Assembly (NCBI GenBank): GCA_029260965.1
Contig: JAJDCG010000001.1
Span: 248,012 to 312,011 of the forward strand
DNA from: Candidatus Levyibacteriota bacterium
GTDB lineage: Bacteria > Patescibacteriota > Microgenomatia > Levybacterales > UBA12049
Length of the DNA: 64,000 nt
Direction of reading: 5' to 3'
Part shown: positions 1 through 64,000 of the stretch, in pieces
Layout of the letters: every line of letters begins with the position of its first letter
How positions within the stretch are numbered: the first letter of the stretch is position 1
The notes under the pieces: generated by a model
What the model was told of the DNA's origin: nothing
Databases searched by the model: none
Seen by the model: the letters and a program-made list of their open reading frames with translations, nothing else
Position numbers and translations under genes: made by a program

Positions 1-656
1 GGAACAGGAACTCCCCAATTTTTAGCGCGTTTGTTTGATCTTGAAATACTTATGTCATCAAGTCCGCTTTTTAGAAAAGACAGCATTTCGTTTTTTCTAA
101 ATTTTGGGAATATCTTTATTTCATCTGATTCTATTATTTTGATAAGCTGGTTTTGATATTTTGAAAGTTTGAAAAAATAATTTTCTTCAGACACTTCTTC
201 AAGTTTTTTACCAGGGTGTTCAAAGCATTCTCCATTTTCGTCCAACTCCTCTTGTGGATAAAACTGTTCACAGCCTATGCAGTAAAGTCCTGTATAGGAT
301 TTTTTATAAATATCGTTATTTTTATCGCAAAGCAGCCAGAGTTTTTGGCTTGCTTCATGATGGGACTTACTGCTTCCTTTTTGCCAAATGTCAAATTCTA
401 CATTTAGTTTTTTTGATAATTCATAAAAAGTTTTTTCATTTTTGTCAATAAATTTTTGGATCGGTATGCCTGCTGCTTCTGCAGCTTGGACATTTTTAAG
501 CGCGTTTTCGTCTCCACCGCAAAGCAGTTGTGTTGTGTCGCCGAGAATCTGACGGTATCTTCTGATCGTATCGCTTTGGACAAATTCCAGAGCGTGTCCG
601 ACGTGAGGAGGGGCATTTACATAAGGAATAGCGTTGGTGATAAAAAACTTAGCCAT
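1..656 (-). CDS. metG: Methionyl-tRNA synthetase, N-terminal part (runs off the window start)
   Basis: Minus-strand translation from the ATG at 656-654 gives MAKFFITNAIPYVNAPPHVGHALEFVQSD..., which is the class I HIGH motif region (PYVNAPPHVGH). It continues ...YCIGCEQFYPQEELDENGECFEHP, a CxxC...CxH zinc knuckle typical of MetRS. The frame stays open to position 1. The short plus- and minus-strand ORFs in the track here are other frames. Confidence 0.7.
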   Translation of the reverse strand, partial: MAKFFITNAIPYVNAPPHVGHALEFVQSDTIRRYRQILGDTTQLLCGGDENALKNVQAAEAAGIPIQKFIDKNEKTFYELSKKLNVEFDIWQKGSSKSHHEASQKLWLLCDKNNDIYKKSYTGLYCIGCEQFYPQEELDENGECFEHPGKKLEEVSEENYFFKLSKYQNQLIKIIESDEIKIFPKFRKNEMLSFLKSGLDDISISRSNKRAKNWGVPV

Positions 657-700
657 GGGTTTTGTTTGTGACAATAAACAAATTGTACCAGAGCTTGAGC

Positions 701-1045
701 CTATTTTCTATATGCAAAGAGGAGTTCAAGTGTTAAAAACAGACCTGCAAGAAGAACCAGAAAGAAAGGATGACTCAATCCATTCAGGCGAAAAACAAAG
801 ATGCTTATTATAAAACCTGCGACCAGAACACCATGTGCTGTATTTTTTAATAGATAGGTAGATGTGCTGAAGGAAAACAAAAATAAAAGAGTGAGAAAAA
901 AATATGTGGTATTGAATCCCATTCCGGCAAATTTCAATTTATAATCTGGCGGAAATAGGAATGTTAATCCAGCTATTCCAAAAAGGGTAAATAAGCTAAG
1001 CAGCAAAAATTTGATGGGTCTTTTTCTCCAATGCATGTTTATCAA
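701..1045 (-). CDS. Small polytopic membrane protein, hypothetical
   Basis: 114 aa with about four hydrophobic segments and no recognisable motif. Confidence 0.35.
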   Translation of the reverse strand: MINMHWRKRPIKFLLLSLFTLFGIAGLTFLFPPDYKLKFAGMGFNTTYFFLTLLFLFSFSTSTYLLKNTAHGVLVAGFIISIFVFRLNGLSHPFFLVLLAGLFLTLELLFAYRK

Positions 1046-1057
1046 TTTTATATCTAA

Positions 1058-1831
1058 CTATCTGCAAGTTCCGTCTCTTCCACCTGAATTCGATTTGCAA
1101 GTTTGTCCAGAAGGACATTGATCATTTCCTGCAACATCACATGATTTCCTGGTAGGAACACCCTGATCACTTTCTAATCCTGGTACTTTCAGTATGTCAA
1201 TGCCGATTAGCTGTAGGAATAGAAACGAGAAGATAAGAAACATCAGGCCGACTATTGCAGCAATCATTTGCTCTCTTGCTTGTTGAATCTGGTCAGGATT
1301 ACCTCTGGAGGTCATTATTTTGTATCCTGCGATCATTATCAGTAATATCGCTATTCCACCAGCCATGCTTATCAGGAATCCAAATACACTAACTACAAAA
1401 TCACTTGGTTCAGTCTTGAATGTTCCAAGAGCTGTATTGAATTCTGCGCAAGTACCGTTTTCGAATTTTTTACAGGGTGGAGATGGGGCAGGTTGTTGTC
1501 GGTCTGTGCTGTCAATTTTTTTGCATGTTCGGTAGGTGTCGCCACCCTCTGCTACACAGGTTAAGCCTTTTTTACAGACCTCAATTCCTCTTCCCCCGAT
1601 TGTATCGCCATTGTCGCAACGTTGGCCCTCGCTTCGGCTAAACTCAGGCATGCATACAGCGCTACCTCCACCGAGTCCCAGTCCTGGATCAACACAGGTT
1701 AGTCTTTGGTCTGGGTCGCAATGATTAAGAATTCCACAGGTTTGTCCTGGACCAACTGCTGCTGCTGAAGCTGGATTTGGAGTAGTGATTATTAAGATCA
1801 GGAAAGAGAAGAGAAAAAGAATCTTTTTCAT
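1058..1831 (-). CDS. Secreted Cys-rich protein with a two-TM VirB2/TrbC-like (T4SS-pilin-like) core
   Basis: Signal peptide MKKILFLFSFLILIITTPNPASA, then a Cys-rich N-terminal region of about 12 Cys. The core FVVSVFGFLISMAGGIAILLIMIAGYKIMTSRGNPDQ...IVGLMFLIFSFLFLQLIGIDILKVPG is clearly homologous to the 7943..8314 protein. A Cys-rich C-terminal tail follows. Confidence 0.5.
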   Translation of the reverse strand: MKKILFLFSFLILIITTPNPASAAAVGPGQTCGILNHCDPDQRLTCVDPGLGLGGGSAVCMPEFSRSEGQRCDNGDTIGGRGIEVCKKGLTCVAEGGDTYRTCKKIDSTDRQQPAPSPPCKKFENGTCAEFNTALGTFKTEPSDFVVSVFGFLISMAGGIAILLIMIAGYKIMTSRGNPDQIQQAREQMIAAIVGLMFLIFSFLFLQLIGIDILKVPGLESDQGVPTRKSCDVAGNDQCPSGQTCKSNSGGRDGTCR

Positions 1832-1883
1832 ATCTTCAGCATTGCAGAAAAATTAAATTTATGCAAGATATTGAGATTGACTC

Positions 1884-1912
1884 TTGACATGTTTTGGCAG
1901 TCATGTTATATT
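1884..1912 (+). promoter_or_regulatory. Sigma70-like promoter for the hrcA operon: TTGACA, 17 nt, TATATT
   Basis: TTGACA at 1884-1889, a 17-nt spacer, TATATT at 1907-1912. The leader to the hrcA ATG at 1955 is about 35 nt and contains short palindromes (CAAGTCTTG, TTGCTAGCAA). It has no canonical CIRCE (TTAGCACTC-N9-GAGTGCTAA). Confidence 0.35.
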
Positions 1913-1954
1913 AGTGCCAAGTCTTGTAAACAAAGAGTTATTGCTAGCAAAATT

Positions 1955-2686
1955 ATGCATAATCTGACTCAAAGGCAGATTGAGATACTGCGAAGTATCA
2001 TTGAGGAGTACATTGAAACAGCAGAGGCTGTAGGTTCTGAAACGATTGAAAAGAAACACAACCTGTCAGCTAGTCCAGCAACCATCAGAAATGAGATGGT
2101 GCGCTTAGCCGAGTATGGTTACATAAAGAAGACGCATTCGTCTGCGGGTCGTGTTCCGACAGCCAAGGGTCTCAAGTTTTACGTGAGAGAGCTTATGAAG
2201 GAGAAAGAGCTCTCAACCATGGAAGAGGTTGCACTCAAAGAAAACGTTTGGGATTACAGGGATCGTATGCAGAGATTTCTCAAGGAAGCAACTAGATCGT
2301 TGGCCGCAAAAACCAATTCTTTGGCAATTGCGACAACAAGCGAGGGTGATATTTTTTCATCAGGATATGCAAACATCCTGGATAAGCCCGAATTTTTGGA
2401 TATAGATGTCACAAAAACGCTTCTTGAGGCGCTGGATGAATATGACTGTTTTGCAGGGATATTCGCAAACGTTCACGGAGATGAAGAGATACATGTGTTG
2501 ATAGAAGATGAGCTTGGAGATGGACTTCGTGGGCCATACGGGTTTATTTACACGGATTATACGACACCTATGAATGTTCAGGGAAAAATCGGAGTACTGG
2601 GACCTGCTAGACTTTCATATACATCTATAATACCGATAGTTAGATATTTTGGAGCAATGATTAAAGAAAGTGCTCAGGGATGGTAG
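1955..2686 (+). CDS. hrcA: Heat-inducible transcription repressor HrcA
   Basis: The N-terminal winged helix MHNLTQRQIEILRSIIEEYIETAEAVGSETI...SPATIRNEMVRLAEYGYI is characteristic of HrcA. It sits directly upstream of grpE-dnaK-dnaJ. Start chosen at the internal ATG at 1955; the track ORF begins at 1871. Confidence 0.85.
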   Translation: MHNLTQRQIEILRSIIEEYIETAEAVGSETIEKKHNLSASPATIRNEMVRLAEYGYIKKTHSSAGRVPTAKGLKFYVRELMKEKELSTMEEVALKENVWDYRDRMQRFLKEATRSLAAKTNSLAIATTSEGDIFSSGYANILDKPEFLDIDVTKTLLEALDEYDCFAGIFANVHGDEEIHVLIEDELGDGLRGPYGFIYTDYTTPMNVQGKIGVLGPARLSYTSIIPIVRYFGAMIKESAQGW

Positions 2687-2723
2687 CTAGAATTAAGAAA
2701 GATTTGGAAATAGAAATATAAAG

Positions 2724-3212
2724 ATGATAAAAAAACAAAATGATAAACTAGAAAAGGAATTTACAGAAGTTGATGATTTAGGAGATGAGGACAATCAGGT
2801 GGAGATCCTTAAAAAAACAGTATCGGTATTTGAGGAAAAATACAAAAGAGCACTTGCTGACTATCAAAATTTACAAAAGAGAGTAGATATCGACAAAAAG
2901 AATTGGGTAAAAATAGCAAATCAGGAACTTTTGGCAAGGCTAATACCTGTACTTGATACATTAATGTTAGCAGGTCAGCATATTGATAATGAAGGATTAA
3001 AAGTAAGTATAGATCAATTTTTAGAGGTTTTAAAAGTAGAGGGAGTTGTAAAAATTGATGTAGATAAAAAAGAATTCAATCCGGAAATTATGGAGGCGAT
3101 AGCAGTTGGCGAGGGAGAGGAGAATAAGGTAATAGAAGAGATTAGACCAGGATACATGATTTATGATAAAGTGTTGAGGCCTTCTCAGGTAAAAGTGGGG
3201 AAACATTCATAA
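2724..3212 (+). CDS. grpE: Nucleotide exchange factor GrpE
   Basis: 162 aa with an N-terminal coiled coil and a C-terminal beta domain, positioned between hrcA and dnaK. Confidence 0.85.
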
Positions 3213-3216
3213 AAAT

Positions 3217-5133
3217 ATGGGAAAAATAATAGGAATTGATTTAGGAACAACAAATTCAGCAATGGCTGTAATGGAGGGTGGATCACCAAAAGTGATTCAT
3301 AGCGCTGAAGGGCGAAATACTATTCCATCAGTTGTTGATCCGATTGCGCATGTTGTAGGTGATGTTGCCAAGCGTCAGATGGCGATCAAACCTAAAAAAA
3401 CTGTGTTTTCAGTCAAGCGATTGGTTGGTCGTAAATTTAAAGATAAATCGGTTCAAGATGACATTAAATGGCTTCCATACACAGTCAAGAGCGGACGAGA
3501 TGACATGGCAGTTGTTGAGGTTGATGGTAAGACATTTACTCCTCAAGAACTCTCAGCTAAAATTCTTCAAAAGATTAAAGCAGATGCTGAGGCATATCTG
3601 GGTGAGAAAGTAACTCAGGCTGTGATCACAGTTCCTGCGTACTTTGATGATTCAGAGAGACAAGCTACCAAACAGGCAGGAGAAATTGCAGGACTTGAGG
3701 TTTTGCGTATTATTAACGAGCCAACAGCTGCTGCGCTTGCATATGGCTTGGATAAGAAAAATGCCCACACAATTGCTGTTTATGATTTAGGAGGTGGGAC
3801 ATTTGATATTTCTATTCTTGAACTTGGGGATGGAGTTTATCAGGTAAAATCAACCAATGGTGATACGCATCTCGGTGGAGATGATTTTGATCAGAAAATT
3901 ATTGATTATTTAGCTGATGAATTCAAGAAAGAAAATGATGTTGATCTAAGAAAAGATCCTCAGGCTCTGCAAAGACTTAAAGAATCAGCTGAGAAAGCAA
4001 AAATTGAACTATCAAGCTCTCAAGAGGCATCAATCAATCAGCCATTTATAACCCAGGGCAAAGATGGACCCCTTCACTTGACTTTAACCCTGAGTCGTTC
4101 CAAGCTTGAACAAATTGTAGATGAGTTGATTCAAAAGACTTTAAAGCCTGTTGAAAAGGCAATAAAAGATGCAGGAGTTAAGGTGACAGATGTTAACGAG
4201 ATAATAATGGTAGGTGGTATGACTCGCATGCCAAAAGTTGTTGAGGTAGTTGAAAAGTTTTTTGGTAAAGAAGTAAATAAGTCAGTAAATCCAGATGAGG
4301 TGGTAGCAATTGGTGCAGCTGTTCAAGCTGGAGTATTGGGTGGAGATGTAAAAGACGTATTGCTTCTGGACGTAACACCATTGACTTTGGGACTTGAAAC
4401 TCTGGGTAGTGTTTCAACGCCTCTAATTGATAGAAATACTACGATTCCTACCTCCAAATCACAAACCTTCTCAACTGCTGCTGATAATCAGACACAAGTA
4501 GAGATAAACGTGCTGCAAGGAGAGCGTCCGATGGCAGCGGACAATAAATCTTTGGGAAGATTTATTCTTGAGGGTATTCCACCAGCTCCTCGTGGTGTCC
4601 CGCAAGTAGAGGTGACTTTTGATATTGATGCGAGCGGAATTCTAAGTGTGAGTGCCAAAGATAAAGCAACAGGTAAAGAAAATAAGATCCAAATTACAGG
4701 AAGCACTGGTCTCTCAAAAGATGAAGTTGAGAAAATGACTAAAGAAGCAGAAGTACACGCTGCAGAAGATGAAGAGAAGAAGGGTAAGATTGAGGCACGA
4801 AATCACGCAGATTCTCTCATATTTACATCTGAGAAAGCTCTCAAGGATGCAGGCGATAAGGTTCCAGATGATGTAAAGACTGAAGTTGAAGAAAAAATAA
4901 AATCACTCAAAGACATTTTGGACAGTGGTAGCAAAGAAGATTTGGAGAGTAAAACAAATGAGCTTTCAGAATCGCTTCAGAAAATCGGTCAAGCGGCATA
5001 TGAACAGGGTCAAAAAGCACAAGAAGAGCCAGAAATAGAAAGTGAAGAAAAAGATGGTAAAGCAGAAGATATTAAAGATGAAACTTCTGAAAAAGATAAA
5101 GAAAAACCTGTTGAAGGAGAAGTGGTAGAGTAA
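3217..5133 (+). CDS. dnaK: Molecular chaperone DnaK (Hsp70)
   Basis: Starts [18 protein letters not shown] and carries DLGGGTFD and the other Hsp70 signatures over its full length. It has an acidic, E/K-rich C-terminal tail. Confidence 0.95.
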
Positions 5134-5260
5134 ATCCTAATTTCTAATTTCTAATATCTAAACAATTTCAAAATACAAATAATTAAAATTTAAAACGTTT
5201 TGATAAATGAATTTTTGATAATTTCGATTTGTTTAGGATTTAGATATTGGAGTTTAGGAT
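5134..5260. repeat. Imperfect terminal inverted repeats enclosing an AT-rich core in the dnaK-dnaJ spacer (MITE-like or regulatory palindrome)
   Basis: Left arm ATCCTAAtttCTAAtttCTAAtaTCTAAAC, right arm GTTTAGGAtTTAGAtaTtggagTTTAGGAT. The ends ATCCTAA/TTAGGAT are perfectly inverted and each arm has internal CTAA/TTAG direct repeats. Confidence 0.3.
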
Positions 5261-5272
5261 TTTTTATTTATT

Positions 5273-6139
5273 ATGGCGAGTGAAAAAGATTATTATCAAA
5301 TACTTGGAATTTCAAAAAACGCAACTGATGCAGAAATAAAAAGCGCGTATCGTAAGTTGGCCCTTGAATATCATCCTGACAAGAATAAATCAAAAGAGGC
5401 TGGTGAAAAATTCAAAGAAGTAACTAAAGCATATGAAGTGCTTTCAAATTCTTCTAAAAGGCAAAATTATGATCAATTTGGACATAGCGCTTTTGAGCAG
5501 GGAGGAATGGGTAGTGCAGGAGGCGGTGGAGGAGGTCAAGCAGGTGGTCAATACGGACCTTTTAGCTACCAATACTCAACCAGTGGTAATGCTGGAGGGT
5601 TTGATTTTGGAGGTGGAGTTGATCCTTTTGATATATTCGAGCAGTTTTTTGGTGGTGGATCACCGTTTGGCAATAGAACCAGAAGACCTGCGTATTCAAT
5701 TCGAATTAGTTTTGATGAGGCTGTAAAGGGAGTTGCTAAAGAAGTGAAAATTGATGGAAAGTCAAAAAAAATAAAAATACCAGCAGGTGTTGATAGTGGT
5801 TCTAGGATCAGATTTGACGAATATGATGTAGTTGTTGACGTTGCATCCAGTAGCAAATTCGCGCGCCAAGGTTATGATATCGTGACAGAGAAAGAGATAT
5901 CGTTTCCACAGGCAGCACTAGGGGATGAGTTGAAGATTGAAACAGTTGATGGTGAGGTAAAGATTCGTATACCCGCAGGTACTCAGCCCGAGACACTGAT
6001 AAGACTTGCAGGAAAAGGCGTTCCACATGTTAGAAGTGGTCAGCGCGGTAATCATTATGTAAAAATAAAAGTGACAGTTCCCGGCAGGTTAAGTCGTGAA
6101 CAAAAATCCCTCCTCGAAGAACTCAAAAAAACCTCATAG
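5273..6139 (+). CDS. dnaJ: J-domain co-chaperone, DnaJ/CbpA-like type II with no zinc-finger domain
   Basis: J domain [33 protein letters not shown], a G/F-rich linker and a C-terminal substrate-binding domain. The CxxCxGxG repeats are absent. Confidence 0.8.
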
Positions 6140-6287
6140 CTTGTTTAGTCCCTAAATTCACATATTTAAAATAAACGTAAGTATATAGATATAGTCGACG
6201 CGTAATTTAGTAATTAAAAGATGATTTATTACTACCAGTATACATACCGATAAGAAACAGTATCTAAGTTATGTTAATATAATTTAT

Positions 6288-7052
6288 ATGTCGGTGATTA
6301 TTGCGATTGGAGGCAAAGAAGTGGGACCAATCCTTCCAGATGGAGGTTTTAATAAGATCAAGCATGGCAACCTACACAAAGAAATTATTACTAGAACAGG
6401 CAAGAAGCATCCTAAAGTTTTATTTATCCCAACAGCCAAAGATGATCGTGAAGATTATATAGAAGGATTCAAGAAATATTATTCTACGCTTGGTTGTAGC
6501 CAGATTGATACATTGTACCTTCTTAGATCCAAGCCCTTACCAGGTGAAATAAGATCGAAAATACTTTCAGCAGATGCTATTTATGTAAATGGTGGCAACA
6601 CCTCAAGAATGCTAGCTACATGGAAAAAATATGGCGTTGACAAGATCTTAAAAGAAGCACATAGAAAAGGAATAGTAATGTCAGGTCATAGTGCTGGTGG
6701 GGTTTGTTGGTTTAGCTATGTTTGTTCAGATTCATTTTACAGACACGAACCATTTAAGCTAAAAGCAATAGGAATAATAAATGCTTTGGTGTGTCCGCAT
6801 TATGATACTGAGCCTTTTCGTCAAGAACCGCTAAAGAAGATGATGAAAAACACACCTGATGTTGTAGGAATAACCCTAGACGAATACGCAGCGATTGAAG
6901 TAATAGATAATAAATACAGAATTCTTACTGCAAACTCAAAAGCAAAGGCACATAGAGTTTATTGGGATGGTAGCGAGTATGTTGTTGAGGAAATTGAGAA
7001 AATGAAGGAGTTTAGAGATTTGAACCAACTACTTACTAAGTCAAATGCTTGA
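6288..7052 (+). CDS. Peptidase S51 family (dipeptidase E / cyanophycinase-like) protein
   Basis: Has the YVNGGNT motif and the GHSAGG serine-nucleophile motif. The length and motif order fit family S51. Confidence 0.55.
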   Translation: MSVIIAIGGKEVGPILPDGGFNKIKHGNLHKEIITRTGKKHPKVLFIPTAKDDREDYIEGFKKYYSTLGCSQIDTLYLLRSKPLPGEIRSKILSADAIYVNGGNTSRMLATWKKYGVDKILKEAHRKGIVMSGHSAGGVCWFSYVCSDSFYRHEPFKLKAIGIINALVCPHYDTEPFRQEPLKKMMKNTPDVVGITLDEYAAIEVIDNKYRILTANSKAKAHRVYWDGSEYVVEEIEKMKEFRDLNQLLTKSNA

Positions 7053-7815
7053 ATCATTTCTTCCCAGCTATTTTCAGTGGTGGCATCTGCCTGTTATTTT
7101 TATTGCAGGATTAATTGGCGAGGGGTATGGAACAATAATAGGTGGCGGAAGTATTGTCATGCAGGGTGTTATGATTTTTCTAGGTGTCCCACTTCAATCA
7201 GCAATCGCCACAGATAATGCAGGAGCTTTGGGAACAGAGGTTGGTATTCTTTCAGAGACTAGAAAGAAGGTTGTAGAAAATAAAAAGCTAGCCATGTTTA
7301 TGGTAATTCCTGTATTTTTAGGTGGAGTTGTTGGTACATCTTTTCTTCTTACTATACCATCAGCAGTAATAAAATACTTGATGATTATTGCCATTTCATG
7401 CTTATTATTTTATTCGTTATTTCTAAAAAATAAACTCAAGATTCAACTGTCAATAAAGTATCAATATCCAATACTTTTTATCCTTCTATTTTTAATTGGT
7501 ATTTATAATAATTTTATAGGTATTGGTGAGGGAACGTTTACAAAAATTTCAATAATGTTAATTCTTGGCACGACTTTTATTAAAAGTCACGGAATAAAAA
7601 CTGCAGCCATGATTCCTTCAAGAATTTATTCATTAGTCATAACAGCACTTTCAGGGCTTATTATTTGGCCATATTTACTAGTATTTTGGGTTTCAACATT
7701 TATATCTGGTAAATACGCTACAAAATTTATAACACTAATTCCAGAAAGATATTTAAAACTTGGATTAGTAACCTTAAGCATTATTTTCATTTTCGCTCTT
7801 ATTTTTGTGTATTAA
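7045..7815 (+). CDS. TauE/SafE (TSUP, DUF81) family membrane transporter
   Basis: Polytopic protein with the GxxGGGS signature (IIGGGSIVMQG) and about eight predicted TM segments. Confidence 0.55.
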   Translation: MLESFLPSYFQWWHLPVIFIAGLIGEGYGTIIGGGSIVMQGVMIFLGVPLQSAIATDNAGALGTEVGILSETRKKVVENKKLAMFMVIPVFLGGVVGTSFLLTIPSAVIKYLMIIAISCLLFYSLFLKNKLKIQLSIKYQYPILFILLFLIGIYNNFIGIGEGTFTKISIMLILGTTFIKSHGIKTAAMIPSRIYSLVITALSGLIIWPYLLVFWVSTFISGKYATKFITLIPERYLKLGLVTLSIIFIFALIFVY

Positions 7816-7942
7816 TACGTTTTTTTAGCTTTGGCGTTTGAGATTTTGAGGTGATATATAATTGAATTTTCTATTTGATTTATTGGGATTTTGTGTGATA
7901 CTGTTTAAGTATGGCGGTTTCTTCTTGACCTGCCTTTGTCAT

Positions 7943-8314
7943 ATGAGGAAATTATCTCTTTTAGGAGTTGTTTTATTTACACTCTTTTCATTTTTTACTT
8001 TACCCACTGTAGCGTATGCCCAAAGTTGTGATGTGGGGTATGTAGCAACAGATTTTGGTTGCTGGCCTGGTAATCCGATTGGTTTTGTGCAGGAGTTTTA
8101 TAGCGTAGGCCTTGCCTTTGTGGCAGGCATTGCGATCCTAGCGCTGATTGCTGGAGGCTATACGATCATGACCTCACAGGGTAATCCTGAGCGTGTAAAT
8201 GTAGGAAAAAGCTGGATATTTTATGCAATCGTTGGGCTGCTTCTAGCAATTTTTGGATATGTGTTTATAGAGGTTGTGGTTGTAGATGTTTTGAAAGTTC
8301 CTGGATTTAGCTAA
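7943..8314 (+). CDS. VirB2/TrbC-like (T4SS-pilin-like) small secreted two-TM protein
   Basis: Signal peptide MRKLSLLGVVLFTLFSFFTLPTVAYA and a Cys pair (SCDVGYVATDFGC). The core GLAFVAGIAILALIAGGYTIMTSQGNPER...IVGLLLAIFGYVFIEVVVVDVLKVPGFS is a paralog of the 1058..1831 core. Start chosen at the ATG at 7943; the track ORF begins at 7862. Confidence 0.5.
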   Translation: MRKLSLLGVVLFTLFSFFTLPTVAYAQSCDVGYVATDFGCWPGNPIGFVQEFYSVGLAFVAGIAILALIAGGYTIMTSQGNPERVNVGKSWIFYAIVGLLLAIFGYVFIEVVVVDVLKVPGFS

Positions 8315-8319
8315 GTTTT

Positions 8320-10821
8320 ATGAAAAAAATACTGTCCATTTTTTTGTTTTTTATTTTTACGATAGGAATATTTTTAACACCTGGATTGGTGCATGCTCAA
8401 AGCATACCGCCAGGTCTGCAGCTTGATACCATATCAAATCCAGGCGGTGAGGGTACTCGCTGGACACCTGATCCTGAAGTAACCTTTGTAGGACGTAATG
8501 CTGCGAGGTCTGGACTTCTTTTGGATTGGACACTCAGGAATTATAATTGGGTTTGTGTTTCAAAGGCCGATCCTAGCGCAAGGGTTTGTGACAATAGCAA
8601 TAACCCCTTGCGGACTTTTTGGACAAGGATTGTTTTTAATATCGTAACCCCACTTCTTTTCTTGGTAGTTATGGCAGCTGCCATAATTCTTATCGTTACT
8701 CGTGGGCGTTCTATTACTATAATGCGTTTTTTGCCAAGATTTATCATTATTGTTTTATTGGTGGCATTTTCGTTTTCTCTTGTAAGTTTTATTTATCAAT
8801 TTACAGATGCGATACAAGGCTTTTTCTTGGCGCCACCTGATGCAACTAGTACAAATCCAGGAGACCCTTGTCCTCCGAATTGTATTTCAAATGCAGATCT
8901 TCTTTTTGTGGGTTGGCCATATGAAGAATTTGTGGGGCTTCGAGCAATTGGCGATGACAAGTCAGAGGCTATATATACAACTCTTCTTCTGACTAAATTG
9001 ACAGCTTTTACGTATTATGTGATGTGGGGAATGCTTACACTTAGGAAGATAATACTATGGTTTTTTATAGTTGTATCACCTGTTTTTCCTCTTCTCCTTT
9101 TTTTCTATCCTGTACGCAACACAGCAAAAATTTGGATAGGTGAATTTTTTCGTTGGACATTATATGGACCTCTTTTTGCAATTTTTCTCAGCGGATTGGT
9201 TTTTATGTGGACTCAAAAGATACCTGTTGATATATCGACAGATATCGGAGTAAGGTCGCAAACTCCGACAACGACTAATTTGGCAGGTGAAACAGTACCA
9301 ATTATTTTCCCTACAGCTGTAAATATACTTCTGGGAGGCCCCCAGCAATTCGTGGAACCAGCTAATAATGTCAATAAAACTGAAACTTTTGCCCTTTATA
9401 TTGTCGCACTTCTTATGCTTTGGGGAGTTATTATTATGCCGTGGATACTTCTAAGAATTTTTCTTAGCGAAGCAGCAGGTGTTGGCAAGGTGGGGAGTGC
9501 TGCGGTCAATCAATTCGTGGGTAAGGTTAGGAATAAAATTGGACCATCACCAGGTAAGTCTCCTGATGGTGGGGGTAGGGCACTAAACCTGCCGTTTGCA
9601 AAGAAGTTTAGTCCACCGACTCCCCCAGCAGGTGGTGCTGGTCTGGCACGTGAAATACCACGTGATGTATCTGAGTCAAGAGCTGCAAAGAATGTATATA
9701 TGCCTTCTGCTCAGGTAAAAGCACAGGTATTGACTGCTGCAAACGTGAATCTGCCTACTTTGCGAGACATAGCAAAATATGATAGTTCGTTAATGAATCG
9801 TGACCAACAAGGGGAGATAACAAGGCTCCGTCAAAACTTGTCAAAGATTGCGAATCCTGCATCTAGCTCAACTTCAACAGAGCGTGAAAAGTATACACAA
9901 ATAAGAGAAAAGCTCACGCGGGAGAGTATGAGTGGAAATATACTGGCAACCTCTATTCTTAATGCAGCAAATAGCGCTACAAGGCATACAGCTCAGGTAA
10001 CTACTACACAGGTAAGAAGTATGCTTTCACAAGTTGCGAACCCTCAGTCAGCTACAACTCCAGTCATCAACAGGGAAAAACTGGAAAGCATGAATAGATC
10101 GCTCACGAAAGCAAAAGAAGAAGGCAATTCACTAGCTATTGCTGCGCTTTCAGTCACAGATAAGACGTCTGAGGCAGAGGTAGAGAAATTACAGGAGCGG
10201 ATCCGTACAGCTCGAGAAAAGCAGGATCCAATTGCATTGGAGCTTTCAGAATTAACAGATCAGAAGTCGTCGATTCCCGCAGTTAATCGTGTTCAGACGG
10301 TTAGTAGGGCAGATTATGAGGCAGTTAAAGATCTTTGGAAGGAGAACTATCACAATCAGGAGGTTCCTCAGCAGATGGGGTCACGTACAGAGTGGATTAA
10401 GAAAGATACAGAAAAAATAGAAAATATAATAAAGCTGCTTTCTTCGCAAAACGAAGAAGAAGTTACAAAAGGAGTTGGGGAAGTATCAGATATTCTTCCA
10501 TTCCTACTTGTTGGTGGATTTTCCCAGACAGAAATTGTTTCATACCTCAAAGCAAAAGAAGAGGCTGGACAAGAGATGGTTAAACAGCTCGAGAAGGAAG
10601 AAGAGGAGAAAGTTGTGGTAAAGGTAGGTAAAAAGACAGAGCAAAAAGAACAGGCTATGCACATGGAACAGACGATCCCTGATGAAGAAAATAAACCAGG
10701 TGGGACTAGTTCATCACCAGCTGAACCCGAGGATGCACTTGTGGGGGTAGAGAATCAGTCTCAAGAACAAAGGGATCAGGATAAACAATCTAACAATGAT
10801 GACAGTGCAGACAAAAAATAA
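8320..10821 (+). CDS. Large polytopic membrane protein (VirB6/TrbL-like?) with a pilin-like N-terminal module and a long coiled-coil/acidic C-terminal domain
   Basis: 833 aa. The signal peptide is followed by a Cys pair (VCVSKADPSARVC), then a hydrophobic helix plus TRGRS, resembling the pilin core. About five more TM helices follow, then roughly 430 aa of hydrophilic S/T/E/K-rich coiled-coil-like sequence. The gap to the upstream pilin gene is 5 nt. Confidence 0.4.
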   Translation: MKKILSIFLFFIFTIGIFLTPGLVHAQSIPPGLQLDTISNPGGEGTRWTPDPEVTFVGRNAARSGLLLDWTLRNYNWVCVSKADPSARVCDNSNNPLRTFWTRIVFNIVTPLLFLVVMAAAIILIVTRGRSITIMRFLPRFIIIVLLVAFSFSLVSFIYQFTDAIQGFFLAPPDATSTNPGDPCPPNCISNADLLFVGWPYEEFVGLRAIGDDKSEAIYTTLLLTKLTAFTYYVMWGMLTLRKIILWFFIVVSPVFPLLLFFYPVRNTAKIWIGEFFRWTLYGPLFAIFLSGLVFMWTQKIPVDISTDIGVRSQTPTTTNLAGETVPIIFPTAVNILLGGPQQFVEPANNVNKTETFALYIVALLMLWGVIIMPWILLRIFLSEAAGVGKVGSAAVNQFVGKVRNKIGPSPGKSPDGGGRALNLPFAKKFSPPTPPAGGAGLAREIPRDVSESRAAKNVYMPSAQVKAQVLTAANVNLPTLRDIAKYDSSLMNRDQQGEITRLRQNLSKIANPASSSTSTEREKYTQIREKLTRESMSGNILATSILNAANSATRHTAQVTTTQVRSMLSQVANPQSATTPVINREKLESMNRSLTKAKEEGNSLAIAALSVTDKTSEAEVEKLQERIRTAREKQDPIALELSELTDQKSSIPAVNRVQTVSRADYEAVKDLWKENYHNQEVPQQMGSRTEWIKKDTEKIENIIKLLSSQNEEEVTKGVGEVSDILPFLLVGGFSQTEIVSYLKAKEEAGQEMVKQLEKEEEEKVVVKVGKKTEQKEQAMHMEQTIPDEENKPGGTSSSPAEPEDALVGVENQSQEQRDQDKQSNNDDSADKK

Positions 10822-10867
10822 AACTTGTTGTTTTACCAAATTTGTTGTTTAATAGAGGTATAGGTCT

Positions 10868-13800
10868 ATGTTTGGTACTCTTTTCAATCAAAAAAATGAT
10901 AATGAAGAAAAAAAACCTGTCCCATCCGGACAAGACGCCTCTGTTGCAACTGGGTCTACTCCCGTTCAGGATCAAACTACTCCTATTGGTCTAGCCAATA
11001 ATCAAGATCAGACATCTGCACAGTCGACAGAAAGTGTGGGAGTACCACAGTCGCAGGAAGGACAACAGCAAGCTCCATCAGGAACCCCAACCCAACCAGG
11101 CGCTGTGCAAAAGGACGATGATACAACTGGGGCGAATCCAGTTCAGAATCAGGGCATGTCTGCTCTTTCGCATCTTGATCCACGTGCAGCTCAGGTTTTG
11201 ACACATGCGCAAGAGGAAACCAAGCGTATCAAACAGCAGTTTATTGAGCCAGACCAGCTCCTTTTTGGACTTTTATATGATGATCAGATCTACAAGATTG
11301 CTGCCAAGTTCAAAGTAGATAGTGGAGTAATTTCAAAAGAAATCCAAGCTCGTGAGAAGATGGGAGCCTACCATGGCCAGCCAACCTTGAGTCAGATATC
11401 GCAACAAATTTTCGAACAAAGCTATAGAGATGCAAAAATGAGAGGTTCCAATTTTGTTTCGCCTGAGGACATACTTGTTACGCTTTGTGCGCCGACTACA
11501 GATACAGGAAAATATCTTGAATCTCGTGGATTTAAGAAAGAGGCTGTTGTAGACACTCTTTCAAAAGACACTAATCTCAACTACAGCAAGAAGACTGTAC
11601 TTGAAAAATACGGAACCGATCTTACTGAAGAGGCTCGCGCAGGCAGGTTGGATCCTATTGCTGGACGTGATCAGGAAATTGACCGTATGGTGCATATTCT
11701 TCTCAGACGCACCAAGAACAATCCGATTATTATCGGTGAGACCGGAGTTGGAAAGACAGCAATTGTTGAGGGGCTTGCGCAAGCAATAGCCAAGGGAGAT
11801 GTTCCACAAGAATTGAAAGATAAGAGAGTGTTTCAGTTGGATGTTGCATCTTTAGTTGCGGGAGCATCACATAGAGGAGAGTTTGAGGAGAGGCTCAGAA
11901 GTGTCATCAATGAAGTTTTGTCATCAAACAATCAGATAGTTCTTTTTGTTGATGAGGTCCATTCATTGCTGGGAACAGGAGAGGGTGAGGGAGTAAGTGC
12001 TGCCAATATTATAAAACCACATCTTGCCCGTGGTCATTTTCAGATGATTGGTGCAACCACAACCATTGAATACCGAAAAAACTTTGAGAAAGATAAGGCT
12101 TTTGAAAGGCGTTTTCAGCCTGTGACAGCAGAAGAGCCATCAGAGGAAAATGCATTTCTCATGCTTAAAGTTCTCAGACCAAAGTACGAGAAATTCCACA
12201 AAGTAACCATACCTGATGAAACGCTCAAGGAATGTGTCAAGCTTTCCAAAAAATACATTGGCGAGCGATATCTTCCTGATAAAGCAGTTGATTTACTTGA
12301 CGAGGGCGCATCAGATGTGAAGCTGATGGCGGATGAGGGAAGACGTAAAGATACAACCCTGAGAAAAGAAGACGTAGAAAAAGTTGTAAGTAACTGGACA
12401 GGAATTCCAATAACAAAGCTGACAGAGGATGAATCTGAGAAACTTCTTAAACTTGAAGATAGAATTCATCATCGCTTGATTGATCAGATGGAGGCAGTGG
12501 TTGCTGTTTCTGAAGCTGTAAGACGCGGAAGGATAGGTCTGGCATCTGCTAATCGGCCGATTGCATCATTTGTCTTTCTCGGTCCAACAGGTGTTGGTAA
12601 AACAGAGCTTGCAAAGACTTTGGCTGAGCTTCTTTTTGGACGTGATGATGCTATGGCAAGACTGGACATGTCTGAATACATGGAGAAACATGAGGTTGCT
12701 AAATTAATTGGTGCGCCTCCTGGTTATGTTGGTTATGAAGAGGGTGGTCAGTTAACAGAGGCGGTTCGGAAAAAACCATATTCAATAGTTCTTCTTGATG
12801 AGATTGAGAAGGCACATCCAGATGTGTTTAATATTCTTCTTCAGCTCCTGGAGGATGGGAGGCTTACTGATAATAAAGGTAACACAATATCATTCAAAAA
12901 CACCATTGTTATTTGTACGTCAAATATCGGAAGTTCCATGATTCAGCAAGAACTTTCAAAAACAGATAAAAACGTGAAACATACACCAGAACAAAATGCT
13001 GAATCGTTTAAGCATCTTCAGGGATTAGTAAAGGAGGAGCTTATTAAATTCTTCAGGCCAGAGCTTCTTAACCGATTTGATGATGTTGTTATTTTTAAGC
13101 CCCTTTTGCAGGAACATATGGCAGGTATAGCAAGGCTTGGGATTAAAAAAACCGCTGGTCTTCTCAAGGAGCAGGGTTTCGTTCTTCAGTGTACAGAAAA
13201 AGCTATAGCACAGCTTGCTAAAGATGGTTATGATCCTGTCTATGGTGCGCGTCCATTGAGAAGACTTATCCAGACAGCAGTTGAAAATCCTGTGGCTATT
13301 GCTATTATTTCCAAGAAATTTGCGGTAGGAGACACAATAGTTGTTGATTATGATTCAGGTAAAAATGAGTTTGTATTTAAAAAGGGTGCATCAGCGAGTG
13401 AGAATATAAATCCGAAAAAAATTCTTCTTGAAATTGTCAACCCAGGTGATATTAAAGACAAAGCGAAGAAGGATCAATTTACCAAACTTCATGACGATTT
13501 GGTCGTAAAGAGTAAGGGAGGAGATAGTCTCGCAAGTTCTATTATGTCTATAACTCCTGATACGTCTGATGAAACAATTAAAGAGATTCTTGATAATTTG
13601 GAAAAAGCAAAACAAGGTGGAGACATGCTCTTTACTGATGTGTTGACAGCAGTTAATGCTGAAATGGCTGAGGAGGCAGAGGAGGCGCATGAGGCAGAAC
13701 CTGTGACTAAATTTAAAAAACTTCTTCAGCAGGTCATAAACCCTCTTTATTTGTCCGCACCAGGAAACAAAGAGAGGTTTAGTGCTCTTTATGACAAGTT

Positions 13801-14578
13801 ATCTGTTGCCAATCAGGAGGGCAATAAGTTGGCAGGTTCAATACTGGCGATAACTGACATTACTTCAGATGAAGACATAGCTGTTATCAAAAAGCAACTT
13901 GAGGAGGCAAAAGCACAAAATGATCCTTTTGCAACAGAAGTTCTTGCAGTTCTTGAAGCAGGCACAAAAACGGATGAGGTTGCTAAGTTGCGTGAGACTG
14001 TAGGATTTATCGTGAACCCGATTACTGCTGAAAGCTCAGCAAAGAAAACACAGTATGATGAGATTAGGGTAAAGCTAGCGGCGCTTTCTGAGAAAGGAAA
14101 TGCTGTGGCATCTGCTGTTATGGGAGTAAGTGATGCAACTACCGATGATCAGTTGATTCTTATTAAGACTCAGATTGAAAACGGTAGAAATAGTAATGAC
14201 GAGGCAGCTCTCCTTCTTTCAAATGTCTTGTCTATGTCACCAGCGGTTCAGGATGCGCAGGTGCAGATGGCCAAACAGAATACAGGTGCACAGCCGAAGG
14301 ATCCTAATCAGGCATATCCATTTGGTCCAGGGCAGCAATCTCCGCAGCCGATTCAGCCTTCTGTTGCTGGAGCTGCTCAGACTATGCCTGAGGGGGGTGC
14401 TTCTGCGCGGGTTCAGACTGATGGACAATCAGTAGGTGGTCCTACATTTCAGTCGCCTGTTCAGGATGGTGGAGCAGTTGCACAAGGGGCAGGCATGGCA
14501 GCTCTAAATGAGCAGTTAGAGAGGGATAATCAGATTATAAATAATCAACTTGAATCCGAAGGCGAAAGTATCGCGTAG
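10868..14578 (+). CDS. clpC: ClpC-like Hsp100 AAA+ ATPase with a Q/T-rich N-terminal region and a roughly 400-aa C-terminal extension
   Basis: Clp_N repeat (LFGLLYDD). D1 carries Walker [16 protein letters not shown] and Walker B LFVDEVH. A short ClpC-type linker follows. D2 carries [17 protein letters not shown] and [28 protein letters not shown], with the sensor-2 GARPLRR. Beyond the usual ClpC end there are three tandem repeats of about 90 aa and a G/Q/P-rich tail. A GAGGT RBS lies 10 nt upstream. Confidence 0.85.
13415..14255 (+). repeat. Three tandem repeats of about 270 bp (about 90 aa) coding within the ClpC-like C-terminal extension
   Basis: The repeat units [10 protein letters not shown]...[43 protein letters not shown]...[33 protein letters not shown] and [10 protein letters not shown]...[32 protein letters not shown] share the pattern [IV]NP...G..LA.S[IV]..[IV][ST]D.TSD[ED].I. 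Confidence 0.7.
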
Positions 14579-14863
14579 TGAATGACAAAGGCAAAGGAAT
14601 TCTTCAGTTACAAATAAAATTCAAAATTTAAAATCAACATTTTTACTAATCCACTTAGATCTGATTATGGCTCTATTTCAGAGATGGAAGAAGCAAGACT
14701 TGCTAGAATTAATCTAGAATTTGCAATAATATATTTTTTAAATCTGAATCAGTATTTACAGGTTTTGGATCTCTAGGATTAAATTCGATCGTAGAATGCA
14801 TCAATGAATAAAAGCTTCTGTTTGTAATTTGTCTACCCACAACTTATACTAAAAGTACTGTCT

Positions 14864-15193
14864 ATGGGAAGTTATGCATTTTTACCGTTGGTTTTTTTGA
14901 GGTTTTGGTTTTTTGAGGCGCCATTGGGTTTGATAAAATATTTTTTATCTTTGAACACAGCTTTTTTTGAGCTTTTCTCATTGCCTCTTTTGATAAGAAC
15001 CTATTTCCAGCCACTTAAAAATGAGTATAGGAAGGGGCTGGTTGGTTTTTCCCGCAGTATGGGTATTGCGGTCAAGACTGTTCTTATTTTTGTCGATTTG
15101 TTAATTTTTATTCCACTTTTGATTTTTGAGACTGTGGTAATAGTTTTGTTTTTTCTATTTCCGATAATTACAGTGGCGCTGTTGTTTTATTGA
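14864..15193 (+). CDS. Small hydrophobic membrane protein
   Basis: 109 aa with three to four TM segments. Its stop codon overlaps the start region of the downstream Clp paralog. Confidence 0.35.
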   Translation: MGSYAFLPLVFLRFWFFEAPLGLIKYFLSLNTAFFELFSLPLLIRTYFQPLKNEYRKGLVGFSRSMGIAVKTVLIFVDLLIFIPLLIFETVVIVLFFLFPIITVALLFY

Positions 15194-15201
15194 CAGAGAC
15201 T

Positions 15202-17610
15202 ATGAAGGAGTACGCAAAAATTCACTATTTTTATACGAGAGCTATCACGAGAACTATACGTCTTTTTGTGTTTTCGATCCTAGCACTCTTTGTCTATCAG
15301 GGGGTTGAGAGTGCAGGTATTTCTAAAATTGTTGTTTTTCTTTTTAATGTTTTTGTGATGAATGAGGTATTTTTTCGCTACAAAATAGGACGCATAATGC
15401 CAGAAATGAAGCTTGAAAATAATAATGGAAAAGACATTTATAAATCGTTCACTCTACAGGCAATGTCACCATTTGTTACGGAAGGAAATCTGGAGGGGGT
15501 AATAAGCAAAATATTAGAGAAGCCAAAGATTAAAAAAATTATGCAGAAGATCAATCTGACTGAAGAGGAGTTGGTGTTTCCTGAAATTGATAAACAAACC
15601 CTCGCAAAAAGCGCTTATGATGCTGCAGTTACATTTGGGGCTAAGTATGTGACCACAGTTGATGTTTTTGCAGCCTATTTCTTCCTCATAGAAAGAGACA
15701 ATAAGTTACTTTTTGCGAAACAGCTAAAGCTGGATGATCTTATTAATATATTGCATTTTATAAGAGTGAAATATCCCGATGAAGAAGATCCAAAAAAAAG
15801 AAGAATTAGTATGTCTGGGTCTGGAATGGGAGAGGCTCTGGTTACAGGATGGACACCCGAGACCAAAAATTATACAAATAATTTTACCTCAACAGCACTC
15901 AAAGAAAGACCTAGCCTCAAAGGGCGGGAGGGGGAATTCAGAGGAATGCTTGAGGGTCTAATCAAATTTGATTCAAACAACGTTCTTTTGGTGGGTGATA
16001 TAGGATCAGGTAAAGAGAACTTAGTTAGAGCACTTGCATATTATAGTTTTGAGGGTAGTATCGGAAAATATTTGAATCATAAAAAAGTTCTGTACTTGAT
16101 GGTTGGGGCACTCACCGCTGGTGCTGTTAATAGATCTGATCTTGAAACAAGGCTACAGAGCATTATTGCAGAGGTGACTCATGCCCAAAATGTAATTCTC
16201 TACATTCCAGAATTCCAAAACATACTAGGTGGCACATCATACGGCATAGATCTGTCGGGAGCACTTCTTCCATATCTTAAATCAGGCGCGCTTCCTATTG
16301 TTGCGAGCATGACAACTGGTCAATACAAGTCTTATATGGAAAAAAATCCCCTGAGAGAAGCCTTTACAATCATTCATCTTAATGAGCCTGATGCTGATAT
16401 GGCAATTCAGATGGTGTTATCAGACGCAGAAAAAATTGAGAGGAAATACGGTGTAATACTCAGTTATCTCAGTATTGCAAGCGCAGTTGAGCTCTCGAGT
16501 CGTTTTCTTCAGGACCAGGTGCTTCCGGGTAGCGCCATATCACTTCTGTCTTCAGTTGCCAATAAAGTCTCCAGTTCAAAAGATGCTCCCAAATACGGTA
16601 AAACAAAAAAGAAAATAGTTCTTGAGGAACATGTTGTAGCAGCAGTAGAAAACGAGGCTAATGTTTCGATCGTTCTCCCGACAGGCGATGAAATAGAGCT
16701 TCTTTTACACTTGGAAGAAAAGCTTCACGAGCGCGTAATTGGCCAAGATGCAGCGGTAGAGGCAATATCAGAGGCTATGCGGCGTGTTCGGTCAGGTATA
16801 AAAACTAGTGAAAAACCTGTATCCTTTCTTTTTCTTGGTCCAACAGGTGTGGGTAAGACAGAAACAGCCAAAGCGTTGTCAGACTTTTATTTTGGTGGTG
16901 TGAAGAACATGACCAGGCTTGATATGAGCGAGTATGCAGATGAGGCAGGAGTGCGTCGTCTTCTTGGAGCGCCCCCTGGCGCTGGTACGGAGCGTGGAGA
17001 ACTTACAGACAAAATTCATGACCATCCATCAAGCCTAATTCTTTTGGATGAATTTGAGAAAGCAAATTCAGAGATTCATAATCTATTCTTGCAGGTTTTG
17101 GATGATGGCAGACTAACAGACAATAAAGGGCAGACAGTCAGTTTCCGAAACGCTATTATTATCGCGACGTCCAATGCTGGATCTGAATTTATACGTGAGC
17201 AGGTAGAGAAAGGGTTGGGTCTGGATAAGCTTTTTCAGCAAAAGCTTCTTGATCAGCTTCAAACAACTGGTATTTTTAGACCAGAGCTGTTGAATCGGTT
17301 TGATGACGTAGTTACATTTAAGCCACTTGATGATAAGCAGGTTGAGGATGTGGTTCGGTTAATACTTGCAAACTTAAGCCACAATATGGCTGATCAGGAC
17401 ATAGTGGTAAGTTTTGATGATGCGGTGGTAGAGAAAATTTCCAAGGAAGGTTACGACAAGGAGTTTGGTGCTCGCCCCCTCAAACGTTTTATTCAGGATA
17501 ACATAGAGGATATGATTGCTCAAAAACGTTTAACTAGAGAAATTGATAGAGGAAAAAAAGTCAGTTTCTCAGTTGATGGGACTGGAGCTATGAGTTTGGT
17601 TATTTCTTAA
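15202..17610 (+). CDS. Membrane-anchored Clp/Hsp100 paralog with a degenerate D1 ATPase module and an intact D2
   Basis: Two N-terminal TM helices (LFVFSILALFVYQGV and ISKIVVFLFNVFVMNEVFF) and a Clp_N-like repeat. At the D1 Walker A position the sequence is GDIGSGKENL, which lacks the Thr/Ser. At the D1 Walker B position it is ILYIPEFQNI in place of hhhhDE. D2 is canonical: [50 protein letters not shown]. The track ORF starts at a TTG at 15190; the ATG at 15202 is preferred. Confidence 0.75.
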   Translation: MKEYAKIHYFYTRAITRTIRLFVFSILALFVYQGVESAGISKIVVFLFNVFVMNEVFFRYKIGRIMPEMKLENNNGKDIYKSFTLQAMSPFVTEGNLEGVISKILEKPKIKKIMQKINLTEEELVFPEIDKQTLAKSAYDAAVTFGAKYVTTVDVFAAYFFLIERDNKLLFAKQLKLDDLINILHFIRVKYPDEEDPKKRRISMSGSGMGEALVTGWTPETKNYTNNFTSTALKERPSLKGREGEFRGMLEGLIKFDSNNVLLVGDIGSGKENLVRALAYYSFEGSIGKYLNHKKVLYLMVGALTAGAVNRSDLETRLQSIIAEVTHAQNVILYIPEFQNILGGTSYGIDLSGALLPYLKSGALPIVASMTTGQYKSYMEKNPLREAFTIIHLNEPDADMAIQMVLSDAEKIERKYGVILSYLSIASAVELSSRFLQDQVLPGSAISLLSSVANKVSSSKDAPKYGKTKKKIVLEEHVVAAVENEANVSIVLPTGDEIELLLHLEEKLHERVIGQDAAVEAISEAMRRVRSGIKTSEKPVSFLFLGPTGVGKTETAKALSDFYFGGVKNMTRLDMSEYADEAGVRRLLGAPPGAGTERGELTDKIHDHPSSLILLDEFEKANSEIHNLFLQVLDDGRLTDNKGQTVSFRNAIIIATSNAGSEFIREQVEKGLGLDKLFQQKLLDQLQTTGIFRPELLNRFDDVVTFKPLDDKQVEDVVRLILANLSHNMADQDIVVSFDDAVVEKISKEGYDKEFGARPLKRFIQDNIEDMIAQKRLTREIDRGKKVSFSVDGTGAMSLVIS

Positions 17611-17632
17611 ACAAACTTCAACCTTGTGAGAT

Positions 17633-18835
17633 TTGCCTCGATTTGCTATACTTACCGATACTATGCCGGCAGTACAAAGATCAGAATTTTCATTGGCACT
17701 AAATCAAATCGCCTCAGAGCGAGGAGTTGATGTTGATGTTGTTCTAGATACAGTTCAGAATGCTATTTTAGCTGCATACCGCAAAGATCATCCCGGTGTT
17801 GAGGTGGAAGACTACAGGGCTGAGTTGAACCCACAGACAGGTGAGGCACATATATTTGAGGGAGATAAAGATGTAACACCCCCCGGTTTTGGGCGCATAG
17901 CTGCACAGACTGCGAAACAGGTTATTTTGCAAAAGATCCGAGAGAAGGAAAAAGAAGCCATATTTTCTGATTACAGAGACAAGGTTGGTACTGTGCTCAA
18001 CGGAATGATTCTCCGCTTTGCAGGCCCTAATATTATTGTTGATATTGGAAAGACTGAGGCTATATATCCAGTTGTTGAACAGATTGCAGGTGAGAGATAT
18101 CATCTAAATCAAAGACTTTCTTTTTATCTTCTTGATATTCGAGAGGGTGCAAAGGGAGAAGAAATTGTTTTATCACGAGCTGCAAATGGATTTGTTGAAG
18201 GTTTGTTTAAAAGAGAGGTTCCTGAGATTGCGCAGGGATCAGTTGAGATTAAAGCAATTGTCCGTGAGCCAGGAAATAGATCAAAAGTTGCAGTATTTTC
18301 AGCACAACCAGGTATTGATCCTGTTGGTTCATGTGTTGGTCAGAAAGGTGTCCGTGTGCAGTCTATTATTCAAGAGTTGGGAGGAATTGAAAAGGTTGAC
18401 ATAATCCAGTGGGTAGAGGAACCGAAATCATACATTGCCCAATCTCTTTCTCCCGCCAAAAATGTGTCAGTAGAGATTGATGAAAAAGAGAAAGTAGCAC
18501 ATGTTGCTGTTCCCGCTGAAGAACTCTCACTTGCTATTGGCAAGGATGGTCAAAACGTTCGTCTTGCTCACAAATTGACAGGATACAGAATTGAGATTGA
18601 GGGAATTGCTTCTGCTTCTAATGAGGCTGAAGCGATAGTAAAAACAGAAAAAACAGTTGAAGAACCACCAGCTGTGAAGTTGGAAGATTCAGATAGCAAA
18701 GAAGAAAAAATTGAGACCCCAAAAGTTGAAGAATCAATAAACGAACCAGAAGCAGTAACGGATGAGACCCCTAAAAAAGATTCCGAAAAGACAGATCAAG
18801 CCGAGCCTGAGGTTGAAGATAAAAAAGAGGAATAA
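17633..18835 (+). CDS. nusA: Transcription termination/antitermination factor NusA
   Basis: N-terminal domain followed by S1 and two KH domains (GSCVGQKGVRVQSIIQELGGIEKVDII). The C-terminal tail is acidic and K/E-rich. Confidence 0.9.
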   Translation: MPRFAILTDTMPAVQRSEFSLALNQIASERGVDVDVVLDTVQNAILAAYRKDHPGVEVEDYRAELNPQTGEAHIFEGDKDVTPPGFGRIAAQTAKQVILQKIREKEKEAIFSDYRDKVGTVLNGMILRFAGPNIIVDIGKTEAIYPVVEQIAGERYHLNQRLSFYLLDIREGAKGEEIVLSRAANGFVEGLFKREVPEIAQGSVEIKAIVREPGNRSKVAVFSAQPGIDPVGSCVGQKGVRVQSIIQELGGIEKVDIIQWVEEPKSYIAQSLSPAKNVSVEIDEKEKVAHVAVPAEELSLAIGKDGQNVRLAHKLTGYRIEIEGIASASNEAEAIVKTEKTVEEPPAVKLEDSDSKEEKIETPKVEESINEPEAVTDETPKKDSEKTDQAEPEVEDKKEE

Positions 18836-18949
18836 TTTCTAAATGACAAAATTTTTTTTATCTTTTAAAAATTTGCATTTTGATAATATTTCGAATTTCG
18901 ACCTTGCTTGTCAGCAGGTAGGTATTCGAATTGCGAATTTAAAAAAAAT

Positions 18950-20428
18950 ATGGCTAAGAATGAATCAGCAAAGGAAGACTCAAATCAATATTTCCCCCCT
19001 GTCATAACAGTGCTTGGTCATGTTGACCACGGTAAAACCACACTTTTGGATGCTGTGCGTAAAACCTCAATAGCAGATCGTGAAAAAGGTGGCATTACTC
19101 AGAAAATCGGTGCATCCGAGGTCGAGATAGAGCACGAAGGCAAGAAACGTAAGATTACTTTTATTGATACTCCAGGTCACGAGGCATTTACAAAAATGCG
19201 TGGACATGGAGTGAACGTATCTGATGTCAGTCTTCTAATTGTCGCTGCAACAGACGGTGTAAAACCACAAACAAAAGAGAGTATCCAAATCCTTCAGGAT
19301 TCAGGTACTCCATTTATAGTTGTGATTACCAAGGTAGATATGCCTCATCAAAATATCAACGATGTCAAGCAGAGTATTGTTCGTGAAGGCGTGATGCTTG
19401 AAGGATTAGGTGGAGATGTACCTGTCATAGAGATATCTGCAAAAACAGGCCAAAATATCAAGGAATTGCTCGATTTGATACTTTTGGTTTTTGATCTTCA
19501 CAAACCAGCAGACTATTTTGAAAAAATCTCTAAATCTGCCCCTGTCTCAGCGGTTGTTATTGAGTCAAAGCTTGATACACGAGTGGGACCCAAAGCAGCA
19601 GTTGTTGTTAAGAATGGTGTACTAAAAGTCCGCGAAGAAGTGCAAATCGAGGGCGAGGTATTTAAAATCCGCTCACTCATGGACGATCGGGGCAAGCAAC
19701 TGTTGTCAGCATGTGCAGGTCAGGCTGTGGAGGTATTCGGGTTCAAGCAAGTGCCTCCTGTAGGTGGTGTTATTACCGATAAATCGGTAAAAGTAGAAAA
19801 GAGGTCGTCTGTGAAGGATGAGCCACTTGCTAAAACTGCAATTTATACAAAAAAAGAAGAACACAAAGGTTTATCTGTTATTTTGGTTGCGGATACACTT
19901 GGCTCGCTTGAAGCTATTACTAGTTCCCTACCTGATGGTGTAAAGATTGTTTTACAAAAAACAGGCGAGGTAACTGATGCTGATGTTGTCCTTGCCAAAT
20001 CAACGGGTAGTATAGTGCTTAGTTTTGGCACAAAAATAAAACCTGATATTACAAAATTGGCAATGAATGAGAAAGTTCTTCTCAGAAATTATGAAGTTAT
20101 TTATGAACTGATAGACGAGATTAAAGATGCACAGGAAGGAAAACTGGCCTCACAAATGGAGCAGATTTATGGTGTGGCTCATGTTCTTGCTAAATTCCCC
20201 TATGAAAAGACACAAGCATTAGGTGTAAAAATAGACGATGGTAGATTGGCCAAGGGTGATCGTGTACGCATAATGAGAGGGGATGAGGTTGTGGGAGAAA
20301 ATAGCATCAAGTCTCTCAGGGTTGGGAAAGATACTACATCTAAAGTGGAGGTCGGAAAAGAGGCGGGAGTAGTACTTGCAAAAGAACTTGACATTTTGGT
20401 AGGAGATGTGATACTATCCCATAGTTAA
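18950..20428 (+). CDS. infB: Translation initiation factor IF-2, short form
   Basis: G domain with PPVITVLGHVDHGKTTLLDAVRKT, DTPGHEAF and the NKVD-like VITKVD motif, followed by C-terminal beta-barrel domains. The N-terminal domains are missing, so the protein is only about 492 aa. The track ORF starts at a TTG at 18908; the ATG at 18950 is preferred. Confidence 0.9.
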   Translation: MAKNESAKEDSNQYFPPVITVLGHVDHGKTTLLDAVRKTSIADREKGGITQKIGASEVEIEHEGKKRKITFIDTPGHEAFTKMRGHGVNVSDVSLLIVAATDGVKPQTKESIQILQDSGTPFIVVITKVDMPHQNINDVKQSIVREGVMLEGLGGDVPVIEISAKTGQNIKELLDLILLVFDLHKPADYFEKISKSAPVSAVVIESKLDTRVGPKAAVVVKNGVLKVREEVQIEGEVFKIRSLMDDRGKQLLSACAGQAVEVFGFKQVPPVGGVITDKSVKVEKRSSVKDEPLAKTAIYTKKEEHKGLSVILVADTLGSLEAITSSLPDGVKIVLQKTGEVTDADVVLAKSTGSIVLSFGTKIKPDITKLAMNEKVLLRNYEVIYELIDEIKDAQEGKLASQMEQIYGVAHVLAKFPYEKTQALGVKIDDGRLAKGDRVRIMRGDEVVGENSIKSLRVGKDTTSKVEVGKEAGVVLAKELDILVGDVILSHS

Positions 20429-20437
20429 ACTGACTAT

Positions 20438-21517
20438 ATGGATAACCAAATAGGACAAAAGTTGAAGGATTTAATCGCTTCAGGCACAAGTTTTGGTGTC
20501 GCAGTTGGCTCAGACCCTACTCTTGATGAGATGGGGGCAGCACTTTCTCTGTATCTGATGCTTAAAAACGCAGGTAAAGAAGTGTCTATAGCATCGCCCA
20601 CAGACCCCATTGTTGAAGTTTCATCTTTAGTCGGAGTCGATAAAGTAAAAAAAACCCTTGGTGGTGGATCAGGTGGCGATCTTACGGTCTCGTTTCCATA
20701 CACTGAGGGAGAAATCGAAAAGGTTTCATATACTCAGGAAGAGGGTTTTCTCAATATTATAGTTAAAGCAGGAGAGGGTGGTCTTTCGTTTGGTGAAAAA
20801 GATGTGAAATTCACAAGGGGTGGTGGGGCGCTTGATGCAGTGTTTGTTATCGGCACGCCGTATCTTGCTGAGGTTGACAGTCTGTTTGATACAGAAAATC
20901 CTGATATAAAGATTATAAATATTGACAATAAGCAGGAAAACGAAGGTTATGGAGATGTGGTGCTTGTTGCAAGTAGACTCTCATCTGTAAGTGAGGGAGT
21001 AGCTGATTTGGCGCTCGTTTTGGGTCTTAATATTGATGCTGATTCAGCACAAAATTTACTTAATGGTATAACATATGCTACTGGGAATTTCCAGAATAAA
21101 AATACATCTCCGCTTGCTTTTGAGATGGTATCGCTTTTGATGAAGAAAGGTGCTGTTCGCGAGGTTCCCGAAAGTGCGACAAAAGGTATAAGTATGATGG
21201 GACAAAGAGATGACAGAAAGTTCCAAAACAGGAATCAACCACAGAACCGTAACCAGTCATCGCAGAGACAGGATGGTCAGAGGAAATCTGACATTAGGCA
21301 AAGTCGTGGTGGATTTGAGCAAAAACTTCAGGAAAGAGTAAGGCAGGAGAGAGATCGTGAAGCAAGACAAGGGCAGCAGGGCAATAATCCGCCTGGGAAT
21401 AAACCCCAGCCACAAACACAGCCTCGCGTAAGTAACCAACAGGATGCTGATGTCATTGGAGAAGCGCCAATAGATTGGCTCGCACCCAAGGTCTACAAAG
21501 GCTCAAGCGACGTATAG
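20438..21517 (+). CDS. DHH-family (NrnA-like) phosphoesterase homolog, probably catalytically degenerate, with a Q/R-rich tail
   Basis: Lies between infB and rpsO, where rbfA/nrnA-type genes usually sit. The N-terminal fold resembles DHH, but the DHH metal motif is replaced (VAVGSDPTLDEMGAALSL). The C-terminal roughly 110 aa are a Q/R/N-rich low-complexity tail. Confidence 0.4.
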   Translation: MDNQIGQKLKDLIASGTSFGVAVGSDPTLDEMGAALSLYLMLKNAGKEVSIASPTDPIVEVSSLVGVDKVKKTLGGGSGGDLTVSFPYTEGEIEKVSYTQEEGFLNIIVKAGEGGLSFGEKDVKFTRGGGALDAVFVIGTPYLAEVDSLFDTENPDIKIINIDNKQENEGYGDVVLVASRLSSVSEGVADLALVLGLNIDADSAQNLLNGITYATGNFQNKNTSPLAFEMVSLLMKKGAVREVPESATKGISMMGQRDDRKFQNRNQPQNRNQSSQRQDGQRKSDIRQSRGGFEQKLQERVRQERDREARQGQQGNNPPGNKPQPQTQPRVSNQQDADVIGEAPIDWLAPKVYKGSSDV

Positions 21518-21597
21518 CAAATTCCCCTTGTGATAAATTACCGGAAGTGTTATAATGCTTAAAGTTGATAAATAAAAAAGAAATAATTAAGTAAGTT

Positions 21598-21867
21598 ATG
21601 CCGCTAAGTACCGCGCAGAAGCAACAAGTAATTGATGAATATCAGACAGTAAAGGGTGACACCGGTTCTCCTGAGGTGCAAATTGCACTTTTGACAACCC
21701 GTATTACACGTCTTGCTGATCATCTAAAAGAGCACGCGCATGATGTTCATTCAAGACGCGGACTTCTCTCAATGATTGCTAAGAGACGCAGGCTCATAAA
21801 CTTTCTTAAGAAAGTAGATGACAAGAGAGTTAAAGATATATTAGGAAAAATAGGAATGAAGGCTTAG
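21598..21867 (+). CDS. rpsO: 30S ribosomal protein S15
   Basis: 89 aa: LSTAQKQQVIDEYQ...GDTGSPEVQIALLTTRITRLADHLKEHAHDVHSRRGLLSMIAKRRRLINFLKK. Confidence 0.95.
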   Translation: MPLSTAQKQQVIDEYQTVKGDTGSPEVQIALLTTRITRLADHLKEHAHDVHSRRGLLSMIAKRRRLINFLKKVDDKRVKDILGKIGMKA

Positions 21868-21924
21868 GAATGTATTTGGATTAACTTCAACCACATCCAT
21901 AATTAGTCGCAAAATAAATAATTA

Positions 21925-24285
21925 ATGAATAAAAAAACCTCAGTAGACATAGAATTTGGTGGTAAGACACTAATACTTGAAACAGGAGAATTGGCGCCAC
22001 AAGCGACAGCATCAGTGCTGGCTCGTCTTGGTGATACAGTCGTTTTAGCAACAGTTGTTGTTGGAAATCTCAGACCCGATATTGACTATTTCCCGCTAAG
22101 CGTTGATTACGTCGAGAGACTTTATGCAGGGGGGAAAATCAAGGGTAGTCGATGGGTAAAAAGAGAAGGTAGGCCCTCAGATGAAGCAATCCTCGCTGGT
22201 CGCGTGATTGATCGTTCGATTCGCCCACTTTTTCCAAAAGAATTCAAAAACGAGGTTCAGGTAATAGTTACAGTTTTGTCAGTTGATGCAGAGAACGAGC
22301 CTGACATATTAGCTCTCAATGCTGTATCAGCAGCGCTTGCTATTTCAAAAGCACCATGGAATGGTCCAATTGCAGGGGTGAGGATGGGTTATGTAGAAGA
22401 GAATGGTGATCAGGCAGCATTTCTTGCCAATCCTACTGTAAGTCAGGCAGAGCATTCAACCCTTGACATAATTGTTTCCCAAAGCAAAGACAAGACTGTG
22501 ATGATTGAGGCAGGTGCTATGCAGGTTGCTGAAAGCGTGGTATATCAGGCTGTAAAAGATGCGCATGCTGAAACAGCTCGAGTGCTGGATGGGATTGAAA
22601 AACTTGTTAAAAAGGTAGGACAGGAAAAGCTTCCTGTTCCTGAGAATCCGGCTCTTAATGAGGCAGTAGCAATATTTGAAAAATCCTACAAGGCAGAAGT
22701 AAAGAAAATAATTGAGACAAGGGTTGGAAAAGAAGGCGGCGGAGATGAGTCGGGGGAGTTGATTGCAAAGATTCATGAAGATTTGTTGGTGAAAGATCCA
22801 GAAACAAAAATTGATAAAAAGACCCTCGCAAAAGCTCTTGAGAAAGTAATGTTCAAACTCATCAGAGCTGAAACAATATCAAAGAAAAAGAGAGTGGATG
22901 GTCGTGGGCTCGGAGAGATACGTGAGATAACTGGTATGACAGGGATTCTCCCTAGAACTCATGGATCAGCTTTGTTTAATCGGGGAATTACACAGGCACT
23001 TAGTGTTGCTACTCTCGGATCTCCTCGTCTTGAACAGCTTATAGAGTCTGCAGAGGGTGAGGAAACAAAAAGATATATTCATCATTATTCTGGTCTTCCA
23101 TATTCGTTTGGACAGGCAGGACGTATGGGTTTTACCTCGAGACGAGAAATAGGTCACGGAGCTTTAGCAGAGCGTGCTTTGCAGGCAGTTATACCATCAC
23201 AGGATATTTTCCCGTATACAATTCGCGTTGTCTCTGAGGTTCTATCACAAAATGGATCTTCATCAATGGCCAGTACTTGTGGCTCGACACTTGCTCTCAT
23301 GGATGCTGGTGTGCCTATAACTGCTCCAGTTGCTGGTATTTCAGTGGGTATGATGTCTGACGAGAAGGATTATGTGCTCCTTACTGACATCATCGGTCTT
23401 GAGGATTTCTCTGGAGATATGGATTTTAAGGTGGCAGGAACATCAAAAGGCATTACTGCTATTCAATTAGATGTTAAAATTCCAGGTTTAACCCTTGAAC
23501 AGGTTGAGGAAATTCTGGCTCAGGCAAAGGAGGCTAGAGCAATTATTCTTGAAAAAATGGATACAATCATTCCCTCTTCAAGGAAGACTGTATCAGAATA
23601 TGCGCCAAAGATTGAGAGAATCCAAATACCAGTCGATAAAATAGGTGAGATTATAGGTCCCTCTGGCAAGAACATAAAGGCAATTATAGCTCAAACAGGT
23701 GCAGAGGTGGATGTTGATGATAGTGGCATGGTAAGCGTATCAGCTGTGTCTCAGGATTCAGTTCAGGCTGCTGTTGATTGGATATCTGGTATGACACGCG
23801 AGGTCTCAGTCGGCGAGGAATTTGAGGGTACTGTCAAGAGGATTCTTCCGTTTGGAGCATTTGTTGAATACCTACCAGGTCGCGAGGGAATGGTGCATGT
23901 TAGCAAGATGAAAGCAGGCACTTTTGTTAAGGATCCATCTGAAGTGGTTGCAGTAGATGATAAAGTAAAGGTAAAAATAGAAGAGCGTGATCAGCAGGGA
24001 AGAATCAACCTGACAATGATTCTTGATGGCAGTGCTCCATCGGGTGGTGATGCACCACGAGGAGGCAGGGATTTTGGAGGAGATCGAGGAGGCGGTCAGA
24101 GGAGTGAAAGATCATTTGCACCTAGACAGGGTGGATCTTTTAATCGTGCACTAAGGCAGGGTGGATTTGAGAGAAACGATAAATCTGATCATCCTTTGTC
24201 TCAGCAGTTGAGACGAGAAAGTTTTGCCAAACCAGGTGGTGTTGGAACCCGCAAATTCCCCCCGAAAAAAAGATTTAGTAGGTAG
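21925..24285 (+). CDS. pnp: Polynucleotide phosphorylase (PNPase)
   Basis: Two RNase PH domains, a KH domain and an S1 domain (EFEGTVKRILPFGAFVEYLPGREGMVHVSKM). The C-terminal tail is RGG/G-rich. Confidence 0.95.
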   Translation: MNKKTSVDIEFGGKTLILETGELAPQATASVLARLGDTVVLATVVVGNLRPDIDYFPLSVDYVERLYAGGKIKGSRWVKREGRPSDEAILAGRVIDRSIRPLFPKEFKNEVQVIVTVLSVDAENEPDILALNAVSAALAISKAPWNGPIAGVRMGYVEENGDQAAFLANPTVSQAEHSTLDIIVSQSKDKTVMIEAGAMQVAESVVYQAVKDAHAETARVLDGIEKLVKKVGQEKLPVPENPALNEAVAIFEKSYKAEVKKIIETRVGKEGGGDESGELIAKIHEDLLVKDPETKIDKKTLAKALEKVMFKLIRAETISKKKRVDGRGLGEIREITGMTGILPRTHGSALFNRGITQALSVATLGSPRLEQLIESAEGEETKRYIHHYSGLPYSFGQAGRMGFTSRREIGHGALAERALQAVIPSQDIFPYTIRVVSEVLSQNGSSSMASTCGSTLALMDAGVPITAPVAGISVGMMSDEKDYVLLTDIIGLEDFSGDMDFKVAGTSKGITAIQLDVKIPGLTLEQVEEILAQAKEARAIILEKMDTIIPSSRKTVSEYAPKIERIQIPVDKIGEIIGPSGKNIKAIIAQTGAEVDVDDSGMVSVSAVSQDSVQAAVDWISGMTREVSVGEEFEGTVKRILPFGAFVEYLPGREGMVHVSKMKAGTFVKDPSEVVAVDDKVKVKIEERDQQGRINLTMILDGSAPSGGDAPRGGRDFGGDRGGGQRSERSFAPRQGGSFNRALRQGGFERNDKSDHPLSQQLRRESFAKPGGVGTRKFPPKKRFSR

Positions 24286-24287
24286 AA

Positions 24288-24914
24288 TTAAACCTTAATC
24301 TCTTCCCCAGTTTGTAGTCCCAAAAACTTAATATCATTTTGAGTGAAATAATTTTTGAGTCGTGCATAAAAGGCATCTCTTGCTGTAGCATTCCAATGCC
24401 AGTCATGGATTGGTATTATAATTTGAGGTTTTAGCTCTATGGCCTTTTCAATCGCTTGGGTCAAGCTTCCCCAGGGAGCTTGGATAGGTAGGGCTAATAT
24501 TCTGCAGGTTCTTTTAAGTCTCAAATTGTCTCCTGGATGAGTTAGTGTTGAGAATATATTGAACAATGTGTTTTGAAATTGGGGTGCTGCGAAAAGATGT
24601 TCATGTGGTGCATCAATTACTTCTATGAATTCATTCCCTTCAGTCACTGCTTTGATATCTTCCTTTGCCAGGATATCCACAACAGATCGGTTAGTAATAA
24701 TTTGAAGATTGGGAAATTTGGATACCAATTCTTTGATAAATGGTAAATAGAAATGGTCAGGATGTTCGTGAGTAATCAAAAGGTAATCAAGTTGATCAAT
24801 AGCTTGTATCTCAATTCCTTTTTCTTCAACAGAATAGGATCCTGGGTCAATAAGTATTGTTTTACCGTTTTCTTTTATCAGCAGACATGAATGTATATGT
24901 TTTGAAATCTTCAT
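24288..24914 (-). CDS. MBL-fold metallo-hydrolase
   Basis: HxHxDH motif (LITHEHPDHF), 208 aa. Confidence 0.7.
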   Translation of the reverse strand: MKISKHIHSCLLIKENGKTILIDPGSYSVEEKGIEIQAIDQLDYLLITHEHPDHFYLPFIKELVSKFPNLQIITNRSVVDILAKEDIKAVTEGNEFIEVIDAPHEHLFAAPQFQNTLFNIFSTLTHPGDNLRLKRTCRILALPIQAPWGSLTQAIEKAIELKPQIIIPIHDWHWNATARDAFYARLKNYFTQNDIKFLGLQTGEEIKV

Positions 24915-24971
24915 ATAGGTAGTATATCAAAATATCTTTGCATTGATCATCAAATGTAGTAATATAAATAT

Positions 24972-26267
24972 ATGGATCCGACTGCCCAGACACCTGTTAG
25001 TGACTTAAATCAGCAAGGTTCTGACGACCAGGTAGAGCAGGCAAGGGGAGATGTGCCGATGATGGGACAGATCGGTCAGAGCGTGACTGATGCTGAGGCA
25101 CTTAAGGCGGTTGATGATGTAAATAAGTCTCAGATTATTCACAACGACACAACACAGAGCGAAACACAAAATACCCAGGGGCAACAATCTATTACTGATC
25201 ATGGAAAATCTTCTGATCAGATTCGCGCATTGGGTGAGAAAATAGAAAATGCAGCAATACCGCAGGAGTTTAAGGCAGAGTTACTAGACCGTATCGCGCG
25301 TCTTGGGATGATCCGTTCGAGTGCTGGCTTTCTTTCTAGTACATATATCATGGAGTATGAATCAACTTCTCGCTTCGTGAATTGGGTTGTAGAGATGCCA
25401 TGGGACAAAAAGAGTGATGATTTACTGGATCTTAGTAAGGCCAAGGAAATAATGGATAAGAATCATCATGGTTTAGAACCTTTGAAAAAAAGAGTTCTTG
25501 AATATATAGCATCTCTCATGCTTAATATTAAAAATTATGGTAGTGAGGCACATTTAGTAAAGGCACCAATTCTGTGCGTGGTGGGATTGGCTGGTACTGG
25601 TAAGACTACGTTTGCTCGTTCTATGGCTGAGGCTTTGGGTCGCCAGTTTGAGCGAATACCGTTTGGTGGCATGGCTGATTCGAGAGTTTTACGGGGCCAG
25701 TCGAGATATTTTCCAGATGCAGAGCCTGGGCAGATTATAAAAAAGATGGTTCATGCAGGAACAAATAATCCTGTGATTCTTCTTGACGAGCTGGATCGTG
25801 TCACCGACACTTCACGGGCTAACATAATGGGTGTTCTTATTGAAATACTTGATCCAGAGCAAAACGTAAGATTTACAGATCATTATGTTGATTATCCTTT
25901 TAGTCTCCAGAATACACTTTTTATCGCAACAGCCAATAATGTCTCGAGTGTCTCGACCGCTGTTTTGGACAGACTTGAAATAATTCAGATGCCTTCATAT
26001 AATGATGAGGAGAAAATTGCCATTGGTCGAGACTTTGTATTACCTAAAACTATGAAAATGACAGGACTTCTCCAGAATCAGATGACGATCGCACCAGAGG
26101 TTTGGGGACCATTAGTCAGACCGCTTGGTTATGATCCTGGTATTCGTGGCCTTGAGAGAATTATAACAGGTATGTGCCGTAAGGCAGCAACTGTTATAAT
26201 TTCGGGTCAGGCACAGACTGTTTCGATAACCAATGAAAACGTGAAGCAGTTTCTGCCAGAATGGTAA
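24972..26267 (+). CDS. Lon-like AAA+ ATPase module lacking both the LON N-domain and the S16 peptidase domain
   Basis: Strong similarity to the Lon ATPase region: GLEPLKKRVLEYIA, Walker A VGLAGTGKTTFARSMAEALGRQF, ILLDELDRV, EILDPEQNVRFTDHYVDYPFSLQNTLFIATANN and LDRLEIIQMPSYNDEEKIAIGRDFVLPK. The ORF stops at the end of the alpha-helical subdomain (GIRGLERIITGMCRKAA...). The N-terminus is Q/T-rich low complexity. Confidence 0.7.
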   Translation: MDPTAQTPVSDLNQQGSDDQVEQARGDVPMMGQIGQSVTDAEALKAVDDVNKSQIIHNDTTQSETQNTQGQQSITDHGKSSDQIRALGEKIENAAIPQEFKAELLDRIARLGMIRSSAGFLSSTYIMEYESTSRFVNWVVEMPWDKKSDDLLDLSKAKEIMDKNHHGLEPLKKRVLEYIASLMLNIKNYGSEAHLVKAPILCVVGLAGTGKTTFARSMAEALGRQFERIPFGGMADSRVLRGQSRYFPDAEPGQIIKKMVHAGTNNPVILLDELDRVTDTSRANIMGVLIEILDPEQNVRFTDHYVDYPFSLQNTLFIATANNVSSVSTAVLDRLEIIQMPSYNDEEKIAIGRDFVLPKTMKMTGLLQNQMTIAPEVWGPLVRPLGYDPGIRGLERIITGMCRKAATVIISGQAQTVSITNENVKQFLPEW

Positions 26268-26326
26268 TTTGGAGCTTGGAACATGGTTTGTAGTAACTAA
26301 TTTGTGATATACTACATAGATAAATA

Positions 26327-28051
26327 ATGGAGAAAAATAATCAAAATAATCCTCAAAACCTCTCAAATCAAGATCAGGTAAAATTTGTAGCACTTGGTGG
26401 ACTGGAAGATGTTACACGCAATTTATATCTTTATGAGTATAAAGATGAGATTTTAATCGTTGATTGTGGACTCGGATTTCCTGATGAGACCATGCTTGGC
26501 GTGGATCTACTTCTCCCTGATATTACTTATTTGCTTGATGAAGTTCAGAAAAGGGGTAAAAGGATTGTCGGAATGTTTCTTACGCACGGGCATGAAGACC
26601 ATATCGGAGGAACACCCTTTATACTTCCTCAGCTTATGGATGGCAAAAAGACTCTTCCGTTTAATGTTTACGCATCACCGCTCACTGCAGCACTTACTAA
26701 CGAGAAGATGAAAGAGTTTAATCTTCCCATCCAGGTTCAGACAGTTGAGTTTTCTGATTCGGAGGTTAATGTCGGTTCCTTTAGTGTGAACTTTATTCGC
26801 GTTACTCATTCAGTTCCAGATAGTGCTAATTTTTTTATCAAGACACCTGCAGGTAATTTTTTCCATGGAAGCGATTTCAAATTTGATCTAACACCACATG
26901 ATGGCAAGAGAACAGAGTTTGAAAAAATTAATAAAGCAGCACAGGAGGGTGTGATCTGTCTTATGTCTGATTGTCTAGGATCTGATAGATCAGGACATTC
27001 CCTGTCTGAAAAATCCCTCACGAAAAATTTTGAACGGGTTATGCTTGATACTGAGGGTAAATTCATTATCACAACTTATTCATCAAATATTGCTAGGTTA
27101 AATCAGGTAATTGAGGCGTCTGAAAAATTGGGTAGAAAAGTTTGTTTTGTCGGCAGGTCTGTGCACAAAGTTAAAGAAGTAGGTATGAGACTGGGTTATT
27201 TTAATATTAAACCAAATACTGAGATAGACGTTAAAGATGTCGGTAAGTATAAGTCAAATCAGTTAACGCTTGTGGTTGCTGGATCCCAGGGTCAGGAGAA
27301 CTCGGCAATGACGAGGATTGCAAATGGCGAACACAGAGAGATCAGGCTTGATCCTCAAGATAGCGTGGTGTTTTCATCCGAGATAATACCTGGCAATGAA
27401 ATAGCTGTTAGTTCACTCGTTAATGCTATTGCTAAAAAGGGCGCAAAAGTAGTGACATCTGATCCACCAGGTTCGTATCATGTATCAGGTCATGGTTCAG
27501 AGGGTGATCATGAACTTTTGGCTGCGCTTTTGAAGCCTCGGTTCCTGCTGCCGATAAGTGGTACATACAAACATATGAATTTTTACCGTGAAATGGCGAT
27601 AAAGATGGGCTATGCTCGAAAAGATGTTTTTTTGGTAGAAAATGGTCAGGAAATGATGTTTGAAAAAAATAGAATGCGTTTAGGAAAAAAAGCAGGGATT
27701 AAGAATGTCTTTGTAGATCAAGTGTCAGGAGAAGAAGTAGACAGTTTTGTTATTCGCGATCGCACACGTCTTGCAAAAGAGGGCATGGTGATAGTGATGG
27801 CAGAGGTGAGGGCCTCAGATGGGCAATTGGCTGAGAAACCGATTGTGGTTACTAGGGGTGCGACACTTGCTGATTCTAGAGATTTGAGTGATGCCCTTGG
27901 TAGGGAGATTGACAGAATACTTGCTGAGCACAAGGACAAGGTAAATAATTGGGTTCATGTCAGAAAGCTTGTGAATGAGACTGCGCAGAAATTTATCTTC
28001 AAAAAATATCGCTCACGCCCCCTCGTGATGCCCGTAGTAATAGAGGTCTAA
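26327..28051 (+). CDS. rnj: Ribonuclease J (beta-CASP MBL-fold RNase)
   Basis: Motifs LTHGHEDHIGG and the beta-CASP motifs. Length and domain order are typical of RNase J. Confidence 0.85.
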   Translation: MEKNNQNNPQNLSNQDQVKFVALGGLEDVTRNLYLYEYKDEILIVDCGLGFPDETMLGVDLLLPDITYLLDEVQKRGKRIVGMFLTHGHEDHIGGTPFILPQLMDGKKTLPFNVYASPLTAALTNEKMKEFNLPIQVQTVEFSDSEVNVGSFSVNFIRVTHSVPDSANFFIKTPAGNFFHGSDFKFDLTPHDGKRTEFEKINKAAQEGVICLMSDCLGSDRSGHSLSEKSLTKNFERVMLDTEGKFIITTYSSNIARLNQVIEASEKLGRKVCFVGRSVHKVKEVGMRLGYFNIKPNTEIDVKDVGKYKSNQLTLVVAGSQGQENSAMTRIANGEHREIRLDPQDSVVFSSEIIPGNEIAVSSLVNAIAKKGAKVVTSDPPGSYHVSGHGSEGDHELLAALLKPRFLLPISGTYKHMNFYREMAIKMGYARKDVFLVENGQEMMFEKNRMRLGKKAGIKNVFVDQVSGEEVDSFVIRDRTRLAKEGMVIVMAEVRASDGQLAEKPIVVTRGATLADSRDLSDALGREIDRILAEHKDKVNNWVHVRKLVNETAQKFIFKKYRSRPLVMPVVIEV

Positions 28052-28160
28052 CTTGACAACTATAGGCTTTTATGTTAAAGTATTATAAATGTGGTCTTCA
28101 TGTCAGTTTTTACACTTGAATTATTTGCCTACTCAAACTTAAAGTTCTATAATAATCTGT

Positions 28161-30284
28161 ATGCCTAGGAAAAGACGCAAAGGTCGAAGAAAGCCTTTTA
28201 AACTGAAGCTAAAGAAAAAAACTATTTATACGATCTTTGGATTGGGATTTCTTCTAGTTGGAATTTTTATGCTCTTGGGCATGTTGGGTTCTTCTTCCTC
28301 AGATTCAGCTATTGGCGCTAGGCTTGATGCTGCTTTTGGGGGACTATTATTTTTGGTGCCATTTGCTTTTATCTTTGTAGGATTTTTGTTTCTGCATTTG
28401 AAATTTTACCTTTCACGACTCAACGTAACGATAGGCTATATCTTGCTCCTTTTTTCACTGATGGGACTAGTGCGAGCGGGAAGCATAGGAAGGGCAAGCT
28501 ATGTGGTTCTTGAAGAGATTCTCTCAGGACCAGGAGCAAGTCTTGTTTTCTTGACCGGAATATTGGTTGGGACGATTGTGTTTTTTGATACTTCAATAGA
28601 TGAGATGATTCAGGCAATAGGTGCTATGTTGAGCACTTTTAATAAGTTGATTCCAAGAAAACTTTTTGCATCTTTCAAGAAAGATAAGAAGGAACCCGTT
28701 ATCAACAAGGGCAAGCAAATGATGATAAAAGGAGGCGAGGACAAGGATAATAGACTTATGGATAAGCAGCCAATGGTTAACAAGAAGGATTTAGAAGTGT
28801 TGCCTGATACGCTCGTTAGTAACATGATTGGTAAAAACGCATCTGGCGTTTGGGAGTACCCTCCGTTATCGCTATTATCAGAAGAGTCAGGACAAAAAGC
28901 AGAGCGAGGTGACATAAAATTGATAGCATCCATTATTGAAGACACCCTAGCCAGTTTTCGTATTCAGGCAAGGGTTGCAGAGGTAAATCTCGGCCCAGCT
29001 GTTACTCAATATGCATTGGAGCTGTCGCTAGGAACCAGAATTTCTAAGATTACATCACTTGCAAACAATCTTGCTCTTGCGACAGAGGCGCCAACAGGTC
29101 AAATTAGGATAGAGGCACCAATACCTGGGAGAAATTTAATCGGTATTGAAATACCCAATAAATCGCTTGAGGTTGTGACTCTGAGACAAATGCTTGCCTC
29201 CTCTGTGATGCAAAAAGCAAAATCCAAATTGACAGTATCAATGGGGCTTGATGTGTCCGGCAACCCAATTGCAGTTGATTTGGCTAAGATGCCACACGTT
29301 TTGGTGGCGGGGACGACTGGCTCAGGAAAATCAGTTTTGATAAATGCATTTATTTCTTCGCTTCTTTTCAGAGCATCACCTCAGGAAGTTAGACTTATCT
29401 TGATTGATCCTAAAAGAGTTGAGTTCACGGGTTACAATGGCATACCACACCTTTTGACACCAGTAATCGTGGAGCAGGACAAGATTCTTTCATCATTAAA
29501 ATGGGCTATGGCAGAGATGGATAAGAGATATAAGACTTTTGCAGAAAGTGGTGTTCGTAATATTGATGCGTATAATGAGCTTTCTGGTTTCCAGGCACTT
29601 CCTTATATAGTGATATTTATAGATGAGCTTGCAGATCTGATGATGTTTGCACCAGTTGAGGTTGAGGATGCAATAGCGAGGCTAGCGCAAATGGCTCGTG
29701 CAACAGGCATTCATCTGGTTATTGCTACTCAGCGTCCGTCTGTAAATGTCATCACTGGTCTTATCAAGGCCAATATTCCATGTAGAATTGCATTTAACGT
29801 TTCATCTATGATTGATTCACGTGTTATCTTGGATTCTTCTGGTGCCGAGAAGTTGCTTGGTCGTGGAGATATGCTGTATGTACCTCCTGATCAGGCAAGG
29901 CCAACACGTATTCAGGGTGCGTACATCGAGAAAGAGGTCAAAAAATTAGTGGAATTTCTCAAGTCCAAGAATTATCCGGTTGAATATACTGAGGAGGTTG
30001 TCTCACAGCAGCTACCTATAAAAGGTGTGGGGGCACAGGGAAGCGCAGGTGGAGGAAAGAGCGATGGAGAGTTGGAGGAGGCTATACGAGTAGTCTGTCA
30101 GTTTAATACTGCATCAGCATCATTTCTCCAGCGCAAGATGTCCATCGGATATGCGAAAGCTGCAAGAATTCTTGATCAGCTAGAAGAGATGGGAATAGTA
30201 GGTCCTGCAGAGGGGTCAAAGCCTCGTGACGTGCTGGTCCGTAACGCCGAGGAGTACTTCGCAGGTCAACAGGGGGATTCGTAA
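28161..30284 (+). CDS. ftsK: DNA translocase FtsK/SpoIIIE
   Basis: N-terminal TM helices, a motor domain with Walker A VLVAGTTGSGKSVLINAF and Walker B IVIFIDELADL, and a C-terminal gamma winged-helix (ASFLQRKMSIGYAKAARILDQLEEMGIV). Confidence 0.9.
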   Translation: MPRKRRKGRRKPFKLKLKKKTIYTIFGLGFLLVGIFMLLGMLGSSSSDSAIGARLDAAFGGLLFLVPFAFIFVGFLFLHLKFYLSRLNVTIGYILLLFSLMGLVRAGSIGRASYVVLEEILSGPGASLVFLTGILVGTIVFFDTSIDEMIQAIGAMLSTFNKLIPRKLFASFKKDKKEPVINKGKQMMIKGGEDKDNRLMDKQPMVNKKDLEVLPDTLVSNMIGKNASGVWEYPPLSLLSEESGQKAERGDIKLIASIIEDTLASFRIQARVAEVNLGPAVTQYALELSLGTRISKITSLANNLALATEAPTGQIRIEAPIPGRNLIGIEIPNKSLEVVTLRQMLASSVMQKAKSKLTVSMGLDVSGNPIAVDLAKMPHVLVAGTTGSGKSVLINAFISSLLFRASPQEVRLILIDPKRVEFTGYNGIPHLLTPVIVEQDKILSSLKWAMAEMDKRYKTFAESGVRNIDAYNELSGFQALPYIVIFIDELADLMMFAPVEVEDAIARLAQMARATGIHLVIATQRPSVNVITGLIKANIPCRIAFNVSSMIDSRVILDSSGAEKLLGRGDMLYVPPDQARPTRIQGAYIEKEVKKLVEFLKSKNYPVEYTEEVVSQQLPIKGVGAQGSAGGGKSDGELEEAIRVVCQFNTASASFLQRKMSIGYAKAARILDQLEEMGIVGPAEGSKPRDVLVRNAEEYFAGQQGDS

Positions 30285-30336
30285 TTAAATTGAAAGTTTA
30301 AGTCCATAATTATTTTGAATTTTAGATTTTCTACCT

Positions 30337-30963
30337 ATGATAAGAATTGGTCAAAGACTTCAGAAGGAAAGAGCAAGAATGGGATTGAGCCTGGAGGAGA
30401 TTTCTGAGAAGATTAAGATAAAGTCTCAGTTCCTGTCTGCAATTGAAAAAGGGGAGTATGACAAACTTCCGTCTCCTGCTTATGCAAAAGGATTTGTACG
30501 GAATTATGCAGCATTTTTAGGTCTTCCGGAAGCAGAAACTGTTGCTTTTTTTAAGCGTGATTTTGATGAAAAAAAAGCGCTAAAAGTTCTTCCAGATGGA
30601 GTAGCCAGAAAGCAAAGTTTTTCTCTAAAAAGAATGAAGATAAGGCAGTTCATGCTGGCAGGATTTGTAATATTGGGTTTTTTGATATTCATCATTTTTC
30701 AGTTTCGTGCTGCTTTTATTCCACCTCAGCTCGATGTCACCTCACCGGTCAATGGAGATGTGGTAGAGAGCGAATTTGTAGTCAGAGGAGTTACTGATGA
30801 AAAAGCTACAGTTTTTGTAAATGATGAACCTGTGGCTGTAGGTGTTGGGGGGAATTTTAGTAAGGTGATAAATCTTTTTCCAGGTGAGATAACGCTGACG
30901 ATAAAAGCTACAAACAGAATGGGGCGTGAGGCTGTAGTGGAAAAGCAGATTACGGTTCGTTAG
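30337..30963 (+). CDS. RodZ-like protein: Xre-type HTH, one TM helix, extracytoplasmic domain
   Basis: N-terminal HTH (IGQRLQKERARMGLSLEEISEKIKIKSQFLSAIEKGEYDKLP...AYAKGFVRNYAAFLGL), a TM helix FMLAGFVILGFLIFIIF, then a C-terminal beta-rich domain. Confidence 0.5.
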   Translation: MIRIGQRLQKERARMGLSLEEISEKIKIKSQFLSAIEKGEYDKLPSPAYAKGFVRNYAAFLGLPEAETVAFFKRDFDEKKALKVLPDGVARKQSFSLKRMKIRQFMLAGFVILGFLIFIIFQFRAAFIPPQLDVTSPVNGDVVESEFVVRGVTDEKATVFVNDEPVAVGVGGNFSKVINLFPGEITLTIKATNRMGREAVVEKQITVR

Positions 30964-31063
30964 TAAATTTATCTTTTCACGATTTTTGTTCCAGATTGCA
31001 TGGGTTTTGTATCACATTGTTTACGTTGACACTCCAGTTTTCATGGGTTAGTGTATATGAACT

Positions 31064-31354
31064 ATGGTAGATCCTGTCCAAATGATTCTTCTGATTGTTA
31101 TAGTAGTTCTTGCCGTACTTTTGGTAGTTCTTGGCATTCAAGTTTTTTTTATTCTTCGCGAGCTCAGAGTCACACTCAAAAAAGCCAACAAGGTTCTTGA
31201 CAGTGCCAGTGCTATAACACAGGACATAGAAGAGCCACTTTCTGCAATCTCGTCTCTTGTTTTGGGTGTCAAAGCGACATCTGTATTGAAGGTGTTGGGT
31301 GTAGTCAAAGGATTTTTAGGCAGAGAAAAGGAGGATAGACACAATGGTAGATAG
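31064..31354 (+). CDS. DUF948-like small membrane protein
   Basis: N-terminal TM helix followed by an amphipathic helical region. The architecture is like the ytxG-type genes that commonly pair with ytxH. Confidence 0.4.
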   Translation: MVDPVQMILLIVIVVLAVLLVVLGIQVFFILRELRVTLKKANKVLDSASAITQDIEEPLSAISSLVLGVKATSVLKVLGVVKGFLGREKEDRHNGR

Positions 31355-31706
31355 TAGCAATGGTCACAAGGGTGGTAATGGTTTTTTGCTCGGGGTTGTG
31401 CTGGGTAGTGTTGCCACGCTTCTTCTGACTACTAAAAAAGGTAGAGAAATTCTGAGGGAGGTTGCAGACAAGGGTATGGAGCGCTTTTCAGATCTTGAGG
31501 AATCTCTTGAGCGTGAGGGAGAAGAATATGTTGATCTTGAATCAGCAGACGACTACGTAGAGACTGTGCCTACTGAGAAAAAAACAGAGAATGAAGAAGG
31601 AAAACATGTGTCAGAAGAAAAAAGTGAAATGAAAGCATCCTCAAGCGGGAATATTGAAAAACCCAAAAAATCTCCCCGCCGCTTTTTCAGAGGAAAAAAG
31701 AGTTAG
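31344..31706 (+). CDS. YtxH-like protein
   Basis: G-rich N-terminal hydrophobic helix (GFLLGVVLGSVATLLLTTKKGRE) followed by a charged helical region. Confidence 0.4.
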   Translation: MVDSSNGHKGGNGFLLGVVLGSVATLLLTTKKGREILREVADKGMERFSDLEESLEREGEEYVDLESADDYVETVPTEKKTENEEGKHVSEEKSEMKASSSGNIEKPKKSPRRFFRGKKS

Positions 31707-32659
31707 AGACCGTATTTTTGAATATTGGCGTTGTGCTGGTCAAATGTCTCGGCATAGCGGTTTATCCCATTTTGATCTGAGATGTAGTATAGATAGTCTG
31801 TCTCAGCTGGGTTAAGTGCTGCATTTAGTGCCTCAGCTCCAGGATTGGCGATTGGTCCAGGTGGAAGGCCTGGGTTCTCATATGTGTTGTAGGGAGACGA
31901 CATGCTGAGGTCATTGCGAGTTAGATGTCTTTTCCACCATCTTTTTTCTTCTTCTTGGTATCCCAGCACATATTGAACGGTAGCGTCTATTTGAAGAGCC
32001 ATTCCTATATCAAGCCTGTTGTGTATGACAGATGCCACAAGCGGTCTGTCTTCTGAGTGTCGTGCTTCACGTTCTATTAATGATGCGAGTGTAACTATTT
32101 CTTCTTGGGAGTAGGAGGTATTTGATGTATTCAGACTTTGGTATTTGCTGTCGAAATTATCACGCATTGTTTCTATGATTAGTTCAATTCCCGCATCTTT
32201 TGGAAAAAAATACGTATCGGGAAATAGATATCCTTCATAAAGTCTCATTTCGCGTCGCCACGACTCGTCATAATTTACTGATTTTTTTTCCAAAACGTCA
32301 GCTATTTCATCTGCCCGAAATCCTTCAGGTATCACAATTTGCATGTCAGACGTGCCTGTTTGAAGCGAACGTGCTATCTCTGTGGCGTTCATCGATGGTG
32401 ATAAAAAAAACTCACCTGCTTGAATTTTTGATTCAAGTCCCAGTCTTTTTACGACCAGAAAAAAGATAACTTCATCACGTATAAGACCCTGTTTTTTTAA
32501 ATCTTTTGCAACGTTTCTGACCCCTTCACCTTGGAGAATTGTAAAGTTTTTTATTGTTTTATTTCCCGGATCTGCTGGTCTGTTGCCGTTGAACCACCAA
32601 GCAAAAAAACCGCCTGAAAAAAGAATTAGAAGTACAATTAGAAATGAAAATTTTTTCAT
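31703..32659 (-). CDS. mltG: Endolytic murein transglycosylase MltG (YceG-like)
   Basis: N-terminal TM helix and the YceG fold motifs (TIKNFTILQGEGVRNVAKDLKKQGLI ... IPEGFRADEIADVLEKK ... FPDTYFF). Confidence 0.8.
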   Translation of the reverse strand: MKKFSFLIVLLILFSGGFFAWWFNGNRPADPGNKTIKNFTILQGEGVRNVAKDLKKQGLIRDEVIFFLVVKRLGLESKIQAGEFFLSPSMNATEIARSLQTGTSDMQIVIPEGFRADEIADVLEKKSVNYDESWRREMRLYEGYLFPDTYFFPKDAGIELIIETMRDNFDSKYQSLNTSNTSYSQEEIVTLASLIEREARHSEDRPLVASVIHNRLDIGMALQIDATVQYVLGYQEEEKRWWKRHLTRNDLSMSSPYNTYENPGLPPGPIANPGAEALNAALNPAETDYLYYISDQNGINRYAETFDQHNANIQKYGL

Positions 32660-32665
32660 AAGTTT

Positions 32666-34015
32666 TTAAAATTCAATAATAGGAAAATTATCCATAGAGT
32701 CTTTTGCCTCTTTTAGTTTGTATTCGCTCTCGCTATAGAGAGTATAGACTGTGTCACCGATTATACACTGATCACCCACTTTTTTGTCAAGGAAGATGCC
32801 ACTTTTTTTTTCATGAGGCGCTCCAAGTATTTTTGCAATTAGAGTCGCGTTCTTGCTATTTATATTTTTTATTGTTCCTTTCTTTTTTGTTTTCACTTGA
32901 TAGGAAAATTTGCCAGGGAGGAGGTCCACGCTTTTTATTTCTGGATCACCGTTCTGAGCTTGGATTATCTCCTTCATTTTTAAAAGTGCCTGTCCGCTTT
33001 TGAGTATATCTTCTGCCCATTTATTCCCGTTTCCAAATTTTTCTTTGACTTCTTTATTTAGGCTTTTGCCTGCGCTGGTAAGGCAGAGATCGAGTAGGTT
33101 GCCTGCAAGTTTTAGTGCTCTTTTTTCCAAATCAAGAGGTCTCTCTTCATCTTGTTCTAAGACTAACAGTGCATCTTTGGTTTCCAGTGTTGGTCCGATT
33201 CCTCGTCCAACAGGTTCTTCCACCTTGTGTTCAATTACTTCAATTTTGACAGAAAATTTTCGTGCTAGAAATTCAAACTTTTCTTTGATTATTTTTGCAT
33301 CATGTATATTTTTTACTTTTACATGTGGTCCGTAGGGAAGGTCAATTACTATATGGTTTGATCCGAAAGCTACCTTTTTAGCCATTATTGAGACAAGTAT
33401 CTTATCAAACCCTTCATGCATGAGCGGTTTTTCAACTCTTATCAGTTCGTCATCGGCGGGTGCTATATCAACTCCTCCACCCCAGACAATGCAGCCATTT
33501 GTTTTTTTAACTATTCTATAAATTTCTTCTTTGTTAAATGTGACATTTGCTAAAGTCTCCATATCATCTGCTGTTCCACCTGGAGTAGTGATGGCTCGCG
33601 ATGAGCTCTTGGGGATAAGAAAACCTGCTGATGCGACAATAGGCACTACAATTAGCGTAGTGCGCGTTCCCGGAACCCCACCTATTGAGTGTTTGTCAGC
33701 AACGATTCCTTTGAATTCAAGCGTGTCACCTGTTTCAATCATTGCTTTGGTGAGGAAGTAGAGTTCTTCATCAGAAAAGCTGTGGGCATAACCTGAGGCA
33801 GCGAAATAAGCTGTGAGTACATCGCCTAGTCTGCCATTAGCTATCTCATCCATGATAGCGTAGATTTCAGGATATGTCAGTTCTTTACCAGCAAGTTTTC
33901 TTTGGATGTCTTCGCGAATTTCAGGGTTAATCATGGGTTTTTGATCATTTGTATAGCGTCTTTGAAGAAATTTTTTATCAGATTCAAGATAAAGTAAAAA
34001 GCTGTATTGATCCAT
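32666..34015 (-). CDS. Thymidine/AMP phosphorylase family (glycosyl transferase family 3) enzyme
   Basis: Motifs DKHSIGGVPGTRTTLIVVPIVASAG and TTPGGTADDMETL, with the C-terminal PYNP domain. A possible internal start at MINPEIRE would give an ATG near 33934. Specificity for AMP rather than thymidine cannot be told from sequence alone. Confidence 0.65.
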   Translation of the reverse strand: MDQYSFLLYLESDKKFLQRRYTNDQKPMINPEIREDIQRKLAGKELTYPEIYAIMDEIANGRLGDVLTAYFAASGYAHSFSDEELYFLTKAMIETGDTLEFKGIVADKHSIGGVPGTRTTLIVVPIVASAGFLIPKSSSRAITTPGGTADDMETLANVTFNKEEIYRIVKKTNGCIVWGGGVDIAPADDELIRVEKPLMHEGFDKILVSIMAKKVAFGSNHIVIDLPYGPHVKVKNIHDAKIIKEKFEFLARKFSVKIEVIEHKVEEPVGRGIGPTLETKDALLVLEQDEERPLDLEKRALKLAGNLLDLCLTSAGKSLNKEVKEKFGNGNKWAEDILKSGQALLKMKEIIQAQNGDPEIKSVDLLPGKFSYQVKTKKKGTIKNINSKNATLIAKILGAPHEKKSGIFLDKKVGDQCIIGDTVYTLYSESEYKLKEAKDSMDNFPIIEF

Positions 34016-34086
34016 CTATAGATGTATGGCCAAATTCTTTTCATGAAAATTATAAATTGTGATTGCTGCATGTTTTGCCACATATT

Positions 34087-34815
34087 TTATTGATCCAGTC
34101 TTGCTTTTATGATAAGTCTTTTCCAGATGGTGCCGGGGGGTGTACAGGTGATGATCGTGATATAGGAGTTGTCAAAATTTTGTGTGAAATATGATGTATC
34201 TTCAGCATCAATTACAGATATGTCAATTATTGAATAGTTATATTTAGTATTATTAACTGTTGCGATGATTTTATCTTTTATCTTAACTTCATGGATTTTT
34301 GCAAAAATAGTCCGATAATTTTCTGGATCATAGAGCTGGGGTAGGGTTGAATGTCCGAAGATTGCTGCAGTTCCCTTATTACCTGGCACAGCAGTACCAG
34401 GAAAGTGAACCAGGTTTTCGTCAACACGAGTGTTGGTTGTTGACACCACAGCATTGTTGATGTTTATTTTGGGAATAGAGATTGTATAAGACGAGATTTT
34501 GTCGTTAAATGTTTCAGTGCTTGTTTGTTCTTGTGCATTTGCGCTTGGTAGCCAGTTGCTGGATTTGCCACTGAGGGAATCTGCAGTAGACTGTATGATC
34601 CCTGATAAGTAGTTTTCTGAAATTACTGTATTTTGAGGTATAGGTGATGCATAGTTGTTGTTGGCAAAGACACGCTTGGTATAAAGCTCCCAGGAGATAA
34701 TAGGAAAAAAGATATAAAGACCGAATAGAAAGGCAAGTGCTGAAATTATCAGTCCAGTGAGGCGGATTTTTTTTCTGTTTTTTACTTTGTCTTTTTTGGT
34801 GTAAACTTGTCCCAT
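34087..34815 (-). CDS. Sortase family transpeptidase
   Basis: N-terminal membrane anchor, the catalytic His context (AIFGHSTLPQ) and the conserved Cys in TIITCTPPGT. Confidence 0.7.
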   Translation of the reverse strand: MGQVYTKKDKVKNRKKIRLTGLIISALAFLFGLYIFFPIISWELYTKRVFANNNYASPIPQNTVISENYLSGIIQSTADSLSGKSSNWLPSANAQEQTSTETFNDKISSYTISIPKININNAVVSTTNTRVDENLVHFPGTAVPGNKGTAAIFGHSTLPQLYDPENYRTIFAKIHEVKIKDKIIATVNNTKYNYSIIDISVIDAEDTSYFTQNFDNSYITIITCTPPGTIWKRLIIKARLDQ

Positions 34816-34818
34816 AGA

Positions 34819-37092
34819 TTATTCTGCTTCAACAACAATATTGATTTTGTTTGGAAGGCTAGGAAAAAAATATGAAGGTATAAAGATACCAGGTGAATAT
34901 CTTATTTTGCTGTCTGATACTTGCGGTAAGTTTGAGAGCATGCTGGTTGCTTCTTTTTTAGATTTTCCTTTGAGTGACGAGGTGATATCGTCAGATTTAA
35001 TTTCAGGAAGGACCCCAGCCTCAGCAATCAGCTTAGCTGATACTTCTTGGTCATCGCGCTTTTTTAGATTTTCTGTTTTTACTTTCAAGGTATCATTTGC
35101 AATCTCAATGTTTTCTGATCCACCTGATTTGAGAAGTGTTTTTGTAAAATCTTCCAGATCCTGATTTCTATAAACCATTTCTTCAAAAACAACACTACCA
35201 GTAAGTTTTATGGTGCTTGATTCATCACCTTCATCTTTATCAAAGCTAGGTTTTGTTATTTTAGCTGAGAGGATTGTGGGAATGAGCGTTTCTCCAGTAT
35301 TTGCTTTTTTGGATAATTCTTCTGATGCCTGTTTCTCGAGTTTTTTTACCAAATCCGTTTCTAGTCTGGATAAATCATCAGCGTCAACAACTGTTACTGT
35401 TTTTTTACTGCCTCCCGAAAAAGCATCATCATTGCGGGCAGCTAGTTCTGAATTCCCACCAATTGAAAATTTAGTTCCTGATGGTAGGTTTGATTCTTGA
35501 CCTATGTCGCGAGCGGTAACTTTTACATCAGTAGTGCCAGGTTTAGTTCCAGAAAATATATCTCCTGATGCTGAGGCAACAGTGATGTTGTCATCAAGGG
35601 TGAAAACTAGGTCATTACTTGACTCAATAGTGGTCCCACTATTGATAGTGACTTTGCTTTTGGAATTGTTAAAAATCGTTACAGTACCTTTGGCTTTATC
35701 GCCGACATCTTTTTTACCAGTTGCTTTTGTTGATACATCTCCTGACACGGTTGTTGATATTGATTTAGCAGCTATTATATTTTGAGAGAAGTCATTTCCA
35801 CCCGAGACAGAAAAGATCACATTCTCTTCTTCTTTGATTATTTCGGGTTTTATTGATAGTGCAATCTCTGCAGTTACAACATTTTGGTAAAAGAGCCATG
35901 ACCCAATTCCGAGAAGTATGATTACACCTGCGACAATTCCCATGAGTTTTGTTTTGGAGCTTTTTTTGAGCAATGAAGGCAATCCAGAAAATTTGGATAA
36001 AGAAAGTTTTTTAGATAGTTCCCTTAATTTTTGAGTAATAGATAGGAAAGCTGTAAGAATTGCCTTCTTCTTTACTGCTTGTTGCTCTTGTTTTTCATCT
36101 TCTGATGTTTCATCATGGGAATTATTTTGTCCCAGATCAACCTCCGGAGAATCTTCCTCAGGAATAAGCGATATTGTTTCTTCTTTTTTTAATTTTGCAG
36201 CATCTATGTTTTCTACAAATCCAAAATTATCACCATTATCTGGTGTGGATGGTTTATCGTTTTTGATGTCTGGGCTATTATCTGCGTCCTTATTAGTTTC
36301 AGTTATGTCAGTTTTGCTGATTCCAAGTATTTCAAATCCCATCTGTTCACCTGCACCAAATGTAACTGCTTTACCATCAAAACCTTCGGGTAAAGAAGTG
36401 ATCTGGGGAATATGTAGAAAAGGGATGTTTTTATTCCATTCGTGGTTTGTCAATTCCTGGGCGAGTTTTTCGGATTTTTTGGTCGGGAATAGTACAATTC
36501 TTGCAGGAAGGGTCGGAGCTGTGAAGTGTCGCAGGAGCTTGTCGGTTGTTTCTGCAAATGAATCACCAGTTAGTTCTCCTTTTTTTGTTTCAATTATTTT
36601 TCCTGCCCTAAACAGACTTACGTTTATAGATTTTTCGCCTGCCTCGATCATTACTGCAGAGAGTGGAGCTCCTTCTTCTTCACCAAGAAAGTGTGCAATT
36701 GCTTCGCTGACTACCATAAATCCGATTGGTTTCATATCAAGTTTATCTGAGGCGCGTTTCAATTTGGCGAGATTTTCTTTTTTTATTTTCTTGGTTTCTT
36801 TGTCAACCCAATCTTCTTTTACTCCAAATACTGTTTTTTGTGTTTCTATATCAGGTGGTAAAACTTCTTCTGCTTTGGAGATTGTTTTATCAAGGATTTT
36901 TACAAATTCTTCGTGTGTTATTTCATCAAGTGGGGTTGTGAACTCCTCACTATTTTGATTCAGGACTTTTAGCTTGCTTTCGTGCTCTTTGAGTATTACA
37001 GCTTCGGCTCTTTCGTCAGTAAGAAGTAGTGCGAGAAAATATTCGTTTTCTTCTTTATTTTTCTTTTTAATGAATGGAATAGGCAGCTTCAT
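34819..37092 (-). CDS. Bitopic membrane protein: N-terminal actin-like (FtsA/PilM-like) cytoplasmic domain, one TM helix, S/T/G-rich extracytoplasmic domain
   Basis: The N-terminal roughly 260 aa show an FtsA/PilM-like pattern (EYFLALLLTDERAEAVILKE ... GFMVVSEAIAHFLG ... AVMIEAGEKSINVSLFRAGKII). The phosphate-1 motif is degenerate (LTDE in place of DIGT). The TM helix is LMGIVAGVIILLGIGSWLFY. About 370 aa of repetitive S/T/G/D-rich sequence follow. Confidence 0.3.
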   Translation of the reverse strand: MKLPIPFIKKKNKEENEYFLALLLTDERAEAVILKEHESKLKVLNQNSEEFTTPLDEITHEEFVKILDKTISKAEEVLPPDIETQKTVFGVKEDWVDKETKKIKKENLAKLKRASDKLDMKPIGFMVVSEAIAHFLGEEEGAPLSAVMIEAGEKSINVSLFRAGKIIETKKGELTGDSFAETTDKLLRHFTAPTLPARIVLFPTKKSEKLAQELTNHEWNKNIPFLHIPQITSLPEGFDGKAVTFGAGEQMGFEILGISKTDITETNKDADNSPDIKNDKPSTPDNGDNFGFVENIDAAKLKKEETISLIPEEDSPEVDLGQNNSHDETSEDEKQEQQAVKKKAILTAFLSITQKLRELSKKLSLSKFSGLPSLLKKSSKTKLMGIVAGVIILLGIGSWLFYQNVVTAEIALSIKPEIIKEEENVIFSVSGGNDFSQNIIAAKSISTTVSGDVSTKATGKKDVGDKAKGTVTIFNNSKSKVTINSGTTIESSNDLVFTLDDNITVASASGDIFSGTKPGTTDVKVTARDIGQESNLPSGTKFSIGGNSELAARNDDAFSGGSKKTVTVVDADDLSRLETDLVKKLEKQASEELSKKANTGETLIPTILSAKITKPSFDKDEGDESSTIKLTGSVVFEEMVYRNQDLEDFTKTLLKSGGSENIEIANDTLKVKTENLKKRDDQEVSAKLIAEAGVLPEIKSDDITSSLKGKSKKEATSMLSNLPQVSDSKIRYSPGIFIPSYFFPSLPNKINIVVEAE

Positions 37093-37095
37093 AAA

Positions 37096-39006
37096 TTATC
37101 CAACCTTTGCATATATTCTTCTGAATCCGCGTCCCAGAGCATCCTGCTTTATAATTTTAAATGATTTCACTTCTCCTGTAAATTCTACATGAGGTCCTCC
37201 ACAGAACTCAATAGAATATGATTTTTCAGGATTTTTGCTGTCTCCTCCTATGAAATAGATTTTGGATTTCTCGCCATATGTATCCATAAAGAGTCCGATT
37301 GCGCCCATTTCGTGCGCTTTATCTGTGGGGATCATTTCAAAATGAACTGGTAGGTTTGTTTTGATTTTATCATTTACTATTTTTTCAAGCTCAGTTAGTT
37401 CTTCATCTGTGAGTTTACGATCAAAATTAAAATCAAATCTGACTCGCTCGGAGGTGATATTGGATCCTGATTGGTGTAGATCTGTTCCAAACATGTCGCG
37501 AAGTGCTTTGTGCATCAGATGTGTAGCGGTATGTCCCATGACTGTTTGTTGGGAATGATCAGCAAGTCCTCCACGAAATTTCTGTCCCGCGCCTTTTTTG
37601 GAAAGATCTTTGTGTTCTTTCATCCTCTCTGCAAATTGTTGCTCATCAAATGTATACCCCAAGCTTTTTATTTGCGTAGGCGATAGTCCGTGTGTGGTAT
37701 AGATCACAAATGCGTCCTCAGCTGAGATTTCTGATGTGCCCATAAGTTCATCACCGTATTTTTTAGCAATGAATTTTTTCGCTTTTTCTCGTGTACCATG
37801 ATAATTTTGAGCCTCCTCAAGAATTGTGTTTTTAATTTCTTCGTAATTTGTCTCAATTTCAGGATCTGTTTTTTTATACTGCTGGACAACAGATTCAATT
37901 ACGCTATCAATATCTTTTCCTTTTAATAGGTAAAGATTATCAAGACTTCTCCTTATTAGTCTTCGAAGTATATAGCCTTGATCAGTGTTGGATGGCTTGA
38001 TTTTTGCATTTGTGATAAAAGTAGCAGCTGTTATGTGATCAGCAATTATTCTCATTTGAACCTCATGCCCTTCGTATGTTTTTCCTGTTTCTTTTTTGAT
38101 GGCTTCTATGATTGGCGCAAAAAGCGAGGTTTTGAAAACATCAGGTTGATCCTCAGTTGCAAGAAGTAGTCTCTCAAGTCCGCCCCCAAAGTCAACGTTT
38201 GGTTTGGGGAGGAGTTTGAGGGTTCCATCTTCTTGTTTCTGATACTGCATAAAAACACTATTTGCAATCTCAACAAATCTGCCACAGTCGCAGTTGGGGT
38301 GGCATTTTTGGTCTTTGAATTTTGACTTCTCATGTATCTTGAGATCTGCTCCAAAGTCATAAAAGACCTCAGTACTTGGTCCTCCTGGTTCACCAGCTGG
38401 CATCTTGTCAGGCGGACCGGATCTGGACCACCAATTTTTGTCAACGCCGTATGGAAATATTTTTGCTGTGTTGAGGTTTTGGGAGTTTTCAAATTTTTCA
38501 TCCCAGACGATATAATTTGCTCCTACTTTCTCTAACTCCTTTTTCCAATATGAGATTGCATCAGCATCAAGGCTCAGAGAAGGATTTTTTTTACCCTCTT
38601 TAATAACAGCATTTTCGTCTCCAGCAAAAACAGTAATATAAAGTTTTTCTATTGGTAGTTTCAGTTCAACTGTCAGGAATTCAAAAAGCCATGGGATTTC
38701 TCGATCTTTGAAATAATCTCCAAGCGACCAATTGCCAAGCATGCGGAAAAAGGTGGTATGGCGATTGTTCCCGACCTCTTCTATATCAACTGCGCGGAAA
38801 ACGTTTTGCACATTTACAAGTTTTGTTCCCTCAGGATGCTCCTCGCCCAGAAGATACGGAACAAGTGGCTGCATGCCAGAGGATGTAAAAAGAGTGGTCG
38901 GATCGTTTTTCGGCACAAGAGGCGAGTTGGGGATTTTTTTATGTTCCCTTTTTTCGAAAAATTTAATGTATTTATCTACAATATCAAACGCAGTCATATG
39001 GACCAT
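37096..39006 (-). CDS. alaS: Alanyl-tRNA synthetase, short form lacking the C-terminal C-Ala domain
   Basis: Catalytic core (FTSSGMQPLVPYLLG...RHTTFFRMLGNWSLGDYFK) and an editing domain with HTATHLMHKALRDMFG. At 636 aa it is shorter than typical bacterial AlaRS (about 870 aa). Confidence 0.9.
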   Translation of the reverse strand: MVHMTAFDIVDKYIKFFEKREHKKIPNSPLVPKNDPTTLFTSSGMQPLVPYLLGEEHPEGTKLVNVQNVFRAVDIEEVGNNRHTTFFRMLGNWSLGDYFKDREIPWLFEFLTVELKLPIEKLYITVFAGDENAVIKEGKKNPSLSLDADAISYWKKELEKVGANYIVWDEKFENSQNLNTAKIFPYGVDKNWWSRSGPPDKMPAGEPGGPSTEVFYDFGADLKIHEKSKFKDQKCHPNCDCGRFVEIANSVFMQYQKQEDGTLKLLPKPNVDFGGGLERLLLATEDQPDVFKTSLFAPIIEAIKKETGKTYEGHEVQMRIIADHITAATFITNAKIKPSNTDQGYILRRLIRRSLDNLYLLKGKDIDSVIESVVQQYKKTDPEIETNYEEIKNTILEEAQNYHGTREKAKKFIAKKYGDELMGTSEISAEDAFVIYTTHGLSPTQIKSLGYTFDEQQFAERMKEHKDLSKKGAGQKFRGGLADHSQQTVMGHTATHLMHKALRDMFGTDLHQSGSNITSERVRFDFNFDRKLTDEELTELEKIVNDKIKTNLPVHFEMIPTDKAHEMGAIGLFMDTYGEKSKIYFIGGDSKNPEKSYSIEFCGGPHVEFTGEVKSFKIIKQDALGRGFRRIYAKVG

Positions 39007-39048
39007 TATAGCATGATTGTGTTAGATTGGATTTCAATTTAAAAGCGC

Positions 39049-39078
39049 TTGACAAAGCCTGTGCATGTATGATATAAA
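39049..39078 (+). promoter_or_regulatory. Sigma70-like promoter upstream of rpoB: TTGACA, 18 nt, TATAAA
   Basis: TTGACA at 39049-39054, TATAAA at 39073-39078, about 110 nt upstream of the rpoB ATG in the divergent alaS/rpoB intergenic region. Confidence 0.35.
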
Positions 39079-39191
39079 TTGAGTATTCTCAGTGAGTCAC
39101 TAGATACAAGGGTAGAAACCCGAGTGTCTTTTGTTGTATTGGAACTACCACTACATATTGAGTTCGAACTGCCTTTAATCTTTATTACGTA

Positions 39192-42100
39192 ATGCCTAAA
39201 AATTCCATTGCTACTATAAATCAAGATAACATACGCCAAAATTGGGGCAAGGAATATAGTGTCCTGCCAACTCTTGATCTTCTCGCAATTCAGAAAAAAT
39301 CCTACGAACTATTCCAGCAAAAATACATAGAAGAAATCATTCAGGAAGTATCCCCAGTGGATGATTTTACTGGAAAGAATTGGTCACTTACTTTTCATGA
39401 GCATCAAATTGGAAAGCCTAGCATTGACCCTGAAACAGCTCTCTACAAAGGTCTCACCTACAATTCTCCCCTTACAATAGTAGTAACCCTTACAAATAAA
39501 AAAACAGGTGAAACTCATAATTCAGAGGTTTTTCTTGGAGATATTCCACAGATGACTGAGCGTGGGACTTTTATTATCAATGGAATTGAGAGAGCAGTTG
39601 TCAGCCAGTTGGTTCGCTCACCAGGTGTATTCTTTACTGGTACTCCAGATCCTATTACTGGAAAGATGCTTTATACCGCTGAGATCCGTCCAATTCATGG
39701 TTCATGGCTTGAGTTCTCCACCACGCGTTACCGCACAATTACCGTAAAAATAGACAGAAGAAGAAAATTCCTTGCAACAACATTTTTAAGAGCATTGGGA
39801 GTAGCTGATAATGAGCAGATAAAGGATCATTTCAAAGAGGTGAGTGAGGGTCAGAGCCCGTCACTTATTGACAATACGCTTGCCAAAGATGAAGCAACTA
39901 ATGAGACTGAAGCTTTGATAGAGATTTTCAAGAAAATGCATCCTGGCGAGCCAGTGGTTCTTGAAAAAGTCCGTGAGTATTTTACAAATCTTTTTTTCAA
40001 CAGCAGACGATATGATCTAGGTACTGTAGGGCGATATAAAACAAACAAGAGACTTAAGGATGTTCCAGGCTTTACTCCAACCAAGGAGCAGGTTTTAACA
40101 ATTGATGATATCTTAGCTTCACTTTCATATCTGATGCAGCTTGATAACGGAGATGGAGACACAGATGATATCGATAGCTTAGCTAACAGACGTGTGCGAA
40201 GTGTTGGAGAGCTGGTGGCCGTTAATGCATTTCGTGTTGGAATGCTCAGGGTTGAGAGAAGTATCAAGGAGAGAATGAGTCTTCTTCAGTCAGACGTACC
40301 AATAACTGTTGCGAATCTTATTAATGCGCGTCCGATAATGGCAGCTATTAATGAGTTTTTCCGTACATCACAGCTATCAACTATTCTTGATCAGACAAAT
40401 CCATTGGCAGAGATTGACAATCTTAATAGGCTTACTGTTATGGGAACGGGTGGTATTTCCAGAGAAAGAGCAGCCTTTTCAATCAGGGATATCAACAGCT
40501 CTCAGTATGGCAGGATTGATCCTATCCGTTCACCTGAGGGTCCCAATATTGGTCTTGTAACATATATGGCTCTATATGCCAAGGTTAATGAATTTGGATT
40601 CCTGGAGGCTCCTTATAGAAGAGTTGAAAAAAAGAAGAAAAATGGCAAGGAAGTTGCAATAGCAACTGATGAAATAGTTTACATGGCAGCTGATGATGAG
40701 AGAAGGCATCGAATAACACATGCAGGCGTGAAGATGGCAGATGATGGAGAGATTCTTGATTTGCGGGTTCCTGTCCGCTATAGAGGAGATTTTACAGAGG
40801 TGGACAGCAATGTGGTTGACTATATAGACGTGGTTCCACGTCAGGTTATCGGGACTTCCGCGTCTCTTATTCCATTTATTGCACACGATGAGGCAAACCG
40901 TGCTCTTATGGGAACTCACATGCAGTGTCAGGCAGTACCACTTGTTAATCCCCAGAGTCCAACAGTGGGTACTGGCATGGAGGGAGAGGTAGCATCAGTT
41001 ATGGGCAGAGTAGTAAAGGCTCCATTTGATGGAAAAATAACTTTTGTTGATTCAGAAAAACTTATTCTTGAGGGTAAAAAGAAAGAAAAAGCAAATTATA
41101 GCCTGGATACTTTTGAAAGAACTTCAGCAGCAACTGCCTACACACAGCGTCCTTTAGTGAATACGGGTCAATCTGTTAAAAAAGGTGATGTTTTGATAGA
41201 TGGGCCTTCTGCTGAAAGAGGCGAGCTGGCACTAGGACGTAATTTACTAATTGCTTATGCATCGCTTGATGGACTAGGCTATGAGGACGCTATTGTTATT
41301 TCAGATAGATTGGTTAAGGAAAACGCTCTTTCATCAGTACATATTGAGAAATATGAGGCAACAGTGGTAGAGACAAAGCTGGGTCCAGAGGAGACAACAA
41401 GGGATATCCCAAATGTATCAGAAGAAGATCTGGCTAACTTAGATGAATCAGGAGTAGTGGTTGTGGGGTCAGAGGTTGAACCAGGTGATATACTTGTTGG
41501 AAAGATTGCTCCAAAGGGTGAGACAGAGTTGACAGCTGAAGAAAGATTGCTTCGGGCTATATTTGGTGAGCAGGCACGAGAAGTGCGCGACACAAGTCTT
41601 AGAATGCCACATGGCGAGCGTGGAACTGTGATTAATGTTCAAATTCTTGACCGTAAGCAAGGTGATGAGCTAGAGCCTGGAAGCATGCGAAAGATTATAG
41701 TAGAGGTGGCACAGTTTAGGCATGTATCTGTTGGTGATAAACTAGCAGGGCGTCATGGAAACAAGGGTATTATTTCAAGAATCTTGCCTGTTTCTGATAT
41801 GCCATATCTTGAAGATGGGACACCTGTTGATATAATAATATCTCCTGTTTCAATTCTTGCCCGTATGAATTTGGGTCAGATTCTTGAGGCTCATCTTGGT
41901 TTTGCAGCGGAAAAGTTGGGTATAAAAGTAGCTGCTCCTCCATTCGAGAAGATTGAGGAGGATCGTATGGTTGAGTTGATAAAGAAAGCTGGTCTCCCAG
42001 CTGATGGAAAGAGCCAGCTTTTTGATGGTCGAACGGGTGAGCCATACGAAAAGCCTGTGGTTGTAGGAATAGAATACATAATGAAGCTTATCCATATGGT

Positions 42101-42644
42101 TGAGGATAAGACTCATGCAAGATCAACCGGTCCTTATTCGCTTGTTACTCAGCAGCCACTTGGTGGAAAAGCGCAAATGGGAGGGCAACGTCTTGGAGAA
42201 ATGGAGGTTTGGGCACTTGAAGCACATCGTGCGCGTTATATCTTGCAGGAGATGCTCACCATCAAATCAGACGATGTAGTAGGACGTGCGAAGGCATTTG
42301 AAGCAATTGTAAAAGGAACTGATATTCCAACACCAAAAGTGCCTGAGTCATTTAAGGTTCTTATCAAAGAGCTTCAGTCGTTAGGGCTTAATGTTGTTCC
42401 AGTTGGCGCAATTGCAGCTGATGAGGTTCAAGAAGAAAAGGAAGAGAAAAAATCAGCAGAAACAAAAAATGAGGTTGAGGCTCTAGAAGAGTCGCTAGAA
42501 GCAAAAGTTGTGATAGAAAAAGATGACTTAGCAGCAGATCATAAGGGTGAGCTCGATGTTGCTGAAAGTGGAGATGTTGAAGAAGGCATAAGCAGCTCTG
42601 ATGAAGAGCAAAAAGAAAAAAACACAGAAGAGATTAAGGAGTAA
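39192..42644 (+). CDS. rpoB: DNA-directed RNA polymerase subunit beta
   Basis: Full-length RpoB signatures. The C-terminal roughly 90 aa are an acidic, E/K-rich extension. Confidence 0.95.
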   Translation: MPKNSIATINQDNIRQNWGKEYSVLPTLDLLAIQKKSYELFQQKYIEEIIQEVSPVDDFTGKNWSLTFHEHQIGKPSIDPETALYKGLTYNSPLTIVVTLTNKKTGETHNSEVFLGDIPQMTERGTFIINGIERAVVSQLVRSPGVFFTGTPDPITGKMLYTAEIRPIHGSWLEFSTTRYRTITVKIDRRRKFLATTFLRALGVADNEQIKDHFKEVSEGQSPSLIDNTLAKDEATNETEALIEIFKKMHPGEPVVLEKVREYFTNLFFNSRRYDLGTVGRYKTNKRLKDVPGFTPTKEQVLTIDDILASLSYLMQLDNGDGDTDDIDSLANRRVRSVGELVAVNAFRVGMLRVERSIKERMSLLQSDVPITVANLINARPIMAAINEFFRTSQLSTILDQTNPLAEIDNLNRLTVMGTGGISRERAAFSIRDINSSQYGRIDPIRSPEGPNIGLVTYMALYAKVNEFGFLEAPYRRVEKKKKNGKEVAIATDEIVYMAADDERRHRITHAGVKMADDGEILDLRVPVRYRGDFTEVDSNVVDYIDVVPRQVIGTSASLIPFIAHDEANRALMGTHMQCQAVPLVNPQSPTVGTGMEGEVASVMGRVVKAPFDGKITFVDSEKLILEGKKKEKANYSLDTFERTSAATAYTQRPLVNTGQSVKKGDVLIDGPSAERGELALGRNLLIAYASLDGLGYEDAIVISDRLVKENALSSVHIEKYEATVVETKLGPEETTRDIPNVSEEDLANLDESGVVVVGSEVEPGDILVGKIAPKGETELTAEERLLRAIFGEQAREVRDTSLRMPHGERGTVINVQILDRKQGDELEPGSMRKIIVEVAQFRHVSVGDKLAGRHGNKGIISRILPVSDMPYLEDGTPVDIIISPVSILARMNLGQILEAHLGFAAEKLGIKVAAPPFEKIEEDRMVELIKKAGLPADGKSQLFDGRTGEPYEKPVVVGIEYIMKLIHMVEDKTHARSTGPYSLVTQQPLGGKAQMGGQRLGEMEVWALEAHRARYILQEMLTIKSDDVVGRAKAFEAIVKGTDIPTPKVPESFKVLIKELQSLGLNVVPVGAIAADEVQEEKEEKKSAETKNEVEALEESLEAKVVIEKDDLAADHKGELDVAESGDVEEGISSSDEEQKEKNTEEIKE

Positions 42645-42646
42645 TT

Positions 42647-45600
42647 ATGGATAAAAAGAACAGAAATTTACTAAAAGATTTAAACATAGCGGATTTCAAA
42701 GCGCTTAAACTTCTTGTAGCCCAGAATGAGGATATACTTAACTGGTCATATGGTGAGGTTACAAAGCCTGAGACCATTAATTATCGTACTCTCAGACCAG
42801 AGAAAGACGGACTTTTTGATGAGAGAATTTTTGGCCCAACAAAAGATTGGGAGTGTTATTGTGGAAAATACAAGAGAATTCGCTATAGAGGAATTATTTG
42901 TGACAAGTGTGGTGTTGAGGTTACTCTCTCTAGGGTAAGACGTGAGAGGCTTGGGCATATTACTCTTGCTTGCCCAGTTGCGCATGTGTGGTTTTTCAAA
43001 GGAGCATCAAGTCCCCTGGCTCTTCTTCTCGATGTGCCACAGAAGAGTCTAGAGGCTATTATATATTATGCTTCCTATTTTGTTACAAAGATTGATGAAG
43101 AGAAGAAAAAATCAGCACTCAGCGAGTTTGAAGACACAATTGAGAAGAGAAAAGAAGCATTAAAAGAAAACACGAAGTTAGAGGAAGACAGAATTAGTGC
43201 TGAAGCAGAAGGCAAGAAAAAGGAAATCAAAGACAAAAAGTCCTCAAAAGAGCAGAAAGAGCTTATTGAGCAAGAGGTTGAGCTTGCAAAAAGACAACAG
43301 ATTACGCATCTCTCAGAGTCTCTAGAGGGAGAGTTAAAAAAGATTGACGAGATATCAGACATGGTAGCAAAACTTCTTAAAGGCTTGAGGGTTGGAAGCG
43401 TTCTCTCAGAAGATGAATATTTCAAGCTTCTTGAGTATGATATTCCAGAATTCTACACGATCAAAACAGGATCTGAGGCTCTATCAGAGGTTGTAAAGGG
43501 TCTTGATTTATCTTCTCTTATCGCAACACTGCGTACGGATTCTGAGAAAGCATCAGGGCAACGCTATCTCAAGATAATTAAAAGACTCAGACTGATTGAG
43601 TCTATGAGGAAAGCGGGAATTAATCCATCAGCTATGGTGACAGCTGTTCTTCCTGTTATACCACCAGATCTTCGTCCTATGGTTCAGCTATCAGGAGGTA
43701 GGTTTGCGACATCAGATCTTAATGATCTCTATAGAAGAGTTATAAACCGTAACAACCGCTTAAAGCATCTCTTGCTTTTAGGTGCGCCTGAAATAATCCT
43801 TAGAAATGAAAAAAGAATGCTTCAGGAGTCAGTTGATGCGCTCATTGATTCATCTCAAAGAAGTTCACAGACAGTCGCATCACCTCTTCGATCTCTTTCA
43901 GACATGCTTAGAGGTAAGCAGGGACGCTTCCGTCAAAACTTACTCGGTAAGAGGGTTGACTATTCAGGACGTTCAGTTATTGTTGTGGGACCAGAGTTAA
44001 AACTAACACAGTGTGGTCTTCCAAAAGAAATGGCGCTTGAGATGTTCAAGCCATTTATTCTCCGTGAGGTAATAACTCGTGGTTTTGCAACTAATATTAA
44101 ATCAGCAAAGCGCTATATTGAAAAGAGACCACCTGAAGTGTTTGATATTCTTGAAGAAATTACCAAAAATCATCCAGTTCTTTTGAATCGTGCTCCTACT
44201 CTTCACAAACTAGGTATGCAGGCATTTTATCCTGTTTTAATTGAAGGATCAGCGATTCAGCTTCATCCATGTGTTTGTTCAGGTTATAATGCTGATTTTG
44301 ACGGAGATCAAATGGCGGTGCATATTCCTTTGTCACAAAAAGCTCAGGAGGAGGCAATAAGACTAATGATGCCTGATCACAATCTTTTGAAGCCTGCAAG
44401 CGGTGATCCAATAACTCTTCCAAATAAGGAAATGGCTCTTGGTATGTATTACATAACAACTATTGATGAGGATTTGAGACGTGAAAAAGAGGCAGCGCGT
44501 TCGTTTGAGAGTTCCAATGCAGCGCTTCTTGCTTATGATCTAGGAAAAATAAGACTAAAAGAGCCAGTCAATCTGCGTATTAAAACCTCAGATGGTTTGA
44601 CAAAGACAATAGAAACAAATATCGGAAGAATTATGCTTAACGAGCTTCTTCCTGAGGGCTTGAGGTATATAAATGATAATATTAACGCATCAGCTATCAA
44701 AAAGCTCATTACCAGAGCAATGAAGCAATATTTATCAGAGGAAGTCGCTGCTTTGATTGACAAGATCAAGAGTTTGGGATTTTATGGCGCAACCATATCA
44801 GGTGTGAGTGTATCTGTTTTTGATAATGAAATTGTGCCTGAGAAGACACAGTTGGTTGCTGAAGCTGAAAAGAAAGCAGCAAAGATAGACGAAGAATATC
44901 AAGAGGGTCTTATTACGCTTGCTGAGAAAAAGAGACTTATAAATGATGTCTGGATCAAAGTTACAGATGAGCTCTCATCAATTACATGGAAAAATCTTAA
45001 ACCTTCAAATTCTATAAAGATTAGTATAGATTCAGGTGGATCTCGTGCAGGAGTCGAGCAGCTCAAGCAGTTATCTGGTATCCGTGGTCTTATTGTTGAT
45101 CCATCAGGAAAGATTGTTGAATTACCAATCAAGTCGAATTTCCGTGAGGGTCTTTCAATTTTTGAATATGTTGCATCCGCAAGGGGTTCTAGAAAAGGTC
45201 TAACTGATGGTGCTCTTAAAACAGCAAATGCAGGATATCTGACACGGCGTTTGGTGGATGTGGCTCATGAGGTGATAATTCGAGAGGAAGATTGTGGAAC
45301 CACAGAAGGTGTTTCGATGAAGACTACAGAGAAAACACGCACATCTACTCTTGGAGAGCGTGCGCTAGGTCGTGTATTGGCAGCAAACGTTATTTCAAAG
45401 ACTACAAAGAAAATAATCTTGAAGGTGGGCGAAGAGGTAACAGAGGAAACATCATCTCTTATTGATGAGCATCAGGCAGAAGAAGTAGTCGTGCGTTCAC
45501 CTCTTGCTTGTAAGCTTTCGTACGGAATTTGTGCGGCATGTTATGGTTGGGATCTCTCGACCAAGGAGCGCATCAATCTGGGTGTGCCTGTAGGAGTCGT

Positions 45601-46462
45601 TGCAGCTCAGAGTATTGGTGAGCCTGGAACCCAGCTTACTATGCGTGTTAAGCATTTTGGTGGTGTTATCATGTCTGATGTGACCCAGGGCCTTCCACGT
45701 GTTGAGGAACTTTTTGAGATGAGAACACCCAAAAATCTAGCTCCTGTGTCTGAGATAACAGGTAAGGTCAAGGTTGACATTAATAATGATGGTCACATGG
45801 TTCAGATCAAAAATACAAAGATCAAGCCGATTGAGACTCAGGAGTACTTTGTACCGCTTTCAGCAGAGTTGTCAATCAAGGATGGCGATGAGATAACTGC
45901 TGGAACACCTCTAGCAGAGGGAGATTTGGATCCAAAAGAGGTTCTAAAAATCGGTGGACTGATGATGGTTCAGCGCTATTTGATTACACAAGTTCAGAAA
46001 GTATATGAATCACAGGGAATTGGTATCAATGACAAACATTTTGAAGTTATTGTTCGTAAAATGTCAGACAAGGTAATAGTTGAGTCTGTTGGTGATACGC
46101 CTCTTATCCCAGGTGATTTTATTACCAAGACTAAATTTGAGGAAATGAATGCAGAGGTGTTATCAGAGGGTGGAGAGCCAGCAACAGGTAGGCAGGTGGT
46201 GCTGGGTATTACCAAAGCATCGTTATTCTCAGATTCATGGTTATCAGCTGCATCATTCCAAGAGACAACAAAGGTGCTTACTGAGGCAGCGCTTGAGGGC
46301 AGGGTTGATAATTTACTTGGCTTAAAGGAAAATGTCATCATAGGACGTCTTATTCCAGTTGCAGGTATGGATGGGGAGATGGAGGATCCCTCGAAAGAGG
46401 CAGATGATATATCTTCTGTAAAGGAAGAAAAGTCTGCTGAAGATGTAGTAGTTGTAAACTAG
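42647..46462 (+). CDS. rpoC: DNA-directed RNA polymerase subunit beta'
   Basis: Zinc-binding Cys cluster (CYCGKYKRIRYRGIICDKCGVEV), the catalytic NADFDGD motif and the trigger-loop region. The start is 2 nt after the rpoB stop. Confidence 0.95.
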   Translation: MDKKNRNLLKDLNIADFKALKLLVAQNEDILNWSYGEVTKPETINYRTLRPEKDGLFDERIFGPTKDWECYCGKYKRIRYRGIICDKCGVEVTLSRVRRERLGHITLACPVAHVWFFKGASSPLALLLDVPQKSLEAIIYYASYFVTKIDEEKKKSALSEFEDTIEKRKEALKENTKLEEDRISAEAEGKKKEIKDKKSSKEQKELIEQEVELAKRQQITHLSESLEGELKKIDEISDMVAKLLKGLRVGSVLSEDEYFKLLEYDIPEFYTIKTGSEALSEVVKGLDLSSLIATLRTDSEKASGQRYLKIIKRLRLIESMRKAGINPSAMVTAVLPVIPPDLRPMVQLSGGRFATSDLNDLYRRVINRNNRLKHLLLLGAPEIILRNEKRMLQESVDALIDSSQRSSQTVASPLRSLSDMLRGKQGRFRQNLLGKRVDYSGRSVIVVGPELKLTQCGLPKEMALEMFKPFILREVITRGFATNIKSAKRYIEKRPPEVFDILEEITKNHPVLLNRAPTLHKLGMQAFYPVLIEGSAIQLHPCVCSGYNADFDGDQMAVHIPLSQKAQEEAIRLMMPDHNLLKPASGDPITLPNKEMALGMYYITTIDEDLRREKEAARSFESSNAALLAYDLGKIRLKEPVNLRIKTSDGLTKTIETNIGRIMLNELLPEGLRYINDNINASAIKKLITRAMKQYLSEEVAALIDKIKSLGFYGATISGVSVSVFDNEIVPEKTQLVAEAEKKAAKIDEEYQEGLITLAEKKRLINDVWIKVTDELSSITWKNLKPSNSIKISIDSGGSRAGVEQLKQLSGIRGLIVDPSGKIVELPIKSNFREGLSIFEYVASARGSRKGLTDGALKTANAGYLTRRLVDVAHEVIIREEDCGTTEGVSMKTTEKTRTSTLGERALGRVLAANVISKTTKKIILKVGEEVTEETSSLIDEHQAEEVVVRSPLACKLSYGICAACYGWDLSTKERINLGVPVGVVAAQSIGEPGTQLTMRVKHFGGVIMSDVTQGLPRVEELFEMRTPKNLAPVSEITGKVKVDINNDGHMVQIKNTKIKPIETQEYFVPLSAELSIKDGDEITAGTPLAEGDLDPKEVLKIGGLMMVQRYLITQVQKVYESQGIGINDKHFEVIVRKMSDKVIVESVGDTPLIPGDFITKTKFEEMNAEVLSEGGEPATGRQVVLGITKASLFSDSWLSAASFQETTKVLTEAALEGRVDNLLGLKENVIIGRLIPVAGMDGEMEDPSKEADDISSVKEEKSAEDVVVVN

Positions 46463-46474
46463 AGATCCAAACTT

Positions 46475-46954
46475 ATGCCAACATTATCACAATTATCAAA
46501 AAGAGGAAGAGAAAAAAGAGTTAAAAAGACCAAGTCTACTGCGCTTAAATCAGTCTATAACTCAAAAATGAGAAAATATAAAGAGTATGATTCCCCTCAA
46601 AAAAGAGGTGTTGTTACGCTCGTTAAAACAATGACTCCCAAAAAGCCTAACTCGGCACTGCGAAAAGTAGCCCGTGTAAAGCTCTCAAATAAAACCGAAA
46701 TTACTGCATATATTCAGGGCGTTGGACATACGCTTTCTGAGCATGGAATTGTGCTCGTTCGTGGCGGTCGTGTCCGAGATCTTCCAGGCGTAAAATATCA
46801 TTTGGTTAGAGGCAAATTTGACCTTCTAGGTGTTGATGGTCGTAAAACCTCCAGAAGTATATATGGCACCAAATTACAAAAGGGTGGTAGCAAGGCATCT
46901 GTGGGAGCTACTGCAGCGCCTGCGGCAGAACCAGCGACACCAGCAGTAGAGTAA
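46475..46954 (+). CDS. rpsL: 30S ribosomal protein S12 with an internal insertion and an A/P-rich C-terminal extension
   Basis: S12 core ([17 protein letters not shown]...[20 protein letters not shown]). It carries a roughly 13-aa insertion ([16 protein letters not shown]) and an approximately 25-aa tail ([23 protein letters not shown]). Confidence 0.95.
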
Positions 46955-46959
46955 GCATT

Positions 46960-47433
46960 ATGAGACATAAAAAAGTACAAAAACGAGTTATAGAGCCAGA
47001 CATTATGTATGGGAATCCACTTGTTGCAAAACTGATTAACTATATAATGATAGATGGTAAAAAAACCGTTGCACAGAAGCAGGTTTATTCTGCATTTGAT
47101 ATCCTTTCAGAAAAGGGTGAAAAGCCTGTTGAGTTGTTTGAGAAAGCAATGCAGACAGTTGGACCCAAGATTGAGGTCAAGGCACGACGTGTGGGTGGTG
47201 CTAATTATCAGGTGCCTGTTGAGGTCAAGGCGGATCGTCGTGTAGCCCTAGCCCTTCGTTGGATATTAGAGGCAGCAGGCAAGAGATCAAATAAAGAATA
47301 TCATACCTTTGCGGAGAAATTGGCAGCAGAGCTGATAGATGCTTCCAAAAATGAGGGTGAAGCAGTAAGAAAGCGTGAGCTGATGCTCAAACAAGCAGAG
47401 GCAAATAGAGCCTTCTCCTCCTTCCGCTGGTAA
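46960..47433 (+). CDS. rpsG: 30S ribosomal protein S7
   Basis: 157 aa. The S7 signature is ...ARRVGGANYQVPVEV.... Confidence 0.95.
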   Translation: MRHKKVQKRVIEPDIMYGNPLVAKLINYIMIDGKKTVAQKQVYSAFDILSEKGEKPVELFEKAMQTVGPKIEVKARRVGGANYQVPVEVKADRRVALALRWILEAAGKRSNKEYHTFAEKLAAELIDASKNEGEAVRKRELMLKQAEANRAFSSFRW

Positions 47434-47444
47434 ATACTTGGGGG

Positions 47445-47951
47445 TTATTCAAACCTAAAAAGTTCAGGATTTTTTTGGACCTCATCTGATTTGAATATGC
47501 CTCCATTCATACTTATATAGACTCCTGGATCTATGGTTTGAAAAGATGCGATTGCAAAGCCTAGATTAAATCCCGCATCTGATGCAGAAAAACCTGTTAT
47601 TGGGATCATTGATCCAGTGAGAATTATTTTTTTATTTTGAAATGATTTTTGTTCTAAAAAGTGGGCTGTTTCGACCATGGTAAAGGTGCCATGAGTAATG
47701 ACAATATGCTCGTGTGGAGTTTCAGCAATAACTTTTGTCAATTTTTCTCGGTCATCATTTGTAATATCTCTGCTATCTTTTCTAGCTACCTTTTCGGTGC
47801 TGAAGTTAAAATGTGGTTTTATTATATTTTCGAGGTAACTGTCAATCGTTGTATCGAGCTTTAATAGATTATTGTTTATCTCTTCATAAGCAGGATCTAT
47901 AAATTCGATCGTCCCCCCCATCTTAATTATGTGAACATGTATTTTCTGCAT
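47445..47951 (-). CDS. L-asparaginase family protein, N-terminal domain only
   Basis: GGTIxxx motif (IKMGGTIEF) and ITHGTFTMVETAHFL matching asparaginase and GatD N-domains. It is 168 aa, about half of a full asparaginase. Confidence 0.5.
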   Translation of the reverse strand: MQKIHVHIIKMGGTIEFIDPAYEEINNNLLKLDTTIDSYLENIIKPHFNFSTEKVARKDSRDITNDDREKLTKVIAETPHEHIVITHGTFTMVETAHFLEQKSFQNKKIILTGSMIPITGFSASDAGFNLGFAIASFQTIDPGVYISMNGGIFKSDEVQKNPELFRFE

Positions 47952-47982
47952 TTGGATAATTATATCATGTTATAATTCAGAT

Positions 47983-48693
47983 ATGGAAGAGGATGTGGAT
48001 ATTAGGACACCTGACAAAAAGATAATTTATGGAACCCTGAGGGGACGTTTGAAAGAAAGTTTGATCATTTTTGTCCATGGCTTGATAAGCACCAAGGAAG
48101 AGCATCAGTTCTACAATGGCGCTAGATTTTTTGAAAAAAATGGGCTTTCATCCTACAGATTCAATTTATACGATTGGCGTGAAAGTGCGAGAAGTCTTGA
48201 GGAATGCACACTCTCTCTTCACGCCAAAGATCTTGATACAGTCATCAGTCACTTCAGGGGAAAAGGTGTCAAAAATTTTTATCTAGTCGGACACAGTGCG
48301 GGAGGATTGGTCGTTCTTCTTTCAAAAGAAAGAGTAGGCAAAGCCGTTCTGTGGGACTGTACTTTTGATCCGGGAGATATTACTGATGATGCGGTCTATG
48401 TCAAAGAGTTGGGAATGTACTATTTTCAATATGCCTATGGCACCACAATTGGTAAGAAGATGTATGAGGAAAATAAAAATATTAATGCAATTGATCTTGT
48501 CAAAAACGTAGACTTTCCTATTAAATTTATTAATGCAGGCGCGGGAGTGTTAGTTGAAGGAGGAAAAAAGATGTATGAGGTTGCAGACGAGCCTAAAGAG
48601 CGTGTTGTAATTGAAGGTGCAGATCATAGTTTTGATAAAAATGGTGTAGAAGAGAAGCTCTTTGAAGAAACACTTAGGTGGTTTAGATCTTAA
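47983..48693 (+). CDS. Alpha/beta hydrolase fold protein
   Basis: GxSxG nucleophile elbow (VGHSAGG). The length and order are consistent with an S/D/H triad. Confidence 0.5.
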   Translation: MEEDVDIRTPDKKIIYGTLRGRLKESLIIFVHGLISTKEEHQFYNGARFFEKNGLSSYRFNLYDWRESARSLEECTLSLHAKDLDTVISHFRGKGVKNFYLVGHSAGGLVVLLSKERVGKAVLWDCTFDPGDITDDAVYVKELGMYYFQYAYGTTIGKKMYEENKNINAIDLVKNVDFPIKFINAGAGVLVEGGKKMYEVADEPKERVVIEGADHSFDKNGVEEKLFEETLRWFRS

Positions 48694-48698
48694 TTGAA

Positions 48699-49124
48699 AT
48701 GGCAAAAGATCAGTTGTTTTATATTGGACAGAAAGCCCTAATAAAGAAAGATGATGAGATTTTGGTTTTGAACGATCCTGAGTTTGGTTTAGACTTACCT
48801 GGTGGTAAAATTCAGGAAGGAGAGGTAAATTTTGAAAAATCACTTAAGCGTGAAGTTAAAGAAGAAACAGGAATTGAGATTGAGGTAGGTGATCTATTTT
48901 TTAAGGCTTTTTTTGAATTTCCGAAGAAGTCAAAGCACAGACATAGAGGAAAAAAGATTTTTGTTGTCTTTTATAACGCCCTATATGTATCGGGATCAAT
49001 AATGTTAAGCGAGGAACATGATGGTTATAAATGGATTAATAAAAATACTTATAAAAAACTTAAATACTCAGAGTTAACTTCAATTAACATTAAAGCTCTG
49101 AGAAAATATTTTGAAAATTTGTAA
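48699..49124 (+). CDS. NUDIX hydrolase
   Basis: Nudix box GGKIQEGEVNFEKSLKREVKEETGIEI. Confidence 0.7.
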   Translation: MAKDQLFYIGQKALIKKDDEILVLNDPEFGLDLPGGKIQEGEVNFEKSLKREVKEETGIEIEVGDLFFKAFFEFPKKSKHRHRGKKIFVVFYNALYVSGSIMLSEEHDGYKWINKNTYKKLKYSELTSINIKALRKYFENL

Positions 49125-49129
49125 AATTT

Positions 49130-49801
49130 TTACTCCACTGTTATCCCCAGGATTTTATCGCCGATTTTTATGCTGTTTACGATCTCCATTCCCTGTGTTA
49201 CCATTCCAAAATTTGTATATTGACTATCCAGCCAGTCAGCCTCAGATTTTGTGATAAAGAATTGAGAATCATTTGAGATCCTGGCACCTTGTCCTACCTG
49301 CATTTGTCCTGAAGCAGCCATTCCCAATGCGCCAACAAGAAAAGGTTTGGCATTTAGTTCAGTTTGTATCGCGCCACCTCCTGTTCCGTTACCTCTGGGA
49401 TCACCGCCCTGGACGACCCAATCCTCAACTCGATGAAAGGTGAGGTTTTTATAGTAACCACTTTTGGCTTTATTGATAAAATTTTCGACTGTTTTTTGTG
49501 CCTCCTTGCCAAAAAGTATTACTTTTATATTTCCCTTGCTTGTTTTGATTGTTGCAGACACAGACGCGTTGATAGGCCCTTGCACTTGGGATGTTTGCTG
49601 TTGGGTTTGTTCTTGTTGAGCCTCTTGGTTTTGTACTTCACCAGGATTTGATAGGAATTGGAGTTCATCACCAGGGGGTAGAGACGGCTGATTACTTTTT
49701 TGATTTTCACTGGGTGTCGGAGTGCCACCCTGTGAGAGGAATACAATTCCTCCAAATATCGAAGTGATTGCCAAAAAGACCAAAACGTGAAATTTATTCA
49801 T
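49130..49801 (-). CDS. Secreted cyclophilin-type peptidyl-prolyl cis-trans isomerase
   Basis: Signal peptide, a Q-rich linker, and a cyclophilin core (FHRVEDWVVQGGDPRGNGTGGG...FFITK). Confidence 0.8.
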   Translation of the reverse strand: MNKFHVLVFLAITSIFGGIVFLSQGGTPTPSENQKSNQPSLPPGDELQFLSNPGEVQNQEAQQEQTQQQTSQVQGPINASVSATIKTSKGNIKVILFGKEAQKTVENFINKAKSGYYKNLTFHRVEDWVVQGGDPRGNGTGGGAIQTELNAKPFLVGALGMAASGQMQVGQGARISNDSQFFITKSEADWLDSQYTNFGMVTQGMEIVNSIKIGDKILGITVE

Positions 49802-49821
49802 ATGTGATATTTTATCATATA

Positions 49822-50673
49822 CTACTTTTTGCTTAAAGTGTTTATTATTTCCAGAACTAGAGGGTGATTTCCTGCTAGATTACCACTTTGATTTATGTAA
49901 ACTCCATATTCACGATTGAATTTTACTGGAAGCTGTTGGATCTTTAGTATTTTTTGTTTAATTTCAGCACGAACAAAATTTTCAGGAAGAAGTGCCACTC
50001 CACATCCGAGAATTGCGAGCTCTTTCATAAATGATGGACTGGTTGATTCTGCAAAGACCAACGGATCAATGCCTTTTTTGGTAAAGATAGTATCAGTTTG
50101 TTGTCTAGTTCTTGAGCTTTGATTGTAAAGTATAAATGGGATTTCCTTTAGTCTTTTTTTAAAAACTATAGAAGAAACAGGGGTAAGTGTTTCCGAAAAG
50201 GCTTTTATAAGTGAGATGTTTTTATCAAAATTTTCTTTTTGATCGTTCACACATACAGCAATATCAATAGTTCCAAGTTTGAGTTGCTCAAATAATTTTC
50301 CAGAGTTATCAATTATCAATTCAAAATCATAATTTGAATTGTTAATGTTTTTTTTGAAGTAATTTCCAAGCCTTAGAGCAGCATTATCAAACATGCCAAT
50401 TGTATAAGTAGGTTTTAGAGTTTTTCTGACTTTAGGGTTTTTGGCATTTTTCCAGAGTGTAAGTATTTTTTCAGAAAGAAGCAAAACAGATGCCCCATCA
50501 GGGGTAAGCTGTAGTGATCGTCCTTGATGCACGAAAAGCTTTGTGTTGAGCACTTTTTCAAGTCTTGAAATTGATTGCGTGAGTGCTGATTGAGTTATAA
50601 AAACCTCTTTTGCTGTCTTGGTCAGGTTACCATTTTTGGCAACAAGTGTAAATCTGCGTAATTCTTCAATCAT
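49822..50673 (-). CDS. LysR-family transcriptional regulator
   Basis: N-terminal HTH MIEELRRFTLVAKNGNLTKTAKEVFITQSALTQSISRLEKVLNTKLF and a C-terminal LysR substrate-binding domain. Start preferred at the ATG complementary to 50673-50671; the track ORF extends to 50763. Confidence 0.75.
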   Translation of the reverse strand: MIEELRRFTLVAKNGNLTKTAKEVFITQSALTQSISRLEKVLNTKLFVHQGRSLQLTPDGASVLLLSEKILTLWKNAKNPKVRKTLKPTYTIGMFDNAALRLGNYFKKNINNSNYDFELIIDNSGKLFEQLKLGTIDIAVCVNDQKENFDKNISLIKAFSETLTPVSSIVFKKRLKEIPFILYNQSSRTRQQTDTIFTKKGIDPLVFAESTSPSFMKELAILGCGVALLPENFVRAEIKQKILKIQQLPVKFNREYGVYINQSGNLAGNHPLVLEIINTLSKK

Positions 50674-50744
50674 AAGTATTACTAATATACCATAAAATCT
50701 ATTAATTTTACAAATACTTTTACCTGTGCTAAATTTATATTTGT

Positions 50745-50832
50745 TGCCCATACCACTCTGCACTGCGTACCGCCAGTCAGATGGTACGAAAGTACATAGT
50801 CTTACTGGCGGGCGCGGTGGCAGATGTCACTC
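50745..50832 (+). ncRNA. Candidate structured RNA, possibly small SRP (4.5S-like) RNA: a GC-rich, long imperfect hairpin with a GNRA tetraloop
   Basis: GC-rich island in an AT-rich intergenic region. The apical stem is GGUAC-GAAA-GUAC and the next stem is CCAGU...ACUGG. The outer arms are CACUGCG/CGCGGUG and UACCGCC/GGCGG. On the minus strand the loop would be UUUC, so the plus strand is favoured. The SRP assignment is tentative. Confidence 0.25.
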
Positions 50833-50840
50833 ATTAGCTT

Positions 50841-52064
50841 ATGAAGAAAAGAAAGATAAAAATTGCGATCGTTGGAGTTGGTAATTGTGCCTCGTCCCTA
50901 GTTCAGGGAATCTACTACTATAGAAATGCCAAAGAAAGTGAATTCATTCCTGGGGTGATGCACGTTAATTTTGGGGGATATCAAATCAGCGATTTGGAGG
51001 TGGTTGCTGCTTTTGATGTAAATAAAAACAAGGTTGGTCGTGATGTGGCTCAGGCAATATATGCAGAGCCCAATAATACAGCAGTTTTTGCAAAGGTTCC
51101 CAAAATGGGCGTGAAGGTGATGATGGGTCCACGCCTTGATGGAGTCAATTACACAACAGAGCCTTTGGTACCTGTTGCCAAGGAAAAACCTGTTGACGTC
51201 GTGAAAGTTCTCAAAGAATCAGGTGCTGATGCTGTCATTAATTATCTTCCTGTTGGCTCTCAGGAGGCAACAGAGTTTTACGCACAAGCAGCAATTGATG
51301 CAGGGTGCGGATTTGTAAATTGTATTCCTGTGTTTATCGCATCAGACAAAAAATGGGCAGCCAAATTCAAGAAAGCAGGTCTTCCTGTAATCGGAGATGA
51401 TATAAAGGCACAGGTTGGATCAACCATAATTCATCGTACTCTTACCACTATGTTTATTGATCGCGGTATGAAGATTGAGCGAACATATCAACTCAATAAT
51501 GGTGGTAACACAGATTTTTTAAACCTCATTGATCGTACACGGGGTAAGTGGAAAAAGATCAGCAAAACAGAGGCAGTAACAAGTCTCATTGATCAGAGAG
51601 GGCAAAATATAGAGCCTGATAATGTGCACATAGGCCCATCTGACTATGTGCCATGGCTCAAAGACAACAAGCTAGGATTTATAAGAATTGAGAGTAAGCA
51701 CTTTGGTGATGTGCCGATGAATGTTGAAATAAGACTTTCTGTCGAGGATTCTCCCAATTCAGCAGGTGTAGCTATTGACTCAATCCGTTGTCTCAAGTTG
51801 GCACTAGACAATGGGCTGAGTGGTGCTATTATCGAACCTGCTGCTTATTTCAAGAAACATCCACCTGTACAGATCGAGGATAGGAGGGCTCGCGAGCTGG
51901 TAGAAAAATTTATCAAAAAGTATGGATATAAGAAAGTTGCAAAGTTCAAGAAGAAGAATGGATTAGGCTTGAAAAAAATAGTTAAGAATGGGTTTCCTAA
52001 CGAGAAGAAACGAAACGGGAACGGATTTAGTAGGCCATTCCTTCAGCTACGAGTAGATAAGTAA
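50841..52064 (+). CDS. ino1: myo-Inositol-1-phosphate synthase, archaeal-type short form
   Basis: 407 aa. An N-terminal Rossmann region (IKIAIVGVGNCASSLVQG) and a catalytic region (GDDIKAQVGSTIIHRTLTTMFIDRGMKIERTYQLNNGGNTDFLNL) align to the short archaeal and bacterial MIPS pattern. Confidence 0.7.
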   Translation: MKKRKIKIAIVGVGNCASSLVQGIYYYRNAKESEFIPGVMHVNFGGYQISDLEVVAAFDVNKNKVGRDVAQAIYAEPNNTAVFAKVPKMGVKVMMGPRLDGVNYTTEPLVPVAKEKPVDVVKVLKESGADAVINYLPVGSQEATEFYAQAAIDAGCGFVNCIPVFIASDKKWAAKFKKAGLPVIGDDIKAQVGSTIIHRTLTTMFIDRGMKIERTYQLNNGGNTDFLNLIDRTRGKWKKISKTEAVTSLIDQRGQNIEPDNVHIGPSDYVPWLKDNKLGFIRIESKHFGDVPMNVEIRLSVEDSPNSAGVAIDSIRCLKLALDNGLSGAIIEPAAYFKKHPPVQIEDRRARELVEKFIKKYGYKKVAKFKKKNGLGLKKIVKNGFPNEKKRNGNGFSRPFLQLRVDK

Positions 52065-52077
52065 GAAAACTTCTTTA

Positions 52078-52674
52078 TTAGAGTGTCTTGTATGCGTATC
52101 TGAAGCGCTGGTAAACTGTGTAAAGAGAAAGAGCGCCAAGAACTAAAAATATTAATTCTGCAAGATTAAATCCTGATAAGGAGATGTTCTGAAAAATCGC
52201 GTAAAATATCAGTGCGATAATTGTTAACAGATACCTTTCTGTTCTCTCTATTAGTCCTATTCCGTTTGCAAAGTTAGCACGTTTTTCACTTCTTACACCA
52301 CCCTGGGCTCTGATGTAGCTTATGAGAAATGAAAAAAGAAGTACAGGTGCTGTAATTTCCCAGCGTACAATTCCAGCAAAGGAAAAGGCGGTGATTGTTA
52401 AGAAGTCTCCAATTCTGTCCATTGTTGAATCTAGAAACCCACCAAAGGATGTAACTTTATTTTGTTTGCGAGAGACCATGCCGTCAAGTAAATCCAGTAG
52501 ACTACCTATAAAAGCAATAGTTGCAAGAAAATACATCCCATTCACAACAAAGACAAAAAAGAGTAGAGGTGGTATACTTCCAATTAAGGTAAGGACATTG
52601 GGATTAACGCCTGATAATGCACTTGCCAGGGGTTCAAAATATTTTTCAATTTGTGGTTTTACAATACTAAGCAT
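52078..52674 (-). CDS. CDP-alcohol phosphatidyltransferase, probably a phosphatidylinositol-phosphate / archaetidylinositol-phosphate synthase-like enzyme
   Basis: Signature D-G-x2-A-R-x8-G-x3-D-x3-D is present as DLLDGMVSRKQNKVTSFGGFLDSTMDRIGD. The protein is 198 aa with about six TM helices. Its position next to MIPS suggests an inositol-phosphate acceptor, which is inference. Confidence 0.7.
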   Translation of the reverse strand: MLSIVKPQIEKYFEPLASALSGVNPNVLTLIGSIPPLLFFVFVVNGMYFLATIAFIGSLLDLLDGMVSRKQNKVTSFGGFLDSTMDRIGDFLTITAFSFAGIVRWEITAPVLLFSFLISYIRAQGGVRSEKRANFANGIGLIERTERYLLTIIALIFYAIFQNISLSGFNLAELIFLVLGALSLYTVYQRFRYAYKTL

Positions 52675-52676
52675 TT

Positions 52677-53333
52677 ATGAAAAAAAAGTACAAAGTTGAT
52701 CTTCATACACATTCAATTATATCACATGATGGCGGTATTTCCAGGAGGCAGTATAAAGAAATTTTAAACACAGGAATTCTTGATTATGTAGCTATTACTG
52801 ATCATAATGATGTGAGCTTTGCGAGGCAAATGCAAAAGGAAATAGGAGAAAGGATAATTATAGGAGAGGAGATAAAGACAAAAAGTGGGGAGGTAGTAGG
52901 TTTGTTTTTGAAAAAAACCATTGCTTCGGGAATGGTTCTGGAAGATACAATTTTTGAAATTAAAAAGCAGGGTGGTCTTGTTTATGTGCCACATCCTTTT
53001 GAGACAGTAAGATCAGGAATTAAGAAAAAAGATTTGACAAGGATAGCAGAATACGTTGACATAATCGAAGTTTTTAACGCACGTGGCTTTTTGCGTGGTA
53101 AGCCAGATGCTGCATATTCCTTTGCCTGGGAAAAGAAAATTTCTATGGCAGCATCATCCGATGCTCATTGTAAATGGGGAATAGGAAATGCATATAGCAG
53201 TATTGAAAGTAAGCCCACGAAAAAAACACTATCATCAAGTCTTAGACAGGCTGAGTTAACAAGAGGTTACGCGAGTTGGTATTCAGCGTTTTGTCCATCG
53301 ATTAATAAATTTAAAAACAAAATTTTTATATGA
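52677..53333 (+). CDS. PHP-domain phosphoesterase (TrpH/YciV-like)
   Basis: DLHTHS motif, downstream His/Asp ligands (ITDHND, VPHPFE, SSDAHC), 218 aa. The start is 3 nt from the divergent phosphatidyltransferase gene. Confidence 0.6.
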   Translation: MKKKYKVDLHTHSIISHDGGISRRQYKEILNTGILDYVAITDHNDVSFARQMQKEIGERIIIGEEIKTKSGEVVGLFLKKTIASGMVLEDTIFEIKKQGGLVYVPHPFETVRSGIKKKDLTRIAEYVDIIEVFNARGFLRGKPDAAYSFAWEKKISMAASSDAHCKWGIGNAYSSIESKPTKKTLSSSLRQAELTRGYASWYSAFCPSINKFKNKIFI

Positions 53334-54250
53334 GCATTGATAATACAAAAGACATATTATTTATAATCAATCCCAAAGCAGGCGATGGCAAGGCTTTTTC
53401 AAACTGGACTAAAGCAAGGGGAAGGTATGGGTTTTTGCCAAAAAATCCTGTGGATGTAACACGAGAGGATATAAAAAAAATTATTTTTACAAAAAAGCCC
53501 AAAAAAATCGCAATAGGTGGCGGAGATGGTACGGTGAATGCTGTTGTTGGTGTTGTATCGGAAATGAAAAAAAAACCAGATCTTTGTATAATTCCCCTTG
53601 GCTTCGGAAACGCTCTTTCATATTGTTTGGGAGCAGAGACAATAGACAAAGCGATAGAGGTGATTACTGATCCTTCTCGAAAAATAACAATCGATCTCAT
53701 GAAAACAAACATCAAAGAACACGAGATAGGGGTATTCAATATCAGTCTTGGTTATGATGCGCATATAGTGTTTGATATACAGAGGTTGCGCTATATAGGA
53801 ATAGGATCATATGTGGTTTCGGCTGTTCAGAATATATTTACGCATCCTGAGAATGAGATTACCCTGACAATTGACCATGAAGTTAAGATGACTGCAAAAG
53901 CATCCTCTCTTGCGATAGCAAATTGTCCTGTAATAGGTCAGAATTATATAATTTCTCCAAATGCTCGGATGAATGATGGGTTTTTGGATTGTACTATTTT
54001 TTCGACAAAATATACTTATATCAGAAACTTGAGACTGAAGGGTTTCAAGCATCCTCTTTATTCAGATCTTGGAAAGGTTAGGTTTAAGGCAAGGCATATA
54101 AAAGTTGATGGAGAACCATTTTTACAAATAGATGGGGATCCTGTTGTACAGAAAGAGGGGGTTGAAATTGAGATAATTCCATCATGCATTACCTTTTTGA
54201 GAAATAGTGATGATAAGATAGATCAGGAGTTCTTGCCTTTTGTAACATGA
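53330..54250 (+). CDS. Diacylglycerol/lipid kinase family protein (DAGK_cat, YegS/DgkB-like)
   Basis: Motifs FIINPKAGDGKA, IAIGGGDGTVNAVVG and PLGFGNALSYCLG. Its start overlaps the upstream PHP gene by 4 nt. Confidence 0.7.
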   Translation: MSIDNTKDILFIINPKAGDGKAFSNWTKARGRYGFLPKNPVDVTREDIKKIIFTKKPKKIAIGGGDGTVNAVVGVVSEMKKKPDLCIIPLGFGNALSYCLGAETIDKAIEVITDPSRKITIDLMKTNIKEHEIGVFNISLGYDAHIVFDIQRLRYIGIGSYVVSAVQNIFTHPENEITLTIDHEVKMTAKASSLAIANCPVIGQNYIISPNARMNDGFLDCTIFSTKYTYIRNLRLKGFKHPLYSDLGKVRFKARHIKVDGEPFLQIDGDPVVQKEGVEIEIIPSCITFLRNSDDKIDQEFLPFVT

Positions 54251-54801
54251 TAGAAAGATTATTGTTTGTTCTATGGTTTTTTTTGCCAAGTGGTGTTGCC
54301 AACGTAGCGGCATTTTTTTCGGGTCAAGTTAGCTTTCTCAAGAGGTATAATGCTCCGGTTGATTTTGGATTAAAATTTAGAGGTAAAAGAATACTTGGTA
54401 GTAATAAAACAATAAGAGGATTTGTAGTTGGGATTATCTCGGCAATTGTAATTGTTTATTTTCAGATTTTTCTTTATTCGCAATTTGAATTTATAAGAGG
54501 ATTTGCTTACATTGACTACAGTTTGATAAACCCTTTACTTTTTGGTTTTCTTTCAGGATTCGGGGCGCTCGCAGGTGATAGTATAAAGAGTTTTTTTAAA
54601 CGTCAGAATAAAATAGCGCCAGGGGTTTCATGGTTTCCTTTTGACCAGATAGATTTTATAATAGGCGGAATTATCTTTACTTCATTTTATATACGTCTTA
54701 GTTTTTGGGATTATTTTTGGGTTTTGGCACTCTGGTTCTTGATTCATCCTTTTACAACATTTCTTGGCTTTCTTCTCAAATTAAAAAAAGAACCACTGTA
54801 A
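54247..54801 (+). CDS. CarS-like (DUF46) CTP:phosphatidate/archaetidate cytidylyltransferase homolog
   Basis: 184 aa with five to six TM helices. The motif PVDFGLKFRGKRILGSNKTIRGF resembles the CDP-archaeol synthase motif (..DFGK.FRGKRI.GD.KTWRGF). The 4-nt overlap with the lipid kinase gene suggests translational coupling. Confidence 0.5.
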   Translation: MIERLLFVLWFFLPSGVANVAAFFSGQVSFLKRYNAPVDFGLKFRGKRILGSNKTIRGFVVGIISAIVIVYFQIFLYSQFEFIRGFAYIDYSLINPLLFGFLSGFGALAGDSIKSFFKRQNKIAPGVSWFPFDQIDFIIGGIIFTSFYIRLSFWDYFWVLALWFLIHPFTTFLGFLLKLKKEPL

Positions 54802-54845
54802 AATCAATTTTCTGATTTATGTAATTTGTATTATAATAAAATTAT

Positions 54846-56786
54846 ATGCCAGAAGCAGGTGCTGATTTTCTCAAAAAAAAATACGATCTTCACAATAGCC
54901 CAGAAGTTTTAAGCGCTGCAAGGAGAACGGAAATAAAAACGGGAAGAAGAGTGCTGCAATCTCCTGAACCACGTATCCAAAACTATCTTGCCCGCTTCAA
55001 AGAAATTGTTGATGAGAAAGATGAGGACAAGAAAAAAGAAAATATCCAAGCTCTGAAAAGAGTTCTTCTTCCCAAGTTCGTGACCAAATTTAAGGATATC
55101 CCCGATAGTTACTGGAAGCTGCAAGAGCGAATACTCCGTGAACGCGGACAACAGGGAGATTATGACCGTTTCTCAGATGAAGAGAAGAATAAGGCAAAAC
55201 ATGAGATCGCCGATGGTCTCTTGTCTGATCAGCAATCATCACTTGAGCAGTGGATTGATTATCTTGCATCGGATGACTCTTCATACATTCCTGATCATAT
55301 AAAGTATTGGACATTTAGAAGCGTTATTGGCCTTGCTGAGTATGACAAAGACAAGAAAGAGTTTCCTGAAAGATCAAAAGGAACAGTTAAGATGTTTCCT
55401 GATATAAATCAAGAAGCCCTTTCTACCATGATTGATTGGTTTTTGAAGAATCAGAAAGGGGAACCCGTTACTCTTGAGGGATATGAAAGGGACCTGACTG
55501 ATGAGCAGAAAAACCAAGCCAGACAATTTATCTCGCAGGAAAATTTTGCCAAGCTTTATGGTTTTGTCAATGAACTCATCAGGCCAATTCCAGAGCATCT
55601 TATTCCAATAACCAAAGGGAAATGGGTCAAGTATGAGCAGGGCTCGGATCACACTCCATTGGTGCAGTCAATACGCGGACGGGGAACAGGCTGGTGCACG
55701 GCTGGTGAAAATACCGCTAAAACCCAACTGGGAGGTGGAGATTTTCACGTTTTTTATTCCAACGATGATGATGACAATCCCACAATTCCCCGCATTGCAA
55801 TCCGTATGGAGGGGGAAAAGATTGCTGAAGTTCGTGGAATTGCAGCCAAACAAAACCTTGATCCTTACATGACGGAAATACTTGAGAAAAAGCTTGATGA
55901 GTTCCCTGATAAAGACAAATATCTCAAAAAAGAACATGACATGAGACAGTTAACAGAGATTGATAAAAAAGTAAAAAGAGGGGAAGCGCTTGGAAAAGAT
56001 GAACTTGTTTTTCTTTATGAAGTAGATTCCAAAATTCAAGGATTTGGGTATCAAAGCGATCCTCGCATTAACGAATTGAGAACTGGTAGAGATATGCACG
56101 AGGATATGCTGACTATTTTTGATTGTACAGAGGATCAAATTGCTCATGCAACAGACCAGATGAATGAAAACACCAAAGCCTATGTTGGTAAGCTTACTCC
56201 TGGAATTTTTGATCAAATTCAAAAATACAACATTGAGCATGTCTTTACTTCTTTTCCTGAAGGAAGAATACGGCTTGAGTCGCTCACAATTGGTGGTAAG
56301 AGCGTAAAAGAGCTTCAAGAAGAAATGCGAAGTGAAAATATAAATATTAGTGGTTACGTAAGAGATATGCTGGAAAGTCCTGATTTTGTGACGCAACAAA
56401 ATAAGGAAGACATTGATCTGGTTCGTTTGAAAGTTGGGGATCTTGGTTTGGGAGGAAGTCCCACGACTGATCAACTATATGAAAAAGCAAAAGAACTCGG
56501 GTTAGATTTGTGTCCTGCGGAAGTTGGACCGCAGATGCGGCTGACATATAAGGATCAACCCCTTTACGAATATTTCAATATAGGAATGAAACAAATTGCC
56601 GATTCCGATGGCTGTCCGGATGTCTTCACGCTGGATCACGGTGACGATGGTTTGTGGTTGAGTGACTATTGGGCAAGGCCGGAGGACGGGTGGGCGCCTG
56701 TCGATGAGTTTGTTTTTCGTCTCCGGCCGAGCGGAAGCGAGGCAAGCAAGTCTCCTTTGAAATTTTGGCCCTTTAGACATTCTTGA
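54846..56786 (+). CDS. DGR target protein: 646 aa, no signal peptide or TM, with a C-terminal variable region
   Basis: The C-terminal segment ...DSDGCPDVFTLDHGDDGLWLSDYWARPEDGWAPVDEFVFRLRPS is encoded by the VR. Many of the varied codons correspond to AAT/AAC/AAG codons in the TR. The N-terminal roughly 580 aa have no recognised domain. Confidence 0.7.
   Translation: MPEAGADFLKKKYDLHNSPEVLSAARRTEIKTGRRVLQSPEPRIQNYLARFKEIVDEKDEDKKKENIQALKRVLLPKFVTKFKDIPDSYWKLQERILRERGQQGDYDRFSDEEKNKAKHEIADGLLSDQQSSLEQWIDYLASDDSSYIPDHIKYWTFRSVIGLAEYDKDKKEFPERSKGTVKMFPDINQEALSTMIDWFLKNQKGEPVTLEGYERDLTDEQKNQARQFISQENFAKLYGFVNELIRPIPEHLIPITKGKWVKYEQGSDHTPLVQSIRGRGTGWCTAGENTAKTQLGGGDFHVFYSNDDDDNPTIPRIAIRMEGEKIAEVRGIAAKQNLDPYMTEILEKKLDEFPDKDKYLKKEHDMRQLTEIDKKVKRGEALGKDELVFLYEVDSKIQGFGYQSDPRINELRTGRDMHEDMLTIFDCTEDQIAHATDQMNENTKAYVGKLTPGIFDQIQKYNIEHVFTSFPEGRIRLESLTIGGKSVKELQEEMRSENINISGYVRDMLESPDFVTQQNKEDIDLVRLKVGDLGLGGSPTTDQLYEKAKELGLDLCPAEVGPQMRLTYKDQPLYEYFNIGMKQIADSDGCPDVFTLDHGDDGLWLSDYWARPEDGWAPVDEFVFRLRPSGSEASKSPLKFWPFRHS
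56595..56729 (+). repeat. DGR variable repeat (VR)
   Basis: 135 bp, colinear with the TR at 57064-57198. About 20 substitutions fall at TR adenine positions (A to G, T or C), plus one T-to-G difference. All other positions are identical. Confidence 0.8.
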
Positions 56787-56902
56787 ACCTTTGACTCTTT
56801 GATACTTTGACACTTCGTTTCTTTCCAAATTTTTGTTATACTTTTCTTGGAGAGGTTTTATGCAAATGGCTACGGCTTTTGCAGACTTTTCCGATGAATA
56901 CA

Positions 56903-56931
56903 AAATTGAGAGCGCGGAAGGCTATGGTTTT
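56903..56931 (+). terminator. GC-rich hairpin downstream of the DGR target gene (CGCGGAA-N10-TTCCGCG)
   Basis: A 7-bp perfect stem with a 10-nt loop, about 120 nt after the target stop. The T-tract following it is weak. Confidence 0.2.
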
Positions 56932-57063
56932 CCGCGGAGGATTTGTATCTTATCTTAAAAAACAGAAGAGACTTGGTGTTTTGTACTGGCTGATTTTAGA
57001 TCACAAGTAAAATACAGCTAAATGTTTTTTTGCATAAGCAGTGAGATAGATGGTGCAAGGCGC

Positions 57064-57198
57064 ATTACCGATTCCGATGGCAATCCGAATGTCTTCAAAC
57101 TGAATCACAATGACGATGGTTTGTGGTTGAATGACAATTGGGCAAAGCCGAAGAACGAGTGGAATCCTGACAATGAGTTTGTTTTTCGTCTCAGAAAG
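57064..57198 (+). repeat. DGR template repeat (TR)
   Basis: Adenine-rich at the variable codon positions (AAT/AAC/AAG). It shares the 3'-terminal motif AGCGAGGC with the VR-flanking sequence, which may be IMH-like. The track ORF 57022..57246 is just the TR read in frame and is not a gene. Confidence 0.8.
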
Positions 57199-57219
57199 TG
57201 CCTTTCTTTTCCGCCCGCA

Positions 57220-57543
57220 TCAAGCGAGGCGGTTTTTCTTATATGAATTTTCCGAACTTCTTTTCCATCCCCCAAGCATTTTTCCAATTTCATCAAGTTT
57301 TAGGCCAACCACCTCGTAATGTTTGTGAGAAATTATTTTTCCCTCCCACGCTACGGAAATAAGAAACTTAAGAACATCCAGCGTCAAAATACATTCTGAA
57401 ATTTTTTCCGTTTTGTCTGATTTTTGGGTAAAATATGTAGTGTAGGAAAGCTCAAGCAGGTCAAGAAATTTATTTTCAATTCTTGAGCCGATCGTGAAGC
57501 GTGCACCTTTTGCAATATGAGGCGAAATATTCATCCAGATCAA
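57220..57543 (-). CDS. avd: Avd-like accessory variability determinant (four-helix-bundle, TIGR02436-type)
   Basis: 107 aa. The C-terminal region ...LKLDEIGKMLGGWKRS matches the L.EIGKML.GLI ending of Avd / 23S-rRNA-IVS four-helix-bundle proteins. It lies between the TR and the RT on the opposite strand. Confidence 0.55.
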   Translation of the reverse strand: MIWMNISPHIAKGARFTIGSRIENKFLDLLELSYTTYFTQKSDKTEKISECILTLDVLKFLISVAWEGKIISHKHYEVVGLKLDEIGKMLGGWKRSSENSYKKNRLA

Positions 57544-57556
57544 ATATCCCTCTTTG

Positions 57557-58609
<1,053 letters not shown>

Positions 58610-58633
58610 CTTCAGATATGTTATCATATAGGT

Positions 58634-60133
58634 ATGAAGATTTTATTTGTTGCGGCTGAAGTAGCGCCATTTGTATCTGTTGGGGGCCTTTCGCAAGTTA
58701 CATATTTCCTACCAAGAGCATTAGCTGAGAAAGGTCATGATGTGAGAATATTTACTGCCAAATATGGAAAGATGGATGAGGATCCAAAGAAGAAATGGAA
58801 TCTCAAAATGGAGGCAGAGCATCTTAGAGTGCCTTTTGATTCAGATATAAAAGAGTCTTTTATTTGCAATGTAAAATCTTATCAAGATAGAAAAAGCAGT
58901 GTAAAAACGTATTTTCTAGAGAATCGTGAATACTATGAACTTCGGGCAAATGTTTATGGATATAAAGATGATCATGTCAGATTTGCTTTGTTATCCAAAG
59001 GTGTTCTTGAGTGGCTCCTTGAGTCAAGGGGTATGGATAAATCGTGGTGGCCTGATGCAATACATGCTCACGATTGGCACACCGGTTATTTGATTGATCT
59101 TGCTAAGCGAAATAAAAGATATAAAAGCACATTTGAAAAAACACCATTTCTTTTTACAGTACATAATTTTCATTTACAGGGAAATTATGACTTCCGTTTT
59201 TGTCCAAAAGAGAATTTCGATGATGGCTCATCACAGTTAAAGTCTATTCATGATCCCAAGCAGCAAACTCAAAATCCACTAAAAAGGGGAATACTTTATG
59301 CAGATGCAGTCAATACGGTAAGTCCTACACATGCGGTTGAGGTTTTGAGGCCTGAGTATTCAAGGGGGCTTGGGGATGTGATCAGGCTGGCAAGAGGTAA
59401 AATAACTGGTATATTAAATGGATTAGATTATGGCGATTTTTCTCCATCAAAAGACAAGAAAATAAGAAAAAGATTTGATGAACACAATTTTATAGATGCA
59501 AGACATGAGAATAAAAAAGATCTACAAAAGTTATTTGGTCTTCCTCAGGGTTCAAAACGTCCTGTTTTAGCGTTCAGTGGACGCTTGGTTGAGCAAAAAG
59601 GTATAGATTTTATACTTGATGTATTGCCGCACTTATTGTTAGAGAGACCTGATGTTCAGGTAGTTATCTTGGGTAGTGGTGATGATAGATACAGGCTTGA
59701 GTTGTCTGTTCTCCAGAAGAAATTTCCAGACCAGATCGGGCTTCATCTTAGAAGTGATTTTAAATTGCCAAGAAAAATTTTTGCTGGCGCTGACATAATG
59801 CTAATCCCAAGTCATTTTGAGCCAGGTGGGATAATAGCACTTGAAGCGCTCAGATTTGGCTGCGTACCGATAGTCAGGCGTACTGGAGGATTAAATGATG
59901 TTATCGAGGATTTTGATCCTGGATCAAAAGCAGGAAATGGATTTTCGTTTATTAATAGAGATCCGTGGGCATTGTATGGTGCAATTATTGAAGCGCTTAC
60001 AATTTATAAAAATAACCGTATGTGGAATGTTGTTGTGAGAAATTGTATGATGTCTGATTTTTCATGGGAGTACTCAGCAGGCGAGTATGATAAATGGTAT
60101 AAAAATATCATAGAAAGGAAGAAAAATGGATAA
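58634..60133 (+). CDS. glgA: Glycogen (alpha-glucan) synthase, GT5
   Basis: Starts KILFVAAEVAPFVSVGGLSQV and has the C-terminal GT-B motifs (EPGGIIALEALRFGCVPIV). Confidence 0.85.
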   Translation: MKILFVAAEVAPFVSVGGLSQVTYFLPRALAEKGHDVRIFTAKYGKMDEDPKKKWNLKMEAEHLRVPFDSDIKESFICNVKSYQDRKSSVKTYFLENREYYELRANVYGYKDDHVRFALLSKGVLEWLLESRGMDKSWWPDAIHAHDWHTGYLIDLAKRNKRYKSTFEKTPFLFTVHNFHLQGNYDFRFCPKENFDDGSSQLKSIHDPKQQTQNPLKRGILYADAVNTVSPTHAVEVLRPEYSRGLGDVIRLARGKITGILNGLDYGDFSPSKDKKIRKRFDEHNFIDARHENKKDLQKLFGLPQGSKRPVLAFSGRLVEQKGIDFILDVLPHLLLERPDVQVVILGSGDDRYRLELSVLQKKFPDQIGLHLRSDFKLPRKIFAGADIMLIPSHFEPGGIIALEALRFGCVPIVRRTGGLNDVIEDFDPGSKAGNGFSFINRDPWALYGAIIEALTIYKNNRMWNVVVRNCMMSDFSWEYSAGEYDKWYKNIIERKKNG

Positions 60134-61832
60134 TATCGAGAAGTGGTTTGAGAATTTTAACAAATCCATGCAATTTGAACTCCTCTCCAAAAGACCGATT
60201 GCTTATTTTTCAGTTGAGTATGCGCTTTCTCCGAAGCTGCCAACGTATGCAGGAGGGCTGGGTGTATTGGCAGGAGATTATGTGAGGGAGCTAGGTGATC
60301 GTGGCATTCCTGCGGTAGCAGTAGGTCTGTATTATCAAAATAAATATGGGGTACTTGATAAGCCGCATGTTAGGAGTAACGGGGATATTACAAATCCTCG
60401 TGATCAGGGATTGATACCTGTTCTAGATGCAAATGGAAAATCAGTAACTGTAGAAGTGCCGATAGAGGATCATGTAGTATATGCGAAAGCATGGATTTGG
60501 CAGCAAGATTCAATACCTGTTTATCTTTTAGATACTGACGTAGAGGAGAATTCTCATGCAGATCGCGAGATAGGGTATCAGCTTTATGACTCAGATAAAG
60601 AAACAAGACTCAAACAAGAAATGGTTCTAGGGATAGGGGGGTATAGACTTCTTGAAAAGCTCCAAATCCAACCATCAATTTATCACATGAATGAGGGCCA
60701 TTCAGCGATGCTTTATTTGGAGATCATAAGACATGAAATGGAGAAAAGAAAAATAGGATTTAATGATGCTATGCAGCTTTCAACTCATCATGTAGTTTTT
60801 ACCAATCACACACTGGTTGCATCAGGAAATGAAATCTTTAGAAATGATCTCATATCGTTTCTCCTAGCCCGTTATGCAGGTGAGATTGAGGTACCAATTT
60901 CAGACATATTAGCACTTGGAACAATAGAGGATTCTAATAGTTTTTCAATGTCACTTTTATCATTGAAGCTTGCAGGGAAGATAAATGCTGTAAGTAGTGT
61001 GCATGCTAGAGAGGCAGCAAAGTCTTGGACGAATTATGAAATAGAATATGTTACGAACGGAATACACATGAAGACATGGGATAAAGTAGGCGAAACGCTA
61101 GCCTCAGATAATCGGGAGAATAATCTTTTTGAAAAACATAAAGAGAACAAAAGGGAGCTTATTAAATATTTAAATATGAATAAAAGAAGCGAATGGAGCG
61201 AAAATGATTTGATTATTGGTTGGGCGAGAAGAATGGTTCCTTATAAAAGGCCTATGAGTATGCTTGGGGACATAGAACGATTTCGAAAACTTACAACAGA
61301 AAAAAACAGACCAGTTAGGATCATCATGGGAGGAGTCGCACATCAATCTGATGATGAAGGGCGAGAAATGATAAAAAGCATAAAAGGCATCATTGAGGAG
61401 AAGCTTTCAGATACCGCAATTTTTCTTGACGATTATAGTGTGACGCTCTCAAAATTGCTTGTTAGCGGTTGTGATTTATGGCTTAATACTCCTGTGATAG
61501 GATCCGAGGCTTGTGGCACAAGTGGCATGAAGGCAGCATTAAATGGTACTCTTGTTTTCAGTACAAGTGATGGCTGGGTTGACGAGGTAAATACTGCAGA
61601 GATTGGTTGGGATATAAATAGCGAGGGCGTTGAGGAGAGCATTCTTGATGTATTGGAATATGATATATTGCCTTTATTTTATTCAGAGGACTTGAGTAAA
61701 TGGTATGCCCGCATGAAAGTTGCTAGAAATACGATTAAAGAGCGTTTTTTAACAACAAGAATGTTAAAGGAGTATTTGGAGAAATTATATATTCCCATAA
61801 TTGATGTGTCATTATCACATTATGATTCTTGA
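60126..61832 (+). CDS. glgP: Alpha-glucan phosphorylase, short GT35 maltodextrin/glycogen phosphorylase type
   Basis: Motifs AYFSVEYALSPKLPTYAGGLGVLAGD and FTNHT, and the PLP-Lys region EACGTSGMKAALNG. It overlaps glgA by 8 nt. Confidence 0.85.
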   Translation: MDNIEKWFENFNKSMQFELLSKRPIAYFSVEYALSPKLPTYAGGLGVLAGDYVRELGDRGIPAVAVGLYYQNKYGVLDKPHVRSNGDITNPRDQGLIPVLDANGKSVTVEVPIEDHVVYAKAWIWQQDSIPVYLLDTDVEENSHADREIGYQLYDSDKETRLKQEMVLGIGGYRLLEKLQIQPSIYHMNEGHSAMLYLEIIRHEMEKRKIGFNDAMQLSTHHVVFTNHTLVASGNEIFRNDLISFLLARYAGEIEVPISDILALGTIEDSNSFSMSLLSLKLAGKINAVSSVHAREAAKSWTNYEIEYVTNGIHMKTWDKVGETLASDNRENNLFEKHKENKRELIKYLNMNKRSEWSENDLIIGWARRMVPYKRPMSMLGDIERFRKLTTEKNRPVRIIMGGVAHQSDDEGREMIKSIKGIIEEKLSDTAIFLDDYSVTLSKLLVSGCDLWLNTPVIGSEACGTSGMKAALNGTLVFSTSDGWVDEVNTAEIGWDINSEGVEESILDVLEYDILPLFYSEDLSKWYARMKVARNTIKERFLTTRMLKEYLEKLYIPIIDVSLSHYDS

Positions 61833-61862
61833 ATTTTGGAATGTTAATTAATGGTGCGGGGT

Positions 61863-61892
61863 TGACATCATAAAGTTACTAAAACTACAATT
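61863..61892 (+). promoter_or_regulatory. Candidate sigma70-like promoter upstream of corA: TTGACA, about 18 nt, TACAAT
   Basis: TTGACA at 61863-61868, TACAAT at 61887-61892, and an AAAGGAGA RBS 7 nt before the ATG at 61997. Confidence 0.3.
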
Positions 61893-61996
61893 AAATTGAG
61901 GGTGGAAAATTTATGCAGTTGGTAGTATAATACTATAATACTAATTATAAATTTTTAGGCCACTTTTACTTTTTTTACGCACAAAGGAGAATTATT

Positions 61997-62995
61997 ATGA
62001 AAGTTCCAACAGTTACCCACAAGGGTCTATCCTTTATTAATCTAAATAAACCAACGGAAGAGCAGGTAAAGTTTCTCAACAAAAACTTTGGTTTTAGCAT
62101 GCTTAATCTTGAGGACTTTTTGTATAAAACCCAAATCCCCAAAATAGAAATTTACGATGATTACTCTCTTATGGTTATGGATGTCCCATTTATCGCACAA
62201 ATTGAAAAATCAAAGGCAGGTTCATTTATTCCGCAGGCTTTATCTAGCAAGGTTCCTCTTCGGACATTTTCGAAATCTGCCAGGAAAAAAAGAATCAGCG
62301 CAGGAGAAGTAGACTTCTTTATAGGTAAAGATTATGTAGTTGTGTTACATGATGAAAAAACTCCTCAGATCGATGAGATATTTGACATGTGCAGGGTTTC
62401 ATCAAAACATAGGGATGAGTTTATGACAGATGGAGCTCCTTTCCTTTTTTATAGACTGGTTGATATATTAGTTGATGCATCTTTTTCATACGTTGAGGAT
62501 ATTTCAAATTCTATTGATTTTATAGATAACCAGCTGGATGAGAACATATCAGCAAAAGTCATTGAAGACATTTCAATGACCAGACGCAATATTGTTGTTT
62601 TTGAGACCATGATAAAACCCGCACTTCCTATTTTTACTGATCTGGAAAGAGGTAAGTATTTAAAGCTTAACGGAGAAATGACTCCATATTGGTCAAACAT
62701 TTTGGATCATTTGCAGAAAATTTGGGAAAGACTTGAGGATAATAAGGAGTTGATTCAGGGCATTTCGACTAGTCATGAGTCGATACTTTCCAATAGAAGT
62801 AATGAGCTTGTTAAATTCTTCACTCTTGTTACAGCTGTTGCATTTCCATTCGTTCTTGTGAATAATCTTTATTCTATGAATGTGGTTGGGCTTCCTTATG
62901 CGAAAGAGCCATGGATAGTATGGGTCTTGTTTCTCCTTGCATTTACTGGTGGTGGAATTATGCTTGCGTATTTCAAATACCGTGATTGGCTTTGA
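61997..62995 (+). CDS. corA: CorA-family divalent cation transporter with a variant SMN signature
   Basis: Cytoplasmic funnel domain followed by two C-terminal TM helices. The signature loop reads YSMNVVGLPYAKEP where CorA normally has YGMNF..MPEL. Confidence 0.65.
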   Translation: MKVPTVTHKGLSFINLNKPTEEQVKFLNKNFGFSMLNLEDFLYKTQIPKIEIYDDYSLMVMDVPFIAQIEKSKAGSFIPQALSSKVPLRTFSKSARKKRISAGEVDFFIGKDYVVVLHDEKTPQIDEIFDMCRVSSKHRDEFMTDGAPFLFYRLVDILVDASFSYVEDISNSIDFIDNQLDENISAKVIEDISMTRRNIVVFETMIKPALPIFTDLERGKYLKLNGEMTPYWSNILDHLQKIWERLEDNKELIQGISTSHESILSNRSNELVKFFTLVTAVAFPFVLVNNLYSMNVVGLPYAKEPWIVWVLFLLAFTGGGIMLAYFKYRDWL

Positions 62996-62996
62996 T

Positions 62997-64000
62997 CTAC
63001 AACCGTACTTTTAGCGATTCTCCTTTGAAGACAATATTTTTTGGTTTTATAATCACTTGGCGTTCTCCCTCTTCTATATATCCAGCATCTAGACTTTCAA
63101 AACCATTTTCCCTTATGATTTCCTGTGCTTTTTCGACATCTTTTTTTGGTAAAAATATCGCATAATCTTGTCCCATGTTGTAGGTTTCATATATTTCGTG
63201 ATCTGACATTTCAGAATGTTTTTGAATGAAAAGAAAAAGTTCTTGAGGATCAAATAGGCGCTCAATATGATATGTGAAATTGCCTTTTGCACGCATCACT
63301 TTTCTTAATCCATGCCCGGTTATATTTGAGACATAGTGTAAATTAATGCCAGCATCAAGAAGATCTTGAATAACTACTGCGTATATATTTGTTTTTTTGA
63401 GAATTGCATCTCCAAACATAACTCCGCTTGGCAGTTTTTTTTTGTATCCATCGGTAAGTTTTTTTGCAATTGCTCTTGAGAGAGATATTCCATTTGCATT
63501 TATTCCAGAGCTTTTAAGAAAAAGTATCCTGTCACCATCTTTTAAATTGCTATCAACAAGGAGTCTTTCTTTTGATTTGATAATTCCGACAACATTTCCA
63601 CCAAGTGCAATTGTATTAGGATCGACAATCTCATTATATGAAGGTGTTTCGCCTCCTCCCCATGTTGCTTTAGCAGTATCACATGCCTGTCTCCAGCCAT
63701 TTATCAGAGCTTTTGTGCGCTCAAGATTATCAAACCAGCTGCTTGCTCCAACTGCCCAAAAAGCAGTGACAACAAGGGGTTTTGCTCCAATTGCCGCAAT
63801 ATCATTTATGGCAGATGCAACTGTATCATATCCAATATTGTCGTAGTAGGTTTTACCAGTAATTTTATACATTTCATCAGCAACTAAATTTTTTGTTCCC
63901 AAACTTTCTGTTACCGATGCCATAAAATGTCCATCTTGTTCCCATACAAATGCTGATTCTCCTCTGGTGTCTTCAGCCTCTGCAAAACCATAATTTTTGA
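62997..64000 (-). CDS. AIR synthase (PurM)-related protein, N-terminally incomplete because it runs off the window end
   Basis: Minus-strand translation is open to position 64000 (...EDTRGESAFVWEQDGHFMASVTESLGTKNLVAD...), resembling the PurM-like N-domain (DGVGTK-like SLGTK). A C-terminal PurM_C-like domain is present. The exact family (PurM, ThiL or HypE-like) is unresolved. Confidence 0.5.
   Translation of the reverse strand, partial: KNYGFAEAEDTRGESAFVWEQDGHFMASVTESLGTKNLVADEMYKITGKTYYDNIGYDTVASAINDIAAIGAKPLVVTAFWAVGASSWFDNLERTKALINGWRQACDTAKATWGGGETPSYNEIVDPNTIALGGNVVGIIKSKERLLVDSNLKDGDRILFLKSSGINANGISLSRAIAKKLTDGYKKKLPSGVMFGDAILKKTNIYAVVIQDLLDAGINLHYVSNITGHGLRKVMRAKGNFTYHIERLFDPQELFLFIQKHSEMSDHEIYETYNMGQDYAIFLPKKDVEKAQEIIRENGFESLDAGYIEEGERQVIIKPKNIVFKGESLKVRL

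Follow-up and report, generated by a model that had tools for sequence, protein, structure and literature searches.

The specificity of Hsp100 unfoldases comes through accessory domains. The M-domain of ClpB (~120 aa) couples it to DnaK, and that of ClpC is the docking site of MecA and McsB and an example of an accessory domain by which an Hsp100 protein regulates itself; in human CLPB/Skd3, an Hsp100-type motor is fused to ankyrin repeats. On the membrane side, canonical VirB6 (A. tumefaciens) is a 5-TM protein with its N-terminus out, its C-terminus in and a large outer loop. The members of the uncultured phylum that hosts the locus described here are likely epibionts, whose way of life is believed to centre on type IV-like systems. 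In Rickettsiales, extended VirB6 proteins such as Anaplasma VirB6-4 carry a long, repeat-laden C-terminal extension, the copy number of which varies between strains and species (PMC7648143, PMC3556328). VirB6 homologues were found to be scarce in Microgenomatia in a 2025 survey (PMC12102498).

The locus comes from an uncultured ultra-small (CPR) bacterium of the Levyibacteriota, and lies in a stretch of 64 kb, called the window below. An uninterrupted ORF (10868..14578, + strand) encodes a 1236 aa AAA+ unfoldase of the Hsp100 family, recognised by its Pfam and NCBIfam domains and carrying a C-terminal repeat module. Its Pfam matches are Clp_N (aa 114-161), AAA (287-399), AAA_lid_9 (425-498), AAA_2 (563-739) and ClpB_D2-small (746-826), with no Pfam match for aa 1-113 or aa 830-1236. 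The protein begins with a conserved ten-residue peptide (10868..10897, +), present with the consensus M[FL]GN[LI]F..KK in essentially all 63 syntenic orthologues, followed by a low-complexity linker rich in Q, T, G, P and S (aa 11-100, 10898..11167, +) and by a Clp N-domain (aa about 102-240, 11171..11587, +), the alignment with the ClpC N-domain starting at aa 102. Then come the AAA+ module D1 with its lid (11588..12367, +), a short link instead of an M-domain, and the AAA+ module D2 with D2-small (12425..13345, +), both modules being placed by Pfam, PDB-relative alignment and motifs. After the repeats, a Q/G/A/P-rich tail (14273..14575, +) closes on a conserved end peptide terminating in ESEGESIA, which it shares with L002 and P0121. 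An earlier note on this DNA had already reported a Q/T-rich N-terminal region and a G/Q/P-rich tail, which agrees with the compositions measured (Q16/T11/G10/P9/S9 % for aa 1-100, Q16/G14/A13/P10 % for aa 1136-1236). In all orthologues the protein starts with a P/Q/S-rich region, 43-163 aa long, and the Q/T-rich N-terminus and P/Q-rich tail are traits of the orthologue family as a whole, not peculiar to the Hsp100 of the window.

The same note had called the protein ClpC-like. The closest PDB sequences are indeed ClpC and ClpB (E about 1e-200), and the N-domain is followed, as in ClpC, by a pair of AAA+ modules in which the Walker A and B motifs are functional, GETGVGKT and VLFVDE in D1, GPTGVGKT and IVLLDE in D2, all intact. 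The D1 pore loop, an 11-residue stretch, has His at the position of the ClpB/ClpC Tyr; the D2 pore loop GAPPGYVG is intact, and invariant in 63/63 orthologues. The M-domain is absent, ClpC residues 423-467 being unmatched in the alignment, and in 42 of 55 orthologues D1 and D2 are separated by a link of 30 aa. Nor was a ClpP-docking loop of the [IVA]G[FL] type found: VKHTP is aligned to the AGF loop of S. aureus ClpC, and the motif is lacking in 44 of the 45 orthologues that could be scored. The Hsp100 assignment stands, and the label ClpC-like is imprecise. Other classes fare no better. The alignment with ClpB passes over residues 411-534 of the latter, and the ClpB model (TIGR03346) gives 863 bits, short of its cut-off of 1232. 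ClpA shares the absence of an M-domain, but the IGL loop is lacking and the score falls short (TIGR02639, 688 bits versus 993), as it does for ClpV/TssH (TIGR03345, 663 bits versus 885); no T6SS gene was found among the window ORFs scanned. ClpP, which the earlier note proposed to look for, was not found in ORF scans of the 64-kb window, nor did tblastn with an approximate E. coli ClpP query give a match there. The best explanation is a stand-alone unfoldase that does not use ClpP, has an intact D2 threading loop, and bears disordered P/Q-rich arms ending in conserved peptides.

Between aa 847 and 1135, three tandem repeats of ~90-95 aa each follow one another, as had been noticed earlier: repeat 1 (aa 847-946, 13406..13705, +), repeat 2 (aa 947-1042, 13706..13993, +) and repeat 3 (aa 1043-1135, 13994..14272, +), delimited by blastp and an AF2 model. 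In pairwise blastp they are 27-40% identical (E 1e-10 to 1.7e-17), which as a matter of sequence comparison is far above chance, and the motif [IV]NP...G..LA.S[IV]..[IV][ST]D.TSDE is found in every copy. No tandem repeat was detected at the DNA level by Tandem Repeats Finder; the duplication is therefore old, and a recent one is ruled out. Structure prediction, another check suggested in the note, gave a confident, all-helical AF2 model of the module (pLDDT 85.7), best explained as an array of predicted small four-helix units of about 90 aa each. For aa 830-1236, no significant match was found in Pfam, NCBIfam, PDB sequences or PDB folds, and the last 407 aa, compared with PDB sequences, gave a chance match only (lambda CII, E 1.3). 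The repeat is thus previously undescribed and unknown to domain libraries, as the earlier note had supposed.

The same repeat is present next door. Upstream of the Hsp100 gene, an 833 aa polytopic membrane protein is encoded (8320..10821, +), which is probably TrbL/VirB6-like but divergent, judging from its repeat matches, Pfam TrbL in relatives, hydropathy and loop charge. It comprises a signal peptide, a TM domain, a linker, two repeat copies and a conserved C-terminal domain. The repeats, a short form (aa 497-561) and a full form (aa 562-648), span 9808..10263 (+) and were delimited by profile matches and an AF2 model of aa 440-833; these two copies (profile E 7e-19) had been overlooked at first reading. 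In the AF2 models of both the Hsp100 and the VirB6-like repeats, long helices connect the units and give them a rod-like look. Pfam TrbL (PF04610) is matched by 17 of 25 family members (best E 4.4e-6, model positions about 3-184 of 215), the gathering score being reached by one and the window's own protein being unmatched; the family profile did not find a solved VirB6 among PDB sequences. Hydropathy reveals six hydrophobic segments after the signal peptide; the third is weak and may be part of the large loop on the outside that canonical VirB6 also has. Beyond the last TM segment, K/R residues outnumber D/E (mean 9.0 versus 4.1).

How widespread the repeat is was measured by an exhaustive profile search covering 1.84 billion representative proteins. 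It is carried by 136 clusters, mostly VirB6-like: about 115 belong to the family of the upstream protein, with 1-20 copies each, and about 14 are Hsp100 fusions or fragments thereof. With the exception of one spurious match, every carrier beyond the 115 is a VirB6-like fragment or an Hsp100 fusion; no third carrier family was found among the 136 clusters. A third carrier protein acting as shared partner was considered and rejected, the unclassified matches being fragments of the two families and P0133 a spurious low-complexity match. An array of up to 20 units is compatible with a variable surface stalk as well as with a cytoplasmic scaffold. A word-indexed search with aa 840-1140 gave no match and missed even the source protein present in the collection; this unreliable negative is superseded by the profile search.

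Among Hsp100 proteins, the module is unusual and lineage-specific, as anticipated. The repeat-bearing architecture was found in 10 other genomes (MAGs) and in further protein clusters, and a Logan assembly contig with this very sequence encodes an identical protein. Together with the uninterrupted ORF and the selection described below, this contradicts an assembly or frameshift artefact, for which nothing but the unusual length would speak and the probability of which we regard as negligible. Over the 11 genomes, Hsp100 units are positionally orthologous (50-60% identity at the same position versus 30-47% to any VirB6 repeat), repeats 1 to 3 of the window corresponding to H2, H3 and H4 of four-unit relatives. 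A four-unit array was captured once by Hsp100, in one subclade. On the best explanation, the units originally belong to the neighbouring VirB6-like protein, in its C-terminal extension, and the window Hsp100 has kept H2 to H4 of the captured array. Between L004 and L005, dN/dS is 0.036 for the repeats and 0.020 for the core: the module is under purifying selection. In 52 of the 63 orthologues, however, the repeats are absent despite conserved synteny, hence they are not required for whatever links both genes.

This synteny is pronounced. The order pilin-like, VirB6-like, Hsp100 was observed at 66 of 70 informative Levyibacteriota loci. At 57 of these 70, the VirB6-like gene is followed by an Hsp100 gene within 300 nt, and at 9 more within 2.5 kb. 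Contiguity of the three genes is kept where the VirB6-like protein is only 33-51% identical to that of the window. In the window, the gap between the last two genes is 46 nt and contains an AGAGGT ribosome-binding site; no + strand terminator was found in it, promoter and terminator scans being at chance level. Directly upstream of the VirB6-like gene lies a candidate VirB2-like pilin of 150 aa (7862..8314, +; Pfam T4SS_pilin E 2.3e-4, below cut-off; NCBIfam Mbov_0395 pilin-like E 3.6e-4), a homologue of which occupies this place in 69 of 76 loci. Another T4SS_pilin, encoded at 1058..1831, does pass the cut-off. VirB4 and VirD4 were not found in the 64-kb window. Downstream, the gene of a small 2-TM protein (14864..15193, +) overlaps by 4 nt that of a second, membrane-anchored Hsp100 paralogue (15190..17610, +), with a degenerate D1 and a D2 pore loop devoid of aromatic residue; such a paralogue is found downstream in many loci. 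In addition, hrcA-grpE-dnaK-dnaJ lies 2-9 kb upstream in the window, and near 55-62 of 80 related loci.

That the repeat is common only to Hsp100 and to the adjacent VirB6-like protein suggests that the two work together at the membrane. Tentatively, we favour a module that serves as a tether between a ClpP-independent unfoldase and the VirB6-like complex. It would hold the hexameric motor there, by repeat-to-repeat association or by binding the partner of the VirB6 repeats themselves, and the D2 motor could unfold, extract or remodel what this machine handles, for instance pilin subunits, proteins to be secreted or the complex itself. The earlier note had imagined an adaptor, substrate-docking or partner-protease-docking domain. 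Docking is plausible, and it has a concrete candidate partner, since it is this repeat that characterises the adjacent VirB6-like protein; docking of a partner protease in the usual sense is unlikely, because the M-domain and the ClpP loop are missing. If the unfoldase did work with a protease such as ClpP, the lack of the canonical loop would call for another route, which the extension might provide. This is very improbable: no ClpP gene was found in the window, loop and repeats are both missing in most orthologues, and the repeat resides mainly in a membrane protein rather than in a partner of a protease. A more ambitious proposal, which we consider unlikely, makes the Levyibacteriota Hsp100 a dedicated, ClpV-analogous part of a minimal VirB2/VirB6-type envelope machine, docking through shared repeats and/or terminal peptides on a cytoplasmic platform of VirB6 repeats, and powering pilin extraction, substrate unfolding or recycling of the complex.

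The conserved hrcA-grpE-dnaK-dnaJ neighbour means that Hsp100 could instead be the general chaperone of the cell, its main disaggregase or unfoldase. The module, captured by local duplication, would then serve ends unrelated to VirB6, such as self-association or control of a resting state, as accessory domains often do in Hsp100 proteins, or adaptor or substrate binding. Neighbouring genes are the easiest origin of captured DNA, and most orthologues do without the repeats. We nevertheless hold this to be rather unlikely, given a repeat confined to two families in the whole protein collection, an array retained unit by unit under purifying selection, three genes that remain contiguous while the VirB6-like protein diverges, and the lack of the very domain that couples ClpB to DnaK. 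It could also be that the two sets of repeats never meet. Read literally, the signal peptide and six hydrophobic segments put the C-terminus of the VirB6-like protein outside the cell, where its repeats would form an extracellular stalk of variable length; a copy number of 1-20, typical of surface proteins, and the rod-like models point the same way. The Hsp100 copy would then, for example, recognise the unfolded VirB6 extension before export, or mimic it to bind a shared assembly factor. Loop charges, by the positive-inside rule, favour a cytoplasmic C-terminus, however, and the weak third segment may lie in the outer loop; moreover, the same domain folds in Hsp100, which has neither signal peptide nor TM segment. 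The extension thus probably faces the cytoplasm, and a stalk is improbable.

The array is an unusual and testable example of how a motor could be wired to a membrane machine. Should the favoured tethering to the VirB6-like complex be true, it would define a new class of ATPase partner for type IV-like systems; a dedicated machine would go further, with a previously unrecognised AAA+ energiser of such a system. Were coupling false, the locus would still present a clean domain capture between neighbouring genes, with long-term retention. The VirB6-like family is a candidate for the ‘missing’ VirB6 of Microgenomatia, and a conserved cluster is now defined in an uncultured phylum: pilin-like, VirB6-like and Hsp100 genes, often with a membrane-anchored paralogue.

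Among known systems, ClpV/TssH, dedicated to type VI secretion, is a two-ring, ClpP-free Hsp100 encoded in a secretion cluster and recruited to its machine via an accessory domain, a combination that the present protein would share. ClpV, however, relies on its N-domain for recruitment and has a middle domain, whereas here the C-terminal array is the candidate recruiter, and the genes around it are of VirB2/VirB6-like (type IV) and not of type VI kind. ClpC of S. aureus and B. subtilis is the best match among solved structures (E 1.2e-203), with the same N-domain, D1, D2 and two intact ATPase sites; it differs by its M-domain, its AGF loop (VKHTP here) and its D1 pore Tyr (His here), and has no counterpart to the ~100-aa disordered arms and the ~290-aa C-terminal array. 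ClpA has the same domain order, no middle domain, and aligns in a single stretch, but possesses the IGL docking loop missing here and scores below its cut-off. Human CLPB/Skd3 also joins a motor to a helical-repeat interaction module; its ankyrins are N-terminal, on a single AAA+ ring, and unrelated in fold and position. As for the neighbour, it resembles the extended VirB6 of Rickettsiales in having a putative VirB6/TrbL core followed by a variable-copy repeat extension. The repeat families are unrelated, and the presence of the repeat on an adjacent AAA+ unfoldase, unreported for Rickettsiales, is seen here.

The Hsp100 gene at 10868..14578 (+) is an uninterrupted reading frame of 1236 aa. 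Pfam places Clp_N at aa 114-161, AAA at 287-399, AAA_lid_9 at 425-498, AAA_2 at 563-739 and ClpB_D2-small at 746-826, and matches nothing within aa 1-113 or 830-1236, in agreement with NCBIfam. By composition, the first 100 aa are rich in Q/T/G/P/S and the last 101 in Q/G/A/P. The C-terminal extension contains three repeats (approximately aa 847-946, 947-1042 and 1043-1135), 27-40% identical to each other in pairwise blastp (E 1e-10 to 1.7e-17). No tandem repeat was found at the DNA level, indicating that the duplication is old. Each element of the earlier note's description of this ORF, an unfoldase with a Q/T-rich N-terminus and three tandem repeats, is thus borne out; the observation is real, and it reaches beyond 10868-14578.

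A profile of the three repeats matched two copies in the upstream ORF at 8320..10821 (+), an 833-aa VirB6-like protein (E 7e-19). The repeat also occurs in other genomes: when a five-repeat profile was searched exhaustively against 1.84 billion representative proteins, 136 clusters were found at E <= 1e-3, 52 of them at E <= 1e-30, and the copies per protein numbered up to 20. By local classification, approximately 115 of the 136 are homologues of the VirB6-like neighbour, in which a conserved N-terminal transmembrane (TM) domain and a likewise conserved C-terminal domain accompany 1-20 repeats. An Hsp100 core is recognisable in P0018 and P0017 only; other short matches are pieces of Hsp100 fusions (approximately 14 clusters altogether) or of the VirB6-like protein, and cluster P0133 was discarded as spurious. 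No third carrier family was found in this search. A word-indexed protein search with aa 840-1140 was empty although the source protein is in the collection, and this negative is not trustworthy.

Nothing consistent was matched by the repeat in Pfam, PDB sequences or PDB folds. An AlphaFold2 model of aa 843-1141, from a 15-row alignment, is all-helical and confident (mean pLDDT 85.7, pTM 0.54), the geometry between units being less certain. Each unit consists of helices of 19, 7 and 16 aa, then a long helix continuing into the following unit. No description of the repeat, or of the VirB6-Hsp100 pairing, was found in the searchable literature. What is new here is an undescribed repeat domain that this Hsp100 has in common only with its VirB6-like neighbour.

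Among PDB sequences, Hsp100 is nearest to S. aureus ClpC (E 1.2e-203), followed by E. coli ClpB (E 2.6e-198). Each aligns with it as two segments, the middle domains (residues 423-467 and 411-534, respectively) having no counterpart in the window's protein; the alignment with ClpA, in which a middle domain is lacking, is continuous. Of 55 scorable orthologues, 42 have a link of 30 aa between the first and second AAA+ modules, D1 and D2. In the window's protein neither Walker A/B pair is disrupted. All 63 syntenic orthologues share the D2 pore loop GAPPGYVG, and 57 of them have [11 protein letters not shown] as D1 pore loop, in which His takes the place of the Tyr of ClpB and ClpC. The ClpP-docking AGF loop of ClpC is replaced by VKHTP, and [ILVMA]G[FLIM] is absent from this region in 44 of 45 scorable orthologues. 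Hsp100 passes no NCBIfam equivalog cut-off, scoring 863 bits with the ClpB model (cut-off 1232), 688 with ClpA (993) and 663 with TssH (885). Without middle domain or ClpP loop, and with these low scores, it is by its sequence a distinct lineage, which appears to work without ClpP. The earlier label "ClpC-like" is imprecise, since the protein is not strictly a ClpC. No ClpP gene was found in the 64-kb window, and we consider it very improbable that the module docks a protease.

All Hsp100 orthologues have a P/Q/S-rich N-terminal region of 43-163 aa and a P/Q/G-rich C-terminal tail. The N-terminal peptide M[FL]GN[LI]F..KK (window 10868-10897), almost invariant in 63 orthologues from the related loci L002-L081, is followed by a disordered linker of 40-160 aa, and conserved C-terminal peptides are clade-specific (DGTQMQP; YNYSGIP..RPINYIAPQ..EEIE; GMAALNE.LE.D). 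These terminal peptides look like tethered docking motifs.

Searching the VirB6-like family in one genome per species gave 80 loci, titled mostly Candidatus Levyibacteriota, Microgenomates and Patescibacteria, with many 'uncultured Gammaproteobacteria' that we take as placeholder names. An Hsp100 gene follows the VirB6-like gene at a distance of at most 300 nt in 57 of 70 informative loci, and of at most 2.5 kb in 9 more; in the window, 46 nt separate the two, with a ribosome-binding site (AGAGGT) and no + strand terminator found. A pilin-like ORF (window 7862..8314 (+)) directly precedes the VirB6-like gene in 69 of 76 loci, and the hrcA-grpE-dnaK-dnaJ operon is inside the locus in 55-62 of the 80. 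A small 2-TM protein usually comes next, then a membrane-anchored, partly degenerate Hsp100 paralogue. The window's copy of this paralogue (15190..17610, 806 aa) has two N-terminal TM helices, a degenerate D1 (Walker A GDIGSGKE, IPE at the Walker B position) and a D2 pore loop, GAPPGAGT, without aromatic residue. Its gene overlaps that of the 2-TM protein (14864..15193) by 4 nt; the two are fused as one in locus L063, and the pair is found in at least 40 related loci. The paralogue may serve the main Hsp100 as an AAA+ partner that is anchored in the membrane and does not thread.

Repeats are present on Hsp100 in 11 loci only (the window, alias L001, plus L002-L006, L009, L011, L014, L029 and L052), where 2-4 units sit between D2 and the P/Q tail. 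Units at the same position are orthologous between genomes and are named H1 to H4, of which the window keeps H2, H3 and H4. Identity of a unit is 50-60% with its same-position counterparts in other genomes and 30-47% with any VirB6-like repeat, the best VirB6-like match never being from its own genome. This points to a single old capture and vertical descent with loss of units, without gene conversion. In the closest pair, L004 and L005, dN/dS was 0.036 for the repeats and 0.020 for the AAA+ core, with synonymous sites near saturation. Recurrence in independent MAGs, and the occurrence of the identical protein on a contig of a Logan assembly, exclude an assembly artefact; the earlier note had seen no in-frame stop, and we give an artefact practically no weight.

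In the VirB6-like protein, a signal peptide precedes a polytopic membrane domain. Pfam TrbL/VirB6 was matched by 17 of 25 family members, consistently aligning approximately residues 100-276 to model positions 3-184 of 215; one passed the gathering score, and the window's own sequence had no match. The pilin-like ORF gave sub-threshold matches to T4SS_pilin and Mbov_0395 pilin-like. A separate 257-aa protein (1058..1831 (-)), whose gene adjoins hrcA in divergent orientation, exceeds the Pfam cut-off for a C-terminal T4SS_pilin domain (32.4 bits, E 9.7e-8); longer minus-strand ORFs with a pilin domain also lie upstream in several related loci. No VirB4 was found in the 64-kb window. According to a 2025 survey of Patescibacteria T4SS (PMC12102498), VirB6 homologues are scarce among Microgenomatia, "suggesting extreme sequence divergence"; the survey mentions no Clp or AAA+ partner. 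The family of 8320-10821 and L002-L081 is a candidate for this divergent VirB6. Its repeat copies vary between species from 1 to 20. From Anaplasma, "extended VirB6" proteins with many repeats are known (PMC7648143, PMC3556328).

Elsewhere in the window, a 431-aa protein (24972-26267) has an AAA domain and Lon lid, no Lon protease domain being detected, and at 34087-37092 (-) a 757-aa protein, adjoining a sortase gene, matches Baseplate_J-like weakly (E 2.2e-7). A diversity-generating retroelement, a known kind of element, occupies 54846-58609, with its reverse transcriptase gene at 57554..58609 (RVT_1, E 1.5e-22). Its template repeat (57064-57192) and variable repeat (56595-56723), the latter lying near the 3' terminus of ORF 54846..56786, which encodes 646 aa without a Pfam match, differ at 20 of 129 nt, 19 of them at template adenines.

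The reading we favour, tentatively, is that the repeat array works as a module for protein interaction, by which a threading motor independent of ClpP is held at the VirB6-like membrane complex. Docking would occur by repeat-to-repeat contacts, or via a partner that the VirB6 repeats also bind. Topology is the chief uncertainty in this mechanism. Past the last TM segment the VirB6-like loops are strongly positive (family average 9.0 K/R versus 4.1 D/E), and the N-terminal region past the signal peptide and the long loop past the second hydrophobic segment are net negative. Assigning the third segment, which is weakly hydrophobic, to this long loop gives a predicted topology of N-out, 5 TM, C-in, the canonical one of A. 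tumefaciens VirB6. Counting all six hydrophobic segments would put the C-terminal half outside; extracellular VirB6 repeats, with the Hsp100 copy acting by mimicry or recognising the extension as substrate, seem to us unlikely.

A somewhat stronger rival, still well short of probable, is that Hsp100 is a housekeeping chaperone, with its captured module used in self-regulation or adaptor binding. The synteny is also seen in lineages that lack the module, which therefore adds to the link between the VirB6-like and Hsp100 genes and is not its basis; speculatively, the conserved terminal peptides on the disordered Hsp100 arms could be universal docking elements. Were the array to place Hsp100 at the VirB6-like complex as we favour, its functional counterpart by analogy would be ClpV of type VI secretion.

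Follow-up and report, generated by a model that had tools for sequence, protein, structure and literature searches.

A membrane-anchored Hsp100/Clp paralog with a degenerate D1 ring and a small membrane partner in Patescibacteria

In textbook accounts, Hsp100/Clp proteins are soluble motors that thread their substrates. Other AAA+ proteins depart from that plan in instructive ways. Torsins, which act with LAP1/LULL1 in the ER and nuclear envelope of eukaryotes, have an AAA+ fold that is related to Clp D2 and is without aromatic pore-loop residues; they are membrane-associated, depend on transmembrane cofactors, and consist of a single AAA+ module whose own arginine finger is missing and is supplied by the cofactor. 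In Pex1/Pex6 (D1) and NSF (D2), one ring is silent but conserved for assembly or scaffolding and the other is the motor; these are members of the classical AAA clade, with aromatic pore loops in the active ring, which thread their substrates and are not integral membrane proteins.

The locus described here, in a 64-kb window (the whole stretch of 64,000 nucleotides analysed) from a Candidatus Levyibacteriota bacterium, is a two-gene module encoding a 109-aa predicted polytopic membrane protein and an 802-aa class-I Hsp100/Clp double-AAA+ protein, hereafter TM-Hsp100. A search of the literature on Clp proteins of CPR, Patescibacteria and Levybacteria, and on membrane-anchored or pseudo-ATPase Hsp100s, turned up no account of a protein like this.

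The two genes and the small membrane protein

14864..15193, + strand: small membrane protein gene (109 aa; ORF call)
residues 11-20 of the small protein, + strand: motif FLRFWFFEAP (conservation)
14999-15052, + strand: invariant loop T46-S63 of the small protein, TYFQPLKNEYRKGLVGFS
15202..17610, + strand: membrane-anchored Hsp100/Clp paralog gene (802 aa, ATG start)

Both reading frames named in the first-pass annotation, a 109-aa membrane ORF and a Clp paralog, were borne out by the ORF calls, and its claim of a second, membrane-anchored Hsp100 paralog was confirmed by domain matches, alignments and the TM hairpin. The ATG at 15202, where the family consensus begins and which lies 8 nt beyond the stop of the small ORF, was taken as the start of the Hsp100 gene in preference to a TTG at 15190 (806 aa), because the homologues and the identical database protein P0001 (100% identity) are 802 aa long. 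Pfam matched AAA_2 (4e-47), ClpB_D2-small (1e-21) and AAA_lid_9 (1e-7), and the tandem D1 (AAA plus AAA_lid_9) and D2 (AAA_2 plus ClpB_D2-small), collinear with ClpA/B/C, give the class I layout; D1 aligned with ClpB residues 171-414 at 103 bits, and D2 with ClpB at 270 bits. The AF2 model (pLDDT 84.7) contains the TM helices and no coiled coil.

The small protein is currently annotated merely as 'hypothetical'. It contains a 46-residue hydrophobic stretch, and its C-terminal helix (aa 60-108) is long, hydrophobic and includes an invariant residue, E89; its AF2 model has a pLDDT of 91.6, and 110 homologues of about 109 aa each were found. Searches of the small protein and the fused N-termini described below against Pfam (E up to 1) and NCBIfam returned no family, with sub-threshold holin/DUF noise only, and structural comparison gave no match to any known channel. 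An invariant LVGF in the loop was considered as a ClpP-docking motif acting in trans, and was rejected since the wider family has (V/I)GR at that place; the wider-family signature of the protein is FxxWW...FxP...G[RF].

The gene adjoins the ATPase gene, directly upstream, in all 35 related loci that have upstream DNA, and likewise in 6/6 distant unfused members of the ATPase family. In about 13 relatives the small protein is fused to the N-terminus of the ATPase: a profile built from unfused small proteins only, for which the best reversed decoy scored 0.06, matched residues about 1-105 of the Hsp100s P0356 (6e-9), P0290 (1e-6), P0357 (2e-6) and others, and a separate small gene was absent in both fused members examined. 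The functional tie between the small protein and the ATPase proposed at first pass is thus supported by adjacency throughout and fusion in some relatives, which together point to the small ORF being a true partner of the ATPase.

Membrane anchor and AAA+ rings of the ATPase

15202..15387, + strand: predicted basic amphipathic helix and TM hairpin (TM1 aa 14-35, TM2 aa 40-62; AF2, charge distribution)
15364-15384, + strand: clade-wide motif E(V/I)FF(H/R)(Y/F)K at the cytoplasmic end of TM2 (motif conservation)
15403..15801, + strand: all-helical N domain (aa about 68-200), divergent and Clp_N-like (AF2 secondary structure, weak profile matches)

The two N-terminal TM helices noted previously are supported by hydropathy, by a positive-inside charge pattern and by the AF2 model, the predictions being based on hydropathy and AF2 with the charge distribution alongside. 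The AF2 helices span residues 2-12, 14-36 and 42-62, with a pLDDT of about 90 for the TM pair, and TM2 has two conserved polar or charged residues, N49 (near-invariant) and E55 (invariant), inside the segment or at its ends. This hairpin holds the Hsp100 paralog in the membrane and leaves the AAA+ rings on the cytoplasmic side. The Clp_N-like domain ascribed to it stands as a resemblance: hhalign of the N domain against canonical N domains gave E=4.5e-4 over 33 columns, covering the second Clp_N repeat only, and distant family members have weak or precomputed Clp_N matches, whereas Pfam Clp_N (PF02861) did not match the paralog. Alignments to ClpA/TIGR02639 start at aa 113-129. Some clade members carry an N-terminal zinc ribbon with two CxxCxGxG motifs, reminiscent of the DnaJ substrate-binding finger; a Pfam check of the ribbon in those members did not confirm a DnaJ finger.

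15922..16596, + strand: degenerate D1 AAA+ module (alignments, family conservation, purifying selection)
15994-16020, + strand: D1 Walker A, GDIGSGKEN
16117-16146, + strand: D1 pore loop, AGAVNRSDLE
16195-16218, + strand: D1 Walker B, ILYIPEFQ
16303-16317, + strand: D1 sensor-1, ASMTT
16348-16368, + strand: former D1 Arg-finger site, PLREAFT

The register of the motifs was set with HMMER by aligning the protein with ClpB of T. thermophilus and ClpC of B. subtilis. In D1, GDIGSGKE aligns with GEPGVGKT, replacing the Walker A threonine by glutamate, and ILYIPEF aligns with ILFIDEL, replacing the Walker B aspartate by proline; the degeneracy reported for both motifs is therefore no artefact of mis-registration, and neither is it chance, the glutamate being fixed in 116/117 homologues and the proline in 115/117. 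Two further features go beyond the first-pass annotation: the D1 arginine fingers are gone (ERRFQ to REAFT), and the pore loop reads VNR where the canonical sequence is KYR. Where a catalytically competent D1 has GK[ST], hhhhDE and Arg fingers, TM-Hsp100 has family-fixed GKE, YIPE and REAFT, and a family-wide motif table places degenerate D1 motifs also in members of 43-51% identity. The D1 dN/dS was 0.02-0.06 at a mean pairwise identity of 0.56, values to be read as upper-bound style estimates because dS is saturated even in the closest orthologue pairs. Taken together, D1 appears catalytically degenerate yet conserved, under strong purifying selection. 'Dead', in this context, means predicted inactivity from sequence, and this is no rule for the clade, because 15 of 90 TM-bearing cluster representatives retain both canonical D1 Walker motifs. 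D1 of this Levybacteria lineage retains GxxGxGK and the sensor-1 threonine, and the Walker A glutamate might partly stand in for the lost Walker B aspartate in Mg2+ coordination.

16699..17607, + strand: intact D2 AAA+ module and D2-small domain (Pfam AAA_2 and ClpB_D2-small, at the E-values above; alignments)
16837-16863, + strand: D2 Walker A, intact
16966-17007, + strand: D2 pore loop, GAPPGAGTERGELT, aromatic-free, 2 residues shorter
17035-17064, + strand: D2 Walker B, LILLDEFEKA
17164-17181, + strand: D2 sensor-1, TSN
17287-17304, + strand: D2 Arg finger, LLNRFD
17467-17487, + strand: D2 sensor-2, GARPLKR

Alignment upheld the intact Walker A, Walker B and arginine finger attributed to D2, and the sensors are intact too. 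The D2 pore loop, GAPPGAGTERGE, differs from that of canonical proteins, a feature that had not been remarked on earlier. Neither ring thus has the aromatic loop of its canonical counterpart (KYR in D1, GYVG in D2), the loops being VNR and GAPPGAGTERGE; the latter is 2 residues shorter here and is shortened further or scrambled in deep branches. Loss of the pore-loop tyrosines is no proof against threading, as substrate could be gripped by other residues.

The protein does not fit the characterised classes. No M domain is present, another feature not mentioned in the first-pass annotation: alignment with the neighbouring paralog, itself M-less, shows no insertion, and the AF2 model has no long coiled coil at aa 400-500. 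TM-Hsp100 accordingly has neither the long coiled coil of ClpB in the D1 small subdomain, nor the combination typical of ClpC, a short M domain with a ClpP-docking [LIV]G[FL] loop in D2. ClpA likewise has no M domain, but TM-Hsp100 has no conserved IGL loop and a sub-equivalog score (419 bits against a cut-off of 993 for TIGR02639); the ClpB model TIGR03346 scored 454 bits against a cut-off of 1232. A GLGL at aa 671-674 in D2 was considered as a ClpP-docking [LIV]G[FL] and rejected, since EKGLGLD here corresponds to EKGTKID in the consensus and deep branches vary. No ClpP signature was found in the 64-kb window. Peptidase_M41, which marks FtsH, had no match in the paralog, which has two Clp-type AAA modules instead.

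Distribution and the neighbouring clpC-like gene

The gene belongs to a large clade of Hsp100 derivatives embedded in the membrane, found in Patescibacteria (CPR), and represents that clade in Levybacteria. At least one TM segment precedes D1 in 90 of 109 full-length cluster representatives; D2 Walker A and B are kept in all 90, the RR fingers of D1 in 2, and a canonical pore loop in none, for D1 and D2 alike. The 19 representatives without a TM segment are canonical. Sources name the taxa as Levyibacteriota, Woykebacteria, Doudnabacteria and 'Patescibacteria group'. In the members examined, the clade always carries the small membrane protein either immediately upstream or fused to the ATPase N-terminus; its D1 Walker motifs are variably degenerate, most extremely here (GKE, hhhhP[DE]), and M domain and conserved ClpP-docking loop are absent. 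The present locus has the full combination of a TM segment before the N domain, the small protein upstream, an intact D2 and no pore aromatics. Loci outside the CPR that came up in the scan (Nitrospirae, Bacteroidales, Alphaproteobacteria) encode ordinary ClpB with canonical motifs and were discarded as false positives of the pattern; a homologue search with a profile made from distant members was overrun by canonical Clp proteins and contributed no more than two taxon names.

The module lies in housekeeping neighbourhoods, with nusA-infB, operons for ribosomal proteins, secE-nusG and tig-clpP among its neighbours. A DnaJ gene lies just upstream in three deep-branching loci, and tig-clpP is close by in one distant genome.

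10868..14578, + strand: clpC-like gene, 1236-aa soluble Hsp100 paralog (context, not a demonstrated part of the module)
14579..14863, + strand: 285-bp spacer separating the small ORF from the clpC-like gene

In the ClpC-like paralog both ATPase sites are intact, the M domain is missing and each terminus carries a long extension; the protein is collinear with TM-Hsp100 at 37% identity, with no M-domain insertion between the two. A repeat is common to the ClpC-like protein and the 833-aa membrane protein encoded before it. The clpC gene lies upstream in 24 Levybacteria loci and 5 have none in the roughly 7 kb upstream, inserts of 0.1-3 kb vary between it and the small gene in relatives, and no second Clp gene was seen near the six distant clade members examined. 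A weak sigma-70-like match lies in the spacer at 14822-14850, where promoter-like matches are no commoner than in shuffled sequence; promoter and terminator scans were, in general, no better than shuffled sequence. The 'apparent operon' with clpC that had been suggested is supported in part: the genes are neighbours in the 24 loci, with the 285-bp spacer between them here and the variable inserts in relatives. The conserved triad of clpC, small ORF and clp paralog is not general, given the 5 loci without clpC and the six distant members; linkage to clpC is lineage-specific.

Proposed mechanism and comparison with known systems

The reading we favour, at a probability of roughly 55%, is a two-gene module in which an Hsp100-type ring with D2 as its sole motor, probably non-threading, acts on a membrane complex with the small partner. 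TM-Hsp100 would assemble as an Hsp100-type ring at the cytoplasmic face of the membrane, the oligomeric state being assumed from family membership. D1 would form a non-hydrolysing ring, structural or possibly nucleotide-binding, and D2 would be the only motor. Because it is without aromatic loops, DnaK/MecA coupling and ClpP docking, TM-Hsp100 probably acts neither as a disaggregase of the ClpB type nor as a threading protease partner of the ClpC/ClpA kind. Instead, D2 ATP cycles would probably be passed to, or act on, a membrane complex that joins the small partner to the TM hairpin of the ATPase, and the outcome may be remodelling or gating of a membrane assembly or its bound clients, by a logic analogous to that of torsins with their membrane cofactors. 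The housekeeping neighbourhoods suggest that CPR cells rely on it for a core function in the envelope or in proteostasis. The broader proposition is that the two proteins together make up a class of membrane AAA+ machine not recognised before and present throughout the CPR, a remodeller or conduit built into the membrane that is powered by D2 and does not thread, with a core housekeeping function and no characterised bacterial Clp/Hsp100 counterpart; it is put forward tentatively, the odds being against it as a whole.

The suggestion of a membrane quality-control Hsp100, in the usual threading sense, is doubtful, given that pore-loop tyrosines, M domain and ClpP loop are absent clade-wide. As a rival explanation, a classical membrane-protein unfoldase or disaggregase would thread substrates by non-aromatic loops to FtsH, Lon or ClpP or towards refolding, with the small protein as adaptor or delivery subunit. 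Its intact D2 motor, its Hsp100 fold and an N domain of the type that binds substrates or adaptors in relatives are in keeping with this, as are the DnaJ gene of three deep-branching loci, the tig-clpP genes near one distant member and the DnaJ-finger-like ribbon of others. We nevertheless regard it as unlikely: not one of the 90 TM-bearing representatives has a pore-loop aromatic in D1 or D2, the D2 loop is short here and shorter or scrambled in deep branches, GLGL is GTKI in the consensus and no [LIV]G[FL] loop is conserved, there is no M domain for coupling to DnaK or MecA, and the ribbon went unconfirmed by Pfam.

Lower still in probability is a role for TM-Hsp100 as membrane anchor or regulator of the 1236-aa ClpC-like ATPase, through mixed hexamers or docking. 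The 24 loci in which the two genes are neighbours, the identity and M-domain-less layout that they share, and the repeat common to the ClpC-like and 833-aa membrane proteins, which hints at membrane recruitment, would fit; the variable inserts, the 5 loci without clpC and the distant members without a second Clp gene weigh against it, and the invariant D2 catalytic residues argue for an autonomous motor. Comparably improbable is an AAA+-driven conduit, in which six ATPase and six small subunits would contribute their TM helices to a channel aligned with a wide aromatic-free pore. Working like Bcs1 or the secretion ATPases, it would take folded or unusual cargo, whether protein, lipid-linked or of another kind, into or through the membrane. 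The constant pairing of the ATPase with a polytopic membrane domain, or its fusion to one, the conserved N49 and E55 of TM2 and E89 of the small protein, and loss of the gripping loops with retention of the motor can be read in favour of a conduit, which is a purely architectural proposal set against the absence of secretion-system neighbours and of a structural match between the small protein and known channels. Finally, that TM-Hsp100 is a decaying clpC duplicate, a pseudogene in the making unique to this contig, as loss of the canonical D1 motifs beside an intact paralog might suggest, is refuted for practical purposes by an intact ORF with over 270 homologues of constant length, by fixation of the substituted residues themselves, by a D1 dN/dS below 0.06 and by a clade spanning several CPR lineages.

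The pair is widespread in Patescibacteria (CPR bacteria) but unstudied. Pipelines assign the label 'ClpC/ClpA/ClpB', which implies ClpP-coupled degradation or DnaK-coupled disaggregation, and the sequence features argue against both. If the favoured D2-motor reading is true, a membrane-integral, D2-only, tyrosine-less clade with a dedicated small subunit would widen the known reach of the Hsp100 fold; lying amid housekeeping genes in several Patescibacteria lineages, the module may belong to the core biology of these ultrasmall, mostly uncultured bacteria.

With ClpA, ClpC and ClpB, TM-Hsp100 shares the collinear order of N domain, D1, D2 and D2-small, and a D2 that is 40-50% identical with all catalytic motifs; with ClpA it also shares the absence of an M domain. 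It differs from all three in its TM hairpin and obligate small membrane partner, in a D1 without Walker A Thr, Walker B Asp and Arg fingers, and in having neither pore-loop tyrosines in either ring nor a conserved ClpP-docking loop, and from ClpA and ClpB in scoring far below the NCBIfam equivalog cut-offs given above. As in FtsH and Msp1/Bcs1, an N-terminal TM anchor keeps the AAA+ ring against the membrane, on its cytoplasmic or matrix side, and FtsH, too, has small membrane partners; those proteins are single-ring classical AAA, in contrast to the two Clp-type modules here, FtsH and Msp1 have aromatic pore loops that TM-Hsp100 does not, and FtsH has an M41 protease domain where TM-Hsp100 has no protease domain. 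By analogy with Pex1/Pex6 and NSF, TM-Hsp100 would pair a catalytically silent, conserved ring with a motor ring. Its likeness to torsins, in the absence of pore aromatics, the membrane association and the obligate membrane partner, is drawn as an analogy: TM-Hsp100 has a second, degenerate ring, the Arg finger (LLNRFD) is retained within D2 itself, so that cofactor-supplied catalysis is not implied, and its partner is a small all-helical membrane protein rather than an AAA-like fold.

The ATPase and its degenerate D1

The genes of the locus, all on the forward strand, are arranged as follows.

8320-10821, +, 833-aa membrane protein (ORF call)
10868-14578, +, 1236-aa Hsp100, the neighbouring ClpC paralog (ORF call)
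between the 1236-aa Hsp100 and the 109-aa ORF, +, spacer of 285 bp
14864-15193, +, 109-aa hydrophobic ORF, the small ORF (ORF call)
TTG 15190 or ATG 15202 to 17610, +, Hsp100 paralog, the ATPase (ORF call)
after the ATPase gene, +, nusA, infB, a 359-aa ORF, rpsO and pnp, in this order

The ATG at 15202, 8 nt past the small-ORF stop, is the likely start of the ATPase: the family consensus starts there, and a length of 802 aa is shared by the identical database protein and almost every homologue. GC content is ~0.40, and the nearest relatives of the window are Candidatus Levyibacteriota MAGs. The 359-aa ORF (20438-21517), between infB and rpsO, is conserved in all related loci at the usual rbfA/truB position; it has a Gln/Arg-rich low-complexity C-terminus and no Pfam family on record.

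In the AF2 model of the ATPase (pLDDT 84.7), N-terminal helices span residues 2-12, 14-36 and 42-62, and an all-helical domain follows at residues 79-190. The predicted TM segments fit an in-out-in hairpin with cytoplasmic AAA+ rings, because the 5-residue loop between them carries no charge and both the N-terminus and the segment after TM2 are basic. The two TM helices of the first-pass annotation thus agree with both model and charge pattern; its Clp_N-like domain is only weakly recognisable as such. Pfam searches of the ATPase matched AAA_2, ClpB_D2-small and AAA_lid_9, with neither a confident D1 AAA match nor a Clp_N match, and the NCBIfam ClpB, ClpA and ClpV equivalogs matched at ~1/3 of their cut-off scores.

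Aligned residue by residue with HMMER to T. thermophilus ClpB and B. subtilis ClpC, the ATPase has GDIGSGKE opposite GEPGVGKT and ILYIPEF opposite ILFIDEL, the same registration from which D1 had originally been said to look dead. These alignments and a 117-member family alignment added changes not listed at that stage: the D1 arginine fingers are lost (ERRFQ to REAFT), VNR replaces KYR in the D1 pore loop, and the D2 pore loop, GAPPGAGTERGE, is two residues shorter than canonical and free of aromatic residues. The Walker A and B, sensor-1, Arg finger and sensor-2 of D2 are intact and essentially invariant in the family, upholding the earlier description of its Walker motifs and arginine finger. 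The ATPase lacks an M domain, because its D1-D2 junction is collinear with that of the 1236-aa paralog and the AF2 model contains no coiled coil. A GLGL considered as a ClpP loop was rejected, its position being unconserved in the family.

A decaying duplicate, the outcome that would have undone the original reading, is contradicted by the Walker A Glu in 116 of 117 homologues, the Walker B Pro in 115 of 117, and a D1 dN/dS of <0.06 (dN 0.06-0.12 in the closest pairs, with dS saturated). Among 30 orthologues the D1 large subdomain averages a pairwise identity of 0.56 and the D2 large subdomain one of 0.73. In deep-branching members (43-51% identity) the Walker B Asp is replaced in every case, by Pro in all those from Levybacteria. 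The position of the second acidic residue is variable (E/D/N/S/Y), and Walker A varies among GKT, GKS, GKA, GRRE and GKEN. Together, motif drift, purifying selection and fixed substitutions indicate that D1 hydrolysis appears dispensable while the D1 fold is kept.

A small membrane protein as partner

In all 35 related loci with upstream DNA the small ORF directly precedes the ATPase gene, and the genomic evidence marks it as a genuine partner. Its 110 homologues of ~109 aa are all annotated hypothetical, with no Pfam family. An N-terminal helix bearing FWF..AP is joined by an invariant loop, T..F.PLKNEYRKGLVGFS, to a long hydrophobic helix in which one Glu is invariant. A homologous gene is directly upstream in all six distant unfused members (loci L046, L047, L050, L051, L052 and L053), three of whose products were scored by a profile free of fused sequences at 2e-30, 6e-15 and 4e-8.

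A subgroup of ~13 representatives carries the small protein as an N-terminal fusion to the ATPase. A profile built from unfused small proteins only matched residues ~1-105 of the database proteins P0356 (6e-9), P0290 (1e-6), P0357 (2e-6) and others, against 0.06 for the top-scoring reversed-sequence decoy; fused and unfused forms share the pattern F..WW...P...F.P...D...GR..S...R, and both fused members with contexts examined lack a separate small gene. Nothing else argues as strongly as this fusion for the two proteins acting as one machine.

The first-pass annotation had joined clpC to the two genes as a triad. Judged by gene order, the conserved unit is the pair, because clpC is not linked everywhere: in many loci it is separated from the pair by inserts of 0.1-3 kb, whose contents include a secreted 600-760-aa protein, DnaJ and a transposase; in five it is absent within ~7 kb; and no second Clp gene lies near any distant member whose context was examined. 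The 1236-aa paralog, 37% identical to the ATPase and likewise without an M domain, is consistent with an old duplication.

That "full ClpC" is itself atypical, lacking the [LIV]G[FL] ClpP loop as well as the M domain, with SHR in the D1 pore loop (His for the usual Tyr) and low-complexity or repeat extensions of ~100 aa N-terminally and ~400 aa C-terminally. An ~85-aa repeat (NP...KxxY..I..KL....GN.LA.SIL...D.TSDE.I..IK.QLE.AK...DP.A.EVL; BLASTP E=4e-15) is common to its C-terminal extension (13388-14575, ~3 copies) and the cytoplasmic tail of the 833-aa protein (9700-10818). The two genes occur together in most Levybacteria loci, and this co-travel with the shared repeat suggests that the soluble paralog is recruited to the membrane by a second arrangement of its own.

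Upstream of the small gene, deep-branching Levybacteria loci carry an adjoining protein of 470-760 aa whose N-terminus is a membrane anchor or signal sequence (~2 kb upstream; L019, L024, L026, L027, L029, L031, L033, L034), and three have a DnaJ gene 1-2 kb upstream (L025, L028, L034). In L047, ~2.4 kb between the leucyl aminopeptidase and small-protein genes (3141-5599), just downstream of tig and clpP, holds no long ORF or called gene and may be a non-coding RNA gene.

Distribution across Patescibacteria

The clade is, by profile search, much larger than Levybacteria. An N-terminal-half profile was run against 1.84 billion cluster representatives, and 109 of the best 150 matches were full-length. 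At least one TM segment before D1 was predicted in 90 of these; the remaining 19 are canonical Clp proteins. Among the 90, no pore-loop aromatic occurs in D1 or in D2, RR fingers are kept in 2 and both D1 Walker motifs in 15, and D2 Walker A and B are kept in all. Judged by source name, members fall within Woykebacteria, Doudnabacteria and "Patescibacteria group".

A subgroup of the distant TM-bearing Hsp100 proteins (P0298, P0312, P0319, P0329, P0343, P0373) carries two CxxCxGxG motifs in the N-terminal ~45 residues, ahead of the TM segments, a zinc-ribbon resembling the DnaJ cysteine-rich finger but with only weak, generic zinc-finger Pfam matches. Some loci with clear Levybacteria-type synteny and 50-65% identical proteins (L004, L007-L009, L013, L016, L018, L020, L021, L030, L036, L038) are titled "uncultured Gammaproteobacteria", Lysobacterales, Acidiferrales, Methylomirabilota or Sulfotelmatobacter, titles probably explained by mis-binning of contigs or by placeholder naming.

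Proposed mechanism and comparison with known systems

By family membership, the ATPase would assemble into a ring on the membrane's inner face, with D2 as the motor and D1 as a silent, assembly-type ring that could still bind nucleotide, since GxxGxGK and sensor-1 persist in the Levybacteria lineage. The absence of both pore-loop tyrosines, the M domain and the ClpP loop argues against ClpB-like disaggregation and against ClpA/C-like feeding of a protease by hand-over-hand threading. Going by architecture, the pair might, with lower probability, build a channel or translocase, or the ATPase might form mixed hexamers with the neighbouring paralog.

The ATPase belongs to the Hsp100/Clp superfamily by fold and does not have the features that define ClpA, ClpB and ClpC. 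A literature search returned no publication on a membrane-embedded Hsp100 or on the small partner. The pair has a substantial chance of being a functionally distinct machine. Its D1 is likened to the silent, assembly-type rings of Pex1/Pex6 (D1) and NSF (D2). The closest functional logic is that of torsin and its membrane cofactors and, more loosely, of membrane AAA+ proteins working on or through their own transmembrane assembly.

Follow-up and report, generated by a model that had tools for sequence, protein, structure and literature searches.

The five adjacent genes located at positions 50841 to 54801 of the 64,000-nucleotide stretch of DNA analyzed here (the window) raise the question of what is made by a cluster that combines a myo-inositol-phosphate synthase (MIPS), a CDP-alcohol phosphatidyltransferase, a PHP-family phosphoesterase, a lipid kinase and a CarS-like cytidylyltransferase. 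All the open reading frames lie where the original prediction had placed them and HMM searches agree with the domains it had named; the host is bacterial, as the window also encodes rpoB/rpoC and S12/S7. We favor, with a probability of about 60%, a salvage-type route by which a Levybacteria-like member of the Patescibacteria would make an inositol phospholipid. Most likely, this tiny host-dependent bacterium adds an inositol head group to membrane lipids that it borrows, by means of two archaeal-type enzymes.

Regarding the organization of the locus, a LysR-family regulator with HTH_1 and LysR_substrate domains is encoded on the minus strand (49822..50673), divergent from MIPS. The ORF call reaches 50763 from a GTG; when its own sequence and relatives were compared, the true start appeared likely to be the ATG at 50673 (MIEELRRF...). 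A divergent LysR homologue is found 5' of MIPS in 16 related loci, and the AT-rich intergenic control region (50674..50750) contains a conserved box, TATTACTAATATACCATAAAATCTATTAATTTTACAAATA, also present upstream of MIPS in four of them; promoter-like hexamers on both strands of this region did not exceed the shuffled expectation in number. The MIPS leader carries a long GC-rich hairpin on the plus strand (50757..50823; RNA fold -44.4 kcal/mol, z = -5.3), which is genome-specific, with no counterpart in relatives or elsewhere in the window and no family match in Rfam. The transferase gene lies on the opposite strand, a layout left out of the original prediction, and is convergent with MIPS (13-nt gap) and divergent from PHP (2-nt gap); therefore the five genes do not form a single operon and the transferase is not co-transcribed. 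The 4-nt overlaps that had been described for the cluster occur only between PHP and kinase (53330-53333) and between kinase and CarS (54247-54250).

The full order LysR-MIPS-transferase-PHP-kinase-CarS was found in eight related loci, with protein identities of ~50-65% (~60-90% for MIPS), and a transferase-PHP-CarS core in ~56 of 80 species genomes; because both recur, the gene grouping exceeds chance. This triad ranges over Levybacteria, Saccharibacteria, other Patescibacteria and one archaeal contig (L052), which encodes S3Ae and in which the three genes show 4-nt overlaps. MIPS, the kinase and the divergent LysR join the triad only in a Levybacteria-like clade; MIPS is present in 7 of 80 genome loci, and the kinase is at the equivalent place in 8 of the 80 genome loci as well as in ~23 of 80 loci from metagenomes, placing both outside the widely conserved core. 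Thus the expected conservation as a unit holds broadly for the triad, which by these comparisons appears to be the evolutionary core, but not for MIPS and kinase, which are clade-specific additions. Most Saccharibacteria loci contain no visible source of inositol phosphate or phosphatidate.

The transferase (52078-52674, minus strand, 198 aa) is a class I CDP-alcohol phosphatidyltransferase (PF01066, 56.5 bits) of the membrane, in which hydrophobic segments were detected. It scored 142.7 bits with the AIP synthase model NF040950 and 95.3 bits with the PIP synthase model NF045883, with far lower values for DIPPS (38.5 bits) and pgsA (35.5 bits) and only 36 bits for the BT_1523 model; its best PDB matches, 5D91 and 6H53 (RsPIPS and MtPgsA1), are PIP synthases, the match to the DIPP synthase 4MND being weak (E=6e-5). 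The motif D61xxD64G65xxS68R69...G78xxxD82xxxD86 is present, as are the inositol-phosphate-binding residues S119, R122, R147 and R190. [quoted passage not shown] The protein is thus assigned, from its sequence, to the AIP/PIP-synthase type, apart from PgsA and DIPP synthase, as had been anticipated.

The PHP-family metal-dependent phosphoesterase (52677-53333, plus strand; soluble, 218 aa) matched PHP_C PF13263 with 27.7 bits, the PHP domain below threshold and CehA/McbA NF038032 with 52.7 bits (cut-off 80). Its AF2 model (pLDDT 94) is confidently predicted to be a PHP barrel in which the metal ligands are conserved, and Foldseek matched it to 3E38, 2ANU, 7UG9 and 7RTY with probability 1.0; residues H10, H12, D18, D42, H43, E64, E65, H106, E131, D162 and H164 are invariant, together with three arginines (R112, R136 and R140). 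PHP is immediately upstream of CarS in 60 of 80 CarS-anchored loci, and each of the 38 PHP-anchored metagenome loci with sufficient downstream DNA has CarS 3' of PHP. Co-occurrence of PHP with a transferase carrying the arginine pair gave a contingency table of 56/4/3/17, for loci that are not phylogenetically independent; loci without PHP are confined to a few clades, and no PHP was found in any bacterial CarS locus whose adjacent transferase lacks the inositol-phosphate arginine pair. Moreover, in locus L074 of a related Patescibacterium, with CarS, PgsA-like and PgpA-like genes, a known phosphatidyl-X-phosphate phosphatase (PgpA-like) occupies the PHP slot. Because of this linkage and of the L074 slot, we infer that PHP is a candidate non-orthologous PIP phosphatase, an assignment put forward in the original prediction and supported by the comparison of gene neighbourhoods. 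A phosphatase is required at the step following PIP synthase, the first one assigned being the PgpA-family protein BT_1525 (PMC4634129, PMC9246714).

It could also be argued that PHP has another job linked to inositol lipids, e.g. hydrolysis of free inositol phosphate, of CDP-lipid or of nucleotide by-products, or trimming of glycolipid intermediates, PIP being either the end product or dephosphorylated by a different enzyme. We consider this unlikely, although several observations favor it: the characterised PHP proteins closest to it act as nucleases or as phosphatases of nucleotides (RNase AM, pAp phosphatase) rather than of lipids, five distant relatives are fused to GT4 glycosyltransferases, and three loci have an arginine-pair transferase adjoining CarS with no PHP. 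To our knowledge, no PHP-family lipid phosphatase has been described, and a literature search found no PHP-type PGP phosphatase. However, all CDP-alcohol transferases release CMP and all CarS enzymes PPi, whereas PHP is missing, these three loci apart, only beside transferases that are not of the inositol-phosphate type; the PgpA-like gene in the slot at the PgsA locus also argues against another job, and the conserved phosphate-binding arginines would be needless in a free-inositol route. In addition, the PHP gene overlaps or directly adjoins its neighbours in most loci, which suggests tight co-expression with them. A PIP phosphatase is therefore the role we prefer for PHP, which may supply the pathway's missing last step.

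MIPS (50841-52064, plus strand, 407 aa), of the short prokaryotic type, matched Inos-1-P_synth PF01658 (114.8 bits in the HMM search) and TIGR03450 end to end (residues 6-358 against model positions 1-355 of 355) with 472 bits, lower than the cut-off of 638; its C-terminus is a basic tail of ~50 aa. Its identity to the MIPS proteins of Levybacteria and Saccharimonadales is 75-91%, and it is linked to transferases of the window's type in five loci and many among L084-L126, and to the Saccharibacteria type in another four. In the case of the kinase (53330-54250, plus strand; soluble, 306 aa), membership in the YegS/DgkB/Rv2252 family is indicated by DAGK_cat (58.2 bits), YegS_C (52.8 bits) and a GGGDGT motif, with 85.8 bits for TIGR00147 (cut-off 118.65); it probably converts diacylglycerol into phosphatidate. 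The CarS-like membrane protein (54247-54801, plus strand, 184 aa) proved to be related to CarS as foreseen, scoring 80.5 bits with PF01864 and 118.4 bits with the CDP-archaeol synthase model NF003114 (cut-off 148); the sole PDB match of its family profile is A. pernix CarS (ApCarS, 5GUF, E=3e-13). The motifs G106A..GD111..SFFKR119 and PFDQ134xD136 are invariant, relatives are encoded in no fewer than 532 species genomes, and DPANN Woesearchaeota have close homologues (42-47% identity). The claim that the CarS-like protein and the short MIPS are typically archaeal holds for the former, with NF003114 as best model; MIPS, best matched by the actinobacterial-type TIGR03450, is not specifically archaeal.

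Characterised CarS enzymes use the archaeal isoprenoid archaetidic acid, and the module might make ether isoprenoid inositol lipids, with scavenged archaetidic acid or unsaturated DGGGP activated by the CarS-like protein and converted by the transferase into archaetidylinositol phosphate. The archaeal top models of both membrane enzymes (NF003114; NF040950 at 143 bits versus 95 for PIP synthase), the triad on the archaeal contig and the close Woesearchaeota homologues fit this explanation, which nevertheless seems improbable to us. The cluster contains a diacylglycerol kinase of the DgkB/YegS type, a family known as bacterial, and neither the window parts surveyed (1-14.6 kb and 39-64 kb) nor the genes that recur as neighbours across 160 related loci revealed a G1P dehydrogenase, a GGGP synthase or a DGGGP synthase. 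The known hosts of Saccharibacteria, to which many of the carriers belong, are ester-lipid Actinobacteria; moreover, lipid-tail specificity in the CarS and transferase families is reportedly loose (PMC7852524).

The proposed route is preferred also over a scheme in which the CarS-like protein would act as a lipid kinase using CTP, as yeast Dgk1 or the dolichol and phytol kinases do, and CDP-lipid would come from a CdsA encoded elsewhere. Such kinases are members of the CTP_transf_1 superfamily, to which the protein has a partial match (30 bits); this scheme is nonetheless very improbable, CarS being by far the closest branch and an ATP-type lipid kinase being already in the cluster. A CDP-alcohol transferase is adjacent to CarS in 69 of 80 species loci and, because it requires a CDP-lipid donor, this near-universal adjacency fits a supplier of that donor. 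Finally, di-myo-inositol phosphate, whose synthesis shares the logic of MIPS, CDP-alcohol transferase and phosphatase and is echoed by the weak DIPP synthase match, or another soluble inositol compound is hardly credible as the product, since the cluster lacks an inositol-phosphate cytidylyltransferase domain, includes two enzymes acting on lipids, the kinase and the cytidylyltransferase, and the DIPPS score is far below those for AIP and PIP synthases.

In the route to an inositol phospholipid that we propose, MIPS, under the divergent LysR regulator, would convert glucose-6-phosphate into L-myo-inositol-1-phosphate, while the soluble kinase would phosphorylate diacylglycerol from outside to phosphatidate; the CarS-like enzyme, replacing the bacterial CdsA, would use CTP to turn this lipid phosphate into CDP-lipid, from which the transferase would form phosphatidylinositol phosphate and CMP, and PHP would remove the terminal phosphate to yield phosphatidylinositol. 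Family memberships, retained catalytic and inositol-phosphate-binding residues and conserved gene linkage underlie this route, and the inositol phospholipid head-group reading of the cluster is supported. All the NCBIfam models scored for the cluster proteins fell below their curated cut-offs, and therefore specificity cannot be read from homology and we infer every substrate, as well as the PHP step and the scavenging of the lipid backbone.

Compared with known systems, the actinobacterial PI pathway (Ino1, CdsA, PgsA1/PIP synthase and the Rv2252 kinase) likewise has a short MIPS, best modelled by TIGR03450 in the window, a YegS/Rv2252-family kinase and two steps via PIP, and its transferase, which uses inositol phosphate, shares both phosphate-binding arginines and the DxxDGxxAR...GxxxDxxxD core with that of the window (PMC4634129). 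It differs in using CdsA where the window has a CarS-type supplier; furthermore, the window's transferase scores higher with the archaeal AIP synthase model, its genes are clustered with PHP linked to the transferase, and its host presumably cannot make its own lipids. The inositol-lipid cluster BT_1522-BT_1526 of Bacteroides thetaiotaomicron, which makes PI via PIP, similarly groups MIPS and PIP synthase with a phosphatase dedicated to PIP, for which PHP is the candidate in the window (PMC9246714); however, that phosphatase (BT_1525) is of the PgpA family, and the window lacks a sphingolipid (PI-DHC) synthase and has the CarS-like and kinase genes in addition.

The archaeal archaetidylinositol pathway (CarS, AIP synthase and MIPS) is approached by the window in that CarS-family and AIP-synthase models give the top scores and the triad is found on an archaeal contig, but the window is bacterial, has a bacterial-type diacylglycerol kinase, and its proteins miss both NCBIfam archaeal equivalog cut-offs. 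The E. coli-type CdsA-PgsA-PgpA route to phosphatidylglycerol follows the same logic of CTP activation, transfer to a phosphorylated alcohol and dephosphorylation, with glycerol-3-phosphate instead of inositol phosphate and a phosphatase of another family. As for PHP, the known phosphoesterases (TM0559 2ANU, BVU_3505 3E38, RNase AM 7UG9/9ETK, PsfC 7RTY, HisK and YcdX) share with it the distorted TIM-barrel and the N-terminal HxH, DH, E, H, DxH metal-ligand pattern; identity is at most 24% and the closest structures are uncharacterised, the window's subfamily being set apart by its fixed lipid head-group gene context and its three invariant arginines.

The five genes for which an inositol phospholipid head-group route had been predicted were found at exactly the proposed coordinates (50841-54801) and they are indeed adjacent; their strand layout, however, had to be corrected, with the transferase lying on the minus strand. 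Encoded on the plus strand are a myo-inositol-phosphate synthase (MIPS, 50841-52064, 407 aa), a PHP phosphoesterase (52677-53333, 218 aa), a predicted lipid kinase (53330-54250, 306 aa) and a CarS-like protein (54247-54801, 184 aa), with 4-nt overlaps between PHP and kinase and between kinase and CarS. The CDP-alcohol phosphatidyltransferase (52078-52674, minus strand, 198 aa) is convergent with MIPS across a 13-nt gap and divergent from PHP, with 2 nt separating the two start codons, thus the five neighbours are not a single transcription unit. A promoter and terminator scan of 50500-55100 gave counts not above those of shuffled sequence, so operon boundaries cannot be claimed from it. A gene for a LysR regulator precedes MIPS in divergent orientation, and the remainder of the window carries usual bacterial genes (dnaK/grpE/dnaJ, clpB, rpoB/rpoC, rpsL/rpsG). 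Among the matches listed, the closest relatives of all five proteins belong to Candidatus Levyibacteriota and further Patescibacteria, and the assignment of the window to a Levybacteria-like organism is based on such relatives.

Immediately after the cluster we detected a complete diversity-generating retroelement (54846-58609), comprising a target gene (54846-56786, 646 aa) with no Pfam match, a variable repeat (56595-56725) differing from the template repeat (57064-57194) at 21 of 131 nt, with template adenines accounting for 20 of these mismatches, an Avd-like ORF (57220-57543, minus strand; NF033474 65.5 bits, below cut-off) and, after it, the reverse transcriptase ORF (57554-58609).

The class of the transferase was judged by model scores together with diagnostic residues. 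The protein belongs to PF01066 (56.5 bits against a Pfam cut-off of 22) and has retained the whole catalytic DxxDGxx(S)R...GxxxDxxxD motif (D61, D64, G65, R69, G78, D82 and D86); the alanine position of the signature is S68 here and A in the other 65 sequences aligned, namely 64 locus relatives and the PgsA-like outgroup of locus L074. The NCBIfam models for archaetidylinositol phosphate (AIP) synthase (NF040950, 142.7 bits) and phosphatidylinositol phosphate (PIP) synthase (NF045883, 95.3 bits) ranked on top by a wide margin, ahead of DIPP synthase (38.5), the BT_1523-type (36.4) and pgsA (35.5), yet both scores fall under the equivalog cut-offs (180 and 170 bits, respectively). When solved structures were ranked, the order was Renibacterium PIP synthase (RsPIPS, 1e-9), M. 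tuberculosis PgsA1 (MtPIPS, 6e-9), DIPP synthase (6e-5) and S. aureus PgsA (3e-3). In the PIP synthases the phosphate of inositol phosphate is bound by two arginines, R153/R191 in RsPIPS corresponding to R155/R195 in MtPIPS (Clarke et al., PMC4634129); in HMMER alignments this pair corresponds to R147 and R190 in the protein studied here, and MtPIPS S132 and K135 to its S119 and R122. Taking together the model ranking, the arginines and the intact motif, the acceptor is most likely inositol phosphate, and the product would be a PIP that still needs a phosphatase. Saccharibacteria transferases, 25-32% identical to the one in the window, have AIP/PIP synthase as their best models (~100 bits), with pgsA unlisted, and keep the arginine pair.

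A grouping of the transferase with PgsA or with DIPP synthases, which would have spoken against the original prediction, is not what was found. For PgsA, TIGR00560 gives 35.5 bits (cut-off 109.1), whereas the neighbour gene in L074 scores 97.6; for DIPP synthase, NF041135 gives 38.5 bits (cut-off 580). An NTP-transferase domain, as expected of an associated inositol-phosphate cytidylyltransferase, is absent from the protein and from the cluster, and a DIP-osmolyte pathway was rejected on this absence, on the weak DIPP synthase score and on the presence of a lipid kinase and a lipid cytidylyltransferase in the cluster.

The 184-aa protein, for which a lack of relationship to CarS or CdsA would have been equally damaging, is CarS-related by its profile and structure matches. 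It matches PF01864 over its full length (80.5 bits, cut-off 22; residues 1-181, model positions 1-172 of 175) and the CDP-archaeol synthase model NF003114 with 118.4 bits, missing the equivalog cut-off of 148. The sole PDB relative retrieved by a profile built from 24 members of the family was the Aeropyrum pernix CDP-archaeol synthase ApCarS (5GUF, E=3e-13), and the invariant columns, which include GA..GD..SFFKR and PFDQxD, line up with conserved ApCarS segments. The match to CdsA/CTP_transf_1 (PF01148) is partial (residues 53-123, model positions 169-230 of 264, 30 bits), which indicates relatedness to CdsA at superfamily level only. The family is by no means rare among bacteria: CarS-like relatives were found in at least 532 species in a scan using one genome per species, most of the carriers being Saccharibacteria, Levybacteria and other Patescibacteria and a few DPANN Woesearchaeota. 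NCBI automatic labels on some of the matches listed read "CDP-archaeol synthase" and "PHP domain-containing protein".

The identity of MIPS was upheld by PF01658 (114.8 bits) and by TIGR03450, matched end to end (model positions 1-355 of 355) with 472 bits, below a cut-off of 638 bits that is tuned to Actinobacteria; the archaeal type that had been claimed for it did not hold. MIPS is 75-91% identical to Levybacteria and Saccharimonadales proteins among the matches listed, the corresponding values being ~40-65% for CarS, PHP, transferase and kinase; such high conservation could reflect strong constraint or recent transfer. Window MIPS has a lysine-rich C-terminal tail of ~50 aa, which its closest homologue among the matches listed (P0242, 365 aa) is without. 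The kinase matched DAGK_cat (58.2 bits) and YegS_C (52.8 bits), contains the sequence GGGDGT and scored 85.8 with TIGR00147 (cut-off 118.65), and is thus of the YegS/DgkB/Rv2252 type, with a putative lipid substrate.

Two features were observed in the region before MIPS. The mechanical LysR ORF (49822-50763) opens with a GTG at 50763, but the conserved N-terminal sequence MIEELRRF begins only at 50673; the intergenic stretch thereby gained (50674-50750) contains an AT-rich box, TATTA(C/A)TAATATA...ATTAATTTTACAA, common to the related loci L002, L006, L008 and L011, that is probably the LysR operator with the divergent promoters. The 5' leader of MIPS holds a long, GC-rich hairpin (50757-50823, -44.4 kcal/mol, z = -5.3), which has no counterpart in the corresponding intergenic regions of relatives and does not recur in the window or the fetched loci; it may represent a structured leader or a short palindromic insertion. 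No Rfam family was matched, either by the whole window at gathering threshold or by the MIPS leader, hairpin included, by E-value.

To what extent the neighbourhood is conserved was examined in two sets of loci. In the first, 80 species loci centred on CarS-like genes, strong conservation was confined to two neighbours: a CDP-alcohol transferase (69/80) and PHP (60/80), the latter invariably sharing the strand of CarS and immediately preceding it. The window-type kinase was present in 8 of these loci, MIPS in 7, LysR in 6 and a second DAGK-like family in 11; MIPS lies beside a Saccharibacteria-type transferase in L020, L060, L145 and L160. In the second set, 80 metagenome loci around PHP relatives, CarS follows PHP (directly or after the kinase) in all 38 loci having at least 1.7 kb of downstream DNA, overlapping the PHP end in L149, and a transferase is found in 46 of the 57 loci with enough upstream DNA. 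The full order LysR-MIPS-transferase-PHP-kinase-CarS recurs in L002, L011, L084, L086, L087, L095, L099 and L104. These recurring loci show that the neighbourhood is conserved, as the original prediction required, but at two levels: the five-gene unit is limited to a Levybacteria-like clade, and the true conserved unit is the triad of transferase, PHP and CarS, which is kept across the phylum. It is the gene set that is kept rather than the order, as seen in a Saccharibacteria locus (L017, 8001-10495) with the order CarS, transferase, PHP and a second arginine-pair transferase. Several Patescibacteria-like loci (L003, L007, L011-L013, L036, L063, L074) come from records labelled Gammaproteobacteria, Limnocylindrales/Limnocylindria or Pseudomonadales; taxon labels in these collections are not to be trusted outright.

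The PHP protein was placed in its superfamily by PHP_C (27.7 bits, cut-off 21.3), with a CehA/McbA-type match at 52.7 bits, below its cut-off of 80, and PF02811 giving only 18.3 bits against 26.4. Its AlphaFold model (pLDDT 94.2, pTM 0.91) displays a PHP barrel, and Foldseek returned 3E38, 2ANU and 7UG9 with probability 1.0; the closest structures are the uncharacterised BVU_3505 (3E38) and TM0559 (2ANU), RNase AM (7UG9) and PsfC (7RTY). By sequence, the PDB yielded marginal matches only (TM0559, E=0.04; a profile match to 9ETK, 6e-5). The metal-ligand positions H10, H12, D42, H43, E65, H106, D162 and H164 are invariant, and so are the arginines R112, R136 and R140. The fold search with the predicted model confirms the PHP superfamily and by itself gives no substrate.

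A substrate is suggested by the company that PHP keeps. In 56 loci it has an arginine-pair transferase no more than 2.5 kb away, in 4 it has none, in 3 the transferase is without PHP and in 17 neither is present; moreover, the bacterial loci whose adjacent transferase has no arginine pair (L039, L042, L043, L046, L047, L055, L059, L061, L069, L072 and L074) are all without PHP. The nominal Fisher p for the association, 6e-11, overstates the case, as the loci share ancestry and the PHP-less ones fall into few clades of the CarS tree, so that few independent events are counted. A role as a generic hydrolase of the PPi released by CarS, or of the CMP released by any transferase, would not predict this pattern and was rejected; the pattern is the one expected if PHP acts specifically on behalf of the inositol-phosphate head group. 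In L074 (7971-9603), which comes from another Patescibacterium whose record bears a mistaken Pseudomonadales label, the CarS-like gene precedes the PgsA-like gene and then a PgpA-like gene (59 bits), a set that would form a parallel activate-transfer-dephosphorylate route to phosphatidylglycerol; here the position taken elsewhere by PHP is occupied by a known family of phosphatidyl-X-phosphate phosphatases. No protein of the cluster has a PgpA domain, the PgpA-like gene being seen only in this PgsA-type locus. From these associations PHP is a probable PIP phosphatase, a proposal to which we give roughly even-to-moderate odds.

Some distant PHP relatives with 37-40% identity (P0470, P0494, P0502, P0503, P0508) are fused to a GT4 glycosyltransferase C-terminus, another (P0489) carries a class I methyltransferase as fusion partner, and in P0488 a P-type ATPase fragment appears to be attached. 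The GT4 fusions were considered as a Rosetta-stone clue; their GT4 parts are generic, not PimA-specific, therefore no function was drawn from them.

The best-supported reading of the cluster remains the route originally predicted: the observation was confirmed and all the computational tests run support the interpretation, with family membership, diagnostic residues and linkage established and all substrates inferred. The lipid kinase would produce phosphatidate, the CarS-like enzyme would convert it into a CDP-lipid, MIPS would supply inositol phosphate, the transferase would join both into PIP and PHP would release phosphatidylinositol (PI). With regard to the lipid tail, diacyl lipids are favoured by the DgkB/YegS-type kinase and by the fact that many carriers have bacterial hosts, and a DAG-kinase-type gene in a bacterial host likewise suggests a diacyl substrate for the CarS-like enzyme, while the best-scoring models of both membrane enzymes are archaeal. 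A further scenario, which we regard as improbable, is that triad-bearing Patescibacteria apply their archaeal-type CarS and AIP-synthase-like enzymes to isoprenoid ether lipids of archaeal partners and so make archaetidylinositol-type lipids in a bacterial membrane, the module having been transferred between CPR and DPANN and PHP being the AIP/PIP phosphatase that the archaeal-type pathway has long lacked.

There is a triad on an archaeal contig (L052, 6650-8516), where a divergent CDP-alcohol transferase, PHP and CarS are arranged with 4-nt overlaps; the contig encodes ribosomal protein S3Ae and, as read by eye, a Bud32-like kinase, and it is labelled Methanosarcinales, for which it looks atypical by eye. 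In a Woesearchaeota locus (L075, 6034-9307) the genes next to CarS encode a putative decarboxylase (identified by eye), an archaetidylserine synthase and an IMPase-like protein. A rough NJ tree with midpoint rooting places the archaeal CarS proteins together with a minor part of the CPR lineages and outside the main clades of Levybacteria and Saccharibacteria. The tree and L052 are compatible with a transfer between the two radiations and do not settle its direction; the archaeal triad also bears on gene exchange between these episymbiotic groups.

Patescibacteria are thought to depend on their hosts for membrane lipids. Against this background, the route outlined here offers a concrete, testable and widespread form of lipid tailoring by kinase, CTP activation, inositol-phosphate transfer and dephosphorylation. 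To our knowledge, the phosphatase acting after a PIP/AIP synthase has been identified only in Bacteroides, and we know of no assignment in mycobacteria and archaea; a tightly linked and conserved PHP is a candidate that makes the question testable. The main value of the module lies in this candidate and in a bacterial role for CarS-family enzymes. The idea of re-heading scavenged lipids is not new in general, since Starr et al. 2018 proposed by KEGG for one Saccharibacterium a path from scavenged phosphatidate via CDP-diacylglycerol to phosphatidylglycerol, cardiolipin or PI, and from PI to PIMs (PMC6031116); if PI is made by the module, it could anchor PIM-like glycolipids as predicted there. 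In the literature searched we found no CarS-type activator in CPR, no transferase-PHP-CarS triad, no PHP-type lipid phosphatase and no inositol lipidomics of Saccharibacteria; CarS is not treated by Coleman et al. 2019.

Compared with the system of Bacteroides, whose PIP phosphatase is BT_1525 of the PgpA family (PMC9246714), the only one found in the literature searched, a PHP protein doing the PgpA job would be a non-orthologous replacement. The module is a variant of the known two-step PI pathway, in which non-orthologous enzymes appear to have taken over two steps, with a protein of the CarS family where CdsA would be expected and PHP in the phosphatase slot.
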